Positions 1 to 64,000 of a stretch of DNA of 64,000 bases are shown piece after piece (within the stretch, counting starts at the first letter, position 1; every line of letters starts with the position of its first letter). A program made the translations under genes and the position numbers. The notes under the pieces were generated by a model. The model was given only the letters and a program-made list of their open reading frames with translations. It did not search any database and was not told the origin of the DNA. This DNA comes from Campylobacterales bacterium (lineage in GTDB: Bacteria; Campylobacterota; Campylobacteria; Campylobacterales; UBA6016), in contig JBFWKW010000007.1 in assembly GCA_050252455.1 (NCBI GenBank), positions 296 to 64,295 on the forward strand, read 5' to 3'.

Positions 1-1211
1 CTCTCTTTTTGACACTTCTTGTTAGCGGTTGCGCTAACAAAGATTCTTTGCTGGATAGACCAAAAATAGACCCAAATCTACCGAAGCCGACCAATGTTAG
101 AACTATGAGCGATAGAACGTCTATAGGTTTTGAGTGGGAATACACGGCAAATCCCTCAATCGAAGGCTACAAAGTCTATAGAGGCACTGAAGGCGGCGGC
201 TCAGAGCTTATAGCTACTGTAAAAGATAGATTTACGTCCCACTATGCCGATACCGGACTCAAGGCCGATACGAGTTATTCTTATAGGTTTTCATCTTTCA
301 CGAAAGACGGAGTCGAGTCTGACGCAACTACGGTAGTTAGCGTAAAAACGGCGCCGGTAATGGAGCCTATTAGCTTCATAGCGGCAATAAGCAATCTGCC
401 GGAGCGCGCCAAAATCATTTGGAGACCGCACGTAAGCCCGGATGTGGTGGAGTATGTCATCCAAAAAAGCGGTGAAAACGATAAAAACTGGGATGATATA
501 GCTAACGTATCTCCTAGGCTGATGGCTGAATACATAGACACCAAGGTGCAAAGCGGCAAGACATATCACTACAGGGTAATAGCAAAAACATTCGACGGCG
601 CATACTCTAAACCTAGTGAAACGGTTACCGTAACGACGAAAAAACTCCCTCTTGCGGCTACCTCTATATTCGCAACAAAAGATTTACCAAAGCAGATAGC
701 TGTAAGTTGGGAAGCTCCTGAGCAAAAAGAGTTTGATAAGTTCAATCTTTATAGAGCCGATAAGCCGGACTCCAAATATGGGGTCGTATATACCGGAGTT
801 GAGAAAAAGTTTTTGGACAAGATAGACGGCGACGGAGAAGTGAGATATTACAAGGTTTCCGTAGTTGATAAAGACGGCCTTGAGAGCCCGTTTGAACTCT
901 CCGCAACAGGCGTGACTAGACCTAAGCCGCTTACACCTACGTTTACGCTAGCGACAATCAAAGAAAACAGGGTTCATCTGGCATGGACTACAAACGAAAA
1001 AGAGCCTGTAACATTTAAGATAACAAAAAAATGGGGAAGCTTTTTAAACAAGCAAAATATTACATTTACCGACATCAAGGGTTTCAACTTTGAAGACAAG
1101 GATGTAGACCTCGGTCAAAAATATCAGTATTACATAGAGGCCGTAGATAGAGACGGTATAGTGAGCAAGCCGAGCGACGAAGTGGAGCTGTTCGTTCCAA
1201 AGGGGCTTTAA
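1..1211 (+). CDS. Surface lipoprotein with four tandem fibronectin type III-like repeats (FlpA-like), 5'-partial
   Basis: The frame stays open to the window edge. The first residues ..LLVSGC form a lipobox, so the initiator lies upstream of the window. There are four ~95-aa repeats with an FN3-like pattern (GYKVYRG..YSYRF; YHYRVIA; RYYKVSVVDKDGLES; YQYYIEAVDRDGIVS). The downstream order trmB-ftsE matches the Campylobacter flpA neighbourhood as I recall it. Confidence 0.75.
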   Translation, partial: LFLTLLVSGCANKDSLLDRPKIDPNLPKPTNVRTMSDRTSIGFEWEYTANPSIEGYKVYRGTEGGGSELIATVKDRFTSHYADTGLKADTSYSYRFSSFTKDGVESDATTVVSVKTAPVMEPISFIAAISNLPERAKIIWRPHVSPDVVEYVIQKSGENDKNWDDIANVSPRLMAEYIDTKVQSGKTYHYRVIAKTFDGAYSKPSETVTVTTKKLPLAATSIFATKDLPKQIAVSWEAPEQKEFDKFNLYRADKPDSKYGVVYTGVEKKFLDKIDGDGEVRYYKVSVVDKDGLESPFELSATGVTRPKPLTPTFTLATIKENRVHLAWTTNEKEPVTFKITKKWGSFLNKQNITFTDIKGFNFEDKDVDLGQKYQYYIEAVDRDGIVSKPSDEVELFVPKGL

Positions 1212-2378
1212 TTGCCTCACGCTTTTGTAGATAGTATCAAGGGAGATATCGCCGCTACTCAGATTGGCGATATGAAATTGGTTGATTTTTTTGAGACCAG
1301 AAGATACTCTCTTGCTTTTGTGGAACTTGACGGATTTAGCTTTGCGCTCTCCGTCCGTCAAAAAGGGGATGCGTACCTAGTCAAACCAGATAAAAATACG
1401 AGACCTTCCGACCTTAACACAACCAAAAGCGCTATATCTGCTTTTTGCGCCGCTTTTTGCGGCAATATCATATCCTCAAATCTCGAGCAAAAAAAGATAA
1501 AACCAAAATCAGACAAACTTTTAGATCCGCTTTATTTTTGCTCTCACCCTGAGTTTTTTGACTCGGATATCGCCGTCGAGGTCGGATTTGGGAGCGGAAG
1601 ACATCTCTTATACCGTGCCAAAGAGGAGCCAAGCAAGAAATTCATAGGGATTGAGATATACAAACCCTCAATCGAGCAGGTGCGCAGACGATGTGAGCTA
1701 GAGGGTATAGATAATGTATATCTGGTAGATTTTGATGCGAGACTTCTCATTGAGACGATGAAAGAGGGGTCGCTTAGCGAAGTTTATGTTCATTTTCCAG
1801 TTCCTTGGCCGGACAGCCCGACTAGACGGGTGATGTCGGAGAGGTTTTTGAGGAGCTGTTCGGCTGCGCTGAAAGACGGCGGTTTTGTGGAGCTAAGAAG
1901 TGACGATAGGGACTATTTCGAGTACTCTTTTTGCGAGGCGATGAGTCTGCCAAAATCAAGGCTGGAAGTCAAAAAAAACGAACCGGCCGAGATAGTAAGC
2001 AAGTATGAAGATAGATGGCTTCGCAAAGGGAAAGATATTTTTGAGATGAGGTTTTACCCTGAAAAAAGCGACATATCGCAAAAAAGAGAGGCTGATTTCT
2101 CTTTTGACGGCGCCGTTGATGTGGATGTCATAAAAAATCTACCTAAAGAGGCTATGATAAAGGACGGCATTTTGGTAAGCTTTGATGATTTGCTTTTTTC
2201 AAAAAGCGGTAACTTTGCCGTAAAAGTGACATTCGGTGACAGCACTAGACCGGATAGCAGATATATCGTATCGATGGACGGTAAGGTGTCGTATTATCCT
2301 TTTGCCCCGCTTTGTGCCGAGGGTAGTATTACGGCGCATAAAATTATAAAAGAGTTTTTGTATGGAAAAAATAGTTAA
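1212..2378 (+). CDS. trmB: tRNA (guanine-N7)-methyltransferase, long epsilonproteobacterial form
   Basis: The SAM-methyltransferase core carries VGFGSGRHLL, IGIEIY and VHFPVPWP. The TTG start lies 6 nt after the AAAGGGG SD. Confidence 0.85.
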   Translation: MPHAFVDSIKGDIAATQIGDMKLVDFFETRRYSLAFVELDGFSFALSVRQKGDAYLVKPDKNTRPSDLNTTKSAISAFCAAFCGNIISSNLEQKKIKPKSDKLLDPLYFCSHPEFFDSDIAVEVGFGSGRHLLYRAKEEPSKKFIGIEIYKPSIEQVRRRCELEGIDNVYLVDFDARLLIETMKEGSLSEVYVHFPVPWPDSPTRRVMSERFLRSCSAALKDGGFVELRSDDRDYFEYSFCEAMSLPKSRLEVKKNEPAEIVSKYEDRWLRKGKDIFEMRFYPEKSDISQKREADFSFDGAVDVDVIKNLPKEAMIKDGILVSFDDLLFSKSGNFAVKVTFGDSTRPDSRYIVSMDGKVSYYPFAPLCAEGSITAHKIIKEFLYGKNS

Positions 2379-3030
2379 CGCGCAAAACCTAGTACTTGGC
2401 TATAAAAAGCAGGAATCCGTCATTAACAACGGAAATTTCTCTATAGGCAAAGGCGAATTCGTATTTCTGACCGGTCCTAGCGGCAGCGGTAAGACAACGC
2501 TTATCAAGTCTTTATACGGTGGCGTAAGGCCAAGAAGCGGTGCGCTCGAGGTTGCCGGGGTCAATATGCTTAGAGCCGGTAGCGGCAAGCTGACAAACCT
2601 GAGGCGCAAAATGGGACTTGTATTCCAGGACTATAAACTCATAGAAGAGTGGAGCATTAAAAAAAATGTAATGCTTCCGCTCATTATAGCCGGATACGGT
2701 GCGGACATATGTGAGCAGCAAACCTCAAAACTACTTAGCCATGTCAAGCTGACACATAAAGCCGAAGATTATCCGGACGAACTATCGGGCGGCGAACAGC
2801 AAAGGGCGGCGGTGGCTAGGGCGCTTGTCCATAGCCCCCTTATAATAGTAGCCGATGAGCCTACCGGAAACCTTGACGAGTATTCGTCGGAAGTCGTCAT
2901 GGAGCTTCTCAAAACGGCTCACTCTTGCGGCATAACGGTGTTGATAGCTACTCACCATATCCCTAGTCGCTTTGAGCTTCCGTACAAAACCCTTCATATC
3001 GAAAACGGAACTATCCATGAAATACCTTAA
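2362..3030 (+). CDS. ftsE: Cell-division ABC ATPase FtsE
   Basis: Walker A GPSGSGKT, signature LSGGEQQR and Walker B IIVADEPTGNLD are present. It is 222 aa and is followed by an FtsX-like permease. Confidence 0.9.
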   Translation: MEKIVNAQNLVLGYKKQESVINNGNFSIGKGEFVFLTGPSGSGKTTLIKSLYGGVRPRSGALEVAGVNMLRAGSGKLTNLRRKMGLVFQDYKLIEEWSIKKNVMLPLIIAGYGADICEQQTSKLLSHVKLTHKAEDYPDELSGGEQQRAAVARALVHSPLIIVADEPTGNLDEYSSEVVMELLKTAHSCGITVLIATHHIPSRFELPYKTLHIENGTIHEIP

Positions 3031-3829
3031 AAGCCATATAACACTTATATTTTCCCTCGTAGCTTTGCTGTTTAGCTATCAGCTGTACCTTACGATAGGG
3101 GAGCTTACCGTTTCTTATGAAAAAAAGCTTGCAAATGAATATTCTATAGTTGCCGTAGCGGCGCAAAAGATAGAGGAGCATAGTTTCAAAAAAAGCTCAT
3201 ACCTTGTAGCAAGCGCAGAGGAGATAGATGCAAAGCCGTTTTTTGCCGGTTTTAGTAACGACCTTGCCCCTGAGGTGTATCAACAGCTCCAGACTTCACT
3301 CCCATCTTTTTACCGCGTAAAACTAAAGACCTATCCGACAAAAGAGGAATTAAAATCCGTTACGCACTCCATCAAGTCGCTACATGGCGTTATTAAAGTT
3401 GAGAGCTTCGCAAGGACGCAAAACTCCATATCAAATCTTTTGGATGCTTTTAAATCGGGAGTTGTGGCGTATTTGGCGATAGTTTTTGTGTTTAACATAC
3501 TTCTTTTTGTTAAATTTATGGAAGTTTGGAGATTCGAGCATATATCTAGAATGCAGATAATGGCGATATTTGGCGCCCCTGTTTGGATGAGAAGCGTCGT
3601 GCTCATCAAGATGGCTATCGTCGACTCATTTTTTGCCGTTGCGATTACGGTCGGAGCTTTTTACTTTTTGTCGATATCGCCCGATACGGCCTTGTATCTC
3701 AAAAGCATAGGGCTTGACGGGAATATATCTTTTGATATACAAGAAAGCATATTGCATCTTGGCGGATTGTCTCTTGGGGTTTCTCTTTTTGCCGTTTCGA
3801 TGATTGCATTTAGAAGGCTTGATAGTTGA
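3017..3829 (+). CDS. ftsX: FtsX-like cell-division permease
   Basis: Topology is an N-terminal TM, a ~120-aa loop and three C-terminal TMs. It overlaps the ftsE stop by 14 nt. I chose the internal ATG at 3017 (MKYLKSH) over the ORF-track start at 2972, which lies inside ftsE. Confidence 0.7.
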   Translation: MKYLKSHITLIFSLVALLFSYQLYLTIGELTVSYEKKLANEYSIVAVAAQKIEEHSFKKSSYLVASAEEIDAKPFFAGFSNDLAPEVYQQLQTSLPSFYRVKLKTYPTKEELKSVTHSIKSLHGVIKVESFARTQNSISNLLDAFKSGVVAYLAIVFVFNILLFVKFMEVWRFEHISRMQIMAIFGAPVWMRSVVLIKMAIVDSFFAVAITVGAFYFLSISPDTALYLKSIGLDGNISFDIQESILHLGGLSLGVSLFAVSMIAFRRLDS

Positions 3830-5088
3830 GACTCGCTCTTTTTTTGGCTTCGGCTTGTATAGGTGTTTTTGCTGCTCCTGCGTCTACGGTCGCAATAGAT
3901 AAGGATATCAAAAAGACACAGTCGCAAATAGCCCAAAAAGGCAAAGAGTACAACAAGCTTTCAAGCTCCATAGACGAGGCCGCAAAAGATATCATTGAAG
4001 AGCAAAACAAGATAAAAAGCCTTGACGCTCAGATAGTAAATCTTGAGGCGGATGTCGCAAAGCTGGGTGTGGAACATCAACAAAAAACAGTTGAAGTCGG
4101 CGGTATCGAGGAGCAAAAAAAGAAGCTTGAAAATGAAAAAGCCGAGCTTGAAAAAAAACTGATAGCAATCCTCGCAAAAGACCTCTCCGCGTCACTCGTG
4201 CTTGAGGGGACGCAGCCGTCAGGTGAAGAGGATATAGTAAAAGCGCAGCTCTCAAAGACTTTGACCAAGGCGGTTTCGGGGTATGTCACGAAGCTAAAAG
4301 CCGAGTATATGGTGCGCCAAAGGATGATAGCCGAACTGGAGACAAAAATAAAGCACATCAAAAACTCGATGAGCGCATTGGAGCAAAAAAAGCTCAAGCT
4401 TGCGCAGACCAAAGAGGAGAGGGTGCGAACTATCGCCAAAATCCAAAGACAAGCCGAAAACTACAAGGCTAGACTTGAAAAGCTAGCAAAAGAACAACAG
4501 CAAGCCAGGGCAACGCTTGAACAGCTCAACATCCTAAAGCGCCAAAGACTTGCAGAGGCTGCAAAGGCGAAGCCAAAAGCTGCGCCAAAAACCGCTACTG
4601 CTCAAAAACAACCTAGTGATATAAACATAGATGACGTGCAGCTAAACGACGACGTTAAAATGATGGGGTCTTCATATCAGGCTACCAAGTCTGCCAGATA
4701 TACCGGGCGCAAAGTACCGGGGCCGCTTGAGAGCTTTAGGGTTGTAAAACAGTTTGGTCCTTATACCGACCCTATATACAAGATACGGATACATAACGAC
4801 TCGGTAACGCTTCGTTCAAATTCTCAGGATGTTATGGTTAAAAATATAATGGACGGAAAGGTGGTCTTTGCCAAATCCGTTGCCGCTCTAGGAAATGTGG
4901 TAATCGTCCAGCATGACGGCAATCTGCACTCAATCTACGCCCACTTGACAAAAATAGCCCCTACCGTACAAGCCGGCAAAAGAATAGAACAGGGCGCCGT
5001 AGTCGGAAGAGTCGATAGGGAGCTTACTTTTGAGATAACAAAAGAGGACGTGCCGATAAATCCTATGGATGTCATAACGGCACAGTAA
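3826..5088 (+). CDS. EnvC-like coiled-coil protein with degenerate LytM (M23) domain
   Basis: It has a signal peptide, a ~250-aa Lys/Glu/Gln-rich coiled coil and a C-terminal M23 fold (VVIVQHDGNLHSIYAHL). The HxxxD and terminal HxH metal ligands are missing (IHNDSVTL; ELTFEI). The TTG start overlaps the ftsX stop. Confidence 0.75.
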   Translation: MRLALFLASACIGVFAAPASTVAIDKDIKKTQSQIAQKGKEYNKLSSSIDEAAKDIIEEQNKIKSLDAQIVNLEADVAKLGVEHQQKTVEVGGIEEQKKKLENEKAELEKKLIAILAKDLSASLVLEGTQPSGEEDIVKAQLSKTLTKAVSGYVTKLKAEYMVRQRMIAELETKIKHIKNSMSALEQKKLKLAQTKEERVRTIAKIQRQAENYKARLEKLAKEQQQARATLEQLNILKRQRLAEAAKAKPKAAPKTATAQKQPSDINIDDVQLNDDVKMMGSSYQATKSARYTGRKVPGPLESFRVVKQFGPYTDPIYKIRIHNDSVTLRSNSQDVMVKNIMDGKVVFAKSVAALGNVVIVQHDGNLHSIYAHLTKIAPTVQAGKRIEQGAVVGRVDRELTFEITKEDVPINPMDVITAQ

Positions 5089-5093
5089 GACTA

Positions 5094-6788
5094 CTAAAAC
5101 TTTGCCCCGATGCTAAAAAGTAAACCATGATATTCTTTTGTATACACTCTCATGAATCCAATGTTAGAAAAATGATAAACCACATAAAGCTCTTTTGCTT
5201 CTCGCTTTTGTTTGTTAATGTATGCAACGTTATTTCTAGTTTCAAACCCTATGTGTACTTTATCTGAATGCCAGTGCGATATACCGTATATTAAGTCCAT
5301 ATTGGCTGAGCTTTCTATGGGCTGCACCGAGATATAGCCCAAAATGTAAGCTTTTATATCATTGTATTCAAATGTCTTCCCGATTCCAAAGCCGGCATTT
5401 GGTGTTAGTTTGTCATTTTTTAGCGGTCTGTCATATGCAATATTTATTTTCCAAGATGGCTGATTGTGGAATGGCAGGTATGCAGAAATAGACTCTATCT
5501 CGGCGATATTAATCTTTTCAATCTTTGTGTCGACATCCTTTCTTGATAACTCTGTTTCAAAGAATTTTAGACTTGCTTCATTAATTTCACTTGTTTTGTC
5601 CAGTTTTTTATCTAAAAGATAGGGTTGTATATTTATGCTGCCTCCATTTTTTTGGAGGTATTTTGTAAATTCAATTTTTGAGCTTCCATTTGTGTGATTG
5701 CTTTCATGGGCTTCTATGGATGGCGTTTTGTATATTGATGATTTAGTTTCTGAAAAGTCTGATTTTGAATAACCGTATTTTTTGAATAAAATATCATAGT
5801 AGCCATTCAACAGATACAGATATTTGTCTCTAGTGTCCGATGAAATACCGATTTGCTCATTTAGGAAATCTATCGGTCGCTCACTTTTAACAATATCTGA
5901 GAATAGATTTTTATCTTTGCTATTTAGGCTTTTGTAAACTAGATACATTTTATTTATCTGCGGCTCTCTCTTTTGTATGTTTGTTACAATATTTTTTTCA
6001 TGTATAGCGTCAAGCACCCTGAATGGAGCGACAATGCCAGTGTGTGTTTTGGTTAATTGAAGTGATGGTCTGGCTATATCCAAAAACCACAATACTTCAT
6101 AGGCACAATTTTCGGTAAAAAATTTATAGGGTACATTAATCCCAAACATTTCATACATATGAAGCTTTATAGTATCTACTTCATCAGAATTTAGATTAAG
6201 TTTATACTCCGTTAATGCTCTTTGTTCTATGTTTCCGTAGTTTTCTATTATTTTAAAATATTGATTGGCTACATATTTGCCCGTAAAGCCACCGGTGATT
6301 CCTTTTGTTAGCAGTTGTATAAAGCCCGTTTTTTGCGGTATCTCTGCGGCATAACCTATTGTTTGAGAGAACATATTGTTTTTATTGTCAATTTTTATAA
6401 AAATATGACCAAAATATGATATTGGTGATTCTAAATACGACGATGCAAAAACAACACTAGATTCATCCCCATTGCTGCTTGCCAAAAATGCATTTAAATC
6501 ATCACAGTGCTTGAAAGATATATTTAAATCAAGTTTTTTCTTTAGAAATTTATATCTTGCCGGGTATTTACATATTGTTTCGCATGCTTTATTTGTTTTT
6601 AGCGCTTGAATATGGGCGGCATATTCACTCTCGGCTGTTCTCTCGTGCGATAAAAAAAAATGCTCATCCTGAATTTCAGATATATTATTTTTAATGTGTA
6701 GCAATGCTAGCCATTGCGGGTCATCATCGTATTTTTTTGCATGCAGTAAATATGTGAATAGTAAAAGTGAAATCAGTATTTTTAGCAA
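5094..6788 (-). CDS. Exported DUF4105-like (Lnb N-terminal domain-like) protein with beta-barrel-like C-terminus
   Basis: It has a signal peptide (MLKILISLLLFTYLLHA). A conserved-looking His (FGHIFIKID) and Cys (FFTENCAYEVLWFLD) are arranged as I recall for DUF4105. The C-terminal third is beta-rich and ends ..LFSIGAKF with a terminal Phe, an OMP-like signature. The family assignment is from memory. Confidence 0.55.
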   Translation of the reverse strand: MLKILISLLLFTYLLHAKKYDDDPQWLALLHIKNNISEIQDEHFFLSHERTAESEYAAHIQALKTNKACETICKYPARYKFLKKKLDLNISFKHCDDLNAFLASSNGDESSVVFASSYLESPISYFGHIFIKIDNKNNMFSQTIGYAAEIPQKTGFIQLLTKGITGGFTGKYVANQYFKIIENYGNIEQRALTEYKLNLNSDEVDTIKLHMYEMFGINVPYKFFTENCAYEVLWFLDIARPSLQLTKTHTGIVAPFRVLDAIHEKNIVTNIQKREPQINKMYLVYKSLNSKDKNLFSDIVKSERPIDFLNEQIGISSDTRDKYLYLLNGYYDILFKKYGYSKSDFSETKSSIYKTPSIEAHESNHTNGSSKIEFTKYLQKNGGSINIQPYLLDKKLDKTSEINEASLKFFETELSRKDVDTKIEKINIAEIESISAYLPFHNQPSWKINIAYDRPLKNDKLTPNAGFGIGKTFEYNDIKAYILGYISVQPIESSANMDLIYGISHWHSDKVHIGFETRNNVAYINKQKREAKELYVVYHFSNIGFMRVYTKEYHGLLFSIGAKF

Positions 6789-6792
6789 GCGG

Positions 6793-7089
6793 TTATTCTT
6801 TTATGATAGAGTTTGCAAAAATATAAGCATTTTTATGGGTGGTTGCCAATTTTTTTAATTTTTTTAATTTTTGTTCTTTGGATAGATTGGTCGGCATGGC
6901 ATTGATTAGACTATCTAAATATTCGCCGCCATCATTGTTAATCTCAATAAGCAATCTATTGTGATTTAGGAGTACAAAAGAAACTATATGTGCATTTTCC
7001 TCTGCCTCGCTCCATCTTTTTAAATTTACAGATTCACATGAATAAGCAGATAAAAATAAGAAACAAGCGACGCAGAGATATTTATGCAC
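6793..7089 (-). CDS. Small exported protein, unknown function
   Basis: 98 aa with a signal peptide (MHKYLCVACFLFLSAYS). It abuts the PEGA gene stop exactly and lies 4 nt from the next gene. Confidence 0.5.
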   Translation of the reverse strand: MHKYLCVACFLFLSAYSCESVNLKRWSEAEENAHIVSFVLLNHNRLLIEINNDGGEYLDSLINAMPTNLSKEQKLKKLKKLATTHKNAYIFANSIIKE

Positions 7090-7455
7090 TTAGTCTTTTT
7101 TCATTTCAACAAAATAATTGTTTGGCTCATACTTCCAAGCCGCACCGGTAATCATATCTGTCGTACTAATATCCCAAAAGATATTTAGAAGAGCAACGCC
7201 GTCATATTGATGGGTTACAGGTAGATTTACCGTTTGGAAGCCATCTTTTTTGAAAGTAACTGTTTTGTCTTTTGATGATTTTGGCAGCGATATCGTGCAT
7301 GGGGTTGTGCATGTGGATACACCGTCAACTAATACCGTAGCGCCCTCAGGTTTACTGTTGAATGTTACATTTTGGTTTTGTCCGCTAATTATGGTGGCGC
7401 TTGCAAAAGCAAAGCTTGAAAGCATCAATGCCGAAGGAATAATTTTTTTTAACAT
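7090..7455 (-). CDS. PEGA-domain exported protein
   Basis: It has a signal peptide and a literal PEGA motif: SKPEGATVLVDGVSTCTTPCTISLPK...VTFKKDGFQ. Confidence 0.75.
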   Translation of the reverse strand: MLKKIIPSALMLSSFAFASATIISGQNQNVTFNSKPEGATVLVDGVSTCTTPCTISLPKSSKDKTVTFKKDGFQTVNLPVTHQYDGVALLNIFWDISTTDMITGAAWKYEPNNYFVEMKKD

Positions 7456-7755
7456 AAATGAAAGTCTCCTTATTTTTTAGAATGCGTGTAGTTTTACAAA
7501 ATATTTCTTAATTTTACCAATTTTATATAGCAATATATTATTAATATTATAACTTATTTATGCACTAAAATAAAACAAAGCCAATATTTACAGCTATTGT
7601 ATTGAAAAATAATGTGACTAAAATCTAACTTTTATTTTTATGGAATGCACGTGCTAAAATAGGAATAATTGCGAAATGTAATAAATTATTGAATGCAAAA
7701 TGCATATGAGCGAATTTTGGATGTATTATCCGATGAGGTTATTTAGGCGCAGTAG

Positions 7756-8241
7756 TTATTTGATATCGTGCAGTTTTAGTACGAACTCGACTTCGCCTGT
7801 ACCGATGCGAAGTTGCTTTGCTATCTCTTCTATCCCAAAACCGTTTGAAAACAGTGAGACTATCTTATTCTCATCAAGTCCTGTGGAGCTAGGCGTGACC
7901 GAGGTGAGCGGCTTCATTTTGCTCTCTAGGTCTAGGTATCTCTCTACGAGGCTCTCTTTGAACTCGAGATTATCTTTTTGAAGCTCGTGAAACTTGTCTA
8001 TGATTACACGGCTAACTTCAGAAAACTCCTCCAGTTCGCTAGCCGACATTCCACCCTCTTTGACGGCGACACTTTTGGCTTTTACCTCTTTTTCCAGCCT
8101 GTGAAGGTTTTGGTTTATGAGGTCGAATGTTTTTTCGTAGAGTTTTAGCTTTTTGTTGATGGCGCTCTCTCTGATGTAAACAAATATAAAAAGGAAAAAA
8201 ACCGCTATACTGATGAGAGCTACGAGTATTAAATCCATCAT
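7756..8241 (-). CDS. Membrane-anchored coiled-coil protein with C-terminal HTH-like motif
   Basis: It has an N-terminal TM (LILVALISIAVFFLFIFVYI), a charged helical middle and a C-terminus FGIEEIAKQLRIGTGEVEFVLKL. It overlaps the upstream gene by 4 nt. Confidence 0.6.
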   Translation of the reverse strand: MMDLILVALISIAVFFLFIFVYIRESAINKKLKLYEKTFDLINQNLHRLEKEVKAKSVAVKEGGMSASELEEFSEVSRVIIDKFHELQKDNLEFKESLVERYLDLESKMKPLTSVTPSSTGLDENKIVSLFSNGFGIEEIAKQLRIGTGEVEFVLKLHDIK

Positions 8242-8756
8242 CTAAAAGCCTTATCCCTTGCTATCTCTTCTCTATCTTTTGAAGCCAAATATCCGTCAAA
8301 ATCAGCTTTATCTTTAGGCCACATTTTGACTATCGTTGCGTGTTCGCTATCCGTTGCCTCAAAGAAAAACGGTATTTGCCTCGAGCGAAACAGGGGCAAA
8401 TTTATTCTTGCGTAGTATAGCTGACCCTGTTTTAGATTGTCTAGTTTTATCGTATCAAACCAGGCAAAATTGAGTTCGGTATTGTACGATAGAGGGATAA
8501 AGCTCTCGGTTTCACCCTTAACTATCTTTGTTAGGTCATCTATTTTTTTGTGCAGCTCGGCGATTAGCATTATCGTCATCTCATCAGGGGCATTTTTCCC
8601 CTCTTTGGCCTTCATCTTTTGGATAAAGTCATCTACCGGATTCGTGTCTGTGGAGCTAAAAGATTCAAACTCTCTCTCAAACTCATTAAGACGATCATCC
8701 GCCTCTTCATAGCATATCGTCGCCGCTGTTCTTACTAATTTCATTGATGTATCCAA
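8238..8756 (-). CDS. Conserved hypothetical cytoplasmic protein
   Basis: 172-aa ORF in an operon with ubiA (16-nt overlap) and the next gene (4-nt overlap). I recognise no motif. Confidence 0.5.
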   Translation of the reverse strand: MDTSMKLVRTAATICYEEADDRLNEFEREFESFSSTDTNPVDDFIQKMKAKEGKNAPDEMTIMLIAELHKKIDDLTKIVKGETESFIPLSYNTELNFAWFDTIKLDNLKQGQLYYARINLPLFRSRQIPFFFEATDSEHATIVKMWPKDKADFDGYLASKDREEIARDKAFR

Positions 8757-9559
8757 ATATCGGTTGCGACAAGGGCAAAAAATAGTATCCCAAGGTATCC
8801 GTTAACCGTGAAAAATGCTTTGTTGATTGCGCCGCTATCACGACGCACCAAAAAGTGCTCATATCCAAGCAGTGCTGCCGCGACGGCAACGGCGGACATC
8901 GATATCGCCGATAAGCCCGCATATCCTATAAACAAAAACCAAAAAATAACAGTTAGCATGTGAAATGCGGCCGCAAAATTGAGAGACGCACTTTCCCCAA
9001 AGACCGAAGGGATAGAGTAAAGTCCCTCTTTTTTGTCAAATTCCATATCCTGAAGCGCATAAAAAATATCAAATCCAGCCACCCAAAACAATACCCCGAG
9101 GGCAAGCAGCACACTCCAAGCAGATATGCTTTCGCTGACGGCTATCTCTCCCGCTATGGGGGCTAGAGCTAGAGATAGTCCAAGCACTAGATGTGCGGCC
9201 GATGAGAATCGTTTGAAATACGAGTATGCCGCCAAAATAGGCAAAAATGCAAAAGAGAGCGCAAATGCAAGTTCGTTAATAGCAAACGATACCGCTATAA
9301 AACCTATGGCGCAGGCAGATATTACGATTAGCTGGGTATTGGCCGATACCCTGCCGTCTACGCTCGGTCTTGATGCGGTACGTGGATTTTTGGCGTCAAA
9401 TTTTCTGTCGGCAAATCTATTGACACCCATCGCAAAAGTGCGGGCAAAAAAGGCGGCTAGAATGCCTAGAATTAGCAAATATACAGATGGAAAGCCATTG
9501 GAGGCGACTATCATAGCAATAAGTATAAATGGTAGTGAAAATACCGTATGCGAGAGCAT
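8741..9559 (-). CDS. ubiA: UbiA-family aromatic prenyltransferase (likely menaquinone/futalosine-pathway prenyltransferase)
   Basis: The Asp-rich motif NRFADRKFDAKNPRTASRP is present, with multiple TMs and a second motif YALQDMEFDKKEG. The true start is probably upstream at ATT 9595 (see findings). Confidence 0.8.
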   Translation of the reverse strand: MLSHTVFSLPFILIAMIVASNGFPSVYLLILGILAAFFARTFAMGVNRFADRKFDAKNPRTASRPSVDGRVSANTQLIVISACAIGFIAVSFAINELAFALSFAFLPILAAYSYFKRFSSAAHLVLGLSLALAPIAGEIAVSESISAWSVLLALGVLFWVAGFDIFYALQDMEFDKKEGLYSIPSVFGESASLNFAAAFHMLTVIFWFLFIGYAGLSAISMSAVAVAAALLGYEHFLVRRDSGAINKAFFTVNGYLGILFFALVATDIWIHQ

Positions 9560-9665
9560 TACTAGTTCCGAGAAGTGTTTTAGCTTGGTAAAAATGGTCG
9601 GCCCTTTTGAATTTGTTTTTTGGTTTCGATTTTAACCAAAAAGGGCTTTTTGATAAGATTTCAAA

Positions 9666-10559
9666 ATGATAGAAGTAGCGATAATAGGCCCAACGGCTTC
9701 GGGCAAAAGTGAAGCGGCGATTAATCTAGCCCAAAAGTACGGCGCATATATACTCTCTTTGGATTCGCTATCTGTTTACAAAGAAGTCGATATAGCCAGT
9801 GCAAAGCCGTCAAAAAATGATTTATTGTGCGTGCGACACTTTGGGATTGATATGATATATCCGGATGAAGCGTTTAATGCCGCTATGTTTATGGATGAAT
9901 ATGAGAGGGCAAAAAGCGAAGCTTTGGAGCACGGCAAAAATCTTGTTATAGTCGGTGGAAGTTCCTTTTATCTCAAGGCAATGATGGATGGGCTAACTGA
10001 TATGCCGCCAATATCGGAGGCATCTAGGCAAAAGGCCAATAGCGTCGTATCGCAAAACACCCTTGAGGCATACGAATATCTTGTATCGATAGACCAAGGC
10101 TATGCCTCCAACATAAAAAGTTCGGACGGATATCGTATCGGCAGGGGGCTTGAGATGTTCTTTGAGTTTGGCAAGCCGCCTAGCGAACTATTTGCTTCGT
10201 TGCCAAAAAAGGCTGTGGCGGAGGGGCTAAAAGTATATGAAATTACCGTTGACAGAGATGTTTTGAGAGCCAGAATAGCCCTTAGAACGGCCAAGATGTT
10301 TGAACTAGGTATCGTCGAGGAGGCTGAATATCTGCTCTCCAGATACGGCAGGGAGACTAAGCCGATGGGTTCGATAGGGCTCAAAGAGACCCTTTCGTAT
10401 ATAGATGGCGATATAAGCAGACAAACGTGCGAAGAGCTTATAAATATACACACCTCTCAGCTGGCAAAAAGACAATCTACGTTCAATAAAACACAGCTAT
10501 CCGCCATATTCCGCGGCGAAAAAGACGATGTTTACAGGGAGCTACAAAAACTATTTTAA
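9666..10559 (+). CDS. miaA: tRNA dimethylallyltransferase
   Basis: P-loop IIGPTASGKS is present. Length (297 aa) and overall pattern are typical of MiaA. Confidence 0.9.
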   Translation: MIEVAIIGPTASGKSEAAINLAQKYGAYILSLDSLSVYKEVDIASAKPSKNDLLCVRHFGIDMIYPDEAFNAAMFMDEYERAKSEALEHGKNLVIVGGSSFYLKAMMDGLTDMPPISEASRQKANSVVSQNTLEAYEYLVSIDQGYASNIKSSDGYRIGRGLEMFFEFGKPPSELFASLPKKAVAEGLKVYEITVDRDVLRARIALRTAKMFELGIVEEAEYLLSRYGRETKPMGSIGLKETLSYIDGDISRQTCEELINIHTSQLAKRQSTFNKTQLSAIFRGEKDDVYRELQKLF

Positions 10560-12908
10560 GATATCAAGAGAGTCTTTGCAGAGCCTTCTCCATGAAGAGT
10601 CTGTTTTGACTTTTACGCACTCCTCAACCGCTTTTTTTGCTGCGGCTTTATCGCCGGAGGCCGTATGGTTGGATGATATCTCAAACAGCGCTCTAGCTCT
10701 GTCATTGTCCGACATTTTGTGACTCAATGCGCTTTGCAACACGGACGCCGCTTTTTTGTGGTTGCCGCCTTTTGATAAGGCTCCGGCGTAGTTAAATTCT
10801 ATCCACGGACTCTCTACAAAAACTTTAATTTGATTTTGCAGGCTATATAGCTTTTCGGAATATTTGAGATTGCCGAGCATATCGTTTCGGCTGATTGCAT
10901 ATCTGACGGCATTTTTGTACGCCGTAATGCTTTTTGGATCCCTTGGATATTTGGCTTCTATGGTCGCTATTGCGTCCGCCATTAGATTTGGGTCTTTAAA
11001 TTCAAGCGCCAATGAAGCCGCGTCAAAAGCTACGGAGCTATAAGCATCCGTTTTATATATTTTTGAGAGCGATACGATGTCTTTGGCTGCCCCATACGCA
11101 TCCCTTGTTTTACCGCTTCTGAGCGCAGATTGCTCAAACTTGTAAAGCCACGGTAGTTTTGCGTTTAGGTCTTTGACGGCTAGATTTTTCTTGGCTAGCT
11201 CATACGCTTTTTGCATCTCTCCGACAGCCATATAGCAGTCAAATAGCTTCGGCTCCTCGCTTGCCAGCGGAGTTATCCGTTTTTTTGCCAGCAACGATAG
11301 GGCTTCTTTGCACTCGTTTGACGAGAGTTTTGCCGCAAATAGCTCTTTTTCGCTTTTGATTATATAGCCTGCGGCTTCGGTTGCCAGCTCTTTTGATAGA
11401 CCCGTTGTTTTTGGCTCCATACCCAATACATCAGCATATCTCTTGGCTGCAACTAGCGATTTCATGGCTTTAACAAGGGCTTTTTGTCCGACCTGCTCTT
11501 TTGGATATTTGGAGGCTATTTTTAGTAAATCATCCGTTCCCATATCCTGTTTTGTGCCGAAGTTTAGCTTGTCCAGTTTTGCTTCGATTAGGTGGGCAAA
11601 TCTCCCTTTCGGGTATTCCGAAAGATATCTTTTGTAATTGGCTTTTGCTTTTTCGGCGTCTCCAAGCGCAGCCGCCCAGTCCCCCAGGTCGCCCAGAAGG
11701 GCTTCGTAACTTTCGCTTTTTTTGTTTAGTTTTGGCAACGTAGTTTCGCCGACCTCTATAGCCTGACTAAAGATAAATGCTCCGGCTAGCTTTTTTGCAA
11801 ACGCATAAGCCTTTTCCGGGTCTTTTGTGATAAAGCCCATATTTCCTTTGAGGATTTTGCCGTAGTACTCTTTTGCATTATCCGTATCGCCCATTGACAA
11901 ATAAGTGTCTGCCGCCTTGAATGCCGCTATCGACGCCGTCTCTATATTTTTGGTTTCAAATAGGGCTCTTTTGTATAAATCGACGGCTCTTTTGCCCTTG
12001 GAGAATCTCAGGGAGTCGCCATAATCTATCATTGCCTGTTTTGATATCTCGCTAAACGAGTAGTCGCTCGCGATTCTCTCGAAGTAGTAGTCTGCATTTT
12101 TGAAATCTTGATTGTGCGCATAGGCGTTCATGAGTGCCAGCAAAGCCTCCGGAGCCTTCTCATCGGCAGGGAAGTTTTTGAGCCAGTTTCTGCCCAGCTC
12201 TATCGCTGCGGTATTGTTGCTAGCTCCACCCATGGCAACCAACGATTTAATGCGTATTAGCTCATATTCGGAAAAGAATATGGATTTTAGGTATGTTTTT
12301 TGAGCTTTCTCGGCAAATGTTTGAGCGCTCTTGTAGTCGCCTTTTTCGTACATTTTTTTGACTGCGTTGAATTCCGCTATGTCTTGTAGGGAGTTTGTAT
12401 CATTTATCGGCAGTCCGTCAATATCCAGGGTTTTGATATATACATAAGGGTCGCTTCCGACCGATACGGGGAAGTTCAGTCCTGGATTTCTCTTTGGCGT
12501 GACAAATTTGAGCTCTTTTTCGTAAGCCACTATGACAAACTTTTTTGCCCGTTTTTCAAGCCCGGCTTTTTTCTCGTATTGCCCTTTTGGGTCGAAGTTT
12601 TGAGAAAATATTTCAGATTTTGTTTTGGATGTTATTGAGAGCTTATATTTGCCCTCTATGTAAGGTTTGACGTTAAAAAACTCACTCTCAAACCCCTTAA
12701 AAGCTACTTTCGGTGGGGTGGAAAATTCGCATATATAGCTATTTTTTGGTGCTTCGTCGGCCTCGTTTTTGAAGCATACGAAAGGCTCGGTACTCTCCAA
12801 ATTTAAAACGGAATATTTATCGTTTTTGCTTTTGCCGAGCTTGACCTCTATGTCGACGGCAAATAGCAATGGAGTTAAAAGCGAAAGTAAAGTCAGTTTT
12901 TTAAGCAT
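10551..12908 (-). CDS. Large periplasmic TPR-repeat protein
   Basis: It has a signal peptide followed by many TPR-like A/Y/L-rich helical repeats (e.g. YKSAQTFAEKA, NADYYFERIA, DTDNAKEYYGKIL). 785 aa. Confidence 0.8.
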   Translation of the reverse strand: MLKKLTLLSLLTPLLFAVDIEVKLGKSKNDKYSVLNLESTEPFVCFKNEADEAPKNSYICEFSTPPKVAFKGFESEFFNVKPYIEGKYKLSITSKTKSEIFSQNFDPKGQYEKKAGLEKRAKKFVIVAYEKELKFVTPKRNPGLNFPVSVGSDPYVYIKTLDIDGLPINDTNSLQDIAEFNAVKKMYEKGDYKSAQTFAEKAQKTYLKSIFFSEYELIRIKSLVAMGGASNNTAAIELGRNWLKNFPADEKAPEALLALMNAYAHNQDFKNADYYFERIASDYSFSEISKQAMIDYGDSLRFSKGKRAVDLYKRALFETKNIETASIAAFKAADTYLSMGDTDNAKEYYGKILKGNMGFITKDPEKAYAFAKKLAGAFIFSQAIEVGETTLPKLNKKSESYEALLGDLGDWAAALGDAEKAKANYKRYLSEYPKGRFAHLIEAKLDKLNFGTKQDMGTDDLLKIASKYPKEQVGQKALVKAMKSLVAAKRYADVLGMEPKTTGLSKELATEAAGYIIKSEKELFAAKLSSNECKEALSLLAKKRITPLASEEPKLFDCYMAVGEMQKAYELAKKNLAVKDLNAKLPWLYKFEQSALRSGKTRDAYGAAKDIVSLSKIYKTDAYSSVAFDAASLALEFKDPNLMADAIATIEAKYPRDPKSITAYKNAVRYAISRNDMLGNLKYSEKLYSLQNQIKVFVESPWIEFNYAGALSKGGNHKKAASVLQSALSHKMSDNDRARALFEISSNHTASGDKAAAKKAVEECVKVKTDSSWRRLCKDSLDILK

Positions 12909-12998
12909 TGCTTATTTTACAGCCCCGAGGATTAAAATAGCTACTAAAAAACTGTTTTTATTCTTGTCGTAACGCAAAAGAGAAAGTATTTAGGGTTA

Positions 12999-13241
12999 TT
13001 AATACGCTTCTTTCCTATGCTTGATATTTACAACTATCAAAACATCATCTTCGACATCAAACAGAACTCTATAATCGCCTATTCTGTATCTGAGCGGCGG
13101 ATAGTGATTTTTGAGTTTTTTGATATTTGTTAGATTTGGATAGTTTTCTAGATTTTTGATGTGTAGTAGTATGTTTGTAGCTATACTTTTATCAATCTTT
13201 TTGAGGTCTTTTAAGGCGCTTTCTTGAACCTTGACGGTCAT
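12999..13241 (-). CDS. relE: RelE/ParE-family type II toxin
   Basis: 80 aa with the C-terminal pattern YRIGDYRVLFDVEDDVLIVVNIKHRKEAY. It overlaps the upstream antitoxin ORF by 4 nt. Confidence 0.8.
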   Translation of the reverse strand: MTVKVQESALKDLKKIDKSIATNILLHIKNLENYPNLTNIKKLKNHYPPLRYRIGDYRVLFDVEDDVLIVVNIKHRKEAY

Positions 13242-13459
13242 TTGAGCTCTTTTGCTATCTCATCTAGCGAATAGCACTTCTCGCCACCCTCTCGTCTTGC
13301 TCTAGCATCGGCGATAAAACCATAATCTGCGTCGGTAGGCTCTATCGCTTCTATATTTTTGTCAATAGTGCTTACTACTTTTACATCGTCCTTCAGGTGA
13401 TCCAAAAAGTAGATAATCTTGTCAAATGCGCTATCTTTGATATCTAGCGTAAGCGTCAT
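13238..13459 (-). CDS. Type II antitoxin partner of RelE
   Basis: A small acidic protein immediately upstream of, and overlapping, the toxin. I chose ATG 13459 (MTLTLDIK) because AAAGGG lies 6 nt upstream. The ORF-track start at 13489 is the alternative. Confidence 0.65.
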   Translation of the reverse strand: MTLTLDIKDSAFDKIIYFLDHLKDDVKVVSTIDKNIEAIEPTDADYGFIADARARREGGEKCYSLDEIAKELK

Positions 13460-13590
13460 CTCAAACCCTTTCAAAGAATTATTTCGCAAATTATATCACA
13501 AAAGCACGGGGCGGCTATTTTTCTTTTCACCCTCTTTTGAATGCTTAGAAAGTGAAGATTGAATACCTGACACCTTTATTTAACCATGTA

Positions 13591-13779
13591 TTACTCCTTG
13601 TCTTTTTTGGTTTTGAATTTTTTAATAGTTGTGCGCACAAAATATTCCGCCATAATATAGGCTATACATAGAGCCAATAAATCATAGATTAGGCAATACG
13701 GGGAGCCATTTTTTATTCCAATAATAAAACAAATTCTAAATAAAATTTGAGCAAAAGCAATAGAGATAATAGCCGTCAA
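13591..13779 (-). CDS. Small hydrophobic membrane protein (2 TM), hypothetical
   Basis: 62-aa ORF with two hydrophobic segments and a Lys-rich tail, in low-GC DNA. Coding status is uncertain. Confidence 0.35.
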   Translation of the reverse strand: MTAIISIAFAQILFRICFIIGIKNGSPYCLIYDLLALCIAYIMAEYFVRTTIKKFKTKKDKE

Positions 13780-13813
13780 TATAAAAGTAAAAAACCCAAA
13801 TGGCTTTATAGTC

Positions 13814-14092
13814 TCAATATTGCATTCTTTTGGTAGTGTTTTTAAAATAGTATAATTTTTTGATTCTCCGTGCTATGTAGTAGGCGATATAAAGAATAAA
13901 AGGCAGCGTCACTATCCCATGTAAAAATGGAAGTAGCGCATCGCCAGCCGTAAATTCCTGCTGAGTTTCTACATGTTTATCGCTTTTATAGGTTTGCATC
14001 CATAAAGCTTCCAGCGAAATAAAAACAACTAAAAAACTAACCGCCGATGCCAACCAATACATAAAACCAAACATTAAACACCATTTGTTCAC
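13814..14092 (-). CDS. Small membrane protein (3 predicted TM), hypothetical
   Basis: 92 aa. The GTG start overlaps the recG TGA stop (GTGA at 14089-14092), suggesting translational coupling. Confidence 0.45.
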   Translation of the reverse strand: MNKWCLMFGFMYWLASAVSFLVVFISLEALWMQTYKSDKHVETQQEFTAGDALLPFLHGIVTLPFILYIAYYIARRIKKLYYFKNTTKRMQY

Positions 14093-15921
14093 GCCGTCTC
14101 TCCTATTGTATCTGTCAAAAATCTTGTCAAAAGCCCTCTTGCCTCTCTCGCTATTTTCTCATCCGTTTTGATGTTAAACCATCGAAACTGTCGCCCGCTC
14201 TGCTCTCTGCCCGTTAGCAAATCACCCGAGTCTCTATACTGCAGGTCTAGCTCGGCTATGTCAAAGCCGCTTTTTGTTGCGGCAAATTTTTTGAGCCTTT
14301 CGTTGCTCGCGTCTTTGGTATAGAGATAGCACCACCCCTTTGGCGTATTCCTGGCCACCCTGCCTCGCAGCTGATGCAGACTCGCAAGCCCCAGCTTTTC
14401 GGCGCCTACGATGACTATCGTGGAGAGCTTCGGCAGGCTGATACCCACCTCCATCACGGTCGTAGATATGATGAGCTCGCCGCCCTCTTTGAACTCTCTG
14501 AAGACATCCTCTTTTGCGCCGTCTTTGCCGTGGGTCACAAATACCTTGTCAAAATGCTTACGCCAAAACACCTCCGCCTCTTCAAGCGACATATACGAGG
14601 CGGTGTCGCTTTTTTCTACCAGCGGATATATGACAGCCGCCTGAAACCCTCTCTCTATTTCGGATTTGATGTGGGCAAAAAGCTCTTTGAAACCCTCTTT
14701 TGAGATGATGTGTGTCTGTATATCTTTTTGTATCGGCATCTCTTTTATCATAGTGATGTCGGCTATGGTCGCCTCTATGAGCGCTTGAGTTCTCGGTATC
14801 GGCGTAGCGGAAAACTGGAAGTAGTGGGGACGCAATGTGCCGTCGCTGACTAGCTTTGAGATGAGGTGTCTTTGGTTTGTCCCAAATCTGTGCTGTTCGT
14901 CCACTATGAGGATTTCGCATTTTGGAAGCTCTTTGTAGAGCAGAGCGTGCGTACCGACGATAAAATCAGCCGCCGTTATGTCGGCTTCTTTTGCCCGACT
15001 CGCCTGCGTGACCAGTATGCTTTTAAGCGGCAAATATTTTGTCGCCTCTTCGTATATCTGGTTTGCGAGTATCGAAGTGGGCGCCAATACTACGGTCTTG
15101 CCGCCCTTGTTCATAAAGGCAAGGGCTAATATCACGGTTGTCTTGCCGCAGCCGACATCGCCTACTATCACCCTTTTTGCCTGTATGCCCCTTTGTATAT
15201 CCTCTTTACACGCTTTTATCGCCGCTATTTGGTCGTTTGTCGGGGCAAAAGGGAGCCGTTTTAAAAACTCGTTTTCGTCTGCCGCCTTGATGGATGTTGC
15301 GGGGAGCTCCGTCTTTTTGGAGGCGAGGAGCTTCAGATAGGCGTATATCTCCGCTTTTTTGAGGCTTTCCAAAATGGATGGCTTTAGCAAGCCGTTTTCG
15401 TATAGTTCGCCGATACTTTTTGGAAAATGCAAAGAGAGTATATCCTCTGTGCTTTGCTCATCTAGCCCTTCGTCCGTCAACCCCTTTTTTGTCACATATT
15501 TTTCGGCTAAAAGTTTGTATGTTTTGTTTTGAGCCCCCGCCGTATAGATTTTGTTGATGTCGCCGACGGTTGTTATCTTTTTTGGGTGAACTATCGAAGG
15601 GAATGGAAAAAGAGATAGCTTGCCGTAGAGATAGAGCTTTTCACCGATGGAAAAAATGTTTTGCTGATACCTTTTTGGGGAGAAAAAAATCGCTTTCATG
15701 TGCTTGCCGCCGTATGACGGGAGGGTCAGGTCAAACTGCAAGGTTTTTGGTGTTCGCTGCTTGCCCGTCACTTCGCACGCTATGGCGCAAAATTCATTGT
15801 CGCTTAGAGGTTTGCCGAGGGTAAAATCTTCGTATTTTTGAGGTATGTGCAGGGCTAAGTCGAGGAGAGAGAGGATGCCTAATTTTTTTATCCTCTCCTC
15901 GTCCGCGCGTTCAAAAAACAT
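14089..15921 (-). CDS. recG: ATP-dependent DNA helicase RecG
   Basis: Helicase motifs GDVGCGKT and DEQHRFG are present, plus a C-terminal RecG-type helicase domain. 610 aa. Confidence 0.9.
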   Translation of the reverse strand: MFFERADEERIKKLGILSLLDLALHIPQKYEDFTLGKPLSDNEFCAIACEVTGKQRTPKTLQFDLTLPSYGGKHMKAIFFSPKRYQQNIFSIGEKLYLYGKLSLFPFPSIVHPKKITTVGDINKIYTAGAQNKTYKLLAEKYVTKKGLTDEGLDEQSTEDILSLHFPKSIGELYENGLLKPSILESLKKAEIYAYLKLLASKKTELPATSIKAADENEFLKRLPFAPTNDQIAAIKACKEDIQRGIQAKRVIVGDVGCGKTTVILALAFMNKGGKTVVLAPTSILANQIYEEATKYLPLKSILVTQASRAKEADITAADFIVGTHALLYKELPKCEILIVDEQHRFGTNQRHLISKLVSDGTLRPHYFQFSATPIPRTQALIEATIADITMIKEMPIQKDIQTHIISKEGFKELFAHIKSEIERGFQAAVIYPLVEKSDTASYMSLEEAEVFWRKHFDKVFVTHGKDGAKEDVFREFKEGGELIISTTVMEVGISLPKLSTIVIVGAEKLGLASLHQLRGRVARNTPKGWCYLYTKDASNERLKKFAATKSGFDIAELDLQYRDSGDLLTGREQSGRQFRWFNIKTDEKIAREARGLLTRFLTDTIGETA

Positions 15922-17205
15922 CTATTTTGTGACTACGGATACCGTTAGATTCGTGATTTCCGGATGCGCTTTGATAAAGTCGTTTAGCTCTTTAAGAGTC
16001 GTGTTTTTGATGAGCTCCAGCTCCTCTTGGTGATAGCCCAGTTTTTGCCCTAGATAAAATTCGTTAAAGCTTCTTGAGAGCCTTTGTGACAAGGTCTCTG
16101 CTCTGAGCGGCTCGCTTCCTAGAATGAAGTTTTTTGCCCCGTCAAGCTCTTTTTGGGTGACACCGTCCTTTACAAACTCCTCTATCGTCTTTTTGACAAG
16201 CTCTTTTGCTTTCTCTTCGTTTTGCGGCTTTGTTTGTAGATGTCCACTAAAGTAAGAGTGCGATTTTGAGAGGTTGAACCTGCCGTAAGCAGAGTATGCG
16301 AGGCCGTTTTTGACCCTGATTATCTCCATAAGGCGGCTTCCAAAACCGCTAGAGCCTAGGATGAAGCCCGCAAGTCTCGCTTTGTATGCTTCCTTGTCAG
16401 CAGCCTTGATGTTTGCAGGAGCGCCGAAGTAGATATATGCCTGCTCTGTTTTTTTCTTTGTTTTTATCTCTTTGCTAGAGCTTTTTGCCGCAAAATATTG
16501 CCCTTGTTCGTTTTTTGCCCCCTTGGCAATTCCTTCCAGTATAGCTTTTGTATAGGCAAACGCTTCGTCTTTATCTATATCTCCGCCTATTACGACGACG
16601 CTATTTGCAAGAGTGATATTGCTTGCCAAAAAGTTTTTTACGTCGGCTAGGGATATGGCGGCAACGCTCTCTTTTGTGCCGACGGAGTCATTTTCGAGCG
16701 GTGTGCCTTTGAATATCTCTTTTTTAAGGGCGGCGTCTGCCACATGGTCAAAGTCGTCTTCTCTTTTTGCTATTTGCGAAGCGGTGATTAGCTTGATTTT
16801 TGAGAGTGTATCCTCCGAGTAGTTAGGGTCTTTTAGTAGCTCTTTTGTCAGCTTTACCGCCTCATCGGCATACTCTTTGAGGCACGAAAACTCTATCCCT
16901 GCAGTTTCAAAGCCGCTGTACGCCGATAGTTTAATCGCCTTTTCATCCAGAAGTGTCGCAAACTTGGTGGAGCCTAGCTTTTTTGTCCCTTCGTTCAAAA
17001 GACGAAAAGAGAGCTTGGATATGCCGCTTTTATCGCCGTCCTTTATGGAGCCGGCATCCAAAAAAATCACCTTTAGGCTCAGTGTCGGAAGTGACCTGTC
17101 CTCTTCAAATATTACGGGCACTTTTACCCCGCCTATGTCTAAATGCAAAAGTGTGTTAGCCATTAATAAACCTTGAGTAAATATTAAAAATAGGATTTTT
17201 TTCAT
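15922..17205 (-). CDS. M16-family (insulinase/YmxG-like) protein lacking the HxxEH zinc motif
   Basis: The two-lobed M16 pattern is present (LLNEGTKK.., GRFNLSKSHSYFSGHLQT). The expected HxxEH position reads SKLSFRLLNEGT, so it is probably non-catalytic. It abuts recG and overlaps the mqn gene. Confidence 0.75.
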   Translation of the reverse strand: MKKILFLIFTQGLLMANTLLHLDIGGVKVPVIFEEDRSLPTLSLKVIFLDAGSIKDGDKSGISKLSFRLLNEGTKKLGSTKFATLLDEKAIKLSAYSGFETAGIEFSCLKEYADEAVKLTKELLKDPNYSEDTLSKIKLITASQIAKREDDFDHVADAALKKEIFKGTPLENDSVGTKESVAAISLADVKNFLASNITLANSVVVIGGDIDKDEAFAYTKAILEGIAKGAKNEQGQYFAAKSSSKEIKTKKKTEQAYIYFGAPANIKAADKEAYKARLAGFILGSSGFGSRLMEIIRVKNGLAYSAYGRFNLSKSHSYFSGHLQTKPQNEEKAKELVKKTIEEFVKDGVTQKELDGAKNFILGSEPLRAETLSQRLSRSFNEFYLGQKLGYHQEELELIKNTTLKELNDFIKAHPEITNLTVSVVTK

Positions 17206-18269
17206 TCGTAAATCTTAAGAATTTCATACGCCGTGTTGCGTTTTGCCGGTATCTCGCCTGCGTCTTTGATGAGTCTGACTATCTCATCCTCTGCCATACG
17301 GTTTGCCGCACCCGCTGCCGCCACTACGTTCTCTTCCATCATCGTGCTACCCATATCGTTTGCCCCAAAAAATAGAGCTGTCTGTCCGATGTGTGAGCCT
17401 TGCGTTACCCACGAGCTTTGCAGGTTTTTGAAATTATCGAGATATAGCCTTGCGAGGGCCAAAATTCGCAAATATCTATTTGAAGTTGCCTTCGTGATAT
17501 GCGGGTGCTCTTTGAAAAGCGGGGTGTTATCAGGTTGGAAAGACCAAAGGATAAATGCACGAAAACCGCCCGTCTCGTCTTGAAGCCCCCTTAGTCTATC
17601 CAGATGTTCCACTATCTCCTCGTCGGTTTCGACGGAGCCAAACATCATTGTAGCCGTAGTCCTCATCCCTATCTCGTGCGCCGCCCTGTGAACGCCTAGC
17701 CACCCTTCGGTGTTTTGCTTGTTTGGGGAGATGATATTTCGCACCCTGTCGACAAGTATCTCGGCTCCGGCTCCCGGAATTGAGGAGAGCCCTTTTGCTT
17801 GAAGTCTTTTGAGAACATCTTTTTCGCTAATTTCCGACACCTTGGCTATATATGCTATCTCTGCTGCGGAAAAACCGTGTATCGTAATCTGCGGAAACCT
17901 AGTGTGTATAAACTCGGTTAGCTCTTCGTAATACTCTATTTTTAGTTTCGGGTGGACGCCGCCTTGAAAGAGTATTTGAGTGCCGCCTATGGCTATGAGC
18001 TCCTCTATTTTTGTGGCTATCGTCTCATTAGATAGCACGTATCCGTCTTCGTCGTTCACACCTCGCTTGAATGCGCAAAACTTGCATCCAGCATTGCAGA
18101 TATTCGTATAGTTTATATTTCTATCAACGATAAAGGTTGTTATTTTGTCTTTATGTAGTTTTTGTTTTACTTCATACGCCTGACGACCTAGTTCCAAAAG
18201 TGGGGAGTTGCGCAAAAGGTCCAATGCTTCTTGTTTAGTTAGTCTTGACATGGCTTTTATTGTAGACAA
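17202..18269 (-). CDS. mqnC: Radical-SAM futalosine-pathway enzyme, MqnC-like (cyclic dehypoxanthine futalosine synthase); MqnE not excluded
   Basis: CNAGCKFCAF is a CxxxCxxC cluster. DRNINYTN, ATMMFGSVE and FILWSFQP resemble my memory of MqnC more than MqnE (TMLYGHIE / FIPL). Confidence 0.65.
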   Translation of the reverse strand: MSTIKAMSRLTKQEALDLLRNSPLLELGRQAYEVKQKLHKDKITTFIVDRNINYTNICNAGCKFCAFKRGVNDEDGYVLSNETIATKIEELIAIGGTQILFQGGVHPKLKIEYYEELTEFIHTRFPQITIHGFSAAEIAYIAKVSEISEKDVLKRLQAKGLSSIPGAGAEILVDRVRNIISPNKQNTEGWLGVHRAAHEIGMRTTATMMFGSVETDEEIVEHLDRLRGLQDETGGFRAFILWSFQPDNTPLFKEHPHITKATSNRYLRILALARLYLDNFKNLQSSWVTQGSHIGQTALFFGANDMGSTMMEENVVAAAGAANRMAEDEIVRLIKDAGEIPAKRNTAYEILKIYE

Positions 18270-18334
18270 AAAATGTTTTTTTTATGATTAAGGCGGTACA
18301 ATTTCGGCACTCACAAAACAGGAACAAGGCTTAC

Positions 18335-18907
18335 ATGAGCACGCTCGACATAGTTGTTTTATTTTTGGTTTTTGCGCTCGGGCTAAAGGGTTTTCTGCAC
18401 GGTTTTATCAAGGAAGTTGCGGGCTTGGCTGCAATAGTCGGCGGAATTTTTTTGGCATCCAGATTTTCATCTTCTTTGGCCGATTTGTTTACCTCCATGT
18501 TTAATCTTCAAAGTGCCACCACCGCTTCGGTTGTTGCATTTATAGCCCTTTTTGCGATTATTTGGTTTGGTATTACTTTCGCCGCTTCGCTTGTTTCAAA
18601 GGCTGTCGATATGAGCGGCATGGGCGTTGCCGATAAGGTGCTTGGATTTGTCGCTGCCGGAGGAAAGATATTTTTAATACTCTCCGTTATCGTTTTTGCC
18701 CTCTCCAATATCTCGCTTTTGCAGAGCAAGCTAGAGGGTTTTACAAAAGATAGTTTTATGTTTGAGCCTATGAAATCTACCGGCGGATTTGTTATGAAAC
18801 TCAAGCCGGAAGATCTGAATGCTTCCGCTATTACAGACAAGGTAAAAGAAGAAGCGATGAAAGAAGCTACCAAAGAGATAAATCAAACATTGGGTGCAAA
18901 AAAATGA
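18335..18907 (+). CDS. cvpA: CvpA-family membrane protein
   Basis: It has four TM helices and the N-terminus MSTLDIVVLFLVFALGLKGFLHGFIKE typical of CvpA. I preferred ATG 18335 with the upstream AGGAACAAGG over the ORF-track start 18284. Confidence 0.75.
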   Translation: MSTLDIVVLFLVFALGLKGFLHGFIKEVAGLAAIVGGIFLASRFSSSLADLFTSMFNLQSATTASVVAFIALFAIIWFGITFAASLVSKAVDMSGMGVADKVLGFVAAGGKIFLILSVIVFALSNISLLQSKLEGFTKDSFMFEPMKSTGGFVMKLKPEDLNASAITDKVKEEAMKEATKEINQTLGAKK

Positions 18908-19371
18908 CAAAAGAAAAATCAGTCGATGCTCTAATAACAAAACTCAGGGAGAGGGTAAAAGAACAAAATCTCAAAAACACTACCCAAAGAGAAGTGATTA
19001 TCCGTGCCATGTTCAAGCATAAAGGGCATTTTACCCCTGAGGAGATACTCGGATTTACTCAAAAAGAAGAGGGCGGTAAGAATATCGGCATAGCTACGGT
19101 TTATCGGGCTTTGAATTTTTTTGAGCAAGAGGGATTTGTCGTTAGTATCTCGTTTGGAGCCGACGGCAAAAGATATGAGCTAAACGTCAAAGAACATCAT
19201 GACCATATGATTTGTGACGAATGTGAAAAAATTATAGAATTTGAATCCGATGAGATAGAGAGATTGCAAGAGGCCGAGGCCGCGAAAAAAGGATTTCTTA
19301 TCAAAGACCATGCCATGCAACTGCACGGCATATGCAAAGAGTGCCAACAAAAAGAGAAGGGAAAAAATTAA
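18904..19371 (+). CDS. fur: Fur-family metalloregulator
   Basis: It has a winged-helix N-terminus, the motif HHDHMICDECEKIIEF and a C-terminal CKEC. 155 aa. Confidence 0.8.
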   Translation: MTKEKSVDALITKLRERVKEQNLKNTTQREVIIRAMFKHKGHFTPEEILGFTQKEEGGKNIGIATVYRALNFFEQEGFVVSISFGADGKRYELNVKEHHDHMICDECEKIIEFESDEIERLQEAEAAKKGFLIKDHAMQLHGICKECQQKEKGKN

Positions 19372-19375
19372 ATAA

Positions 19376-20857
19376 ATGTTTGACAACGTATATACGCAGC
19401 AGAGGATAGAAAAAGCCGAAGCTCTAAAAGGAATGGGCAAAAACCCATACACTTCAATCTCAAAAAGAGATAGCAATACTGCAGAATTTATAAATAACAA
19501 TCAATATATTTTTGACCTTGAAGAGGGAAATAAAAAAAGCGACAAAAGCTATACCGTAGCGGGAAGAATAAAGTTTCTAAGACTTATGGGCAAGGCAGCT
19601 TTTGCGAAGATAGAAGATGAATCCGGCGTACTCCAAATATATTACTCCAAAAACGACCTAGGCGATTGGTTTGCAGAACTTGTCAAGCTTGCCGAAGTAG
19701 GCGATATCGTAGAGGTGAGCGGCTATGCGTTTGTCACCAAGACGGGTGAGCTTACAATGCACGTGCAGAGTATGGAGATACTGACAAAAGCGGTAAATCA
19801 GCTTCCGGAGAAGTTTCACGGGCTTACCGACATGGAGACTAGATATAGACAAAGATACCTTGACCTCATCATGAATAGAGAGGTGCTAGACACCCTAAAA
19901 ACTAGAAGCAAGGTTGTTAGCCTTGTGAGGAGATTTTTTGAAAACGAAGGGTTTTTGGAGGTTGAGACTCCGATGCTTCATCCGATAGCCGGAGGGGCGA
20001 CCGCTAGACCGTTTATCACTCATCATAACGCACTCGGCGAAGATAGATACCTTCGTATAGCCCCTGAGCTTTACCTCAAAAGACTGATAGTGGGCGGTTT
20101 TGAAGCGGTATTTGAAATCAACAGAAGCTTTAGAAACGAGGGGATTGACCATACGCACAACCCTGAGTTTACGATGATAGAGTTTTATAGGGCTTACAAA
20201 AACTACGAATATCTAATGGATTTGACAGAAAAATTATTCGGCTACCTGATAGAGAGTTTAGGGCTTTCGTCTCAAATCACGATAGGCGATTACGATGTTG
20301 ATTTCACGAAGTTTAGTAGAGTGGATTACGTCAAATCTTTGACTGATATCGGTGGCGTACCGGTAGAAGCGACAAAAGATAGAGATTCCATCAAAGCATA
20401 CCTCAAATCAAAAGAGATAGAGTTTGAAGAAAAATCAAACTACGGCGAACTTCTAGGTGAACTCTTCGACAACTTCGTAGAGAAAAAACTAACCAATCCG
20501 ACATTCGTAACAGGCTTTCCGGTAGAGATTTCCCCGCTTGCGAAAAGAAGCGAAGCAAACCCTGAGATTACCGATAGATTTGAGCTGTTTATCGCCGGAC
20601 GAGAGATTGCAAACGGCTTTAACGAGCTTAACGACCCAATCGACCAATACGAGAGATTTAAAAAACAAGTAGAGGCGAAAGCGGCTGGCAACGTAGAGGC
20701 AAACGATATGGATGAGGACTTTGTTGAGGCGCTAAAATACGGTATGCCTCCGACCGCAGGGCAGGGTATCGGTATAGACAGACTGGTTATGTTGCTGACG
20801 GGACAAGAGTCAATCAAGGATGTTATTTTGTTCCCTGCTATGAGAAGATTAAGTTAA
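19376..20857 (+). CDS. lysS: Lysine--tRNA ligase (class II)
   Basis: It has an OB-fold N-terminus and class II motifs ([18 protein letters not shown]). 493 aa. Confidence 0.95.
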
Positions 20858-20871
20858 CTAAAGGATAAAAA

Positions 20872-22119
20872 ATGGGTTTTTTGGAAAATAGCGACAAACA
20901 AGTTTATGACATACTACAAAAAGAGCTGGGCAGACAAACGCATCACCTTGAGATGATAGCTTCCGAGAACTTCACATTCCCATCGGTTATGGAAGCGAGC
21001 GGTAGTATTTTTACGAACAAATATGCCGAGGGGTATCCATACAAAAGATATTACGGCGGTTGTGAATTTGCCGACGAAGTAGAGCAACTTGCTATTGATA
21101 GAGCAAAAGAGCTTTTTGGTTGTGAATACGCAAACGTACAGCCACACGCAGGTTCACAAGCTAACGGCGCAGTGTTTACGGCGCTTTTAAAACCTTACGA
21201 CAAAATACTTGGAATGGATTTGTCAAACGGTGGACACTTGACTCACGGGGCAAAAGTAAACTTCAGCGGTCAAAACTATGAGAGCTTCTCGTATGGCGTA
21301 GAACTTGACGGCTATATCAACTATGACAGAGTTCAAGACATTGCAAATATCGTAAAACCAAAGATGATTATTTGCGGAGCTAGCGCATATTCCAGAGAGC
21401 TTGATTTTAAAAGATTTAGAGAGATAGCAGACTCCGTAGGCGCACTTCTTTTTGCGGATATTGCCCATTATGCCGGTCTTATTGCTGCAGGCGAATATCC
21501 AAGCCCATTCCCTTATGCCGATGTCGTAACTACCACTACCCACAAGACACTCAGAGGTCCAAGAGGCGGTATGATAATGACAAACAACGAAGAGATAGCA
21601 ACCAAGATAAACAAAGCCGTATTCCCGGGAATGCAAGGCGGACCGCTTGTTCACATAATGGCTGCAAAAGCTGTAGGTTTTGGCGAAAATCTAAAGCCTG
21701 AGTGGAAAACATATGCAAAACAAGTCAAAGCAAATATTAAAGTCTTGGCGGAAATTTTGGTAAACAGAGGGTACGATATAGTATCCGGCGGTACAGACTC
21801 ACATCTTGTTCTTGTCAGTCTTTTGAACAAGGAATTCTCAGGCAAAGATGCAGACGCCGCACTCGGTAGAGCCGGAATTACCGTAAATAAAAATACTGTT
21901 CCGGGCGAGACTAGAAGCCCTTTTGTTACAAGCGGTATCCGTATCGGCTCGCCTGCTTTGACTGCTAGAGGGATGAAAGAAGAAGAATTCAAGATAATAG
22001 CAAACGCTATATGCGACGTATTTGACGACATAAACAATGAAGCGAAGCAAAAAGAGATAGCCTCTAAAATGAAAGAGCTTGCATCTAAATTCGTAATTTA
22101 CGATAGAGCGATATATTAA
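20872..22119 (+). CDS. glyA: Serine hydroxymethyltransferase
   Basis: The PLP-lysine region [14 protein letters not shown] is present and the protein is SHMT-like over its full length. Confidence 0.95.
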
Positions 22120-22143
22120 AAACCGACAAGGAAATAGTGCCCG

Positions 22144-22686
22144 ATGTACAATGTAGATATCAAACTTATCAAGATGTGCACGACGCACTATTGGCAGAAA
22201 AAAGACGGAGCAAGCGATAAGCTTGAGTTTAAGGGCAAGACTTATTTTAATAAGTTTGAGAGGGTAGATAAGCCGCTTACGATGCAGGTGATGAGCGATC
22301 ATCAAGACGGCAAGATTACGGTTGCCCACTCTCTTATTTTGCCAAATCAAAAAGTTGAAAATATCGTATTTGACTACAACGGTAGAGATCCGGAGAGATT
22401 CTGGCATAGAGCTCAGCTTTTGTTTAGAGAAGAGGGGTTTATCAACTTTACGGCATACAAGACAAAGACGGACGGACATCTGCATTTGTATATCCACAAG
22501 GGGCATACAACGCTTCACGAGGGAATACACCTTGCAAAGACTCTGTCCATGAAACTGGGACAGAGATTGCCTACGCAGTGGAACGTATTTCCAAACGATC
22601 AGATTCCGCCCGAGTACAACATATTAACGCTACCGTATGAGCTCTATCAAAAAGAGCGTGGCGCATCTTGGTCAAAACATCTATAA
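22144..22686 (+). CDS. DUF1882-like conserved epsilonproteobacterial protein
   Basis: 180 aa. A gene of this type sits after glyA in Helicobacter/Campylobacter as I recall. His-rich segment [19 protein letters not shown]. Confidence 0.6.
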
Positions 22687-22702
22687 TCAAAAATAAGGGG
22701 TA

Positions 22703-23608
22703 ATGCAGATGGATGATAAAAACGAATTGAACGACCTGCTTCTTGGCAATCAAAAAGAGAGTAGCTCTAGTAAGAAATTTTTCCTTATTGCCGCAGGCGT
22801 ACTGCTTTTGTTTTTTATTATTATCGGAATTATGAAGTTTATGGGCTCATCTGAAACCAAGCAGCCTCTCCCTATAACGGCCGCAGAGCAAATGAAAAAA
22901 ATTCCTGATGTCGCGGCTGTTCAACCGGCAGCTCAGAATGCGAATGCGACGGCTCATCCGACGGATGCAAATGCGAGCGCTGATGAGAAATTAAACGCAA
23001 TAGTTAAAAAGTTGCAGCAAGATGCGCAGTCACAAGCAACCGGCGCTCAGCCTGCAGCAGTCACGCAGCCTACGCCTAATGCTCCGGTGCAAGTTCCGGT
23101 AGCAACAAAACAAGCTGCTCAACAGCCGCAACCTCAGCCGCAGGCTGTTCAAGTTGCCCCAAAAACAACTGTTGTCTCCGTGCCAATCAAAACTGCGACT
23201 GCAACTCAGCCTGTAGCCAAAGCACCTAAAGAGGAAACAAAAAAAGAAGAGCCTAAAAAAGAAGATGTCAAAAAAGCATTCAAAGAGGCCACTAAAAACG
23301 TAACAAAGACTGCGCCTAAAGTTGAGGCAAAACCTAAAGTTGCGCAAGCGGAGGCAAAACCTAAGGTGGCTGCAGCCGGAACCTACTTTGTTCAAGTGGG
23401 TTATTTTGAAAGCGAAGCTGCCGCAAAAGGTCTTAGGGACAAAGCAAATTCCGTTGGATTTGGCTCCACTACAAAAGCGGCCGTCAAGAACGATAAAAAT
23501 ATAACAAAGGTATGGGTCGGCCCTTTTGATTCAAAAGAAGATGCCACAAAAGCCCTCCCTAAAATTAGAGAGCAAATCAAAAGCGACGCGTTTATTATAA
23601 AAGGGTAG
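22703..23608 (+). CDS. SPOR-domain membrane protein
   Basis: It has an N-terminal TM, a long A/P/Q/K-rich low-complexity linker and a C-terminal SPOR fold (GTYFVQVGYFESEAAAKGL...KVWVGPFDSKEDATKAL). Confidence 0.75.
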   Translation: MQMDDKNELNDLLLGNQKESSSSKKFFLIAAGVLLLFFIIIGIMKFMGSSETKQPLPITAAEQMKKIPDVAAVQPAAQNANATAHPTDANASADEKLNAIVKKLQQDAQSQATGAQPAAVTQPTPNAPVQVPVATKQAAQQPQPQPQAVQVAPKTTVVSVPIKTATATQPVAKAPKEETKKEEPKKEDVKKAFKEATKNVTKTAPKVEAKPKVAQAEAKPKVAAAGTYFVQVGYFESEAAAKGLRDKANSVGFGSTTKAAVKNDKNITKVWVGPFDSKEDATKALPKIREQIKSDAFIIKG

Positions 23609-23610
23609 TT

Positions 23611-25020
23611 TTGTATTTTAAATCAGTTTTTATAGACCAGTTTACCCCGATAGCTTTTTATGCCAAGCTTAAAGAGCATTTCGCAGGTGAGCGGATGTTT
23701 TTGCTAGAGAGCGCCACCGTTAACGAGTTTGGAAACTTTAGCTATATATTTATAGGCGAGAGAGAGTCGCTAAGTTTTAAAAACGGTGTTTCGACATACA
23801 CTAATGAAGACGGTACACAAAGAGAGCTATCGACTGAGCCGCTAGCCTTTTTGGGGGATTATTACAAAAGCCTTGATGCCAAAAAATATGCAGATATGTC
23901 TGTAGCTACGGGGCTTGGTTTTGTGGATGGCTTCGTCGGATTCGTCGGATACGACATCATAAAAGAGTTTGAGCCTGTACTAAAGCCCGCCATGGATTCT
24001 TTGAAGGATGAGACCGGCACCCCTGATTTTTATATGATGCGCCCAAAAATAGTTATAGGCTATTCCCATAAAAACTGCAAACTAACGATGCTCTCAACCT
24101 GTATGCCTCAATCTACGCTTGATGATATAGAGAAGTTGTTGCTATCCGATTATTCGGCGCTTCCTCTTTTGAAGCCTAAAGGAAGTTTTGCTTCGGCTAG
24201 TATGCTTAGCGATGAACAATTTAAGGCTGGGGTGATATCTGCAAAGGAGCACATACGAGCCGGGGACGTATTTCAAATACTGGTTGCAAACAGGGTTACG
24301 GTTGAGGCTGAAGTTGACGCATACAGCTTTTACCGTGTTCTAAGGGCCAAAAATCCATCTCCTTATATGTATTTTTTGGAGTTTGACGACTTTAGTATAG
24401 CCGGAAGCTCGCCTGAGGTTATGATAAAGCTCGAAGACGGCGAAATACTTATCCGCCCTATAGCGGGAACTAGAAAACGTGGGCATGACATCCAAAAAGA
24501 TTTGGAGATGGAAGCCGAGATGCTAAATGATCCTAAAGAGAGGGCTGAGCACATAATGCTTGTTGATCTAGCCAGAAATGATATAGGCAGGGTGAGTAAG
24601 CCGTCAACGGTAAAAGTCGGCGAGTTAATGCGCGTTGAAAGATATTCGCATGTTATGCACATGGTAAGTGACGTTACGGGTAATTTGGAAGATGACAAAA
24701 GTATGTTTGACCTCTTTCGTGCGACATTCACGGCCGGCACTATGACGGGGGCCCCAAAAATAAAAGCTATGGAGATTATCGCTCGTCTCGAGGGCGTCAA
24801 ACGAGGGTTTTATAGCGGCTCCATAGGTTATTTCGGATTTGACGGGAATATGGATTTTGCAATTACCATCAGAACTGCACTTGTCAAAAAAGATAAGATA
24901 GTTTTCCAAGCAGGTGCCGGCGTTGTCGCCGATAGCGTTCCGGAGCTTGAGCTAAAAGAGATAAAAAACAAACTTGCAGCAAATATCTCTAGTTTCGAGG
25001 ATTTAAAAAACCTTGAATAA
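23611..25020 (+). CDS. Anthranilate synthase component I family protein (TrpE/PabB)
   Basis: It carries an LLES motif and a chorismate-binding core (GTRKRG, AEHIMLVDLARND, TFTAGTMTGAPK, YSGSIGYF). TTG start after AAAGGG. I cannot separate TrpE from PabB. Confidence 0.8.
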   Translation: MYFKSVFIDQFTPIAFYAKLKEHFAGERMFLLESATVNEFGNFSYIFIGERESLSFKNGVSTYTNEDGTQRELSTEPLAFLGDYYKSLDAKKYADMSVATGLGFVDGFVGFVGYDIIKEFEPVLKPAMDSLKDETGTPDFYMMRPKIVIGYSHKNCKLTMLSTCMPQSTLDDIEKLLLSDYSALPLLKPKGSFASASMLSDEQFKAGVISAKEHIRAGDVFQILVANRVTVEAEVDAYSFYRVLRAKNPSPYMYFLEFDDFSIAGSSPEVMIKLEDGEILIRPIAGTRKRGHDIQKDLEMEAEMLNDPKERAEHIMLVDLARNDIGRVSKPSTVKVGELMRVERYSHVMHMVSDVTGNLEDDKSMFDLFRATFTAGTMTGAPKIKAMEIIARLEGVKRGFYSGSIGYFGFDGNMDFAITIRTALVKKDKIVFQAGAGVVADSVPELELKEIKNKLAANISSFEDLKNLE

Positions 25021-25798
25021 GAGGCTATTTGCACTTTTTGGCAATCCGGTATTCCACTCCAAATCCCCTCTTTTACACAACTCTTTATACAAAGAGCTTG
25101 GGATTGATGCTTGCTATACTAGATATCTATTAGAGGATGGCTCTCGTCTTAAAGAAAAATTTTTCTCTCTAGGCTTAGATGGCGTCAATATCACCGTTCC
25201 GTTTAAAGAAGATGCTTTTGAGGCTTGCGACTTCTTGGATGAATTTGCAAAAAATATAGGCGCCGTCAATACTATCATTCTAAAAGATGGAAAACTGCAT
25301 GGATACAATACCGACGCACCGGGGTTTATGGCTTCACTTGGTTCGCTGGTGCCACAAAGTGCCATCATACTAGGTGCAGGTGGAACGGCAAGGGCAATAG
25401 CTTTCGCTTTGCGTGCCGAGGGCATAGAGCCGCTTATTGTAAATAGAAGCGCCGGGCGGCTTGAATTCTTCAAACAACACGGGTTTAATACTTCTACTTT
25501 AGACGGCGCTATAAGTAGTAGCTTTGATTTGGTGGCAAACACTACGAGTGCGGGGCTTACGGACGATGAGCTCCCTATGCAAAAAGAGATACTTTCAGAT
25601 TTATTATCCGCTGCAAAGTTGGCTTATGATTGTATATACAAAGAGACACCGTTTTTAAAGTTGGCAACAGAGCTAGGTATCGATAGAAAAAATGGAATTG
25701 ATATGCTTATCTGGCAAGCTTTTTTTGCTTTTGAGATTTTTGTTGATAAAAAAATAGATAAAAAGTATATTGAAGTTATGAGGGGTGCAGTAAAATAA
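25013..25798 (+). CDS. aroE: Shikimate dehydrogenase
   Basis: Motifs FGNPVFHSKSP, NITVPFKE and the NAD(P) site LGAGGTARA are present. The TTG start overlaps the upstream stop. Confidence 0.9.
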   Translation: MNKRLFALFGNPVFHSKSPLLHNSLYKELGIDACYTRYLLEDGSRLKEKFFSLGLDGVNITVPFKEDAFEACDFLDEFAKNIGAVNTIILKDGKLHGYNTDAPGFMASLGSLVPQSAIILGAGGTARAIAFALRAEGIEPLIVNRSAGRLEFFKQHGFNTSTLDGAISSSFDLVANTTSAGLTDDELPMQKEILSDLLSAAKLAYDCIYKETPFLKLATELGIDRKNGIDMLIWQAFFAFEIFVDKKIDKKYIEVMRGAVK

Positions 25799-25800
25799 CT

Positions 25801-25822
25801 GCTAAAGCCCAAGGGCTTTAGC
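25801..25822. terminator. Bidirectional hairpin between convergent aroE and the small lipoprotein gene
   Basis: Perfect inverted repeat GCTAAAGCCC-AA-GGGCTTTAGC, directly between the two stop codons (25798 and 25831). Confidence 0.5.
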
Positions 25823-25830
25823 GAGGGTTG

Positions 25831-26013
25831 TTAGTGGCTTTTGTTAGCTTCAGTAGCGTTAGCTTCAGTAGCGTTAGCTTCTACAACTGGTGCAGTTACG
25901 TTAGCTTCTACAGTAGCGTTAGCTTCAGTTACGTTAGCTTCTTCAGCTTTTTTTGAACAACCAGAGAATGCAAGACCTGCGATTACAAGAGCAGCAACTA
26001 GAACTTTTTTCAT
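25831..26013 (-). CDS. 60-aa lipoprotein made of repeated E-A-N-x-T/S units (poly-sequon peptide)
   Basis: It has a signal peptide plus the lipobox AFSGC. AAGGAAAAC lies upstream of the ATG. The mature part is SKKAEEANVTEANATVEANVTAPVVEANATEANATEANKSH. Confidence 0.6.
   Translation of the reverse strand: MKKVLVAALVIAGLAFSGCSKKAEEANVTEANATVEANVTAPVVEANATEANATEANKSH
25843..25941. repeat. Imperfect tandem repeat, six copies of GTTAGCTTC core (coding E-A-N on the minus strand)
   Basis: Core copies start at 25843, 25858, 25873, 25900, 25918 and 25933 (spacings 15, 15, 27, 18, 15 nt), all inside the small lipoprotein ORF. Confidence 0.9.
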
Positions 26014-26388
26014 TTTGTTTTCCTTATTTTAAATTGAACGGGCGTACCCGCAAAAAACCCTTAATATAAAGGGACCTACGACTGCAGCCGGATTTGCCTG
26101 AATTTTGCTACATACTTTTTACAGATAAGTGACAAAATCCAAAAAAATCTTCAAAATTTTAAAGAGCCGTACAATTTAAGCTAAGCTTAAGATTTATGAA
26201 AAACCCCTATTTTATAAGGCTTCAGCATAAAATCGTAACACAGCTAAATCAAAGCCGCAATTATACAACACAATAACTTTAAAAAAGCCTTAAATTATTT
26301 AATTTTTGCAGTTCATTTTTAATATTTTCTTGCGCAACAAAAATACCCCTAATATGCATCTTGTTTATAAAAACTCTTACCTACTTTT

Positions 26389-26397
26389 TGGTATAGT
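26389..26397 (+). promoter_or_regulatory. Candidate extended -10 promoter element (TGgTATAGT)
   Basis: It sits about 38 nt upstream of ATG 26435 in an AT-rich region and fits the TGnTATAAT-like sigma70 pattern of epsilonproteobacteria. Confidence 0.35.
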
Positions 26398-26434
26398 GCG
26401 AAAGCATTTTAGGCGCGATATTTTACTAGGAAAG

Positions 26435-27553
26435 ATGAAAAATATGATACTGCTTACCCCGGGGCCGACCGCAGTTCCAGAATCGGTTAGAGCCGCTATG
26501 TCTACTGAAACAATTCACCATAGAACAAAAGAGTTTGAAGCTATATTTGCAAATACGAGAGATATGCTCAAAAAGCTATTTGGTATGCCTGAGGCTTTAA
26601 TGCTGGTGTCTTCCGGAAGTGGAGCCATGGAGGGGGCAGTATTAAATTTGACACATAAAAAAGCCCTTACTATAAATGGCGGAAAATTCGGCGAGAGATT
26701 CGGCAAGATAGCAAAAGCTTTTAATACGCCGTATACCGAAATAGTCGTAGAATGGGGAGAGAGCGTTAGTGTTGAGACCGTACTCGAAGAGATAAAAAAA
26801 GACGGTGAAATAGACGCTATTTTTATACAAATCTCCGAGTCTTCTACCGGCGTTCGTCATCCAGTGGAAGAGATGGCGGCCGCTGTTAAAAAAATAAACC
26901 CAAATATTATGATAGTAGCCGACGGAATAACGGCGGTAGGCGTGGAACGCATAGACGTGTCAAATATAGATTGCCTAATTACCGGAAGCCAAAAAGCGTT
27001 GATGCTACCTCCGGGTCTCGCAATGATGGGCCTGAGCGACGCTGCCGTTGCAAAGATAGAAGCAAAACCGGCCGGTTTTTATTTCAATCTTGCTACCGAG
27101 CTTAAAAACCAGCGTAAAAATACTACTGCATGGACTGCGGCAACTACACTTACAATAGGGCTTGAGAAAGTTCTTACCGATTTATTTGCGCAGGGTATAG
27201 ACAAAAAATATGAAGAGATAGCAAAGATTGCCAAAGCCACAAGGGCGGCTCTTGACGCCATAGGGCTTAAGCAATATCCTAAAAATCCGGCATTGTCTAT
27301 GAGTACGTATGAGCTCGATGGCGCAAATGCTCTTAGAAAACTTCTACAAAATGAGTTTAAAGTAAATATTGCTGGTGGGCAAGACCATCTAAACGACAAA
27401 ATTTTTAGAATAAACCATATGGGCTACGTAGAGGTTTATCATGCCGCTTGGGCTGTTGAGGCGATAGAGATAGCTATGGAAAAACTAAATATGAGAAAGT
27501 TTGACGCTTCCGCTTCAAAAGCGTTTGCAAAAAGCTTTTATTTGGAAGGCTGA
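26435..27553 (+). CDS. Class V aminotransferase (serine-pyruvate / alanine-glyoxylate / phosphoserine aminotransferase family)
   Basis: Motifs LLTPGPT, SGSGAMEG and the PLP-lysine ITGSQKALMLPPG are present. I chose ATG 26435 with AGGAAAG upstream. The ORF-track extension to 26306 is AT-rich non-coding-looking sequence. Confidence 0.8.
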   Translation: MKNMILLTPGPTAVPESVRAAMSTETIHHRTKEFEAIFANTRDMLKKLFGMPEALMLVSSGSGAMEGAVLNLTHKKALTINGGKFGERFGKIAKAFNTPYTEIVVEWGESVSVETVLEEIKKDGEIDAIFIQISESSTGVRHPVEEMAAAVKKINPNIMIVADGITAVGVERIDVSNIDCLITGSQKALMLPPGLAMMGLSDAAVAKIEAKPAGFYFNLATELKNQRKNTTAWTAATTLTIGLEKVLTDLFAQGIDKKYEEIAKIAKATRAALDAIGLKQYPKNPALSMSTYELDGANALRKLLQNEFKVNIAGGQDHLNDKIFRINHMGYVEVYHAAWAVEAIEIAMEKLNMRKFDASASKAFAKSFYLEG

Positions 27554-27555
27554 TT

Positions 27556-29663
<2,108 letters not shown>

Positions 29664-29683
29664 TCCCACAAGAGGATTCGGTT

Positions 29684-30106
29684 TTGAAAACGAAATTTAC
29701 GGCCGTCGTCAAAATCAGAAAAAAAGCAGTCGATGACATAGAGAATGCTATTTTTGCCGTAGAATCTCTCATAACAAAAACCAAAGCAAATCTTCTTGAA
29801 ACAAAAAATAGATTTAATAGTTTGGAGCCGCCCCATAGCGGCCCATACTCCGCCCTTATGGCATTTGAAGATATGAAAAAAGCCTTTAGATTTGAGATTG
29901 AGGGGCTCAAAGCATTGCTTGCAGACCACCAAAATAGAAAAAATATGTTGATAGGGCAATTAAAAGAGGCAAATGCCGAACTTGAGAAGATGAAGTACCT
30001 TGATGGCGAAGAGATTAAAAAAGTTCTAAAAGCAAGAGCCGTCCGTGAAGCAAAAGAGCTTGATGAGATAGGCGTAATGCTATATAACAACAGGAGTGAG
30101 AATTGA
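29684..30106 (+). CDS. FliJ-like flagellar export chaperone (HP0256-like)
   Basis: A 140-aa all-helical charged protein directly after purA, as for the Helicobacter pylori FliJ homologue I recall next to purA. TTG start after AAGAGGA. Confidence 0.55.
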   Translation: MKTKFTAVVKIRKKAVDDIENAIFAVESLITKTKANLLETKNRFNSLEPPHSGPYSALMAFEDMKKAFRFEIEGLKALLADHQNRKNMLIGQLKEANAELEKMKYLDGEEIKKVLKARAVREAKELDEIGVMLYNNRSEN

Positions 30107-30633
30107 AAAAAGTATCTATTCTGGTATCGGCTTGCTTCGTCTCGCTTGTTGCTGCTCCGAAACAGCAGTATTTGAGCGTAGATGAGTGTAATAAAATATT
30201 TGAGCAGAGAAAGTCCGAGCTCGCACTTCAAATCGAGAGGCTAGAAGAAAAAGAACAAGCTTTGAATGCGCTTCAAAATGCAAACAAAAATGTCTCCGGG
30301 CAGAAAGAACAAAAACTAAATTTAAAACTAAACGAAATCAATAAAGCCCTCTCCGATGTTGCCAAAAAAGAGCAAAACATCAAAGCCATGCTTGATGAAA
30401 ATAAAAAGATACTCGAGGCCATAGAGAAGTCTAAAGATGAAAAAATAACCCAAAGCTATGTAAAGATGAAGCCGTCTGCCGCAGCCGGGATACTTTCAGA
30501 GATGAATGCCACATCTGCCGCTTCTATACTTTTTAATCTTGAGGCTAAAAAAATGGCTGAAATATTGGGAAAGATGGATGCCAAAAAGGCTGCTGAGGCT
30601 GTAAGTAGGTTGAAAAAAGGGCCGCCGTTTTAA
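30103..30633 (+). CDS. MotE/FlbB-like periplasmic flagellar-associated protein (MgtE_N-type helical domain)
   Basis: It has a signal peptide, a coiled coil and the C-terminus PSAAAGILSEMNATSAASILFNLEAKKMAEILGKMDAKKAAE. TTG start after AGGAGTGAG. Confidence 0.55.
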   Translation: MKKVSILVSACFVSLVAAPKQQYLSVDECNKIFEQRKSELALQIERLEEKEQALNALQNANKNVSGQKEQKLNLKLNEINKALSDVAKKEQNIKAMLDENKKILEAIEKSKDEKITQSYVKMKPSAAAGILSEMNATSAASILFNLEAKKMAEILGKMDAKKAAEAVSRLKKGPPF

Positions 30634-30651
30634 GGGCGACCTTTTAAAATA

Positions 30652-31002
30652 TTATAGAGCCGCTTTAGCTTTTTCTACGATTTGTTTGAAAGTTTCAGGC
30701 TCGTTCATTGCGATATTTGCAAGGATTTTTCTATCAAGCTCGATGTTCGCTTTAAGAAGTCCGTTGATGAATCTTGAATAGCTGATACCGTTTAGTCTGC
30801 AAGCAGCGTTGATTCTAACTATCCAAAGTTTTCTGAACTCTCTTTTTTTCTGTTTTCTGTCTCTGAATGCGTAGTACAAGCTTCTTTCGAGCTGTTCTTT
30901 CGCCTTTCTGAAGTGTTTTCTTCTACCGCTAAAGAAACCTCTAGCAAGTTTTAGAACTTTTTTATGTCTTCTTCGTCTTACGACGCCAGTTTTTACTCTC
31001 AT
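30652..31002 (-). CDS. rplT: 50S ribosomal protein L20
   Basis: [23 protein letters not shown]... is canonical L20. Confidence 0.95.
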
Positions 31003-31123
31003 TTTTATTGGTCCTTTACCATTGTTTGTTTTAACTTAGGTGCCGCACTCACACGGACTTGCCCGATATTTAAAGTCTTTCGGGGGACTTGTTTACTTAT
31101 TTTTGATTGTCTAAAATCAGTTA

Positions 31124-31315
31124 TTACATACAAAGCATTGCATTGACAGAGTCAATGTTTGCGCTATGAACAGTTTTTGGAGATTTTAGGTTTCTCATTT
31201 TTTGTGGGCTTTTTTTAGTTAGAATGTGGCTTCTAAATGCCGCACCTCTTTTGATTGAGGACTTTCTAACTTTAAATCTTTTAGCCGCACTCTTAACCGT
31301 TTTCATTTTCGGCAT
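31124..31315 (-). CDS. rpmI: 50S ribosomal protein L35
   Basis: [16 protein letters not shown]... is canonical L35. Confidence 0.95.
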
Positions 31316-31397
31316 CGGCTTCTCCTTGCAAATATTAAACCAGCCCCGAAGGGCAGATTTTAAGGACGAAATTATATCTAATTAAAAATAAAGGTTG

Positions 31398-31949
31398 TTA
31401 TTCTGAGGCTTGTGCAGTTTTTGGAGCAGTTTTTTTAGGAAGTACGGTCATGTTGACGTATCTACCTTCAAACATAGGATCTTTTTCCATATCGCCTATA
31501 TCTTTTACCATCTCGTATACTTGTAAAAGAAGGGTTGTTCCGAGTTGAGGATTTGCCATCTCTCTACCGCTTAGAAAAACTCTAAAACGTACATGTTTTT
31601 TGGCTTCCAAAAACTCTCTGGCGTGTTTGATTTTATAGTTGATGTCATTTTGTGCAATTTTTGGAGATAGTTTAATCTCTTTTATCTCAATAATTACCTG
31701 TTTCTTTTTGGCCTCTTTGGCTTTTTTGGCTTGCTGATATTTGAACTTGCTATAGTCCATAATCTTGCACACAGGCGGTTTTGCATCAGCGGAGATTAGT
31801 ACTAGATCAAGACCCTTCTCATTTGCTATTTTCATAGCTTCCTGTGGAGTTATAATGCCGTGCTGTTCGCCTTCTTCGCCGACACATCTGATTTCATCAA
31901 ACCTTATCCTCTCGTTTAGTAGCACATCGTCTTTTTTGTTGTTGCTCAA
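31398..31949 (-). CDS. infC: Translation initiation factor IF-3
   Basis: [22 protein letters not shown] is an IF-3 N-domain. The TTG start overlaps the thrS TGA (TTGA). Confidence 0.9.
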
Positions 31950-33760
31950 ATAAATACCCCATTATTTTTAGCAATAAGTGATGCGACGAATTCGTTTACG
32001 CCCATCTCATATTGTCTTTTTTCACGCCTATCTCTAAGCGCCACCTTATTTTCGGCTACTTCCTGATCGCCTATAACGGCAATTAAAGGTACCCTCTCTT
32101 TTTCTGCGTTTCTGATTTTCTTGCCAAGGCTATCGTTTTTATCAAAAACCTTTGCAGAAATATCGGCTCTTATTAGCTCTTTTTGAATTTTTTTGGCAAA
32201 TTCTACGTGAGCATCGCCGATTGGAACCAAAATCACTTGCGTTGGAGCTATAAAGAAAGGAAACTCTCCGCCAAAATGCTCTGTCAAAATAGCAATAAAT
32301 CTCTCAAATGAGCCTATGATAGCTCTGTGAATCATTACCGGGCGAACTCTTTGGTTGTTGTCATCCGTATAGTTGATGTCAAATCTATCCGGTAGGTTTA
32401 GGTCTACTTGAATAGTTCCGCATTGCCATTTTCTGCCGATGCAGTCTGTTATTTTGACGTCTATTTTTGGACCGTAGAAAGCGCCGCCGCCTTCATCTAT
32501 ATCATATTTCATTCCCTTTTCGTCAAGGGCGTCTGCGATAGCTTTTGTGGCCTTGTCCCAAAACTCGTCGGAGCCTATTGCTTTTTGAGGTTTTGTTGCA
32601 AGCTCTATTGAGTAGTTGAAATCAAAAGCTTTCATTATAGAGTCGACAAAATCCATAACTTCGTATATCTCTGATTTTATCTGAGCTTCTGTACAAAATA
32701 TATGCGCGTCATCTTGTGTAAACTCTCTAACTCTCAATAATCCGTGAAGTACGCCGCTTTTTTCGTGTCTATGGACTACGCCAAATTCAAAGAATTTAAG
32801 AGGCAACTCTTTGTGCCCTCTTGTCTCGGAGTCAAAAATCTTGATATGGCTTAGACAGTTCATCGGTTTGATACCGTATTCGGCCTCTTCTATGTTCGTA
32901 AAGTACATATTTTGGCCGTAATTTTGGTAGTGACCGCTTTTTTTCCAAAGGTCGGATTTGAGTATTTCGGGCCCTCTTACCGGTTCATAGCCTCTTACTA
33001 GGTGGGCATGATAAAGAAGCTTCTCTAGTTTCCCTCGTAGCCTTGCTCCAGCAGGAAGCCATATAGGCATACCGCTACCGATGTCTTCGTCAAATGCAAA
33101 AAGCCCTAGCTCGTGACCTACTTTTCTGTGATCTCTCTTTTTCGCCTCTTCAAGCATTGTTACATAGTTTTTTAGCGTCTCTTTGTCGGCAAATGCTATA
33201 CCATATATACGAGTAAGCATCTCTTTTGTTTCATCGCCGCCTAGATATGCGCCTGCAACTCTAATTAGCTTGAAATTTTTTAGATATTTAGTGTTTGGCA
33301 CATGAGGGCCGCGGCATAAGTCTTCAAAGCCGCCTTGCGCATATATTCCGATTTCGTCAGAGTCTATTTTTTTTAGAACTTCTTGTTTTAGTTCGTCGTT
33401 TTCAAATTTTTTAAGAGCTTCGGCTTTGGTTATAGTGTATTTAGTTATCTCGTTTGCCTTGTCGGCTAGCTCTTTCATTTTCTTTTCGATAGCCGATAGT
33501 TCTTCTTCGCCTATCTTTGCGCTGGTTTTGAAGTCATAGTAAAAACCCTCGTCAACCGTCGGCCCGACAAAAAACTTTGCATCCGGATAAAGCTCTTTTA
33601 TTGCTTCAGCCATAAGGTGGGCGGTTGAGTGTCTGATGATTTCCAATGATTCTTTTGAGTTGTCAAATTGTATTGCTTGCAGATTTTGTAGGTCAGCTGA
33701 CGCTGCGCTTTGAGTATCTATGATTTGATCCTCTAGCTTATAGCCAAGTATATCTTTCAA
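31946..33760 (-). CDS. thrS: Threonine--tRNA ligase
   Basis: It has a TGS/editing N-terminus ([10 protein letters not shown]) and class II core motifs ([11 protein letters not shown]). 604 aa. Confidence 0.95.
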
Positions 33761-33788
33761 TTATTGCCTTGTGGGATTGTATTTAAAA

Positions 33789-33864
33789 TGGTGGCCCCGA
33801 TTGGACTCGAACCAACGACCACTACCATGTCAAGGTAGTGCTCTACCAACTGAGCTACGGGACC
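33789..33864 (-). tRNA. tRNA-Val (anticodon GAC)
   Basis: The reverse complement folds by hand as GGTCCCG-TA-GCTC-AGTTGGTA-GAGC-A-CTACC-TTGACAT-GGTAG-TGGTC-GTTGG-TTCGAGT-CCAAT-CGGGGCC-A-CCA. That is 76 nt with an encoded CCA and the TTCGA T-loop. Confidence 0.9.
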
Positions 33865-33896
33865 GAATGTGGATTGGGATTTTACCAAAGAGTTCA

Positions 33897-34331
33897 TTAT
33901 TTCTTCTTTAAAAGCTTTATTATGAGTAGCCCCACCCCTATGTCTATGAGCACGTCAGCCAAGTTGAAAACGGCAAATTCAAACCAATGGTGGTAATAAA
34001 TATAGTCGACAACGCCGCCGTGAATAAATCTATCGTATATGTTTGAAGCGCCGGAGCCGAATATTAGCCCTAGCTCTAACGGATATTTTTTTAGGTAGCC
34101 GTTTGACGAGACATAGATGAGCGCAAAAAATAATACCGCTATTTGCAGATACTTTAAGTAGCCCTGCAAGAATGAGAGCATGCTAAACGCTACCCCGTCG
34201 TTTAAAACATAGATGATAGAAACATAGTCGCTGTACCATCTATAACCGTCTAAAATAATTGATTTTACATATTGGTCTGCTGCTATTGCCAGTACGGCAA
34301 CAAGCATAAAAAAGGCTATTTTTTTAAGCAT
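33897..34331 (-). CDS. lspA: Lipoprotein signal peptidase II
   Basis: Four TMs with the motifs LNDGVAFS and [11 protein letters not shown]. Confidence 0.85.
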
Positions 34332-35664
34332 TTAAAACTTTTTTGAAGTACTCCACAAGAGAGTCCATTTCTTTTGCAAGAGCCGCTTCACTTTTACCTT
34401 CAAGAAGCAGTCTAAGTTTATTCTCCGTCCCGGAGTATCTAATCAGATGAGATATCTTTTTACCTTCCAAATCTGCTATTTTTTCTTTAAATCCGTCAAG
34501 TTCATCAAGCGGTTTTTTTGTCTTAACAGCTATAGCCTCTTGTAGTTGCGGATAGAGCTCAAACAGATTTAGAGCTTCGCTTGCCGGTTTGCCGGTTGAT
34601 AGTACGTAAGCTATTGTCTGAAGGGCACTTGCAAGCCCATCTCCGGTTTTGGCGTAGTCGCTGAATATAATATGTCCGCTTTGTTCTCCGCCGAAATTTA
34701 GACCCTCTTTTTGCATTGTCTCAAGCACATACTTATCGCCAACATTACATCTAAATAGTTTTATTTTCTTAGATGCCAAAAAGTCTTCCATTGCCCCGTT
34801 ACTCATTACCGTTGCAACTACGGATGATTTTTTTAGAAGTCCCTGTGAATTCAGATGCAAAGCTAGTGCGGCTATCAGTTTATCGCCGTTTACCGTATTT
34901 CCTTTTTCGTCAACAACTACTAGTCTGTCCGCATCTCCGTCAAGGGCAAATCCTATATCGGCTCTGAATTTAAGTACTTCTTCGGAAAGTTTTGCGGGAT
35001 GCAAAGCACCACACTCTTCGTTTATGTTAAAACCGTTTGGTTCATCGTTGATAACTATCAAATCTGCACCGAGTTCGGTTAGTATGGTAGGCGCTACTTT
35101 GTATGCCGCTCCATTGGCTGCGTCAACGACTATTCTAACGCCTTTTAGAGACAAGTGTTTTGGGAAAGAGTTTTTGATGTGTACTATATATCTGCCGATG
35201 ACGTCATCGATTCTTTTGGATGAGCCTATCTCTTTCTCTTTTTTTTGTGCAAGCTCTATTGCTTCATCGTCTGCATAAAGAGCTTCAATCATGGCCTCTA
35301 TGTCAGTATTTAGCTTATTCCCTTCATTGTTAAAAAATTTTATTCCATTATCATAATAAGCGTTGTGGCTTGCACTTATCATAATGCCAGCGTCACATCT
35401 CATATCTTCTGTCAAAAATGCTATTGCCGGAGTTGGCATGGGGCCTATTTGCACGCAGTCGTATCCAACAGCGGTAAGACCCGCCACTATTGCATTTTCA
35501 AGCATATATCCGCTTCGTCTTGTATCTTTGCCTATTAGAATTTTGTTAGTGACGGAGGTTTTCCTGAAGTGTACCCCGGCTGCCATTGCCAATCTAAGGG
35601 CAGTGTTTACGGTAAGTTCCTTTCCGGCTTTACCTCTGACCCCGTCTGTTCCAAATAGTTTCAT
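34324..35664 (-). CDS. glmM: Phosphoglucosamine mutase
   Basis: [11 protein letters not shown], the phosphoserine loop [14 protein letters not shown] and the Mg site DGDADR are present. Confidence 0.95.
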
Positions 35665-35736
35665 CTTGTTTTCTTCTTATCTCTTAATGTTTTTTGGAGG
35701 CGGAGTATAGCATAAAGTCGTTATTAAAAAAAAGTT

Positions 35737-35745
35737 TGGTAAAAT
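35737..35745 (+). promoter_or_regulatory. Candidate extended -10 element (TGgTAAAAT) for rpsT
   Basis: It lies in the AT-rich divergent glmM/rpsT spacer, about 58 nt upstream of ATG 35803. Confidence 0.3.
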
Positions 35746-35802
35746 CGCGAAAATTTTTATTTTTGAAAAATCAAATAAATATAAAAAAAGGAATATATAG
35801 AC

Positions 35803-36072
35803 ATGGCAAACCATAAATCAGCCGAAAAAAGAATCAGACAAACAGAAAAAAGAACGGCTAGAAACAGAGTTTACAGAACAAAACTCAAAAACATAGTAAA
35901 AGAAGTTAGAGGCGCAGTTGCAAAAAAAGACGGCGTTGCTGCTGAAGCTGCACTAAAAGTTGCAAACCAAGAACTACACAAATTTGTATCAAAAGGCTTT
36001 TTGACAAAAAATACTGCCTCTAGAAAAGTTGGCAGACTAGCTAAACTTGTAAACACAGTAAAAGCCGCTTAA
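35803..36072 (+). CDS. rpsT: 30S ribosomal protein S20
   Basis: [21 protein letters not shown]... is canonical S20. Confidence 0.95.
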
Positions 36073-36099
36073 ACAAACCACCTACAAACCTTTCTCTAT

Positions 36100-36124
36100 T
36101 CTCTCGCCCAGCTTTGGCGAGAGA
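36100..36124 (+). terminator. Hairpin after rpsT
   Basis: CTCTCGCC (36101-36108) pairs with GGCGAGAG (36116-36123) across a 7-nt loop, about 30 nt after the rpsT stop. There is no clear U-tract. Confidence 0.4.
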
Positions 36125-36151
36125 GCCAAAATTTAAAACCCCGGAACAAAA

Positions 36152-37219
36152 ATGCTACAAGACAAGCTTCAACCGTTTATAGATAGATATGACGAAATTA
36201 CAAGACTTTTGTCGGCAGAAGATATTACGTCAGACATAAAAAGGATGACGGATCTTTCAAAAGAGCAGTCTGGCCTCTCTGAGATAGTAGAATCAGCCAA
36301 AGAGTATCAAAAACTTATGATTGACCTAGAGGAAAACAAGCTTTTGGCAGATGATCCTGAGCTTGGCGAGCTTGCCAAGGCCGAGATAAAAGAGCTTGAA
36401 GAGAGAAAACCTCTTTTGGAAGATAAAATCAAGCTACTCCTGGTGCCGAAAGATCCAAATGATGAAAGAAACACATATCTTGAGATAAGAGCCGGAACGG
36501 GTGGCGATGAAGCGGCTTTGTTTGCAGCCGATATTTGCAAAACGTATATGAGATATGCTGAACTTAGAGGGTGGAAGGTTGAAGTAGTCTCTCTTGCCGA
36601 AAACGACCTTGGCGGATATAGAGATATTACGATACTCATCAAGGGTGACAGAGTTTACTCGAGGCTCAAATATGAAGGCGGCGTTCACAGGGTGCAAAGA
36701 GTTCCTGCAACGGAGACGCAAGGAAGGCTTCACACCTCTGCTATTACGGTGGCCGTTATTCCGGAAGTTGATGACGTAGAGATAGAGCTGAAAGAGAGTG
36801 AGCTAAGAATAGACGTATATCGCTCAGGCGGAAACGGTGGGCAGTCGGTTAATACGACGGATTCCGCGGTTCGTGTGACGCACATTCCTACAGGGCTTTC
36901 CGTGGCTATACAAGATGAGAAGTCACAGCATAAAAATAAAGACAAAGCGATTAAGATTCTAAAATCTAGGCTTTATGAGATAAAGATGGAAGAGCAGCTT
37001 GCAGCTACCGGTGAATCCAGGAAGTCTCAGGTCGGAAGCGGTGACAGAAGTGAGAGGATAAGAACCTATAACTATCCGCAAAACAGGATAACCGATCATA
37101 GAATAGGTTTGACTCTGTATAGACTGGATGCGATTATGCAGGGCGGACTTTTTGATGAGATAATCGAGCCTTGCAGTATGTTTTTTGAGGCTGAAAAGTT
37201 GAAAGATGCGGAGGCGTAA
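36152..37219 (+). CDS. prfA: Peptide chain release factor 1
   Basis: The RF1 tripeptide PAT ([10 protein letters not shown]) and the GGQ motif ([10 protein letters not shown]) are present. Confidence 0.95.
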
Positions 37220-37240
37220 AGCCCCGCCCGCTTTGAGAAT

Positions 37241-38008
37241 TTAGTGTATGAAGCCGGCTTTTAGTGCGCCGCTTGATATTATGTTTTTTGCTTCATCGTA
37301 AGCGCTAAAATATGATTTTATCATTTGCGATAGCATTGCAGTGTAGTTGCTAACTTCTGAATAATTAATTAGCGTATTAGCTGCTTTTAGCCCCGTAAAC
37401 TCCAAGTTCCTTCTTTTTGTATCGGCTCTTTTTTTACGAAACTCTTTATAGGCTTCGTGCGAGTTTAGGTTTGTCATATATGACTTTACCGCATCTCCTA
37501 TGTTGTCAAATGCTGCATATTTTACGCTTGCGTTGCCGGTTGCTTTTACATAGTTTTTTGAGCCAAATGATTTTTGCCCAAAAAGATTATTGGATGCCAT
37601 CGAAACCCTACTGCTTCCCCAGCCGCTTTCTAGTGCAGCTTGCGATAAAACGAGTGAAGCCGGAATAATATCTATTTTGTCAAAATACTCTTTTTTATCA
37701 AAGATATAGCCGACCTTGTATGTTTTTGCTATATCCAAAAGCTTTGCGTATTCGTCCGCAGATATTCTGGCTTCACTTTGCGTGTTTGGATATTTTGCAA
37801 AAAAGTGTTCTACAAAATCTCTATCCATGAGTATTTTTTGGTTTTGTTCATTTATATATGGAAGCAACATATTGACAAATGTTTGTTTTCTATTTGGGCT
37901 TTCCTCTAGGATTTTATTCCAAGGTGTGCCGTTTTGGTTTTTTGTATTATCGTATGCAAATGCTGCAAACAAAAGTGAGACATACACTGTAAGAAATCTT
38001 GGCAGCAT
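37241..38008 (-). CDS. Exported glucosaminidase-domain protein (Bax/FlgJ-like muramidase)
   Basis: It has a signal peptide and the core LVLSQAALESGWGSSRVSMASNNLFGQK typical of the mannosyl-glycoprotein endo-beta-N-acetylglucosaminidase fold. Confidence 0.7.
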   Translation of the reverse strand: MLPRFLTVYVSLLFAAFAYDNTKNQNGTPWNKILEESPNRKQTFVNMLLPYINEQNQKILMDRDFVEHFFAKYPNTQSEARISADEYAKLLDIAKTYKVGYIFDKKEYFDKIDIIPASLVLSQAALESGWGSSRVSMASNNLFGQKSFGSKNYVKATGNASVKYAAFDNIGDAVKSYMTNLNSHEAYKEFRKKRADTKRRNLEFTGLKAANTLINYSEVSNYTAMLSQMIKSYFSAYDEAKNIISSGALKAGFIH

Positions 38009-38068
38009 AACTCCTCCTTTTAGTTTTTTTCTGAAATTGAAGTTATGATTTTACCAAAAATCCAAAAG

Positions 38069-38803
38069 TTAAACTAAACAGCTTCCAACCCTTTTAACCT
38101 CGCCCTTGAATAGAATTTGAGTTTTTTTAACCTTAATCGTGATATTTTCGTTGCTTTTTGGAAGTACCAAAAACTCTTCTATGTCCGATGTCTTCGATAC
38201 ATTATATGCGCAAGCCGCCATGCCGGTTCCGCATGCCAATGTCTCATCTTCCACTCCTCTCTCAAAAGTGCGGACATACAATCTTTCTTTGTCGAAATGA
38301 TAAAAATTTACGTTGGCGTTGTATTTATGTCTTATCTCTCTTGCGATTTCTTTGTCGAAAAAACCTTTTGCGCAGCTTGTAACTAAGTGTGGAACCCCGG
38401 TGTCTATAAGCGCCCATTCAAAGCCGTTTTCACTAAATTTTTCCATTATTTCTTTTGGCTCGGTAAGCTCTGTTTCCACGGTATTTGTTTCGTATATTTC
38501 AGTTTTTATGACGCCCGCACCTGTTAGAAAACTTTGTTTTTTGCCGGCTAGTTGATTGTCGTACGCATAAAGACCTGCCGCCCTTGTGCCGTTGCCGCAC
38601 ATTGACGCTTCTGAGCCGTCCGAGTTGTAAAATTGCCATTCAAAATCTAACTCGTCATGCGGAACCAATACTATTAATCCGTCTGCTCCAAAGCCATAGT
38701 GTCTATCGCACAGCTCTTTGGCAAGCACAGTTCTATCTTCTTTTTTGAACGCATGAAATATTAAAAAATCGTTTCCGCTCGCGCAGTATTTTTGCAAAAC
38801 CAA
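38069..38803 (-). CDS. dapF: Diaminopimelate epimerase
   Basis: ASGNDFLIF and the catalytic Cys motifs MCGNGTRA and LACGTGMAA are present. Confidence 0.9.
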   Translation of the reverse strand: MVLQKYCASGNDFLIFHAFKKEDRTVLAKELCDRHYGFGADGLIVLVPHDELDFEWQFYNSDGSEASMCGNGTRAAGLYAYDNQLAGKKQSFLTGAGVIKTEIYETNTVETELTEPKEIMEKFSENGFEWALIDTGVPHLVTSCAKGFFDKEIAREIRHKYNANVNFYHFDKERLYVRTFERGVEDETLACGTGMAACAYNVSKTSDIEEFLVLPKSNENITIKVKKTQILFKGEVKRVGSCLV

Positions 38804-39387
38804 ATCTCTACCTCTTTTAAAAAATTATTTACTTTGCCCGATAGCTCCGATATTTCACCTGAGTTATCTATAATAAAATCAGCCGTTTTTGCTTTTTCTT
38901 CTATGTCTATTTGTGAATTTACTCGCGCCAAAACATCTTCTACGGCAAGGTTATTTCGTAGCGATATTCTTTGTATCTGCGTCTCTCTTGGCGTATATAC
39001 AACGGCTACCGGAGATAATTCCGTATAGTTTTTACTCTCAAAAAACAGCGGAATATCTATAAAGTATATTTTATTATCTTTTTCTAGTTTTTGTGCCTCT
39101 TTTAATATTTTTTCTTTGATTAACGGGTGCATTACGGCTTCGAGTTTTGCCTTGGCCGTCTCATTCGAAAAGACAAGTTTCCCTAGTTTTTCTCTGTTTA
39201 AGATGCCCTCCTCGACATAATCGTTTCCAAATAGAGAGGCAATCGTAGATAGATTGGAGTTTGCAATTTCTTTGGCTATTGCGTCGGCATCTATTATTTT
39301 GTAACCTTTTGAAGCCAGCATAGAGCAGACGGTGCTTTTGCCGCACCCTATTGAGCCTGTTATGACGACACAATTTGATAGCCCCAT
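38761..39387 (-). CDS. coaE: Dephospho-CoA kinase
   Basis: P-loop ITGSIGCGKST directly follows MGLSNCVV. I chose ATG 39387 rather than the 15-codon ORF-track extension. Confidence 0.85.
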   Translation of the reverse strand: MGLSNCVVITGSIGCGKSTVCSMLASKGYKIIDADAIAKEIANSNLSTIASLFGNDYVEEGILNREKLGKLVFSNETAKAKLEAVMHPLIKEKILKEAQKLEKDNKIYFIDIPLFFESKNYTELSPVAVVYTPRETQIQRISLRNNLAVEDVLARVNSQIDIEEKAKTADFIIDNSGEISELSGKVNNFLKEVEIWFCKNTARAETIF

Positions 39388-39458
39388 ATTCTTCCGTTTA
39401 TATTGGTATTTCAAAATTATAGCAAAGTGCAATACATTTAAAATGTTTAAAAAAATAG

Positions 39459-39467
39459 TGGTATAAT
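39459..39467 (+). promoter_or_regulatory. Candidate extended -10 promoter (TGgTATAAT)
   Basis: A consensus TATAAT with an upstream TG at 39459-39467. It argues against the ORF-track TTG start at 39477. Confidence 0.4.
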
Positions 39468-39530
39468 CGGTGCAATTTGGGCTTGCCTATGTTTTTACAA
39501 AAAATGCAAGCTACGAGAGGCACAAAGTAT

Positions 39531-41630
39531 ATGGAATTCAAAAATGTTTTGGACATTGCTACAAAGCAAATAACTTCGGTTAGCAGAAAAGATACGCTTA
39601 TTAAAGCGGCCGAATTGATGATTCAGAACAATTTGAGAAACGTGCTTGTTGTTGACGAGGGGATAAAAGAATACGGAATTATCACCGTTACGGATATAAC
39701 CGACTTTTTGCTAAGAGGCGTATCTTTTACGGATTTGGTTGAGTCCGTTGAGTTTAAAACCGTTAAACAAATAAGCCAAGACAGCAGCGCCTTGGAAGCC
39801 TCTTTTTTGATTAGGGAAGATGTTAACTATCTTTGTGTTGTTGATGATGCCAAAAATCTTTTAGGCGTCGTATCGATGTCAAACATAATATCCGCCATAG
39901 ATACGGAGCTTGTCGTTAATGAGATTAAACTAGGCCACATAATAGGCAAGACAAAAGCTAAAACCGCAAAAACAATCGATAGCTTGACCACTGTTTTTCA
40001 TAGAGTTAATGCAACTCCGACGGAAGCGGTAGTCATAATAGACTCTCATAACGTGCCGATAGGGATAATTACAAAAAGAGATATCGTAAAACTAATTATC
40101 AAAAATACGGATATGTCGCAAGAGGTAGCCGGATTTATGCAAACTCCGCTATTTACCGTAAATGAAGAGACAACGGTAAAAGAAGCTTTGGAGCTTATGA
40201 GCAAAAAAAGGTTTAAGCGCCTAATCGTCCTTGAAAGTCACGGTGAACTTATGGGGATTATTACCCGTGAAGAGATGATGGATATCGTCTACAATAAATG
40301 GTCGCAGATAGTAAGGGAAAAAGAGAGTCAACTTCAACGTCTATCCAAAACGCTAGCCGTTAAAACCGAGGAATCAGAGAGAACTACCAGACTTCTTAAC
40401 GACTTCATAGATGCGACCGACGACTTTATATTTTATAAAGATTTGGACTATAAATATATAGGGTGCAATAAGGCATTTGCCGAGTTTGCCGGAAAAGCAA
40501 AGGAAGATATAAGCGGAAAGACCGACTTTGATTTATTTGACGATTATTATTCAAATCTTTTTAGAGATACGGATAGGGATGTTCTTGAAAAAGGCAAAAC
40601 TATTATAAATAGCTATTGGACGAGATATAGCGATAAAAAAGCAGTTTATTTGAGTGTCAAAAAAGCCCCTTTAAGAGATAAAGACGGTACCGTTATAGGG
40701 TTGGTAGGAATATCAAGAGATACTACCGAGCAAAAAAACCTTGAAGATGCCATCAAGCATCAGCACAATTATCTTCAGACGATACTTGACATGCAAGAGT
40801 CTATGCTCGTTATTACCGAAGACGGAAATACCATCATTGAGGCCAATAAGAGCTTTCTTGAGTATTACGACGTAAGAACGATAGGCGAGTTTCACTCAAA
40901 ATACAAATCTATAGCCGACCTATTTGTAAAAAAAGAGGGCTATTTATCGAGCAAAAAAAACGGTCTTTGGTTTAAACTGCTTACCTCTTCTTATGACAGA
41001 GACTTCAAGGTCATGATGCAAAAAAATAGAAGCACGGAAGAGCCAAAAAGCTTTTTGCTAAAAGTTGAGAAATTCAAAAAAGATGAATCTTATCTAGTTT
41101 CATTTTTGGATATAACCAATATTGAAAAAGAGAGTAAGAACTTAGAGATTTTGGCCACGACCGACCCTCTAACCAAAATATATAACAGAATGAAATTCGG
41201 CAATATGATGGAAGCTGAGATAGCAAGGGCTAGAAAGTCGAAAAAGCCGCTTTCTCTCGTTGCCATAGATATAGACTTTTTCAAGAAAATAAACGATACA
41301 TATGGACATCAGGCCGGTGATTATGTGCTTATAACTACCGTTGAAATAATCAAATCTAAAATTAGAAGCAACGATATTTTTGCCAGATGGGGCGGGGAAG
41401 AGTTTATGCTTTTATTGCCTGGCGCAGATATGGATGTTGCGGTAGCTAGGGCAGAGATTATCAGGGCAGCTCTTGCAGAGTATGATTTTATAGAGCCCCA
41501 AAGCGTAACAGGTAGTTTCGGCGTCGCCTGTTTTAGGGATAATGATTCGATAGATACGTTTGTCAAAAGAGCCGATGAGGCGCTGTACGCCGCAAAAAGA
41601 AACGGCAGAAATAGGGTAGAGCATAATTAG
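39531..41630 (+). CDS. CBS(x4)-PAS(x2)-GGDEF diguanylate cyclase
   Basis: It has two CBS pairs in the N-terminal ~260 aa and two PAS regions. The GGDEF domain has an intact GGEEF and an RxxD I-site (RSND, 5 residues upstream). The start is uncertain (ATG 39489, 39504 or 39531). Confidence 0.85.
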   Translation: MEFKNVLDIATKQITSVSRKDTLIKAAELMIQNNLRNVLVVDEGIKEYGIITVTDITDFLLRGVSFTDLVESVEFKTVKQISQDSSALEASFLIREDVNYLCVVDDAKNLLGVVSMSNIISAIDTELVVNEIKLGHIIGKTKAKTAKTIDSLTTVFHRVNATPTEAVVIIDSHNVPIGIITKRDIVKLIIKNTDMSQEVAGFMQTPLFTVNEETTVKEALELMSKKRFKRLIVLESHGELMGIITREEMMDIVYNKWSQIVREKESQLQRLSKTLAVKTEESERTTRLLNDFIDATDDFIFYKDLDYKYIGCNKAFAEFAGKAKEDISGKTDFDLFDDYYSNLFRDTDRDVLEKGKTIINSYWTRYSDKKAVYLSVKKAPLRDKDGTVIGLVGISRDTTEQKNLEDAIKHQHNYLQTILDMQESMLVITEDGNTIIEANKSFLEYYDVRTIGEFHSKYKSIADLFVKKEGYLSSKKNGLWFKLLTSSYDRDFKVMMQKNRSTEEPKSFLLKVEKFKKDESYLVSFLDITNIEKESKNLEILATTDPLTKIYNRMKFGNMMEAEIARARKSKKPLSLVAIDIDFFKKINDTYGHQAGDYVLITTVEIIKSKIRSNDIFARWGGEEFMLLLPGADMDVAVARAEIIRAALAEYDFIEPQSVTGSFGVACFRDNDSIDTFVKRADEALYAAKRNGRNRVEHN

Positions 41631-41651
41631 GGTTTTTGGCGGAGGTTTGGC

Positions 41652-42599
41652 TTGATAACTTATGAAGAGGTAAACGGCTCTCTTGTAAAGCTGGATGAAA
41701 ACGAGATAAAAGAGGATGCCCATCAGGTATTTATATCTACGTTAAATAAGCCCCTTCTTGTTAACTGGCTAAAAGCGGAAGAATTGCCGGAGCCTTTTTT
41801 TGAGGATATTGCCTCTTTCGAGCAGACGCCGTCGTTTGAGGATTTTAGTGAAGGTACGGTTCTTATCCTTAAATATCTCAAGCTTGAAAGAGATGAGTTT
41901 ATCGACTTCTATGAAGAGAATGTGGCTTTAATTAATCTAGGAAATAAGCTCGCGATAGTTTGCAAAGATGAGATGACCGCTTTTGATATAGAGATGAAGT
42001 TTGACAAGCGTATGCGCGGCAAAAAAACAAATCTATATTTTGAGATGTATACATTTTTGGATATTTTGACGGATCAGCAGATACAGGCGCTGGATAGTGC
42101 AAACTCCATCCTTGAGGAGCTTGAAGAGAATATTCTCTCGGAGAGCGTTGAGAGACAAGAGACGCTAAAAAATCTATATTACGCTAGACGTTCGCTAAAT
42201 AGGCTATCTCATATCTTTGTGAATGAATCGGTTGCACTTAGCCGTTTTTTCACTAGCATTACGACATCGATTAAAAAGAAATTTAGATTTGAGTTTTTGG
42301 ATCTAAAAGAGCACAAGCAAAGTCTTGTTGCCGAGTGTAAGTCGCTCCAAGACAAGACGGTCAGCCTACTAAATCTTCAGCTGGGCCTTACCGACAATAA
42401 AGCCAATGAGGCAATGCAAAAACTAGCCGGTATCTCTCTTATTTTTATACCGCTCACATTTTTTACGTCGATATTTAGTATGAATTTTGAGCATATGCCG
42501 GAGCTAAAGACTGAGCACGGGTATCATGTAATGCTTGTGATAACTTTAGCCACCGGCGTTGCAATATACTATTGGCTTAAAAAAAGGAAGTTCTTATAG
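41652..42599 (+). CDS. corA: CorA-family divalent cation transporter with SMN instead of GMN motif
   Basis: The C-terminus has two TMs, FIPLTFFTSIFSMNFEHMPEL...KKRKFL. TTG start after GGCGGAGG. Confidence 0.8.
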   Translation: MITYEEVNGSLVKLDENEIKEDAHQVFISTLNKPLLVNWLKAEELPEPFFEDIASFEQTPSFEDFSEGTVLILKYLKLERDEFIDFYEENVALINLGNKLAIVCKDEMTAFDIEMKFDKRMRGKKTNLYFEMYTFLDILTDQQIQALDSANSILEELEENILSESVERQETLKNLYYARRSLNRLSHIFVNESVALSRFFTSITTSIKKKFRFEFLDLKEHKQSLVAECKSLQDKTVSLLNLQLGLTDNKANEAMQKLAGISLIFIPLTFFTSIFSMNFEHMPELKTEHGYHVMLVITLATGVAIYYWLKKRKFL

Positions 42600-42998
42600 C
42601 TTTTTTGCTTTTTTGAGCGCCTCGGTTAGATAATCCATAAATTCATTCGGGTATTTAAAACCCACCGCCGTTTGGCTCACTATATTCCCTTTTTTATCAA
42701 GAAAAAACGTACTCGGCACCATCATTCTGTGGCTCAAAGGTTGCGGCATAGTGTCCGTATCTCTATTTAAAATCACATAAATAAAATCTTTGTTTATTGC
42801 CGTTTCTATTATTTTGCTTTTTAATGTTTCGGCTTCAAACTTACGACACCAAGGGCACGTACTTGATACGACCGTGGTAACAACTATTTTATTTGTTTTT
42901 GCGGCTTCCTGCATCGCCTCGTCGTATTTTTTGAATTTAATCTCCGCAAACAAAGATAGTGTAAAAAAAAGTGTAGCAACCGCTATTTTCGGTATCAT
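42594..42998 (-). CDS. Periplasmic thioredoxin-fold protein
   Basis: It has a signal peptide and a CPWC active-site motif (SSTCPWCRKFE). Confidence 0.7.
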   Translation of the reverse strand: MIPKIAVATLFFTLSLFAEIKFKKYDEAMQEAAKTNKIVVTTVVSSTCPWCRKFEAETLKSKIIETAINKDFIYVILNRDTDTMPQPLSHRMMVPSTFFLDKKGNIVSQTAVGFKYPNEFMDYLTEALKKAKKL

Positions 42999-43092
42999 AA
43001 TGCAATTCCTGCTTGAGTTTTTCTATTATTTATTGTAACATCTATGAAATTATTTTGGTGTAGCTAGAAATAGGCGTTTTATTTAACAAAAT

Positions 43093-43103
43093 TGATATAT
43101 AAT
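43093..43103 (+). promoter_or_regulatory. Candidate extended -10 promoter (TGaTATATAAT) for the small-ORF/cheY/mutS2 unit
   Basis: It lies in the AT-rich divergent spacer and overlaps the ORF-track ATG 43102, which favours the internal start 43153. Confidence 0.35.
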
Positions 43104-43152
43104 GCCGACAGTTTTTATGCATAAAAATTATACTCTTTTGGAGCGTAGCTGG

Positions 43153-43365
43153 ATGAATAAGCAAGAGAAAAACCTTATTAAGCAAGCAAGAGAAGATATG
43201 GACGAGACCGTCATATCAAATGCTTCTTTTAGAATTCAGTCTATACTTGAAGAGGTTTTCCAAAAAGGTATAGAGGTCGGCGAAACGATAGGTTATACTA
43301 AAGCAATTGTCGAGCATGCCGATTGTGCAAATATAAATATAAAACCAAAAAAGGGTTCAAAATAA
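43153..43365 (+). CDS. Small (70 aa) hypothetical protein translationally coupled to cheY
   Basis: MNKQEKNLIKQAREDMDE... begins with a GGAG 9 nt upstream. Its TAA (43363-43365) overlaps the cheY ATG (43365-43367). Confidence 0.4.
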   Translation: MNKQEKNLIKQAREDMDETVISNASFRIQSILEEVFQKGIEVGETIGYTKAIVEHADCANINIKPKKGSK

Positions 43366-43739
43366 TGAAAATACTTGTGGTAGACGATAGTTCAACAATG
43401 AGAAGAATTATAAAAAATACACTTAATCATTTGGGCTATAAGGATCTTCTTGAAGCCGAAGACGGCGCCCTTGCTTGGGAAACTATGACTCAAAACTCTG
43501 ATATAGGCGTATTGATTACAGACTGGAATATGCCGAACATGAACGGCTTGGAGCTTGTAAAAAAAGTTAGAGCAGAACAAAAATATGCAGATATGCCTAT
43601 AATCATGGTTACTACGGAGGGTGGTAAAACAGAAGTTATTACAGCCCTTAAAGCCGGTGTCAACAACTATATCGTTAAGCCTTTTACGCCTCAGGTTCTC
43701 AAAGAAAAACTAGAAGCCGTTTTAGGCATAAGCAACTAG
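43365..43739 (+). CDS. cheY: Chemotaxis response regulator CheY
   Basis: MKILVVDDSSTMRR, the phospho-Asp context LITDWNMPNMNG, VTTEG and the CheY-specific NNYIVKPF are present. 124 aa. Confidence 0.9.
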   Translation: MKILVVDDSSTMRRIIKNTLNHLGYKDLLEAEDGALAWETMTQNSDIGVLITDWNMPNMNGLELVKKVRAEQKYADMPIIMVTTEGGKTEVITALKAGVNNYIVKPFTPQVLKEKLEAVLGISN

Positions 43740-43743
43740 AATC

Positions 43744-45969
43744 TTGGCCGATAACAATGAGCTTTTAGGAAAGCTCGACCTAGAGTCTTTTTTGGGCTCT
43801 TTTTCCTCCTTTTTTGCAAGAGAGAAGCCGTTTTTTATGGACGGTGACCGCTCTTTGCATCTACGCTTTATCAAAGAACTTTCAAAATATCAGTTTGACT
43901 CTCCAAGGCCGATTAAAAACCTCGATGACGAGCTTATAAAACTCCAAAAATCCGGTATCCTGACAAAAGAGTCGCTAGGCGCATTTGCCAAGATGATATC
44001 GTATTTTGTCCGTCTTAAAAAATATAAGTTTGAAGGCGTATTGGCCGAGTGGTTATCCGGCATAGAGATATCCAAAAAAGCCATTTCTTTTTGTGATTTT
44101 TTTGAAGATAGCGGAGATTTTTGCTACGACAATCGCCCTGAGCTCCACAATGCAAAAACAAGCGTTGAAAATGCGAAAAAAAATATAACCAGAGAGCTTT
44201 CAAAATATCTACACAGCGAGAAACTTGCGCCGTATTTGGTTGATAGACAGCTGCACTATCTAGGCAAAGACGAACTGCTACTTCTTAGGGGTGGGTTTAA
44301 TGCAGTACTCAGAGGGAAGATAATATCCAGAAGTGCCGCCGGATTTTTCTATGTTTTGCCCTCGTCGGTCGATTCGCTAAAAGATGAGCTGGAAAAACGG
44401 ATATCTCATTTTGAAGAATTAGAATACGAGCTTTGCAAGGAGCTTTCAAAAATACTAGAAGAACTATTGCCGTTTTTGAAATACCTCAACAAGCAATTTG
44501 ATAGATTTGACCACTATCAGGCGAGGGTTGCTTTTGCTAGAATGGGGGATTATGAGTTTTTGGAGAGCATCGGCGGACAAAAGATAGTTCTGAAAGATTT
44601 TTATCATCCGGCGCTAGAGAAGCAAAAGGCAAAATCTTTTAATATCGCTCTTGACAAAAAAGCGCTCATCGTCACCGGCGTGAATGCCGGCGGCAAGACG
44701 ATGCTTTTAAAATCTATTCTTTCGGCTTGTTTTTTGGCTAAGTACCTAATACCTATGCATATCAATGCCTCCAAGTCGTCCGTGCCGTCTTTGCCGTCGA
44801 TAAATCTAATACTTGACGACCCGCAAAGCGTTCAAAACAACATATCTACATTTAGCGGTAGGATAAGGGCTTTTAGCCAAATTATCAATGCAAAGCCTGG
44901 AATAATAGGCGTGGATGAGATAGAGCTCGGTACCGACAGTGACGAGGCTGCGGCGCTGTTTAAGGTGGTGATAGAGGAGCTCATTGCTAGAGGGTTTTAT
45001 ATAGTTGTTACGACGCACCACAAAAAGCTTGCCTCGATGCTCGCCTCAAACGATAATGTCGAGCTTGCGGCGGCGCTGTACGATGAGGAAAAAGAACTCC
45101 CTAAATACGAGTTTTTGCAAGGGATTATCGGCAAGAGCTATGCGTTTGAGACGGCCGTCAAATACGGCATCCCTAGACACATGGTGGAAAAGGCCAAAAA
45201 AGTTTACGGAGACGACAAAGAGAGACTCTCCGAGCTAATAGATAAGGGCTACTTGCTTCAAGAGAGGCTAAACCTTGAGCTTAGAGAGATAGAGAAAGAG
45301 AAAGAGAAAATCAAGTTTGCCAAGCTAAGGCTTGAAGAGGAAAAAGAGAGAGAAGCAACCGAGTGGCAAAAGAAAAAATTTGCCCTTGAAAAATCCTATA
45401 GAGAAGCAGTCGAGCTAGCCAAGGAGGCTGCAAGAAAGAGCGATCAGGCGGAGATACACAGGGCGCTTAACGCCGCAAATGAGCGCTACAAAGAGATAAG
45501 CGAGCAGAGAAAAGAGAAACAAAAAGAGAGTTTTGCCGTCGGCGACTCGGTGTTGTATCGCGGCATGAAGGGGAATATAGAATCAATCGGTAAAGATGTG
45601 TTTATCGTTGTTGACGGCAGAAAACTGAGGGTAGATAAAAAGCAGTTTTTTGAAGAGGCAAAAAAAACTGATAAGATAAAAAAAGATAAAAAACAAGCCC
45701 CTAAAGTCAGCGTACAAAAGCCTCAAAGCGGCGGCGTAAAATTAGACTTGCATGGCTACAGGGTGGAAGAAGCCCTCGAGGAGCTTGATAAATTCATATC
45801 CGACGCGCTACTTGCCGGTTTTGAAGAGATACTCGTATATCACGGAATAGGTACAGGCAGACTCGCCGCCGCCGTAAGGGAATATCTAAAAACACACAAA
45901 GGCGTAGCATATATAGAAGACGCTCCTATGTCAATGGGCGGCTACGGTGCTACGCTCATACATCTATAA
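43744..45969 (+). CDS. mutS2: Endonuclease MutS2 (MutS ATPase domain + C-terminal Smr)
   Basis: Walker A GVNAGGKT, DEIELGTD, a Lys/Glu coiled coil and a C-terminal Smr domain (LDLHGYRVEEALEELDKFI...HGIGTGRL) are present. Confidence 0.9.
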   Translation: MADNNELLGKLDLESFLGSFSSFFAREKPFFMDGDRSLHLRFIKELSKYQFDSPRPIKNLDDELIKLQKSGILTKESLGAFAKMISYFVRLKKYKFEGVLAEWLSGIEISKKAISFCDFFEDSGDFCYDNRPELHNAKTSVENAKKNITRELSKYLHSEKLAPYLVDRQLHYLGKDELLLLRGGFNAVLRGKIISRSAAGFFYVLPSSVDSLKDELEKRISHFEELEYELCKELSKILEELLPFLKYLNKQFDRFDHYQARVAFARMGDYEFLESIGGQKIVLKDFYHPALEKQKAKSFNIALDKKALIVTGVNAGGKTMLLKSILSACFLAKYLIPMHINASKSSVPSLPSINLILDDPQSVQNNISTFSGRIRAFSQIINAKPGIIGVDEIELGTDSDEAAALFKVVIEELIARGFYIVVTTHHKKLASMLASNDNVELAAALYDEEKELPKYEFLQGIIGKSYAFETAVKYGIPRHMVEKAKKVYGDDKERLSELIDKGYLLQERLNLELREIEKEKEKIKFAKLRLEEEKEREATEWQKKKFALEKSYREAVELAKEAARKSDQAEIHRALNAANERYKEISEQRKEKQKESFAVGDSVLYRGMKGNIESIGKDVFIVVDGRKLRVDKKQFFEEAKKTDKIKKDKKQAPKVSVQKPQSGGVKLDLHGYRVEEALEELDKFISDALLAGFEEILVYHGIGTGRLAAAVREYLKTHKGVAYIEDAPMSMGGYGATLIHL

Positions 45970-46059
45970 TCCCTTTTTTGATACTGCATTAAGCCCCGCA
46001 TTGATACTATAAGTTAATTATTTGTTAAACAAAAAAGTAGTGCTTTAAGAGGAGCGAGA

Positions 46060-48048
46060 TTGGCATACGGTTTGTCAAGAGAAAGAGATCTTGTCGTTTT
46101 ATTCGTTGAGGACGAAGAGGTAATCAGAGATAGCTTCGCAAGTATGCTGAGGGCGAAGTTTGAGAACGTCCTAGTTGCGGATAATGGAGAAGATGCGCTA
46201 AAGCTCTTTGAGTCCAACAGGGTTGATATAGTCATCAGCGACATCATAATGCCAAAACTAAACGGTGTAAAACTAGCCAAAGAGATAAAAAAAATAGCAC
46301 CGTCCACTTTTGTTATGCTGGTGACGGCGAGCAACGATCATGAGTATCTTATGGAGGCGATAGAGGCCGGAGTTAATAGATTTATACTAAAGCCTCTCAA
46401 TGTAAAAAGCTTTTTTGAGGTTTTGGATGCGGTATGCAGCGAGCAGAAAATTAAAAAAGAGCTTGCCGAAAAAGACCAGCTTTTGGAGGAGTACAAAACT
46501 GCCGTCGATGCCAGCAACATCGTTTCAAAGACCGACACCAAAGGGATAATTACTTATGCAAATCAAGCCTTTTGTGACACAAGCGGTTATTCGGTTGAAG
46601 AGTTGATAGGTAAACCGCAAAACATAGTAAGACATCCCAATATGCCAAAAAGCGTATTTAAAGAGATGTGGGAGACTATCCAGTCAAAGCATATATACAA
46701 GGGCGTAGTCGAGAACAAGCGCAAGGACGGGAGTAGCTACTTTGTCGATGCAACGATAGTTCCTATTTTGGGCGTTGACGGCGAGATTATCGAATATCTG
46801 GGTATTAGACATGATATTACGGAGTTTATAAACAATAAACAAAAACTTTATACAAACGCATTGACCGGGCTTCCGAATAGATATAAGCTCTCATCTGATT
46901 TGACTGCCGGAAACGGCGGCAGTTTGGCAGTTATAAACGTAGATTCGTTCAAGATACTCAACGACTACTATGGCTCAAATATAGGGGATATGGTTCTTGT
47001 CGAGCTGGCCGGTAGATTTGTCAAAATATTCGGCTCCAATAATCTAACTGTGTATAAGCTCTCGTCCGATGAATATGGCATTTTTTGCGAAGAGTGCAAA
47101 TCCGATTTTGTAGATGAGATAACAAGGGGCGTTCATCTTGCAACGATAGATAGTATAAGATGCGGAGACGTCGATATAGTAACAAGCGTAACGGCCGGAA
47201 TAGCCGTAGGTAAAGACGGTTTGCTCGAAAAAGCCAATATGGCTCTTGGATTTGCTAAAAAATATAAAAAGCAGATATCCGTGTATGATGAGAGCATGCT
47301 AATAGGCAAAAACTATGAAAAAAACATCACAATTTCAAAAACACTCAGAGAGGCGATAGACGGAGATTGGTTTGTCCCTTATTTTCAGCCGATAGTAAAC
47401 TGCGTGACAAATGAGATAGAAAAATATGAAACATTGGTTCGTATAGTCAAGCCAAGCGGGGAGGTCCTATCGCCGATGGAGTTTCTCGATGTGGCTAAGG
47501 CTACAAGGCTATACCCGCATATCACTAGAACTATGATAGCAAAGGCTTTTGAGATATTTAAAAACAAAAAAGAGTCTTTTTCCGTCAACTTGTCGGTAGA
47601 GGATATACTAGATGAGCATACAAGGGCTTTTGTCCTTGGAATGCTTGGCGGATACGGTATATCGGATCGTGTTATATTTGAGATATTGGAGTCTGAGGGG
47701 ATAGAAAATTACGGCGATGTATCCGAGTTTCTCGCCGCAGCAAAAAAATTTGGCGTTAAAATAGCTATTGACGATTTTGGAACCGGGTATTCTAATTTTG
47801 AGCATCTTGCCAAACTGAACGTAGATATCATAAAAATAGACGGGAGTCTAATTAGAAACATAGATACGAACTCAAACTCCGAAATTATAGTAGAGACTAT
47901 AGTTAGCTTTGCAAAGAAGCTTGGAATGCAGAGCGTTGCCGAATTTGTTCATTCAAAAGAAGTGTACGATAAAATAAAAAAAATAGGAATCGACTATGCG
48001 CAGGGATATCTTTTGGGTAAGCCTGACGTATTGTCAGAGGGCAAATAA
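46060..48048 (+). CDS. REC - Aer-like PAS - degenerate GGDEF (SSDEY) - EAL protein
   Basis: The receiver has VEDEE, VISDIIMP, LVTAS and ILKP. The PAS domain has NIVRHPNMPKSVFKEMW. The GGDEF position reads KLSSDEY. The EAL domain has EILESEG, DDFGTGYSNF, KIDGSLI and QGYLLGKP. TTG start after AAGAGGAG. Confidence 0.9.
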   Translation: MAYGLSRERDLVVLFVEDEEVIRDSFASMLRAKFENVLVADNGEDALKLFESNRVDIVISDIIMPKLNGVKLAKEIKKIAPSTFVMLVTASNDHEYLMEAIEAGVNRFILKPLNVKSFFEVLDAVCSEQKIKKELAEKDQLLEEYKTAVDASNIVSKTDTKGIITYANQAFCDTSGYSVEELIGKPQNIVRHPNMPKSVFKEMWETIQSKHIYKGVVENKRKDGSSYFVDATIVPILGVDGEIIEYLGIRHDITEFINNKQKLYTNALTGLPNRYKLSSDLTAGNGGSLAVINVDSFKILNDYYGSNIGDMVLVELAGRFVKIFGSNNLTVYKLSSDEYGIFCEECKSDFVDEITRGVHLATIDSIRCGDVDIVTSVTAGIAVGKDGLLEKANMALGFAKKYKKQISVYDESMLIGKNYEKNITISKTLREAIDGDWFVPYFQPIVNCVTNEIEKYETLVRIVKPSGEVLSPMEFLDVAKATRLYPHITRTMIAKAFEIFKNKKESFSVNLSVEDILDEHTRAFVLGMLGGYGISDRVIFEILESEGIENYGDVSEFLAAAKKFGVKIAIDDFGTGYSNFEHLAKLNVDIIKIDGSLIRNIDTNSNSEIIVETIVSFAKKLGMQSVAEFVHSKEVYDKIKKIGIDYAQGYLLGKPDVLSEGK

Positions 48049-48057
48049 GGCATAGGT

Positions 48058-49710
48058 TTGGAATTATTACAAGAGTATTCGGAAGTCGATAAATACAAAG
48101 ATATTAAGCTTTTATGCGTCGAAGATGAGCCCGAGGTCGGCACATGGTTTTTGAAGCATTTTTCAAAAATTATCCCATCCGTGTTTGTTGCTAATGACGG
48201 TGCAGAAGGGTTTGAAATATTCAAGCGAGAGATGCCGGACATCGTCATAACCGATATTATGATGCCATCCATGAACGGGCTTGAACTTGCAAAAAAGATA
48301 AAAGAGATATCGCCTAGGACAAAAATAATAGTCGTGACGGCCTACGGCAGCAGTGAATATCTCATGGAGGCTATTGAAATAGGGGTTGATAGATTCATGA
48401 CAAAACCTCTATCACTTGAAAAACTAGACAAATCTTTTTTTTCGTGCGCCAAGGTAATAGCGACTGAAAAAGAACTTGTTAAAAAGAAAGAAGAGATAAG
48501 CCAAATAGAGAATGTGGACTCTTTGACTTTGTTGCCAAACAGAAGAAAACTAATAGAAATAATAGAGCTCTGTGATTATCCGGCTCTTGCGATACTAAAT
48601 ATAGATTCGTTCAAGGAAGTTAACGATTTTTACGGACATTCTGCCGGCGATAGTCTGCTTTTGGAGATAGCAAAAAGAATTTCCAAGATGGCAAAAGAAG
48701 ACGGATACGATGTCTTTAAGCTCTCGGCAGACGAGTATGCGATATTCAAAGACTCATCATGCAAAAACGAATTTAGCCAATATATAAACTCCCTAATCGA
48801 TAGAATGGAGTCTGAAAACTTCAGCTATGACGAAAACGACATAACCGTTTCGTTTACCGCCGGTATCGCGCTGGGTAAAACATCTCTTTTGTCAAAGGCC
48901 GACATGGCGCTCAAAGAGGCAAAACGCTCCAAAAAAACTTTTGTGGTATACGAGGAAAGCCTAAAGGTGATGGAGATTTATTCAAGTAATCTAACCTGGA
49001 GCAAAAAACTTAGAAGCGCCATTAAAGACAATAGAATAGTCTCATATTTTCAGCCGATAGTAGACAACAAAACCCTTGAAATAAAAAAATACGAATGCTT
49101 GGCCAGAATGCTTGACGATAGCGGCAATAGTATCTCTCCCAACTACTTTTTGGATATATCGAAAAAAAATAGGCTGTATCCTAGAATAACAAAAAAAATG
49201 TTGGATATGTCGTTTGAAATTTTCTCCGGATTGGAGTATGAGTTTTCGGTAAACCTTTGCGTAGAGGATATGCTAGATCCGGCAACCAGCTCTTATATTT
49301 ACTCAAAGCTCGATGCGTACAGAGGCAGGGCAAAAGTAGCGTTTGAGATTTTGGAATCGGAGCGGATAGAGGAGTACGACGAGGTTAAAGAGTTTATCAA
49401 AAATATCAAGCGACTCGGCGGCAAGATATCGATAGATGACTTCGGTAGCGGCTACTCAAATTTCGAGCATATTTTGCGCCTCAACGTAGACTATATCAAA
49501 ATAGACGCGTCCATGATAAAACACATAGATACGGACAGGAATTCTCAAATTATAGTGGACACGATAGTCGGGTTTGCTCAAAAGCTGGGGATTAAAACTA
49601 TAGCCGAGTTTGTCCATTCCGAGGGTGTTTTCCACAAGGTAAGAGAGCTTGGCGTCGATATGTCGCAGGGGTATTATTTTTCCGCACCGACAGAGGGTAT
49701 ACAGGTATAG
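48058..49710 (+). CDS. REC - degenerate GGDEF (SADEY) - EAL protein
   Basis: The receiver has VEDEPE, VITDIMMP, VVTAY and MTKP. The GGDEF position reads KLSADEY. The EAL domain has EILESER, DDFGSGYSNF, KIDASMI and QGYYFSAP. Confidence 0.9.
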   Translation: MELLQEYSEVDKYKDIKLLCVEDEPEVGTWFLKHFSKIIPSVFVANDGAEGFEIFKREMPDIVITDIMMPSMNGLELAKKIKEISPRTKIIVVTAYGSSEYLMEAIEIGVDRFMTKPLSLEKLDKSFFSCAKVIATEKELVKKKEEISQIENVDSLTLLPNRRKLIEIIELCDYPALAILNIDSFKEVNDFYGHSAGDSLLLEIAKRISKMAKEDGYDVFKLSADEYAIFKDSSCKNEFSQYINSLIDRMESENFSYDENDITVSFTAGIALGKTSLLSKADMALKEAKRSKKTFVVYEESLKVMEIYSSNLTWSKKLRSAIKDNRIVSYFQPIVDNKTLEIKKYECLARMLDDSGNSISPNYFLDISKKNRLYPRITKKMLDMSFEIFSGLEYEFSVNLCVEDMLDPATSSYIYSKLDAYRGRAKVAFEILESERIEEYDEVKEFIKNIKRLGGKISIDDFGSGYSNFEHILRLNVDYIKIDASMIKHIDTDRNSQIIVDTIVGFAQKLGIKTIAEFVHSEGVFHKVRELGVDMSQGYYFSAPTEGIQV

Positions 49711-49711
49711 C

Positions 49712-51004
49712 ATGAAAAGATACGGCTTTTCCAAAGTACTAAAGGCAACCAGTTGTCTGCTCGGTAAGATAAAGCCGTTTTGCGAAGTAGATGAGCTAAC
49801 TGGAGTTTTGAATCTAAGGGCGCTAAGGTCTGATTTGGAGGATGGCGGCAATTATGCGATGGCCTTGGCAAATATTGACGGCTTCTCTACCGTTAATAAT
49901 GCTTACGGGATAGATGCCGGCGATACCTTACTGAGAGGTTTTTGTAACGTACTAAAAAAGAACATACCTATGGGGGCTATTATCTATCGTTGCTACGGCG
50001 ATGAGTTTGCGATACTTTTCCCATCCTGCGATGCCGATACCGCAGAGAAGTTTGCCGAACAATTGGACGGGTATTTATCATTTTCCAGCATTGATATAGG
50101 CGGGGTTGATTTAAAAATAGCAGTTACCGTTGGAATATCGGCGGGTAGCGGGGATAATCTCTTAAAGCATGCGTCAATAGCCTTGATGGAGGCTAGATTA
50201 TCAAAGAAAAACCATGTTGCGTACGATAGCGGCAATGAACTTGAAAAAAAGATACAAAAAATATTCTACTGGCAAACAAAACTAAAAGAGGCTTTGACGG
50301 ACGGGCATCTGACACCTTTTTATCAACCTCTGCTAAATAACAATACCGGAAAAATAGATAAATTTGAGTCGCTTATTAGATTGCGGCACGAAGGAAACAT
50401 AGTGTTGCCGATAGATTTTTTGGATGCTGCCAGAGAGGGCGGCATGCTAAGTTCTGTGACAAAAATAATGATATCCGAATCGTTTAGAGAGTTTTCAAAA
50501 AATAACTATGCGTTTTCCGTAAATATTACGGAGCAAGACCTTTTGGATAAAAACTTTATCAACTTTTTGGAGAAAAAATTAGCGTCCAATAACATAGAGC
50601 CGCACAGAGTTTATTTTGAGCTTTTGGAGGGCATCAGTACCGATGTCGCGAATAACTCTCTTGAAACACTAAAAGATATAAAGAGGATGGGCTGCAAGCT
50701 GTCCGTTGATGACTTTGGCACCGAACACTCAAATTTTAGAAGGTTGCTAGAGCTAGAGGTTGATTTGATCAAAATTGACGGCAGCTTCATAAAAAATCTG
50801 GACAAATGCGAGACAAGCCAAAAGATAGTTCGTAGCATAATCAGTTTTGCAAAAAGTATCGGCGGGATGACGGCTGCCGAATTTGTGCATTCAAAAGAAA
50901 TTCAAAGTATTATTAAGGATATGGGGATAGACTATTCACAGGGATATTACATAGGAATTCCAAATCCGAAACCTGAAATAATACATGATGAGGCGTTTGA
51001 TTAA
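49712..51004 (+). CDS. GGDEF (YGDEF) - EAL protein without receiver
   Basis: ATG 49712 is 1 nt after the upstream TAG. The GGDEF domain begins DELTGVLNLRAL and the motif reads CYGDEF. The EAL domain has ELLEG, DDFGTEHSNF, KIDGSFI and QGYYIGIP. Confidence 0.85.
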   Translation: MKRYGFSKVLKATSCLLGKIKPFCEVDELTGVLNLRALRSDLEDGGNYAMALANIDGFSTVNNAYGIDAGDTLLRGFCNVLKKNIPMGAIIYRCYGDEFAILFPSCDADTAEKFAEQLDGYLSFSSIDIGGVDLKIAVTVGISAGSGDNLLKHASIALMEARLSKKNHVAYDSGNELEKKIQKIFYWQTKLKEALTDGHLTPFYQPLLNNNTGKIDKFESLIRLRHEGNIVLPIDFLDAAREGGMLSSVTKIMISESFREFSKNNYAFSVNITEQDLLDKNFINFLEKKLASNNIEPHRVYFELLEGISTDVANNSLETLKDIKRMGCKLSVDDFGTEHSNFRRLLELEVDLIKIDGSFIKNLDKCETSQKIVRSIISFAKSIGGMTAAEFVHSKEIQSIIKDMGIDYSQGYYIGIPNPKPEIIHDEAFD

Positions 51005-51603
51005 TGAGGGCTTTAATAGCAGAAGATAGCCAAATTATGCGAAAGATAGTGAAGACTAATCTTCAAAAACTATCTGTTAACAGAATATACGAGTCGGTTG
51101 ACGGCAATGCTGCGTTTGCTACGCTAAATGCAAATGCAGATATTGATTTGTTATTTACGGATCTTAATATGCCAAACCTCAACGGTCTTGAGTTTTGCAA
51201 AAAGATAAAACAATCCGGCGATAAGTTCAAAAACCTGAGAATAATAGTAATCTCGGAGCATTTGAGCGATACCGTAAGGGAGTCTTTTTTGACGCTCGGT
51301 ATATCGCATTTTGTTCCAAAACCGTTTGATTTGAAAGCATTTAACGATGTCGTAATTCCTCTTATAGAAGATATAAAAAACGGTGTTTTACCAAAAGACG
51401 GCGTAGATATGAGTAAGGATGAGTTCGTCAAAAAAATAAAAGAAGAACAGCCTCTCGTCTCCATAAACGAAGAAGAGCTGACGATTAACTTCAATAAAAT
51501 GAGCGTAAGGGTTTCGCTTGACAAGCTTTTGGAAGCCGGAAAAATAAAATCTGACGATAGTGATGAAAGCGGTAAATATGTCGAGCTCAAAGATAAGCAA
51601 TAA
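51004..51603 (+). CDS. Single-domain response regulator with ~75-aa C-terminal extension of unknown function
   Basis: The receiver has IAEDS, LFTDLNMP, VISEH and VPKP. The start ATG overlaps the upstream TAA (TAATG). Confidence 0.85.
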   Translation: MRALIAEDSQIMRKIVKTNLQKLSVNRIYESVDGNAAFATLNANADIDLLFTDLNMPNLNGLEFCKKIKQSGDKFKNLRIIVISEHLSDTVRESFLTLGISHFVPKPFDLKAFNDVVIPLIEDIKNGVLPKDGVDMSKDEFVKKIKEEQPLVSINEEELTINFNKMSVRVSLDKLLEAGKIKSDDSDESGKYVELKDKQ

Positions 51604-53512
51604 TATAGACTTTAGCATTCTAATAGTAGATGATAGCCCTTTTATCGTCGAGGTCTTAAAGACTTTTTTAAATCGATTTTCCCCAAACATTATTGAGGCC
51701 GAAAACGGCAAGCTTGGGCTAGACCTTTACAGGCTACATAAGCCTGACTTTATAGTTTCCGACGTTGTTATGCCGATTATGAACGGCCTTGAGATGAGCA
51801 GGGAGATAAAGGCTATCAACAAAGACGCCTTTATAGTCCTAACTACCGCCGTAGAAGATAAAGACAATCTTGCGGAAGCAATCGAAATAGCTATTGATAA
51901 GTATTTGCCAAAGCCCATAGATTTAAGACGATTAGAGCAGATTTTGCTTGAATTTATGGAGCATCTAAGCGCCAAAAAAGCGTTGGAGGATAACAGGCAC
52001 CTCCTTGAGGAGTATAGAAAAGCGCTGGATTCGGCAGCTATTTTTACTGTGACCGATACAAATGGAATTATCAAATACGTAAACGACGAATTTGTCCACA
52101 CAACCGGCTACAGCAAAGAAGAGGCTGTCGGAAATTCCCATAATATAGTCAGACACCCTGAGACTCCAAAAGGCGTATTCAAAGCTTTGTGGGAGAGCAT
52201 ATCCGGCAAAAAGATATGGAAAAGCGTTCTGGAGAATAGAGCCAAAAACGGAGAGAGTTTTTTTGTCGATAATACTATAGTTCCGATACTCGGTACGGAT
52301 GGCGAAATCATAGAGTATATCGGCATATCATATGACATTACCGGCATAAGGGAGATGAACGAGAGAAATCTGCAATCTATCTTTAATGCCGATGAGTCGC
52401 TTATTATAGTGACCGATGATAGATTTGAGATAAAAATAGTTAATAAGTCTATGCTAAAGGTGCTTGGTGCGGAGAGCATCGCCGATTTTTATAAAGACAA
52501 CGAAGCGATTTATGATAGATTTTTGCCGAGGGACGGTTTTTTGAGCAAAGATGATTTGGTCGGCACTGGGCGAAAGGATAGATACAGAAGATTTAAAAAG
52601 GTATTGACGGAGGGTGATAAAAGACAACGTAAGGTGGCGATGTGTACGCCTGACGGCGAAGAGAGATATTACGCCGTAAGAGTCAGTACCGTTAGCGATA
52701 AAATGGTTGTCAACAAGCACTACAATATTTTTAGCTTCGTCGATATAACGGAGCTTGAGCTGATGAGACAGCAGCAGATAAACAATATCAAGCTAAGTTC
52801 GATAGGTAAGCTCGCGGCAGGGATAACGCACGAAATAAATACCCCGCTTACGTATATCAAGGGCAACTTGGAAATATTAAAAATGGATATAGCCAACGAT
52901 TGCGCATGTGGTTTGAAGCATGATTATTTGGCGGCTTGCGAGGCTATGGAAGACGGCATAAAGCGTATGGCGGCGATTGTAGAGTCGATGCGAGAAATAG
53001 CGGGCGTAAGCAGAACTGAAAAAACGGAAGTAAACGTATACACAACCATTATCTACTCGCTCCGTATGGTTTACAACAAAGCAAAACAGATATGCAATAT
53101 AACGGTAAACGGCAAGCCGTTTGATATGTCTCTCGACAAGGATGCAGAAAATATTTCTATGGTGGCTACGCCGCAGAGACTTGAGCAAATTTGGATTATT
53201 ATTTTGAATAATGCGCTAGATGAGTATATTAAGTCCAAACTCCCGTTTGAACAGCGTTTCATAGATATTCAAGTTTCAAAAAAATTGGATATAATCAAGA
53301 TTATTATAAAAGATAATGCCGGCGGTATAGAAGCCACTATGCTGCCACATATATTCGATATATTCAAAAGCTCAAAACCGCAGAGCGGAATGGGCGTCGG
53401 ATTGAATATAGCAAAGTCTATCATAGAAGATCACGGCGGCGAAATAACTGCTCGCAATGAAGATGGCGGGGCGGTGTTTGAAATAGTCTTTAAAGAAAGA
53501 AGGGAGTCTTAA
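51578..53512 (+). CDS. Hybrid sensor histidine kinase: REC - Aer-like PAS - PAS - HisKA - HATPase_c
   Basis: It has an N-terminal receiver ([22 protein letters not shown]), a PAS with [17 protein letters not shown], the H-box [16 protein letters not shown]-box [11 protein letters not shown]1 KDNAGGI and G2 [18 protein letters not shown]. The start is 51578 or 51560. Confidence 0.9.
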
Positions 53513-54825
53513 TGTTTTTTTCGTCAAAAAACGATTGTTTGAAATATGAAGAGGAGATAAAAGCTCTAAAAGAAGAGCTTGAATACTACAAAGAGCTTGC
53601 GGGATTTACCGTAGACGAAGGTGTTTTTGTTATAGATGAAAACGCAAATATAATGTTCAAAAATGAAAATTGCCCGGAGTTTCCGAATAAAATCGCTAAG
53701 TTTAAAGCCGAGTTGTTCTCCGGAGTAAAGAAAATAGAAGACGAGACCTGCGAAGCCGATGTCAGAACAAAAAGTCTTCCGGGCGGAAAGCTACTTGTTG
53801 CTCTATCTCGCAGAGACAATGACCTAAAAAATGACGACGAACTAATTTCTATGCACCAAACAAGCATAAAAAATGCCCTTTCAAATACGCAAAAAGCGTT
53901 TGCGGATATGCTTACCAAATTTGACTTGATGATAGCACAGTCCAAGGATACCGCCGAAAGCTCAACGGACGGCATGGATATACTAAATAATATTGTAAAC
54001 AGCATGGATAAACTATTTACGCTGATGAGCGAAGCAAATTCTATGATGAATTCTCTAGTTGATAGAAGCAATGAGATTTCTAGTGTTATTATGCTCATCA
54101 AAGATATAGCGGAGCAGACAAACCTTCTGGCACTAAACGCCGCGATAGAGGCTGCGAGAGCCGGAGAGCAAGGAAGAGGTTTTGCGGTTGTTGCAAGTGA
54201 AGTCGGCAAATTGGCAGAGAAGACGCAAAAAGCGACAAAAGAGATAGCAATAGTTGTTCAAACTATGCAGCAAGAGATAAGCGATACGCAAAGAGGCACG
54301 GAAGAGATAGGCGAAATAGTCGGCGTAACCAAGGGGCATGTAGATAGCTTCTCCGAAAAACTTGATATGTTCCAAAAGAATGCGGCAAGAGCAGTGTTCG
54401 AAACACTCGATATCTCAAACCAAGTGTTTGTAAACCTTGCAAAAATAGACCACGTGATATACAAAAACAATCTATACGCTTACTTATTCGGTCAAAATAC
54501 CGAGTTTAACAAAGTTGACCACCACAACTGTCGTCTCGGCAAATGGTACGAAGGCGGCGTCGGTAAAAAACAATTCGGTGAAATGCCAAGCTATGCAAAA
54601 CTAGACAAACCTCACTCTATCGTGCATACTTATGCGAATGAGCTTGCCCAAAAATGTGGAGGCGGACACACAATCGCTTGTAGCAAAAAAGAGGTTGAGG
54701 AAAAAGTGCATGCTATAGAAAACGCAAGTATGGATGTAGGCGCCGCACTAGACCAAATTGTCACAGAGAAGACACAGCAATTAATGAAAATGGCAATAAA
54801 AGATCTTTTTAACGAGGGTAAATAA
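53512..54825 (+). CDS. Soluble chemoreceptor (MCP signalling domain + C-terminal CZB zinc-binding domain), TlpD-like
   Basis: It has no TM. The MCP hairpin tip reads [40 protein letters not shown]. The CZB motif is H314-x2-Y-x22-C340-R-L-G-K-W-x22-H368-x3-H372. The start ATG overlaps the kinase TAA. Confidence 0.9.
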
Positions 54826-55203
54826 ATGATAAAGCTAATGATAGTAGACGATGAATCTCAAATTACCGCAATGCTTGAGAAGTGGTTTTCAAAAAATAAA
54901 GAGTTTTCGGTTAGCACATTCAATAATCCGGAAATAGCTCTTACGAGCTTTAATACGGTAAAGCCAGACGTAGTTCTTCTGGATATCATGATGCCGCAAA
55001 TGGACGGAATAGTTGCCCTTGAAAAAATAAAAAATATGGATCCGGCTACCGTTGTTGTGATGATGACCGCATATTCTACGCTTGATAGAGTACTTTCAAG
55101 TCATAGACAAGGGGCCGAAAGCTATATACTAAAACCGTTTGAAAGTCTTTCCGACGTTGAGGAAAAAGTAAGAGCGGCTTATTCCAAAAGGGTGGAAAAA
55201 TAA
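54826..55203 (+). CDS. Single-domain response regulator (CheY-like)
   Basis: IVDDES, VLLDIMMPQMDG, MMTAY and ILKPF are present. The ATG abuts the upstream TAA. Confidence 0.9.
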   Translation: MIKLMIVDDESQITAMLEKWFSKNKEFSVSTFNNPEIALTSFNTVKPDVVLLDIMMPQMDGIVALEKIKNMDPATVVVMMTAYSTLDRVLSSHRQGAESYILKPFESLSDVEEKVRAAYSKRVEK

Positions 55204-55244
55204 TTATCTCCCGTCATCTTCTAATCTTTCTATCTGCCGCCGCT

Positions 55245-55682
55245 TTGTTTTGCGGCTGCGCAGACAATCAACCAAAAGTTTCACAAAGTGTTTTTGTCTC
55301 AATCGTCTCAAAAAATATCAAATTTTCGGATATGGGATTTTTCAACGAATACGAGAGCAAAAAAAGTCTCGATGTTTACGCTCTGGGCACTCCCGTATTT
55401 AAGATAGATTTTGACGACATGGTATGCTTGGGTTCCGGCTGTATGGGCAAAGAAGAGTTTGTTAAAAGCTATATGTCGGAGGCTTTGTATCCTGACGCTA
55501 TGAATGATATTCTAAGCCAAAAACCGCTAAAAATAGGGTCAAAAATAACCACCTATGACGGCGGCTTCACACAAGAGGCGATAGATTCCGGCTACGACAT
55601 AACATATAAAGTTGACAAAAAAGAGATATATTTTTTTGAGCGCATAGGTGGGTTCAAATTTCACTTGAGGTTCTTGGATTGA
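55245..55682 (+). CDS. Putative lipoprotein, unknown function (true start probably ATT 55203)
   Basis: The ORF-track TTG start yields MFCGCADNQ with no signal peptide. The in-frame upstream codons read [19 protein letters not shown], a complete lipoprotein-type leader. Confidence 0.5.
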
Positions 55683-56533
55683 AATCAAAAAAACTTGTCG
55701 GGGCGCATGTAAGCGCATCGGGCGGCATTTTTAACGCACCGCTTAACGCCAAAGCTATAGGGGCAAATGCTTTTGCTCTGTTTTTAAAAAATCAAAAACA
55801 GTGGAATGCAAAAGACTACGACGATAAAACAATAGATGCCTTTCGAGCAAATATGAAAGAGTGCGGCTTTGAGCCAAGCGCAGTGTTGGCGCACGATGGA
55901 TATTTGATTAATCTCGGTTCGCCGGAGGATGAGGCCAGGGAAAAATCAAAAGCTGCATTTTTGGATGAAGCTAGACGTGCCGAGGAGCTTGGGCTTTTGC
56001 TGCTAAACTTTCACCCAGGAAGTCACCTTAGAAAAATATCCGAAGAAGAGTGTCTGAAACTCATAGCGGAAGCAATGAACGAAACCATAAGCAAAACAAA
56101 AACAGTTAAGCTTGTGATTGAGAATACGGCCGGGCAGGGGAGCAATATGGGATATCGCTTTGAGCATTTAGCTCGTCTGATTGAATTGACTGAAGACAAG
56201 AGCAGAGTCGGCGTTTGTCTTGATACCTGCCATACTTTTGCATCTGGATATGACCTTAGAGGCAAGGAGGCGCTAGATGCTACGTTTGCCGATTTTGATA
56301 ATACGGTCGGCTTCTCTTATCTTCTAGGGATGCACCTTAATGACTCAAAAGGCGGGCTTGGCTCCAAACTAGATAGACATGATAGTCTCGGGCTCGGTAC
56401 TATAGGGCTTGGTTGTTTTGAGTATATTATGAAAGACGCTAGATTTGATAATATTCCGCTGATACTTGAGACGCCAAACGACGCTATTTGGGCCGATGAG
56501 ATAAAAATGCTTAGAGCTTACGAGGAAAACTAA
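55679..56533 (+). CDS. nfo: Endonuclease IV
   Basis: Metal-site motifs [32 protein letters not shown] and HLNDSK are present. The TTG start overlaps the upstream TGA. Confidence 0.9.
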
Positions 56534-56534
56534 T

Positions 56535-57104
56535 ATGATTTTGATGATAGACAATTACGACAGCTTCACATACAACGTCGTGCAATACTTTAAAGAGCTA
56601 GGTGCCGACCTCAAGGTGATACGAAACGATGAAATGACGGTTGAGGAGATAGAGGCTTTAAATCCTGAAAAAATAATCATCTCCCCGGGGCCGTCAACAC
56701 CGAATGAAGCGGGTGTGAGCCTGGAGGTCATCAAGAGACTAGGGCACAAAATACCGATTTTGGGTATATGCCTAGGTCATCAGGCGATAGGACAAGCCTT
56801 TGGCGGCACGGTAGAGAGAGCGCCAAATATGATGCACGGCAAAACATCTAAGATGAAAATTTGTAAAGATTCACCAATATTCAAAGATATTCCAGGGGAG
56901 TTTACGGCAACTCGTTACCACTCTCTTATCGTAAACAAAGATAGCGTCCCATCTTGCATTATTCCGACGGCGTTTAGCGCCGATGACGGCGAGATAATGG
57001 CGCTAGAGGTCGAGGGCAAGCCAATCTATGGCGTACAATTCCATCCGGAATCAATCTTATCCGAGTATGGACACAAGATATTCGATAACTTTCTAAAACT
57101 TTAA
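56535..57104 (+). CDS. Anthranilate/aminodeoxychorismate synthase component II (class I glutamine amidotransferase, TrpG/PabA)
   Basis: The catalytic triad context GICLGHQ and VQFHPES is present. 189 aa. Confidence 0.9.
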   Translation: MILMIDNYDSFTYNVVQYFKELGADLKVIRNDEMTVEEIEALNPEKIIISPGPSTPNEAGVSLEVIKRLGHKIPILGICLGHQAIGQAFGGTVERAPNMMHGKTSKMKICKDSPIFKDIPGEFTATRYHSLIVNKDSVPSCIIPTAFSADDGEIMALEVEGKPIYGVQFHPESILSEYGHKIFDNFLKL

Positions 57105-57187
57105 ACACCCCCTTAAAGCTGCTTTGAGCTTTTTTGTGGTTAAATATTATTTTACTTTTTAATATTTAACCCAAAAGGGCGGCACAT

Positions 57188-59218
57188 ATGCTTTCAGACA
57201 TAAATAACATATCCATCAAATATAAAATTTCAATAGCAGTTGCGGTTTTGGTGCTGTTTGGCTCCTTTTTTACCGGACTGTTTATATCTACCAAATTGTC
57301 TTCGATAGCCGAACAAGAAGCGGTTGAAATACTCCAGCGAGAATTATCTTTTATGAAGCAGGCAGTCAGTATGTATGACAAAAATGCCAAATCGCAGGTA
57401 GATAGAATGTTCGGCATGTTTCTTCACTCTCTTCCAAAAGATGCCGCCAAAAAAGACAACGGCTCAGATATTCCTACAATAACACTCGGCGGCGTTGTCG
57501 CAAACTCAAATTATGCTCTCGTCGATAAGTTTGCAGAGCATGCCAAGGGTAGCGTTAGTACGATTTTTGTAAAACATAACGATGATTTTATTAGGGTGAC
57601 CACTAGCCTAAAAAAAGAGGACGGCAGCAGGGCGGTCGGCACAATGCTGGATAGAAAACATCCTGCCTATAAGATGCTTATGGGTAAACAAGAATATATA
57701 GGTTCCGCAAAGCTTTTCAAAAAAGACTATATGACCAAATATGCACCCATTGTATCGGCAACCGGAGATGTTATAGGTGCTGTATTTCTGGGGATTGAAG
57801 TGACCGACGAGCTTGCGAATCTAAAAAACCTCCTCAAGTCGCTTAGGTTTGGCAAAACCGGCTATGCATATGTTGTAAATTCTGCCGACGGCGAAAAAAA
57901 AGGTGAGTTTATCGTTCACCCAACAAAAGAAGGAAGCAATCTAATAAATGACAAAGATGCAAACGGAAAAGAATATATAAAAGAAATAGTTACCAAAAAA
58001 GACGGAGTTTCATATTATTCTTTGGCCGATGTCGGAAGTGGCGGCTCGGATGTGAAGACTCAAGTGGTCGCTTATGCTCAATATAGTGACTGGAATTGGA
58101 TAATAGTCGCTAGAGCGTCGATGGAAGAGATTACCGCACAAGTCAAGACTACTAGAAATACATTGATTGTGATTAATATACTAATTGCCTTCATTGTCGC
58201 CTTTATCAGCTTCCTGATTGTCTCCAAGGTTGTTGCGCCTCTTTTTGGCTTCAGCAAGACGCTTCAAGAAAGTGTGTCCGATAAAAATTTGAATGCCAAC
58301 TTCAAAGCTCCGTTCAAGGATGAAGTGGGGGTAATGGCTATTGCCCTTAATGAACTTTTTGTATCCATTAAGTCTGCTTTTATCGAAGCAAAGAGGTCTT
58401 CCGGCGAGAACGCCTCGGTTGCATCAGAACTTAGCCACACTTCGCTACAAATAGGCAAAAGAACGGAAGAGGAGACTAGTTCGGTGATAGAGGCCGACAA
58501 AATGTCCCAAAATCTAAGAGCAACGGTTTCGGAAGCCATAGTAAAAACGACTGAGACCAAAGAAGAACTTCAAAAAGCAATGGAAAATATGCGCTCCTCA
58601 AGGCTTGAAATACAAAAAGCTTCTCATAGTATAGAAAATGCGTCGGAACAAGAAGCGGTTTTGGCTAAAAAGTTGAATGAACTTGCAAAGAATGCAGATT
58701 CCGTCAAAGATGTTTTAACCGTAATAAGCGATATAGCCGATCAAACAAATTTGCTTGCACTGAATGCTGCAATAGAGGCGGCAAGGGCAGGGGAACACGG
58801 GAGAGGTTTTGCCGTCGTTGCCGATGAAGTTAGAAAACTTGCCGAAAACACGCAGCACAGCCTTGGGGAAATAAATGCCTCTATAAACGCCATAATAACA
58901 TCAATCAATGAAGCTAGCGGTGAGATGGATAAAAACGCAAAAAATATTCTAGAGTTATCGCATAACTCCAAAAGCGCTGAAGTAAACATTGCCTCAAGTT
59001 TTGAATTGGTCGTAAAGGCTTACGAATCATCGGAAAAAAACACCAAGGACTTTAGTGATGTCGAGAAATTCATATCCGAGCTATCGGCCATAATGCAAAA
59101 AATAGCGGATTTGTCGCTGTCAAACAGCAGGAGTGTCGAAGAGATAGCCTCCGCAAGCACACACCTTGATAAATTAACCCATACATTGGATGCACAGTTA
59201 GCACAGTTTAAAAGTTAA
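57188..59218 (+). CDS. Transmembrane methyl-accepting chemotaxis protein with Cache-type periplasmic sensor
   Basis: It has two TMs flanking a ~290-aa periplasmic domain with Cache-like segments ([30 protein letters not shown]; [22 protein letters not shown]), a HAMP domain and the MCP tip [40 protein letters not shown]. Confidence 0.9.
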
Positions 59219-59258
59219 TCAACCCCGGCATTTAAGCGGCTTTTTGTACAATGATTGC

Positions 59259-60458
59259 ATGATTAAGTTGCTGGGCAATAAAAGTTTTTTTATCATATTT
59301 TTAGCCGCGTATGCGGCTCTTATCTTTTCGTATCCGCATTTTTTATCCATAAGCTCATTTGAGGCTTCTATTTTTTATAACGATAGCGGCTATCTCGGTA
59401 TCATCACAAGATTTTTTTGCAATATTTTTGGACAAAACGACTTTGGCCTTAGGATATTCTTCATCGCCGTCTACTTCGCATCTCTACCTCTTTTTTATTC
59501 TGTCTCAAAGAGGGTCTTAAGGCAAGAGTCGGACGCAAGATTGTCATTGTTGATTTTTTGCCTTCTCCCCGGAAGCAGCCTCTCCGCCTTACTGGTTATG
59601 AAATCATCGGTCATCATATTTCTATCGCTTGCTTTTATCTATCTTTACGGCAAAGGTCGCACGCTATTGGCTTTTGTCATGCTTGGATTGTCTGCCGTGC
59701 TTGACGGGGCATTTGCTATTTTATTTTTGTCTCTCATTTTTTACGCGATACACAAAAAAGATAATGCGCTGATTTTTGTAGCTCTTTTATTGTTTGGGTT
59801 GTCGATGGCTATGTTTGGTTTTGACGACGGCGGACGGCCTAGAGGATACTTTTTGGATACGCTGGGCGTATATATGTCTATTTTTTCCCCGATACTTTTT
59901 TTGTATTTTGTATTTGCCATATACAAGATAAAGCGGGAAGATAGGCCTATCGGCTGGTATGTATCTTTTTGGGCGCTTATTTTTTCCCTTCTTTTATCGT
60001 TTAGGCAAAAAATTATGATTTACGATTTTGCCCCGTTTGTTGTACTTGCAATTCCTTTTATGGTGAAGACTTTTTTTGCATCATATAGAATCAGAATAGG
60101 AAAAAATAAAAGAGTATACGAAGTTGGTTTTAGTGTTGTGCTACTGTCCCTTGCGTCAGTATTTGTGCTATCTTTTTTTAATCGGCCGCTGTATGCCTGT
60201 ATGGACTATAAAAAAACACATTTTGCCTACAACTACCAAGTAGCCAAAGAGCTAGCGCAAGAGTTGAAAAGCTTGGGGATTACCGAATGTATTGTTTCGG
60301 ATAGTGATATGGCTATCAGGCTAAAGTTTTACGGAATAAATAGAGGCGGAAATTATACCGTGGATGAAAAACCGCTCAAAAATAGCAAAAAAGTTTCAAT
60401 AATATACAGTGGAGTAGAGGTAGCCTCTTATTATGTTACTAAAATAAACACTTTATAG
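59259..60458 (+). CDS. Polytopic membrane protein, ArnT/PMT-like (GT-C fold) glycosyltransferase candidate
   Basis: About 10 TMs, with an N-terminal loop containing NDFGLRIFF and an overall pattern like PMT_2/ArnT-family proteins. The assignment is tentative. The in-frame ATG 59259 is preferred over TTG 59244. Confidence 0.45.
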   Translation: MIKLLGNKSFFIIFLAAYAALIFSYPHFLSISSFEASIFYNDSGYLGIITRFFCNIFGQNDFGLRIFFIAVYFASLPLFYSVSKRVLRQESDARLSLLIFCLLPGSSLSALLVMKSSVIIFLSLAFIYLYGKGRTLLAFVMLGLSAVLDGAFAILFLSLIFYAIHKKDNALIFVALLLFGLSMAMFGFDDGGRPRGYFLDTLGVYMSIFSPILFLYFVFAIYKIKREDRPIGWYVSFWALIFSLLLSFRQKIMIYDFAPFVVLAIPFMVKTFFASYRIRIGKNKRVYEVGFSVVLLSLASVFVLSFFNRPLYACMDYKKTHFAYNYQVAKELAQELKSLGITECIVSDSDMAIRLKFYGINRGGNYTVDEKPLKNSKKVSIIYSGVEVASYYVTKINTL

Positions 60459-60507
60459 TTTTTGTAGCTCGCAAAGCATGGCCTTTAAATTTTATATTTA
60501 GTAAAAA

Positions 60508-60516
60508 TGTTACAAT
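60508..60516 (+). promoter_or_regulatory. Candidate extended -10 promoter (TGtTACAAT) for aclBA
   Basis: It lies 28 nt upstream of ATG 60544 and is followed by the strong SD GAGGAGAGG. Confidence 0.4.
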
Positions 60517-60543
60517 TTGATAAATTACGAAGAGGAGAGGTCT

Positions 60544-61854
60544 ATGGCGCAAAGAGCTATTAGAGAGTATGACGGCAAAGCGCTGTTCGCCAAAGTATGG
60601 AACAACTATTTTGACGGTTTTAAATACGGTTTTGAGTCCGTTTTGGTAACAAGCAGCGCAGAGCTAAAGGCAAAGGCAAAAGAACCGGGCTATGAGTGGC
60701 TAAGCACAAAAGCTTTGGTTGCAAAACCGGATATGCTATTTGGTAAAAGAGGGAAAAACAATCTTGTATTGTTCAAAGACCAAAAGCCTGGCGATGTTAG
60801 CCTTGATAAAGCGGCATCTTGGATAGACGAAAAAATCAAAGAAGACACAAAACTTCTAAGCGGACAACATGGAACGCTTACTCACTTTATAGTTGAGCCT
60901 TTTACACCACACAGCCAAGAAGAAGAGTACTATATCTCAGCTACCGTTGTCGGAGAGGACGATGTGCTTTATATGTCTGCCGAGGGCGGCATGGAAGTCG
61001 AAGAGGGCTGGGATGAAAAAGTCGTAGAAGTGACCGTGCCTATCACAATGTCTGACGCCGAGATGGAAGCGAAAGTAAGAGCCGCAATCCCGGCTGACAT
61101 CAAAGACAAAAAATCATTCGGTGACTTTGCCGTATCGTTTTTCAAATTCTATAGAGATATGAACTTTGCATATCTTGAGATAAACCCGATAGTTATGCAA
61201 GGAGATAAATGCGAGCTTCTCGACCTTGTGGCAAGACTTGACGATACTGCGGGCTTTATGATGAGAGAGACATGGGGTGATATCGAATATCCGACTGCGT
61301 TTGGCATGGAAGACCAATCTCCGGAGGAAAAAGCTATTGCGGAAGCTGACGCAAAATCGGGCGCATCACTCAAACTTACCATACTAAACCCAAAAGGTCG
61401 TATCTGGACTATGGTTGCGGGAGGCGGCGCATCGGTTGTTTATGCCGATACTATCGCAGATCTTAGCGGCAATGTTGAAGACCTTGCAAACTACGGCGAA
61501 TACTCAGGCGGCCCTACGACTGGCGAAACAGAGTTTTACGCTTCGACGGTGCTTGATTTGATGACAAGAGAAAAAGACGTAAAAGGTAGAGATAAGATTC
61601 TAATCATTGGCGGCGCTATCGCAAACTTCACGGACGTTGCAAAAACATTTACCGGCATTATCCAAGCATTTGAAAAATACGCGGACAAAATGAAAGCTGT
61701 CGGCACAAGAATATATGTAAGAAGAGGCGGACCAAACTTTGAAAAAGGTCTAAAAGACATCAAAGAGGCCGCAGATAGACTAGGGCTTTACATAGAAGTT
61801 TACGGACCTGAAACGCATGTAACAGACATCGTTAGAATGGCGCTAGAGAAGTAA
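60544..61854 (+). CDS. aclB: ATP-citrate lyase beta subunit (ATP-grasp, succinyl-CoA synthetase beta-like)
   Basis: MAQRAIREYDGKALFAK... is the ACL N-terminus, and the gene is paired with aclA 10 nt downstream. I chose ATG 60544 after GAGGAGAGG. Confidence 0.9.
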   Translation: MAQRAIREYDGKALFAKVWNNYFDGFKYGFESVLVTSSAELKAKAKEPGYEWLSTKALVAKPDMLFGKRGKNNLVLFKDQKPGDVSLDKAASWIDEKIKEDTKLLSGQHGTLTHFIVEPFTPHSQEEEYYISATVVGEDDVLYMSAEGGMEVEEGWDEKVVEVTVPITMSDAEMEAKVRAAIPADIKDKKSFGDFAVSFFKFYRDMNFAYLEINPIVMQGDKCELLDLVARLDDTAGFMMRETWGDIEYPTAFGMEDQSPEEKAIAEADAKSGASLKLTILNPKGRIWTMVAGGGASVVYADTIADLSGNVEDLANYGEYSGGPTTGETEFYASTVLDLMTREKDVKGRDKILIIGGAIANFTDVAKTFTGIIQAFEKYADKMKAVGTRIYVRRGGPNFEKGLKDIKEAADRLGLYIEVYGPETHVTDIVRMALEK

Positions 61855-61864
61855 GGGGAATAAG

Positions 61865-63682
61865 ATGAGTGCACTATTTACAAAAGAAACACAAGCGATT
61901 TTTTGGAACAACAACAAAAGCGCAATTCAAAGAATGCTCGATTATGACTACGTAATCGGACGCAAAACTCCATCCGTTGCGGCTATCGTAGCGCCTTCTA
62001 CCGAAGACAAGTTTGACAAGTTCTTCTGGGGCGCCGATGAGATAATGATATCTCTATACAAAAATACAAAAGAAGCGGCGGCGGCTTGTCCAAATGCAGA
62101 CGTACTTCTCAATTTCGCTTCATTCAGAACTGCGTATGAAGTTACGATGGAAGCCATCGAGATGGGCAAACAGTTCAAAACTATCATGGTAACCGCCGAA
62201 GGTATTCCTGAGAGAATGGCAAGAAAGATGAACCAAGCCGCAAAAGATGCAGGCATTATAGTTATCGGCCCTGCAACGGTTGGCGGTATCGCTCCTGGCG
62301 CTTTCAAGATAGCAAATGTCGGTGGAACTATAGAAAATATCATTAACTCAAAGCTTCACAGAGCAGGCTCTTGCGGCCTTGTGACTCGTTCAGGTGGTCT
62401 ATTTAACGAGCTTTCAAACATCATCTCTATCAATGCCGACGGTATTGCGGAGGGTGTTGCTATAGGCGGCGATAGATTTGTGGGAAGCGTGTTCATAGAC
62501 AATCTCCTTAGAATGGAGAGCAACCCTGCTGTTAAATACATGGTACTTCTAGGTGAAGTCGGCGGCACGGAAGAGTATAAAGTAATAGAAGCGGTAAAAA
62601 GCGGCAAAATCAAAAAACCTATCATTGCATGGTGCATAGGTACAATAGCCAAGCACTTTAGCTCAGGTGTGCAGTTTGGTCACGCAGGTGCGAGCGCAAA
62701 TGCGGACGCTGAAACTGCGGCGGCAAAGAACAAAGCTATGGCAGACGCGGGTATATATGTACCTGAGAGCTTCAACGACCTGCCTGCAAAAATCAAAGAG
62801 GTATACACGAAGCTAAGAAATGAAGGCGTAATAGGCGAAGTAGAAGAGCCGGTACTAAACAAACTGCCGTCTTCTAGAAAAGCGAAAAACTTTATTTGTA
62901 CTATTTCCGACGATAGAGGCGATGAGGCGACTTATGCCGGTTATCCGATATCCAGCGTTGCTACGCCTGACACGGGCTTTAGTATCGGTGATGTTATGAG
63001 CCTTTTGTGGTTCAAAAAGAGATATCCAAAATGGGCTACAAACTTCATCGAAACGGTTGTTAAAACAGTCGCAGACCACGGCCCTGCGGTATCTGGCGCT
63101 CACAATGCGAGGGTTACGGCAAGAGCTGGAAAAGACGTTATCAGCTCTGTCGTTACCGGACTTCTCACCATCGGGCCTAGATTTGGCGGGGCGATAGACG
63201 GTGCGGCAAAATATTTCAAATACGGTTATGACAATGGTCTTAGCCCATCTGAATTTATAGAGTATATGAAAAAACAAGGTATTCCGATTCCTGGTATCGG
63301 ACACAGAATCAAATCTGTTAGAAATCCAGACCTTAGGGTATCCGGGCTCAAAAAGTATGTAGGTGAGTATTTCCCGTCAAGCCCACTTCTTGACTATGCG
63401 CTAGAGGTTGAAAAACTAACGACTAGCAAAAAAGACAACCTAATACTAAATGTTGACGGTACTATCGGCGTACTTATGATAGATATGTGGAGAGCGCTCG
63501 GCTACTCCGACGAAGAGATGGATGTATTCATCGAAGCCGGCGCACTAAATGCATTCTTTGTTCTTGGTCGTTGTATAGGTTTCATCGGGCATGTACTTGA
63601 CGAAAAACGTCTTGCAATGCCGATGTATAGACATCCATGGGAAGATATTCTTTATGATGTAAAAAAGGCTGAAGACATTTAG
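61865..63682 (+). CDS. aclA: ATP-citrate lyase alpha subunit (CoA-ligase + citryl-CoA lyase domains)
   Basis: It has the phospho-His loop VQFGHAGASA and a citrate-synthase-like C-terminus (GIGHRIKS). 605 aa. Confidence 0.95.
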   Translation: MSALFTKETQAIFWNNNKSAIQRMLDYDYVIGRKTPSVAAIVAPSTEDKFDKFFWGADEIMISLYKNTKEAAAACPNADVLLNFASFRTAYEVTMEAIEMGKQFKTIMVTAEGIPERMARKMNQAAKDAGIIVIGPATVGGIAPGAFKIANVGGTIENIINSKLHRAGSCGLVTRSGGLFNELSNIISINADGIAEGVAIGGDRFVGSVFIDNLLRMESNPAVKYMVLLGEVGGTEEYKVIEAVKSGKIKKPIIAWCIGTIAKHFSSGVQFGHAGASANADAETAAAKNKAMADAGIYVPESFNDLPAKIKEVYTKLRNEGVIGEVEEPVLNKLPSSRKAKNFICTISDDRGDEATYAGYPISSVATPDTGFSIGDVMSLLWFKKRYPKWATNFIETVVKTVADHGPAVSGAHNARVTARAGKDVISSVVTGLLTIGPRFGGAIDGAAKYFKYGYDNGLSPSEFIEYMKKQGIPIPGIGHRIKSVRNPDLRVSGLKKYVGEYFPSSPLLDYALEVEKLTTSKKDNLILNVDGTIGVLMIDMWRALGYSDEEMDVFIEAGALNAFFVLGRCIGFIGHVLDEKRLAMPMYRHPWEDILYDVKKAEDI

Positions 63683-63786
63683 TCTCCGCCTTTTTTAGCC
63701 TTCAGGGCGGATTGTCCTCTCCCTTTCCGCCCTTTAACTTCTTTTTTGTAAAATCAGTAAAATCTCACTAAATAACGGTTCTGCCG

Positions 63787-64000
63787 ATGATAAAAAAAGC
63801 ACTTACCACCATCGAACTAATCTTTATCGTTATACTAATAGGTATTATGTCGGCCGTCGCCACGTCGTATTTTAGAGATGATAAGTTGGCTCTTGCGGCA
63901 TACCAAGTCTTAGAACATATTAGATACACACAACATCTAGCACTTAGTGAGCATAAGTTTGATCCTAAGGATACGCAGTTTAAAAGTACCCCTGGATATG
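63787..64000 (+). CDS. Prepilin-type N-terminal cleavage/methylation-domain protein (pseudopilin-like), 3'-partial
   Basis: ATG 63787 gives MIKKALTTIELIFIVILIGIMSAVATSYF, a type IV pilin-like leader with the conserved Glu and a hydrophobic helix. It runs off the window end and is not in the ORF track. Confidence 0.6.
   Translation, partial: MIKKALTTIELIFIVILIGIMSAVATSYFRDDKLALAAYQVLEHIRYTQHLALSEHKFDPKDTQFKSTPGY

Follow-up and report, generated by a model that had tools for sequence, protein, structure and literature searches.

We describe a small lipoprotein gene in a stretch of Campylobacterales DNA of 64 kb (the window, by which the whole stretch analysed is meant) whose mature product consists of little else than bacterial N-glycosylation sequons. 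The gene is real and conserved, its product is a lipoprotein precursor of the Sec/LspA type, and the family to which it belongs is one of sulfur-oxidising Campylobacterales. Based on the residue pattern across this family, we strongly infer that these proteins are glycosylated and represent a natural poly-sequon 'glyco-tag'. The full reading, namely an abundant, lipid-anchored lipoprotein with a disordered array of PglB acceptor sites that would be N-glycosylated at multiple positions, appears probable to us on the strength of sequence data. The coordinates of the relevant features are collected in Table 1.

Table 1. Location of the small lipoprotein gene, its associated signals and genes of possible relevance to lipoprotein processing in the window.
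Feature	Position	Strand	Basis
Lipoprotein precursor CDS, 60 aa	25831..26013	-	translation, homologues and synteny
Signal peptide and lipobox (MKK, hydrophobic core, AFSG-C, Cys19)	25957..26013	-	sequence reading; near-invariant in alignments
Array of six D/E-X-N-X-S/T sequons (E25-S59) and C-terminal His	25834..25941	-	imperfect 15/33-nt tandem repeat
Shine-Dalgarno AAGGA, 7 nt 5' of the ATG	26021..26025	-	invariant in 8/8 orthologous loci
Intrinsic terminator hairpin with T-rich tail, between the small gene and convergent aroE	25801..25822	-	stem and compensatory changes
Conserved upstream region with TATAAT, conserved blocks and two hairpins	26014..26270	-	conserved in 8 orthologous loci
lspA (signal peptidase II)	33897..34331	-	Peptidase_A8 on a syntenic gene
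Lnb_N-domain protein, possible Lnb-type lipoprotein N-acyltransferase	5094..6788	-	PF13387 (E = 5e-36), with DUF7843 and DUF7840

Translation of 25831..26013 on the minus strand yields the product MKKVLVAALVIAGLAFSGCSKKAEEANVTEANATVEANVTAPVVEANATEANATEANKSH. Its mature part contains six Asn residues (27, 32, 38, 47, 52 and 57), and every one of them lies within a Pro-free E-A-N-x-(T/S), so that the six perfect sequons listed in the initial annotation of this DNA are all found on the translation. The same annotation had placed an imperfect 15-nt tandem repeat at 25843-25941. This was confirmed by TRF, which detects an imperfect array (15/33 nt) spanning 25843-25946, and by the unit GTTAGCTTC, which is present in six exact copies in the 64-kb window, all of them inside 25843-25941. 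The chance expectation for this unit is 0.70 copies per window, and six copies were reached in none of 100 shuffles. Among 56 other proteins of the window, 19 matches to D/E-X-N-X-S/T are distributed over 19,714 aa, corresponding to a background density of about 0.96 per 1000 aa; the small lipoprotein, with six sequons in 41 aa, exceeds this background about 150-fold. Upon shuffling of the mature peptide, six sequons were obtained in 0 of 200,000 permutations, with a maximum of four.

The signal peptide and the lipobox with Cys19 were likewise correctly recognised at the outset, as judged from the translation and from the conserved alignment. The precursor starts with MKK, followed by VLVAALVIAGLAF and SG-C, and thereby displays the basic n-region, the hydrophobic core and the Cys-terminated lipobox of a bacterial lipoprotein. 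A Sec-type lipoprotein signal peptide is kept in all members of the family and the Cys is invariant in the alignment; the match of the window protein to Pfam LPAM_1 is weak (E = 0.84). LspA, which is encoded in the window as well, would be the enzyme expected to cleave the precursor. As a separate observation, the Lnb_N-domain protein listed in Table 1 is a membrane protein of 564 aa and a candidate for an Lnb-type N-acyltransferase in a Campylobacterales genome.

The mature form of the lipoprotein comprises 42 aa (4.29 kDa, pI 4.6). AF2, run on the family alignment, confines helical structure to residues 3-16; elsewhere the pLDDT is about 49 and no secondary structure is assigned, which is consistent with disorder of the sequon tail. 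Such disorder would count in favour of glycosylation by PglB, because PglB needs disorder in its acceptor. The combination of an export signal peptide with Pro-free sequons in a segment predicted to be flexible is the one to be expected of a PglB substrate.

Homologues of the small lipoprotein were recovered by protein search as 31 clusters of 57-70 aa, all derived from metagenome assemblies of the Campylobacterales type; longer entries result from upstream read-through. A scan of one genome per species gave 13 true loci and one false match, and all 13 loci belong to MAGs labelled Helicobacteraceae, Campylobacterales or Arcobacteraceae. In those window-type orthologues for which neighbours are listed, the small gene is flanked by aroE and a class-V aminotransferase gene, and the housekeeping genes on either side match those of the window. 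Gene callers report the same 60-aa product on 23 contigs, and the identical lipoprotein is also present in GCA_964630205.1 and in many sequencing runs.

The repeat opens reading frames on both strands, as would be seen if it were a non-coding tandem DNA repeat, or if the true gene were one of the antisense ORFs at 25828-25956 (+) and 25841-26032 (+). However, comparison of seven orthologues with the window over the signal-peptide region (codons 1-23) reveals 12 synonymous changes versus a single conservative one (L to I), and 12 of the 13 differences fall on codon position 3 of the minus-strand frame. Depending on the locus, 0-12 stops are encountered in the three antisense frames and 4-11 in the two remaining sense frames; none of these alternatives is open in every one of the eight loci. 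Only in L011 and L012 is the least interrupted antisense frame free of stops, and antisense frame 1 is interrupted at every locus. The Shine-Dalgarno sequence, the ATG and the terminator are conserved in addition, and the 60-aa product is predicted on each of the 23 contigs. The notion that this is not a gene at all, or a gene on the other strand, is effectively excluded by these observations and is the least probable of the readings discussed here.

A Shine-Dalgarno sequence and a hairpin terminator of its own had also been ascribed to the gene, and comparison of the orthologues bears this out: AAGGA is present in all eight loci, and the terminator stem is preserved through compensatory substitutions. 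Strong conservation among the eight orthologous loci extends over about 250 nt 5' of the small gene. This upstream region comprises an invariant TATAAT at 26265-26260 (-), extended blocks of conservation, among them the inverted repeat TTTTGTCAC...GCAAAA, and two hairpins just 5' of the Shine-Dalgarno sequence, one with a U-run (26073-26058) and one kept by compensatory changes (26049-26038). A search of the region against Rfam gave no match. Its fold z-score is -1.9 only, and the hairpins covary to some extent. Two roles are conceivable for the region, one as a long regulatory leader or attenuator, the other as a small RNA of its own.

With a CAI of 0.857, the small gene ranks highest among the 58 genes of the window; its non-repeat part alone attains 0.83, and both L20 (0.806) and L35 (0.767) lie below the small gene. 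Its codons are exclusively of types that are enriched in the ribosomal-protein genes of the window (AAC, GAA, ACT, GCT, GGT, AAA). Because codon adaptation tops that of all 58 genes, the small gene is probably very highly expressed.

In the 32 family members analysed, 146 of 147 Asn residues of the mature parts are located within D/E-X-N-X-S/T, and the lone exception is a C-terminal Asn. Position -2 of these sequons is occupied by E (136) or D (10) and by no other residue, and position +2 by T (141) or S (5), again by no other residue. Position -1 is A in 133 cases, followed by T (7), E (2), M (2), G (1) and V (1), and position +1 is shared among A (68), K (29), T (28), V (20) and S (1). Pro never appears at -1 or +1, although it accounts for 6% of the family peptides and is common in the linkers. 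Considering 39 distinct mature sequences, S/T is found at +2 in 176 windows of the form [DE]-x-N and is absent from 0, as compared with 14 of 100 [DE] windows without Asn that display S/T at the same place (Fisher p = 4e-57, computed on sequences that are phylogenetically non-independent). In the decayed repeat units EAPAA and EATVA, N and T are gone together.

Position -2, the Asn and position +2 are hence jointly constrained, with swaps only among residues that the sequon permits, and position +1 drifts; at the level of sequence, this is the signature of the PglB sequon. We strongly infer that the pattern represents the footprint expected of selection for N-glycosylation of the PglB type. 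The sequons are no chance product of a single repeat: their defining residues are conserved family-wide while the free positions vary. A dedicated, densely N-glycosylated peptide had been proposed in the initial annotation; that the sequons are more than a by-product of repetition is upheld by the ratio of 176 to 0 at +2, by the restriction to E and D at -2 and by the freedom at +1. On the other hand, Ala at -1 (133 of 146) is not required by the sequon, so that part of the conservation reflects repeat ancestry. Read in the reverse direction, the evolution of the family may provide a readout of the acceptor specificity of uncultured oligosaccharyltransferases: acidic at -2, T preferred over S, and no Pro.

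Between species, the number of sequons ranges from 0 to 9. There are 4-7 in proteins of the window type, 1-3 in one subfamily, a single one in L014 and P0031, eight plus a terminal Asn in P0017, and none in L016; the linkers between sequons are rich in Ala, Pro and Val. Within the species of the window, the protein is invariant (23 contigs, many samples), so there is no sign of rapid slippage. The early suggestion that the repeat may allow for length variation therefore holds between species, where sequon numbers of 0-9 are realised, but not within the species of the window, where the protein is identical on 23 contigs. If the sequons are occupied, their number would tune the glycan load. The locus without sequons (L016, 3001-3216, from the MAG DYPS01) encodes a signal peptide like that of the rest of the family and a tail rich in AP, E, V and D that contains no Asn at all. 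Together with L014 and its single sequon, it constitutes a natural 'sequon-loss' variant. The Asn-free protein implies that the family scaffold does not depend on sequons, and, taken together with the sequon-poor subfamily, it implies that this scaffold can exist without glycosylation.

The sequon-free protein and the sequon-poor, AP-rich members speak for a different reading, in which the small lipoprotein would be an unglycosylated, abundant, acidic protein of low complexity that serves the envelope as a spacer, a tether or a binder of cations, like Lpp/OprI, meningococcal Ag473 or PG1828 of P. gingivalis, with EANAT being merely an expanded repeat unit. The codon bias is that of a very abundant protein, the chain ends in a basic residue (K in most members, H in the window protein), and two members bear the JGI label 'murein-binding lipoprotein Lpp'. 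NCBIfam scores point in the same direction, with 30.4 bits for the PG1828 family (NF050142, E = 5e-7), 23.6 bits for the Ag473 family (NF047840) and 19.2 bits for the Lpp/OprI alanine-zipper family (NF040598). However, all of these scores remain under the respective cut-offs of 50, 100 and 43 bits, and it is the signal peptide that accounts for them: the sub-threshold matches are without exception lipoprotein families, each aligned from residue 1, and the score for PG1828 is dominated by the signal peptide because its alignment starts there. Pfam LPP yields no match, the mature part is devoid of helix in the AF2 prediction, and Pro is present in the linkers. In 9 of 32 members the chain terminates with His, so that a Lys-dependent link to murein is not conserved. 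Moreover, repeat expansion alone leaves unexplained why E at -2 is replaced by D only and T at +2 by S only, why position +1 is free, and why the association of Asn with S/T is 176:0. In view of these points, we regard the unglycosylated alternative as unlikely.

Membership in the three lipoprotein families was rejected on the basis of these scores and, in the case of Lpp/OprI, also of the missing LPP match, the missing helix and the lack of an invariant C-terminal Lys. No Pfam or NCBIfam family covering the small lipoproteins was found, and the database names of members are either hypothetical or mislabelled as Lpp.

A structural role of the motif was considered as well. The A-N-x-T-E pentamers may fold, forming a pentapeptide-repeat beta-helix or an antifreeze-like surface, and by our own comparison the five-residue periodicity A(D/N)xx(x) bears a superficial resemblance to the pentapeptide-repeat consensus. 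However, neither Pentapeptide nor any other repeat family is matched in Pfam at E <= 10, and at most three pentamers follow one another before they are interrupted by a V or AP linker. AF2 yields no strands and a pLDDT below 50, and neither the number nor the spacing of the repeats is conserved. An assignment to the pentapeptide-repeat proteins was rejected on the Pfam and AF2 results, and a folded pentapeptide-like repeat is highly improbable and effectively excluded.

Returning to glycosylation by PglB, the initial annotation had noted the existence of pglB in other epsilonproteobacteria. Such genes, encoding PglB with WWDYG, are common in related lineages: they were found in MAGs labelled Sulfurimonadaceae and in related MAGs, in Sulfurovum and in Hydrogenimonas, and a PglB homologue is present in Sulfurimonas denitrificans (PMC4894442). 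Within the 64-kb window, neither pglB nor another pgl gene was detected by a scan for WWD[YWF]G and by Pfam annotation of its 56 genes. The query for PglB was a C. jejuni sequence checked against PDB entries 5OGL and 3RCE. In a first homologue search, the best 120 matches were from Campylobacter only. A profile search identified 3,289 clusters of environmental Campylobacterota PglB at E <= 1e-50; among the best 120 of these 3,289 were Hydrogenimonas, Sulfurovum and a tight group labelled 'Sulfurimonadaceae', and none of these 120 has as its longest contig one of 2,193,480 nt or 1,001,788 nt, the lengths of the long contigs with the small-gene homologues P0001 and P0003. Representatives of PglB at 50% identity, together with a tree and the cluster names, were mostly uninformative for the genomes that carry the small gene.

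The degenerate DNA pattern EFILALPLIGIG, designed for this PglB group, matched 16 short contigs in JGI metagenomes and no long contig with the small gene. Nine PglB proteins were looked up, leading to six assemblies or samples with pgl-like loci; none of the nine shares an assembly, a sample or a contig with a known locus of the small gene. The tetranucleotide correlation of the tested PglB loci with the window amounts to 0.28-0.71, as compared with at least 0.85 for loci of the same genus. Genome GC predicted from the amino-acid composition of PglB proved too noisy for a choice of candidates.

The pgl-like loci around PglB encode glycosyltransferases, an epimerase, an initiating transferase and a PglF-like dehydratase. 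All 13 aligned PglBs from related lineages keep WWDYG, the MxxI motif and an Arg equivalent to R331 of C. lari. In structure 3RCE, R331 binds the acidic residue at -2, and its conserved equivalent matches the strict E/D at this position of the family sequons. As regards the arrangement of the loci, ilvD adjoins those of the Sulfurimonadaceae type in L021, L023, L051, L053 and L055; L059 displays the same gene order, and its contig stops before the point at which ilvD would show. Loci of the Sulfurimonadaceae type contain a Glycos_transf_4 (WecA/MraY-type) initiating enzyme and variable sets of glycosyltransferases. L057 from a low-GC lineage (P0400) has PglC-, PglE- and PglF-like genes instead, as in Campylobacter. 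Because initiating enzymes and glycosyltransferase sets differ between the loci, the glycans produced by them are probably diverse.

Based on this dataset, we propose the following mechanism. The protein would be exported and lipidated at Cys19, leaving an acidic, disordered tail of 41 residues anchored at the periplasmic face of the membrane. This tail would offer six concatenated E-A-N-x-T/S sequons for bacterial N-glycosylation, and a PglB-type oligosaccharyltransferase would move a lipid-linked oligosaccharide onto each Asn. The resulting product would be a lipid-anchored glycopeptide that is mostly glycan: assuming a glycan of Campylobacter size (1.4 kDa) at all six sites, about 8.4 kDa of sugar would be carried by a 4.3-kDa peptide, i.e. 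around two thirds of the mass. Such a molecule may act as an abundant carrier or display molecule for glycans in the envelope and provide hydration, charge or protease shielding. Concerning its final location, which may be the inner membrane, the inner leaflet of the outer membrane or the cell surface, the residue following the lipobox Cys is Ser; in E. coli this implies export to the outer membrane, a rule that may not hold for this group. The attribute 'surface-anchored', used in the initial annotation, is unsupported by any evidence.

A more far-reaching proposal is that the small lipoprotein would be the main N-glycosylation product of free-living sulfur-oxidising Campylobacterales. It would then be an extremely abundant lipoglycopeptide, glycan by two thirds of its mass, which may function as a protein-based analogue of an O-antigen or lipoglycan layer, or else store glycans in the periplasm, with copy number tuning glycan density and sequons being lost together with pglB. 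We consider this proposal conceivable and rather doubtful. If it were true, general N-glycosylation in bacteria would acquire a bulk substrate dedicated to it and, beyond pathogens, a physiological function.

Nearly all studies of bacterial N-glycosylation concern Campylobacter; its role there is still debated, and the substrates are ordinary proteins with a few sites. If a conserved and probably very abundant lipoprotein is made of hardly anything but sequons, environmental relatives would seem to use the pathway for building a specific glycoconjugate of the envelope, and a single gene would provide a direct experimental handle on the role of N-glycosylation. The known PglB N-glycoproteins of Campylobacter and Helicobacter pullorum resemble the small lipoprotein in being exported and in carrying D/E-X-N-X-S/T in flexible regions, and lipoproteins (JlpA) as well as small periplasmic proteins are found among them (PMC9816155, PMC6025236). 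In C. hepaticus, EANAT and EANTT are sequons found by experiment to be occupied, and a heptasaccharide of 1,405.56 Da is attached to EANAT (PMC9816155). In contrast to the small lipoprotein, the proteins in the glycoproteome tables are folded, 28-94 kDa in size and glycosylated at one or two sites. In the small lipoprotein, the whole mature part (41 aa) is an array of six sequons, with 0-9 in relatives. A protein search disclosed no homology to any Campylobacter protein.

Other small lipoproteins offer partial parallels. Ag473, PG1828 and Lpp/OprI are likewise very small and likely abundant, with Ala/Glu-rich mature parts of low complexity or repeated sequence, and there is weak profile similarity; they differ in having no sequon arrays, and the small lipoprotein in turn has no predicted alanine zipper or helix. 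In Neisseria, the general O-glycosylation system PglL/PglO reportedly targets lipoproteins with low-complexity regions rich in Ala, Ser and Pro (Vik et al., 2009). The likeness lies in a general system that decorates the disordered tethers of small lipoproteins; the Neisseria system differs in that the linkage is to oxygen, the enzyme and the motif are others, and there is no strict tandem of five-residue sequons.

In its design, the small lipoprotein also parallels an artificial tag, GlycTag, which consists of engineered tandem DQNAT sequons fused to recombinant proteins for glycosylation by PglB in E. coli. A four-copy version was reportedly devised by Fisher et al. in 2011. The tag is mentioned in bioRxiv 10.1101/155101. 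Both GlycTag and the small lipoprotein are short, unstructured and composed of optimal sequons placed back to back, suited to multiple glycosylation. Unlike GlycTag, the small lipoprotein is natural, lipid-anchored, based on E-A-N-x-T instead of D-Q-N-A-T, and maintained by evolution. We found no description of a natural tandem-sequon protein or of this small-lipoprotein family in the literature, in agreement with the earlier statement that no described natural protein of such design was known. PglB substrates and lipoproteins are known kinds of proteins; a mature part made up of hardly anything but a sequon array has, to our knowledge, not been described before. A single tryptic peptide of 36 residues with six glycans would escape standard proteomics, which may explain why the family, having no entry in Pfam or NCBIfam, was overlooked. 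For glycoengineering, it may supply a naturally optimised multi-site glyco-tag and a lipid-anchored carrier.

The GC content of the window is 41%, and the ATP-citrate lyase subunits aclA and aclB are encoded at 60517-63682 (+), a mark of an autotroph using the reverse TCA cycle. Taken together, ATP-citrate lyase and GC content point to a chemolithoautotrophic lineage resembling Sulfurimonadaceae and not to Helicobacter or Campylobacter proper. The presence of aclA and aclB is at odds with the label 'Helicobacter sp.' in related MAG records.

Several further observations were made in the window. A periplasmic TPR protein of 785 aa with DUF7494 (10551-12908, -) is PflA-like in size and architecture. 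PflA, a flagellar protein, is an N-glycoprotein in Campylobacter and H. pullorum; the PflA-like protein of the window contains no canonical D/E-X-N-X-S/T. Between this TPR gene and its neighbour, a recG-like helicase gene, there are two overlapping small ORFs of 80 and 83 aa (12999-13489, -) with the look of a RelE/ParE-type toxin-antitoxin pair. The interval 39477-55203 forms an unusually dense signalling block with four GGDEF/EAL proteins, several receiver domains, both stand-alone and fused, a histidine kinase with a PAS domain, and a chemoreceptor with a CZB domain. In the segments 33687-33827 (+) and 33789-33864 (-), a match to the Rfam family HPnc0260 (Helicobacter antisense RNA) with 66 bits, which is above the gathering threshold, overlaps tRNA-Val(GAC) and the beginning of thrS on the other strand.

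Follow-up and report, generated by a model that had tools for sequence, protein, structure and literature searches.

The seven signalling genes g1-g7 occupy positions 46060-55203 on the + strand of the window (the whole 64,000-nucleotide stretch of DNA that was analysed, from a sulfur-oxidising Campylobacterales genome). Sequence comparison indicates that the cluster is a composite and not an indivisible system: a deep core comprised of a histidine kinase (g5), a soluble chemoreceptor (g6) and a stand-alone receiver (g7) is combined with four lineage-specific genes, g1-g4. The interpretation considered here, which has about an even chance of being correct, is that the cluster encodes a two-layer cytoplasmic redox-signalling island, in which g5 would signal to g7 together with a CheA-coupled g6, and phosphodiesterases would read redox in parallel. 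A study of either the g5-g6-g7 triplet or the seven-gene operon was not found in the literature searched, in keeping with the statement in a first-pass annotation, made from the DNA sequence by a model, that no characterised system with such an architecture was recognised.

Layout of the locus and its flanks

All domain calls for the seven proteins were above Pfam gathering scores, with NCBIfam used in addition for g5 and g7. The first gene, g1 (46060-48048), begins with TTG and encodes a cytoplasmic protein of 662 aa with the order REC, FAD-type PAS, GGDEF (SSDEY) and EAL; g2 (48058-49710; TTG start, 550 aa) encodes REC, GGDEF (SADEY) and EAL, and g3 (49712-51004; 430 aa) encodes GGDEF (YGDEF) and EAL without a receiver. 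These are followed by g4 (51004-51603), a CheY-like REC with a tail of ~75 aa, in which Pfam recognised the REC only, and by g5 (51578-53512; 644 aa), the sole kinase in the cluster, with REC, FAD-type PAS, a second PAS-like region, HisKA and HATPase_c. The last two genes encode a TlpD-like soluble chemoreceptor with MCPsignal and CZB domains (g6, 53512-54825) and a 125-aa stand-alone, AtoC/NtrC-like REC (g7, 54826-55203). None of the seven proteins has a transmembrane segment. A domain scan of the seven proteins and of the flanks (39.5-63.7 kb) gave no Hpt, CheA, CheW, CheR, CheB or DNA-binding match; the only che gene in that interval was cheY at 43365-43739, and CheA, CheW and CheV were not seen there. 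The first-pass annotation had likewise listed a single kinase core and no Hpt, CheA, CheW, CheR, CheB or DNA-binding output for the cluster, and its coordinates, junctions, Shine-Dalgarno site, domain architectures and receiver residues agreed in every detail when re-derived.

The genes are closely packed, with gaps of 9 nt at g1/g2 and 1 nt at g2/g3, TAATG overlaps at g3/g4 and g5/g6, a 26-nt overlap at g4/g5 and an abutting TAA-ATG at g6/g7. Translational coupling had been advanced as an argument for an operon, but it is a weak one, because the same packing joins unrelated neighbours: cheY-mutS2 and lipoprotein-nfo-pabA are packed equally tightly. Outside the cluster, 21 of the 38 same-strand junctions measure ≤10 nt (median 4 nt), and close packing is typical of the host genome, unrelated housekeeping genes included.

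A gap of 90 nt, the length of the promoter gap proposed earlier, separates the stop codon of mutS2 from the start codon of g1. A Shine-Dalgarno site read from the sequence (AAGAGGAG, 46047-46054, + strand) lies 5 nt ahead of the TTG start of g1, and a -10-like TGATAC-TATAAG block (46002-46013, + strand) lies within the gap, 46 nt upstream of that start. The pattern TGATA(C/A)-(T/C)ATAA is kept in six sequences, the window and five relatives (L002, L004, L005, L007 and L087), while the remainder of the gap is divergent; the block probably acts as the cluster promoter. Downstream, a lipoprotein gene (from 55203) has a probable ATT start that overlaps the g7 stop; its signal peptide lies upstream of any ATG, GTG or TTG and is conserved in L002, L003, L004 and L007. 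It is followed by nfo (55679-56533) and a pabA/trpG-type glutamine amidotransferase gene (56535-57104), both assigned by Pfam; all three are on the + strand. No terminator-like site was found between g7 and the lipoprotein gene. These three genes (55203-57104) are context that lies outside the signalling system, and they are predicted probably to share its transcript.

The genome-wide tight packing, and the continuation of the same chain into the lipoprotein gene, nfo and pabA, are what would be expected if g1-g7 were co-regulated neighbours that exchange no signal at all. In such a compact genome, genes needed under shared conditions would lie together, with g6 serving taxis, g5 acting in phosphorylation with unspecified partners and g1-g3 turning over c-di-GMP, each independently. 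The individual dispensability of several members and the presence of a sensor domain of its own on nearly every protein also favour this explanation. It is nevertheless improbable: an output domain is missing from g7 and an input domain from g3, and both therefore need partners.

The kinase-chemoreceptor-receiver triplet

The distribution of the triplet was counted in 80 loci seeded on relatives of the kinase g5. The full triplet was present in 68 of them, across three phylum-level labels; given the seeding, this proportion means that the kinase family travels with an MCP-CZB protein and a REC, and it does not extend to TlpD-like receptors in general. The order was HK-MCP-REC in 29 loci, MCP-REC-HK in 37 and divergent in two, and a g7-like REC (47-64% identical) lay immediately 3' of the MCP-CZB gene in 68/80 loci. 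The triplet ranges over Sulfuricurvum, Sulfurimonas, Sulfurospirillum, Arcobacteraceae, Deferribacteres and Nitrospirae-labelled MAGs; it is also found in Malaciobacter halophilus, and in the cultured Sulfurimonas denitrificans DSM 1251 and Limisalsivibrio acetivorans it stands alone between unrelated genes. By these comparisons, g5-g6-g7 is an old and widely conserved module. Co-regulation alone could explain conserved adjacency, but the triplet survives a change of order (kinase first or last) across distant taxa with unrelated flanks, which is hard to account for without functional interdependence. One relative of the window, L086, has g1-g6 and no g7 in the 1.1 kb after g6, so g7 is not indispensable there.

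The predicted HisKA phospho-site of g5 is H418, in the motif THEINTPL, and an invariant set of H, N, G1 and G2 boxes is shared by 16 orthologues. The kinase core resembles the AtoS/ZraS models and the best scores of g7 are with AtoC/NtrC receivers, i.e., the two belong to one two-component family, and g7 is the probable cognate partner of g5. Alternatively, the N-terminal REC of g5 itself could be the main phosphoryl acceptor. The PAS domains of g5 and g1 are 61% identical and both of FAD type. Their best PDB matches were MmoS (3EWK), Aer (8DIK) and NifL (2GJ3), which align with them end to end (E 1e-18 to 5e-30), and the earlier description of an Aer-like PAS is thereby upheld. The N-x-V-R-H-P, W and N-R-x-K-x-G motifs of these proteins are retained in g1 and g5, and flavin binding is predicted; the R-H-P motif, which is kept where the g5 PAS aligns to 8DIK and 3EWK, is lost in the L086 kinase orthologue. 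In place of the D60 and M61 of Aer, g5 has E-T, and g1 has N at the position of D60. The outputs also differ from those of Aer, NifL and MmoS, being a phosphodiesterase (g1) and a HisKA kinase (g5) and not an MCP hairpin.

In the chemoreceptor g6, an N-terminal helix and a small PAS-like domain (37-101) are followed by a short MA hairpin, the tip of which is canonical, and by a CZB domain at the C terminus. The 3His/1Cys site of the CZB domain (H314, C340, H368 and H372) is invariant across the family, consistent with the oxidant/zinc sensor named in the first-pass annotation, and an additional pair, C382-x7-C390, is also invariant. In an alignment of 31 family members (48-92% identical) nearly all of the tip, I199-V231, is invariant, which would fit continued array contacts. 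A Foldseek search with the AF2 model (pLDDT 81.7) gave Tm14 3G67 (TMt 0.86) and Tsr as the best matches, and the hairpin grouped with these chemoreceptors. The N-terminal domain is family-specific, with only ~20 representatives at 50% clustering.

These features also bear on whether g6 works with CheA at all. It is conceivable, but again improbable, that g6 is a dedicated accessory sensor that directly controls g5, or a terminal target of g5/g7, and that the triplet forms a zinc/redox two-component system complete in itself, with an MCP-fold protein at its centre. The genes stay joined and overlap in all three phylum-level labels, no che gene was present in any neighbourhood examined, the family-specific N-terminal domain and the C-x7-C pair distinguish a subfamily, and BdlA is an example of an MCP-fold protein that acts on a non-Che partner. 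However, a near-invariant, canonical tip is what would be expected under selection for trimer-of-dimers and CheA/CheW contacts, the domain scan detected no CheW-like or P5-like domain in g5, and a precedent for an MCP tip that regulates a HisKA kinase was not found in the literature searched.

The lineage-specific genes g1-g4

The GGDEF motifs of g1, g2 and g3 are degenerate, and the degeneracy is kept in their orthologues; the EAL catalytic set is intact in the three proteins and kept in all orthologues, as the earlier reading of degenerate GGDEF-EAL proteins implied. The residues ETLVR, EILE, DDFGTGYSNF, IKID, AEFV and QGY occur in g1 and are retained by its orthologues, the best solved relative is RbdA/PA0861 (5XGB, E 1e-37), and the protein is predicted to be a c-di-GMP phosphodiesterase. 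Its REC is missing from the orthologues of L005 and L087. With 53% identity to g1 in the EAL domain and 47% in the REC, g2 is, as judged by sequence, a variably present g1 paralogue: it is absent from L004 and L007, the latter encoding g1 and mutS2 products 95% identical to those of the window, yet no g2. A short repeat, AGG(C/T)ATAG(G/C), is found at both g2 borders. The motifs of g3 are invariant in eight orthologues; its loop 6 (DDFGTEHSNF) is atypical and off consensus, and g3 may therefore be a poor enzyme.

The g4 gene directly follows g3 in every member. Its REC is closest to the CheY of the window (37% identity), and its tail of ~75 aa has a conserved alpha-beta-beta-beta-alpha pattern with no Pfam match. 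Foldseek matches to the g4 AF2 model (pLDDT 86.9; 81-90 in the tail) were to the REC part only, and an Hpt domain was ruled out because the tail contains no histidine. The g4 family comprises 26 clusters and is restricted to one Campylobacterales lineage.

The whole of g1-g4 is confined to that lineage. The gene order recurs in ~10 related contigs and the gene content is non-random; beyond the lineage only g5-g6-g7 co-occur. Within the lineage, some members do without g2, the g1 REC or g7. In L086 the order of g1-g6 is kept at 44-59% identity although the downstream flank differs, an argument that g1-g6 are under selection as a unit. In loci from other lineages, the triplet has GGDEF-EAL genes nearby in only ~5 of ~60 cases. 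Arcobacter butzleri is reported to have ~25 GGDEF/EAL genes per 2.3 Mb, from which the chance rate of such proximity was estimated at ~10%; the observed frequency is near chance, and a c-di-GMP link of the triplet is therefore not general.

These distributions can be set against the signal flow proposed at first pass, a branched phosphorelay in which g5 phosphorylates g1, g2, g4, its own REC and g7, with the phosphodiesterases as outputs and g6 as a second sensor on the same transcript. The cluster does contain one kinase core and five catalytically complete receivers (g1, g2, g4, g5 and g7), all of which retain the acidic pair, the phospho-Asp and the T/S and K-P positions. A single kinase feeding several receivers, REC-EAL proteins included, is an established pattern (RocS1/RocR, VieS/VieA) and so a precedent, and the g1-g6 order in L086, kept despite ~50% divergence and a changed flank, is also in its favour. 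However, three unrelated groups can be distinguished among the receivers: g1, g2 and g5 (32-47% mutual identity of their RECs), the CheY-like g4 and the AtoC/NtrC-like g7, which alone matches the kinase family. To suppose that g5 phosphorylates all five equally is for this reason not the economical reading. The plasticity of the set and the deep conservation of g5-g6-g7, as opposed to the kinase with the phosphodiesterases, also count against such a relay, and the copy of the kinase input module in g1 suggests parallel over serial wiring. The relay is on balance unlikely, if somewhat less so than the two alternatives described above.

Related systems and proposed signal flow

The layout of g6 is that of TlpD from Helicobacter pylori (and of McpA of Salmonella), which lacks a transmembrane segment and combines a small PAS-like domain at the N terminus with a canonical-tip, short MA hairpin and a C-terminal CZB domain that has the 3His/1Cys site. 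The g6 family differs in the sequence of its N-terminal domain and in the additional invariant C382-x7-C390 pair, and we know of no histidine kinase and receiver encoded alongside the TlpD gene. TlpD responds to HOCl and zinc. Its crystal structure has a PAS-MA-CZB architecture that matches g6 by description (10.64898/2026.01.16.699579), and TlpD signals through CheW/CheA (PMC6715182).

The BdlA-DipA/RbdA dispersion system of Pseudomonas aeruginosa similarly combines a soluble PAS-containing MCP-fold protein with GGDEF-EAL phosphodiesterases, c-di-GMP being lowered and motility restored; RbdA (5XGB) is also the best solved relative of g1. The genes of that system are dispersed and not in one operon. 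BdlA lacks a CZB domain, and the system is not known to include a dedicated HisKA kinase or stand-alone receiver. BdlA binds and directly stimulates DipA (PMC13584717); an interaction between g6 and the phosphodiesterases is purely conjectural.

RocS1-RocR, PvrR and VieS-VieA resemble the cluster in having a receiver fused to EAL under a histidine kinase, with branched output. In contrast to RocR, PvrR and VieA, g1 and g2 have degenerate GGDEF domains, g1 has a flavin-type PAS and the cognate kinase is only putative. Against the PvrR model g1 and g2 score 138 and 111 bits, domain-level matches far under the equivalog cut-off of 580 that rule out PvrR orthology. The Wsp system, which comprises a CheA-like kinase, CheW, CheR, CheB and a REC-GGDEF cyclase, likewise has, in concept, an MCP-fold sensor that acts ahead of c-di-GMP turnover, but CheA, CheW, CheR and CheB are absent from the cluster and its scanned flanks and the output here is degradation, not synthesis. 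DgcZ of E. coli (CZB-GGDEF) ties a CZB zinc/oxidant sensor to c-di-GMP metabolism; its CZB is fused to an active cyclase, whereas here the CZB belongs to a chemoreceptor and the predicted c-di-GMP phosphodiesterases are proteins of their own.

The two-layer model is built on the observed anatomy, residue conservation and co-occurrence patterns; its phosphotransfers, protein-protein contacts, enzyme activity, cofactors and co-transcription are what we infer from them. In the first layer, g5 would sense cell redox via its flavin-type PAS, autophosphorylate at H418 and pass the phosphoryl group to g7. As g7 has no output domain, it must act through protein binding, and g6 is the candidate target, being the only partner that is always co-encoded, directly upstream and translationally coupled; to our knowledge, no receiver binds a chemoreceptor in this manner. 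The CZB zinc-thiolate site of g6 would report zinc or oxidant status, and its hairpin tip would dock into CheA/CheW(/CheV) arrays encoded elsewhere. Phospho-g7 may then tune how g6 signals or its recruitment to arrays, such that flavin redox and zinc/oxidant inputs would lead to one taxis output.

In the second layer, the three paralogues g1, g2 and g3 would hydrolyse c-di-GMP. Since g1 shares its REC-PAS(FAD) input module with the kinase, it would read the same redox cue, which suggests parallel sensing and not a kinase-to-phosphodiesterase hierarchy. Both g1 and g2 could additionally be switched via their receivers, for which g5 is the obvious but unproven donor, and g3, which has no receiver, would probably be controlled in trans by g4. 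If the two-layer model is correct, a redox or oxidant shift would alter swimming direction and lower c-di-GMP together, i.e., the cell would detach and swim.

Gene composition and surroundings of the cluster

The seven plus-strand signalling genes (g1 to g7, window 46060-55203) were re-read from the sequence and scanned against Pfam, and their coordinates and domain architectures agreed throughout with the first-pass annotation. The products of g1, g2 and g3 are REC-PAS-GGDEF-EAL, REC-GGDEF-EAL and GGDEF-EAL proteins, respectively; g4 encodes a REC domain with a tail that has no Pfam assignment, g5 a REC-PAS-HisKA-HATPase_c kinase with two PAS_9 stretches, g6 an MCPsignal-CZB protein and g7 a REC domain. 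As transmembrane segments are absent from all seven proteins, the system is predicted to be wholly cytoplasmic. The junctions were also as annotated, with gaps of 9 nt and 1 nt, TAATG overlaps at 51002-51006 and 53510-53514, a 26-nt overlap at 51578-51603 and an abutting TAA-ATG at 54823-54828. The g1 gene starts with TTG, 90 nt beyond the mutS2 stop codon and behind AAGAGGAG at 46047-46054. Spacing of 10 nt or less was also found at 21 of the 38 same-strand junctions of the window that lie outside the cluster; tight packing is thus genome-wide and was rejected as a specific sign of functional coupling.

The chain of closely spaced genes runs on past g7 into a lipoprotein gene, nfo and pabA, and no terminator-like site was found between g7 and the lipoprotein gene. 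A consensus scan for internal signals returned 39 promoter-like sites (30.8 +/- 5.3 in shuffled sequences) and 16 terminator-like sites (12.8 +/- 4.1 in shuffles), all of them weak and intragenic. There was no Rfam match in or adjoining the cluster, and a c-di-GMP riboswitch is therefore not predicted there. Within the mutS2-g1 gap, a -10-like block (TGATAC-TATAAG, 46002-46013) is kept in six relatives while the remainder of the gap diverges, which makes a promoter at this position plausible. The gap also holds two copies of TTGATACT, 24 nt apart (45975-46009), the second of which is part of the conserved -10-like block; the first is kept only in the closest relatives. This repeated element may be a regulator binding site.

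Upstream of the cluster lie, in order, genes for a CBS-PAS-GGDEF protein with a strong cyclase domain, CorA, CheY and MutS2; downstream are the lipoprotein gene, nfo, a pabA-type amidotransferase gene and a membrane Cache-MCP gene. The CBS-PAS-GGDEF gene (39477-41630; GGDEF E 4e-46) is 4.4 kb upstream of the cluster and is followed by CorA (the pair spanning 39477-42599); it is also conserved at L087, one of the comparison loci. Genes for ATP-citrate lyase subunits (aclB/aclA-like, 60517-63682) indicate probable autotrophic growth through the reverse TCA cycle, as in organisms of the Sulfurimonas/Sulfuricurvum kind. None of the codons ATG, GTG and TTG precedes the signal peptide of the lipoprotein gene (55203-55682); the n-region, h-region and lipobox of this peptide are conserved and begin at an ATT at 55203 that overlaps the g7 stop codon. 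At four related loci (L002, L003, L004 and L007) the same signal peptide stands behind ATA, ATT or ATC codons, and it is probable that the gene uses a non-canonical start codon and that gene callers begin it too late. Elsewhere in the window, a minus-strand tRNA-Val(GAC) gene (33789-33864) is overlapped by a plus-strand match to the Helicobacter antisense RNA family HPnc0260 in Rfam (66 bits against a gathering threshold of 59; 33687-33864 for the two together).

Distribution of the triplet and of the added genes

Conservation was examined by aligning 16 kinase orthologues, scanning relatives at one genome per species and fetching 80 loci with relatives of the g5 kinase as seed. The expectation that the seven genes co-occur as one unit was not borne out. 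The full gene order was found in one narrow lineage only (L002-L007 and L087), always between cheY-mutS2 and lipoprotein-nfo-pabA, and the core of kinase, MCP-CZB protein and receiver (g5-g6-g7, the triplet) is far more widely distributed. A more distant member, L086, has g1 to g6 in unchanged order at 44-59% identity, with g6 followed by hemB on the other strand and no g7.

Parts of the set also vary within the lineage. The g1 receiver is missing in L005 and L087, and g2 is missing from L004 and L007; the g1 and mutS2 products of L007 are 95% identical to those of the window. The corresponding sites are 48049-49711 in the window, 8684-8700 in L007, where the absence is precise, and 2669-2695 in L004. 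A short repeat, AGG(C/T)ATAG(G/C), stands at both g2 borders in the window, which suggests that g2 was gained or lost through short-repeat recombination.

The triplet was found in 68 of the 80 kinase-seeded loci, far beyond the lineage, with identities of 42-53% for the kinase core, about 40-60% for the MCP-CZB protein and 47-64% for the g7-like receiver. The receiver gene begins immediately 3' of the MCP-CZB gene in these 68 loci, and the kinase gene either precedes the pair (HK-MCP-REC, 29 loci), follows it (MCP-REC-HK, 37) or is divergent (2). The MCP-CZB gene is absent from 10 loci, several of which are truncated contigs. Carriers include Sulfuricurvum, Sulfurimonas, Sulfurospirillum and Arcobacteraceae, as well as Denitrovibrio and other Deferribacterales and Nitrospirae-labelled MAGs; Pfam also recovered the trio in Malaciobacter halophilus and Sulfuricurvum. 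In two cultured organisms the three genes overlap or nearly abut and stand alone among unrelated genes: ribosomal protein and RNase HII genes in Sulfurimonas denitrificans DSM 1251, and glycosyltransferase and ribonucleotide reductase genes in Limisalsivibrio acetivorans. The persistence of the triplet through rearrangements and in altered flanking contexts across distant taxa is hard to explain by co-regulation alone, with no signal passing between the proteins, and so is the make-up of g7, which has no output domain, and of g3, which has no input domain.

The phosphodiesterase genes do not share this distribution. None accompanied the kinase in the three loci at 38-42% kinase identity; two of these (L088 and L008) are bare triplets, and the third (L089) is cut off within the MCP-CZB gene by the end of its contig. 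Beyond the lineage, the triplet had GGDEF-EAL genes nearby at only about 5 of the roughly 60 loci. Arcobacter butzleri is reported to have roughly 25 GGDEF/EAL genes per 2.3 Mb, a density from which the chance rate of such a neighbour was estimated at about 10%. The idea that the triplet is generally linked to c-di-GMP genes was rejected, the observed frequency being close to chance on this estimate.

Predicted properties of the components

The g5 kinase has HisKA and HATPase_c domains (Pfam) with a complete H/N/G1/G2 set: H418 in THEINTPL, N544/N545, D579-x-G-G and G604-x-G-x-G-L are invariant in 16 orthologues. The best solved relatives of the g1 and g5 PAS domains are MmoS (3EWK), Aer (8DIK) and NifL (2GJ3), and the R-H-P motif is kept; the label 'Aer-like' given to these domains in the first-pass annotation is thus justified at the level of sequence. 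At the position of Aer D60, g1 has N and g5 has E. On these features g5 is assigned as a HisKA kinase with a predicted flavin-type PAS domain.

In L007, a close relative, the kinase gene is frameshifted within the H-box codons at a run of seven C (11817-11850, the orthologue of window 52820-52865; ACCCCCCCTT against ACCCCGCTT in the window). Possible explanations are an assembly error, phase variation at this tract or decay into a pseudogene. In L086, the most divergent carrier of g1 to g6 and the one without g7, the first PAS of the kinase (5238-7154) has lost the R-H-P flavin motif (HTAVYNDNLSK), and the g1 of this locus retains VVRHENMP. The Arcobacteraceae locus L046 (6846-11575) has two kinase-like genes after MCP-REC, the first encoding a 724-aa PAS-HATPase protein with no clear HisKA match and the second an 850-aa sensor-PAS-PAS-HisKA-HATPase protein.

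The g6 protein comprises an MCP signalling hairpin (MCPsignal, E 1e-33), the tip of which is almost entirely invariant across the family, and a C-terminal CZB domain (E 6e-16), in which the residues of the 3His/1Cys zinc site (H314, C340, H368, H372) show no variation among 31 sequences or among the lineage orthologues. Its maximum Kyte-Doolittle(19) value is 0.99, compared with 3.13 for the neighbouring membrane MCP, in keeping with the lack of a transmembrane helix. The AlphaFold model (pLDDT 81.7) has a helix at the N-terminus, then a small alpha/beta domain that is PAS-like, a short MA hairpin and a CZB bundle; the hairpin superposes on Tm14 and Tsr, and a Foldseek search matched Tm14 (3G67, TMt 0.86, rmsd 2.4). 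The crystal structure of Helicobacter pylori TlpD has a PAS-MA-CZB layout, and that of g6 is the same, as judged from the description of the TlpD structure in the preprint (10.64898/2026.01.16.699579). By these characters g6 is classified as a putative TlpD-like soluble CZB chemoreceptor. Beyond the zinc site, C382-x7-C390 ('CGGGHTIAC', 54655-54681) is invariant in 31 of 31 aligned family members, and this cysteine pair could form a second redox or metal site.

TlpD is described as signalling through CheW and CheA (PMC6715182). Neither these nor CheR or CheB is encoded by the seven genes, as had been claimed, or by their flanks (39.5-63.7 kb), and cheY was the only che gene found in this part of the window; likewise, no CheA or CheW gene was found next to the triplet in L046, L017, L082, L084 or L088. 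A cluster that contains neither CheA nor CheW is not a Che/Wsp-type chemosensory pathway. It can be argued from the near-total invariance of the g6 tip that the contacts of an array-forming chemoreceptor are still made. The observations are also compatible with a CheA-independent g6, which would either serve the kinase as an accessory sensor or be the final target of g7: the N-terminal domain is specific to the family (only about 20 carriers among the 1.84 billion representatives searched), the additional cysteine pair is present, and the neighbourhoods examined contain no che genes other than the cheY of the window. Against this, the tip is canonical and g5 has no CheW-like domain.

The GGDEF motifs of g1, g2 and g3 read SSDEY, SADEY and YGDEF, respectively. 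The earlier description of these domains as degenerate was correct, and the degenerate state is kept in the orthologues; with an intact GG(D/E)EF in none of them, diguanylate cyclase activity is not predicted. All three EAL domains keep ExLxR, E(I/L)LE, DD, IKID, AEFV and QGY, and in an alignment of g1 with RbdA (5XGB) these residues fall on the catalytic positions. The catalytic and metal-binding set is complete in g1 and g2, including loop 6 (DDFG(T/S)GYSNF), and the two proteins have the residues of active EAL phosphodiesterases with degenerate GGDEF domains and are predicted to be active. In g3 the catalytic residues are kept and loop 6 reads DDFGTEHSNF in all orthologues, a partial agreement with active EAL domains that makes its activity less certain. 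The GGDEF and EAL motif states are identical in eight orthologous loci.

The g4 family is confined to this lineage (26 clusters among 5.8 billion proteins). As g4 always follows g3, which has no receiver of its own, it is likely to be a trans-acting partner of g3. The g4 tail was considered as a possible Hpt domain; it contains no histidine, and its predicted fold is alpha-beta-beta-beta-alpha, not a helical bundle. The claimed absence of Hpt was supported by the domain scan, which gave no match in any of the seven proteins, and the cluster is therefore not a multistep His-Asp-His-Asp phosphorelay.

Proposed wiring and its implications

When aligned with the CheY of the window, all five receivers retain the phospho-Asp, T/S and K-P positions, as first described, together with the acidic pair. 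The REC domains of g1, g2 and g5 resemble one another (32-47% identity), that of g4 is closest to CheY (37%), and the g7 receiver stands apart. In NCBIfam, g7 matched best with AtoC/NtrC receivers and the g5 core with AtoS/ZraS. These belong to the same two-component family and the genes co-occur, which makes g5 and g7 the most likely cognate pair. Lacking an output domain, g7 must have a protein as its target, for which g6 is the only invariant co-encoded candidate.

In the model favoured here, of which the phosphotransfers, contacts, activities and cofactors are all inferred, the flavin-PAS kinase g5 would phosphorylate g7, and g7 would modulate g6, a presumed CheA-coupled zinc/oxidant chemoreceptor. 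In the present lineage, phosphodiesterases would have been added to this core, partly by reusing the REC-PAS input module of the kinase itself; the PAS domains of g1 and g5 are 61% identical. Such reuse would have the phosphodiesterases read the same cue in parallel. The first-pass annotation had instead proposed a branched phosphorelay in which one kinase feeds five receivers. Its parts were correctly identified, and the interpretation is only partly supported. The arrangement may hold for g1 and g2, which have a precedent in the REC-EAL regulators RocR, PvrR and VieA and their sensor kinases. A relay from one kinase to five receivers is disfavoured by the diversity of the receivers, by the dispensability of g2, of the REC domain of g1 and of g7, and by the pattern of deep conservation.

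All components of the cluster belong to kinds already described; the novelty lies in finding a TlpD-type receptor in conserved operonic association with a non-CheA two-component pair, and in the lineage-specific extension of this triplet with phosphodiesterases. The closest functional parallel, a soluble MCP-fold protein that works with GGDEF-EAL phosphodiesterases, is provided by BdlA and DipA/RbdA of Pseudomonas aeruginosa (PMC13584717). The CZB surveys consulted sort domain architectures, not gene neighbourhoods, and neither the triplet nor the seven-gene cluster was found described in the openly accessible literature on CZB/TlpD, cytoplasmic chemoreceptors, gene neighbourhoods, Arcobacter, Sulfurimonas and c-di-GMP, consistent with the initial failure to recognise a characterised system. 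It seems unlikely that the triplet represents a new mode of coupling, in which an MCP-fold protein is the physical partner of a classical (non-CheA) two-component system. If it did, phospho-g7 would be a receptor-specific modulator that replaces methylation-based adaptation, or g6 would be a zinc/redox sensor that gates the kinase; the extended module of this lineage would also set c-di-GMP, so that one cytoplasmic device would govern both steering and the choice between attachment and detachment in redox gradients.

Free-living sulfur-oxidising Campylobacterota inhabit steep oxygen/sulfide gradients, and their positioning there is poorly understood. Current work on TlpD-type CZB receptors treats them as stand-alone chemoreceptors of pathogens. 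Across Campylobacterota, Deferribacteres and Nitrospirae-labelled genomes, the relatives from the environment share a fixed operon with a flavin-PAS kinase and a receiver that has no output, which points to an additional layer of receptor control, or to a CheA-independent use of the MCP fold, that is missing from the pathogen models. The triplet is open to direct testing in Sulfurimonas denitrificans DSM 1251, Limisalsivibrio acetivorans and Malaciobacter halophilus, all of which are cultured, and the seven-gene version offers a natural experiment in which a c-di-GMP output would have been gained through paralogous phosphodiesterases that reuse the input domain of the kinase.
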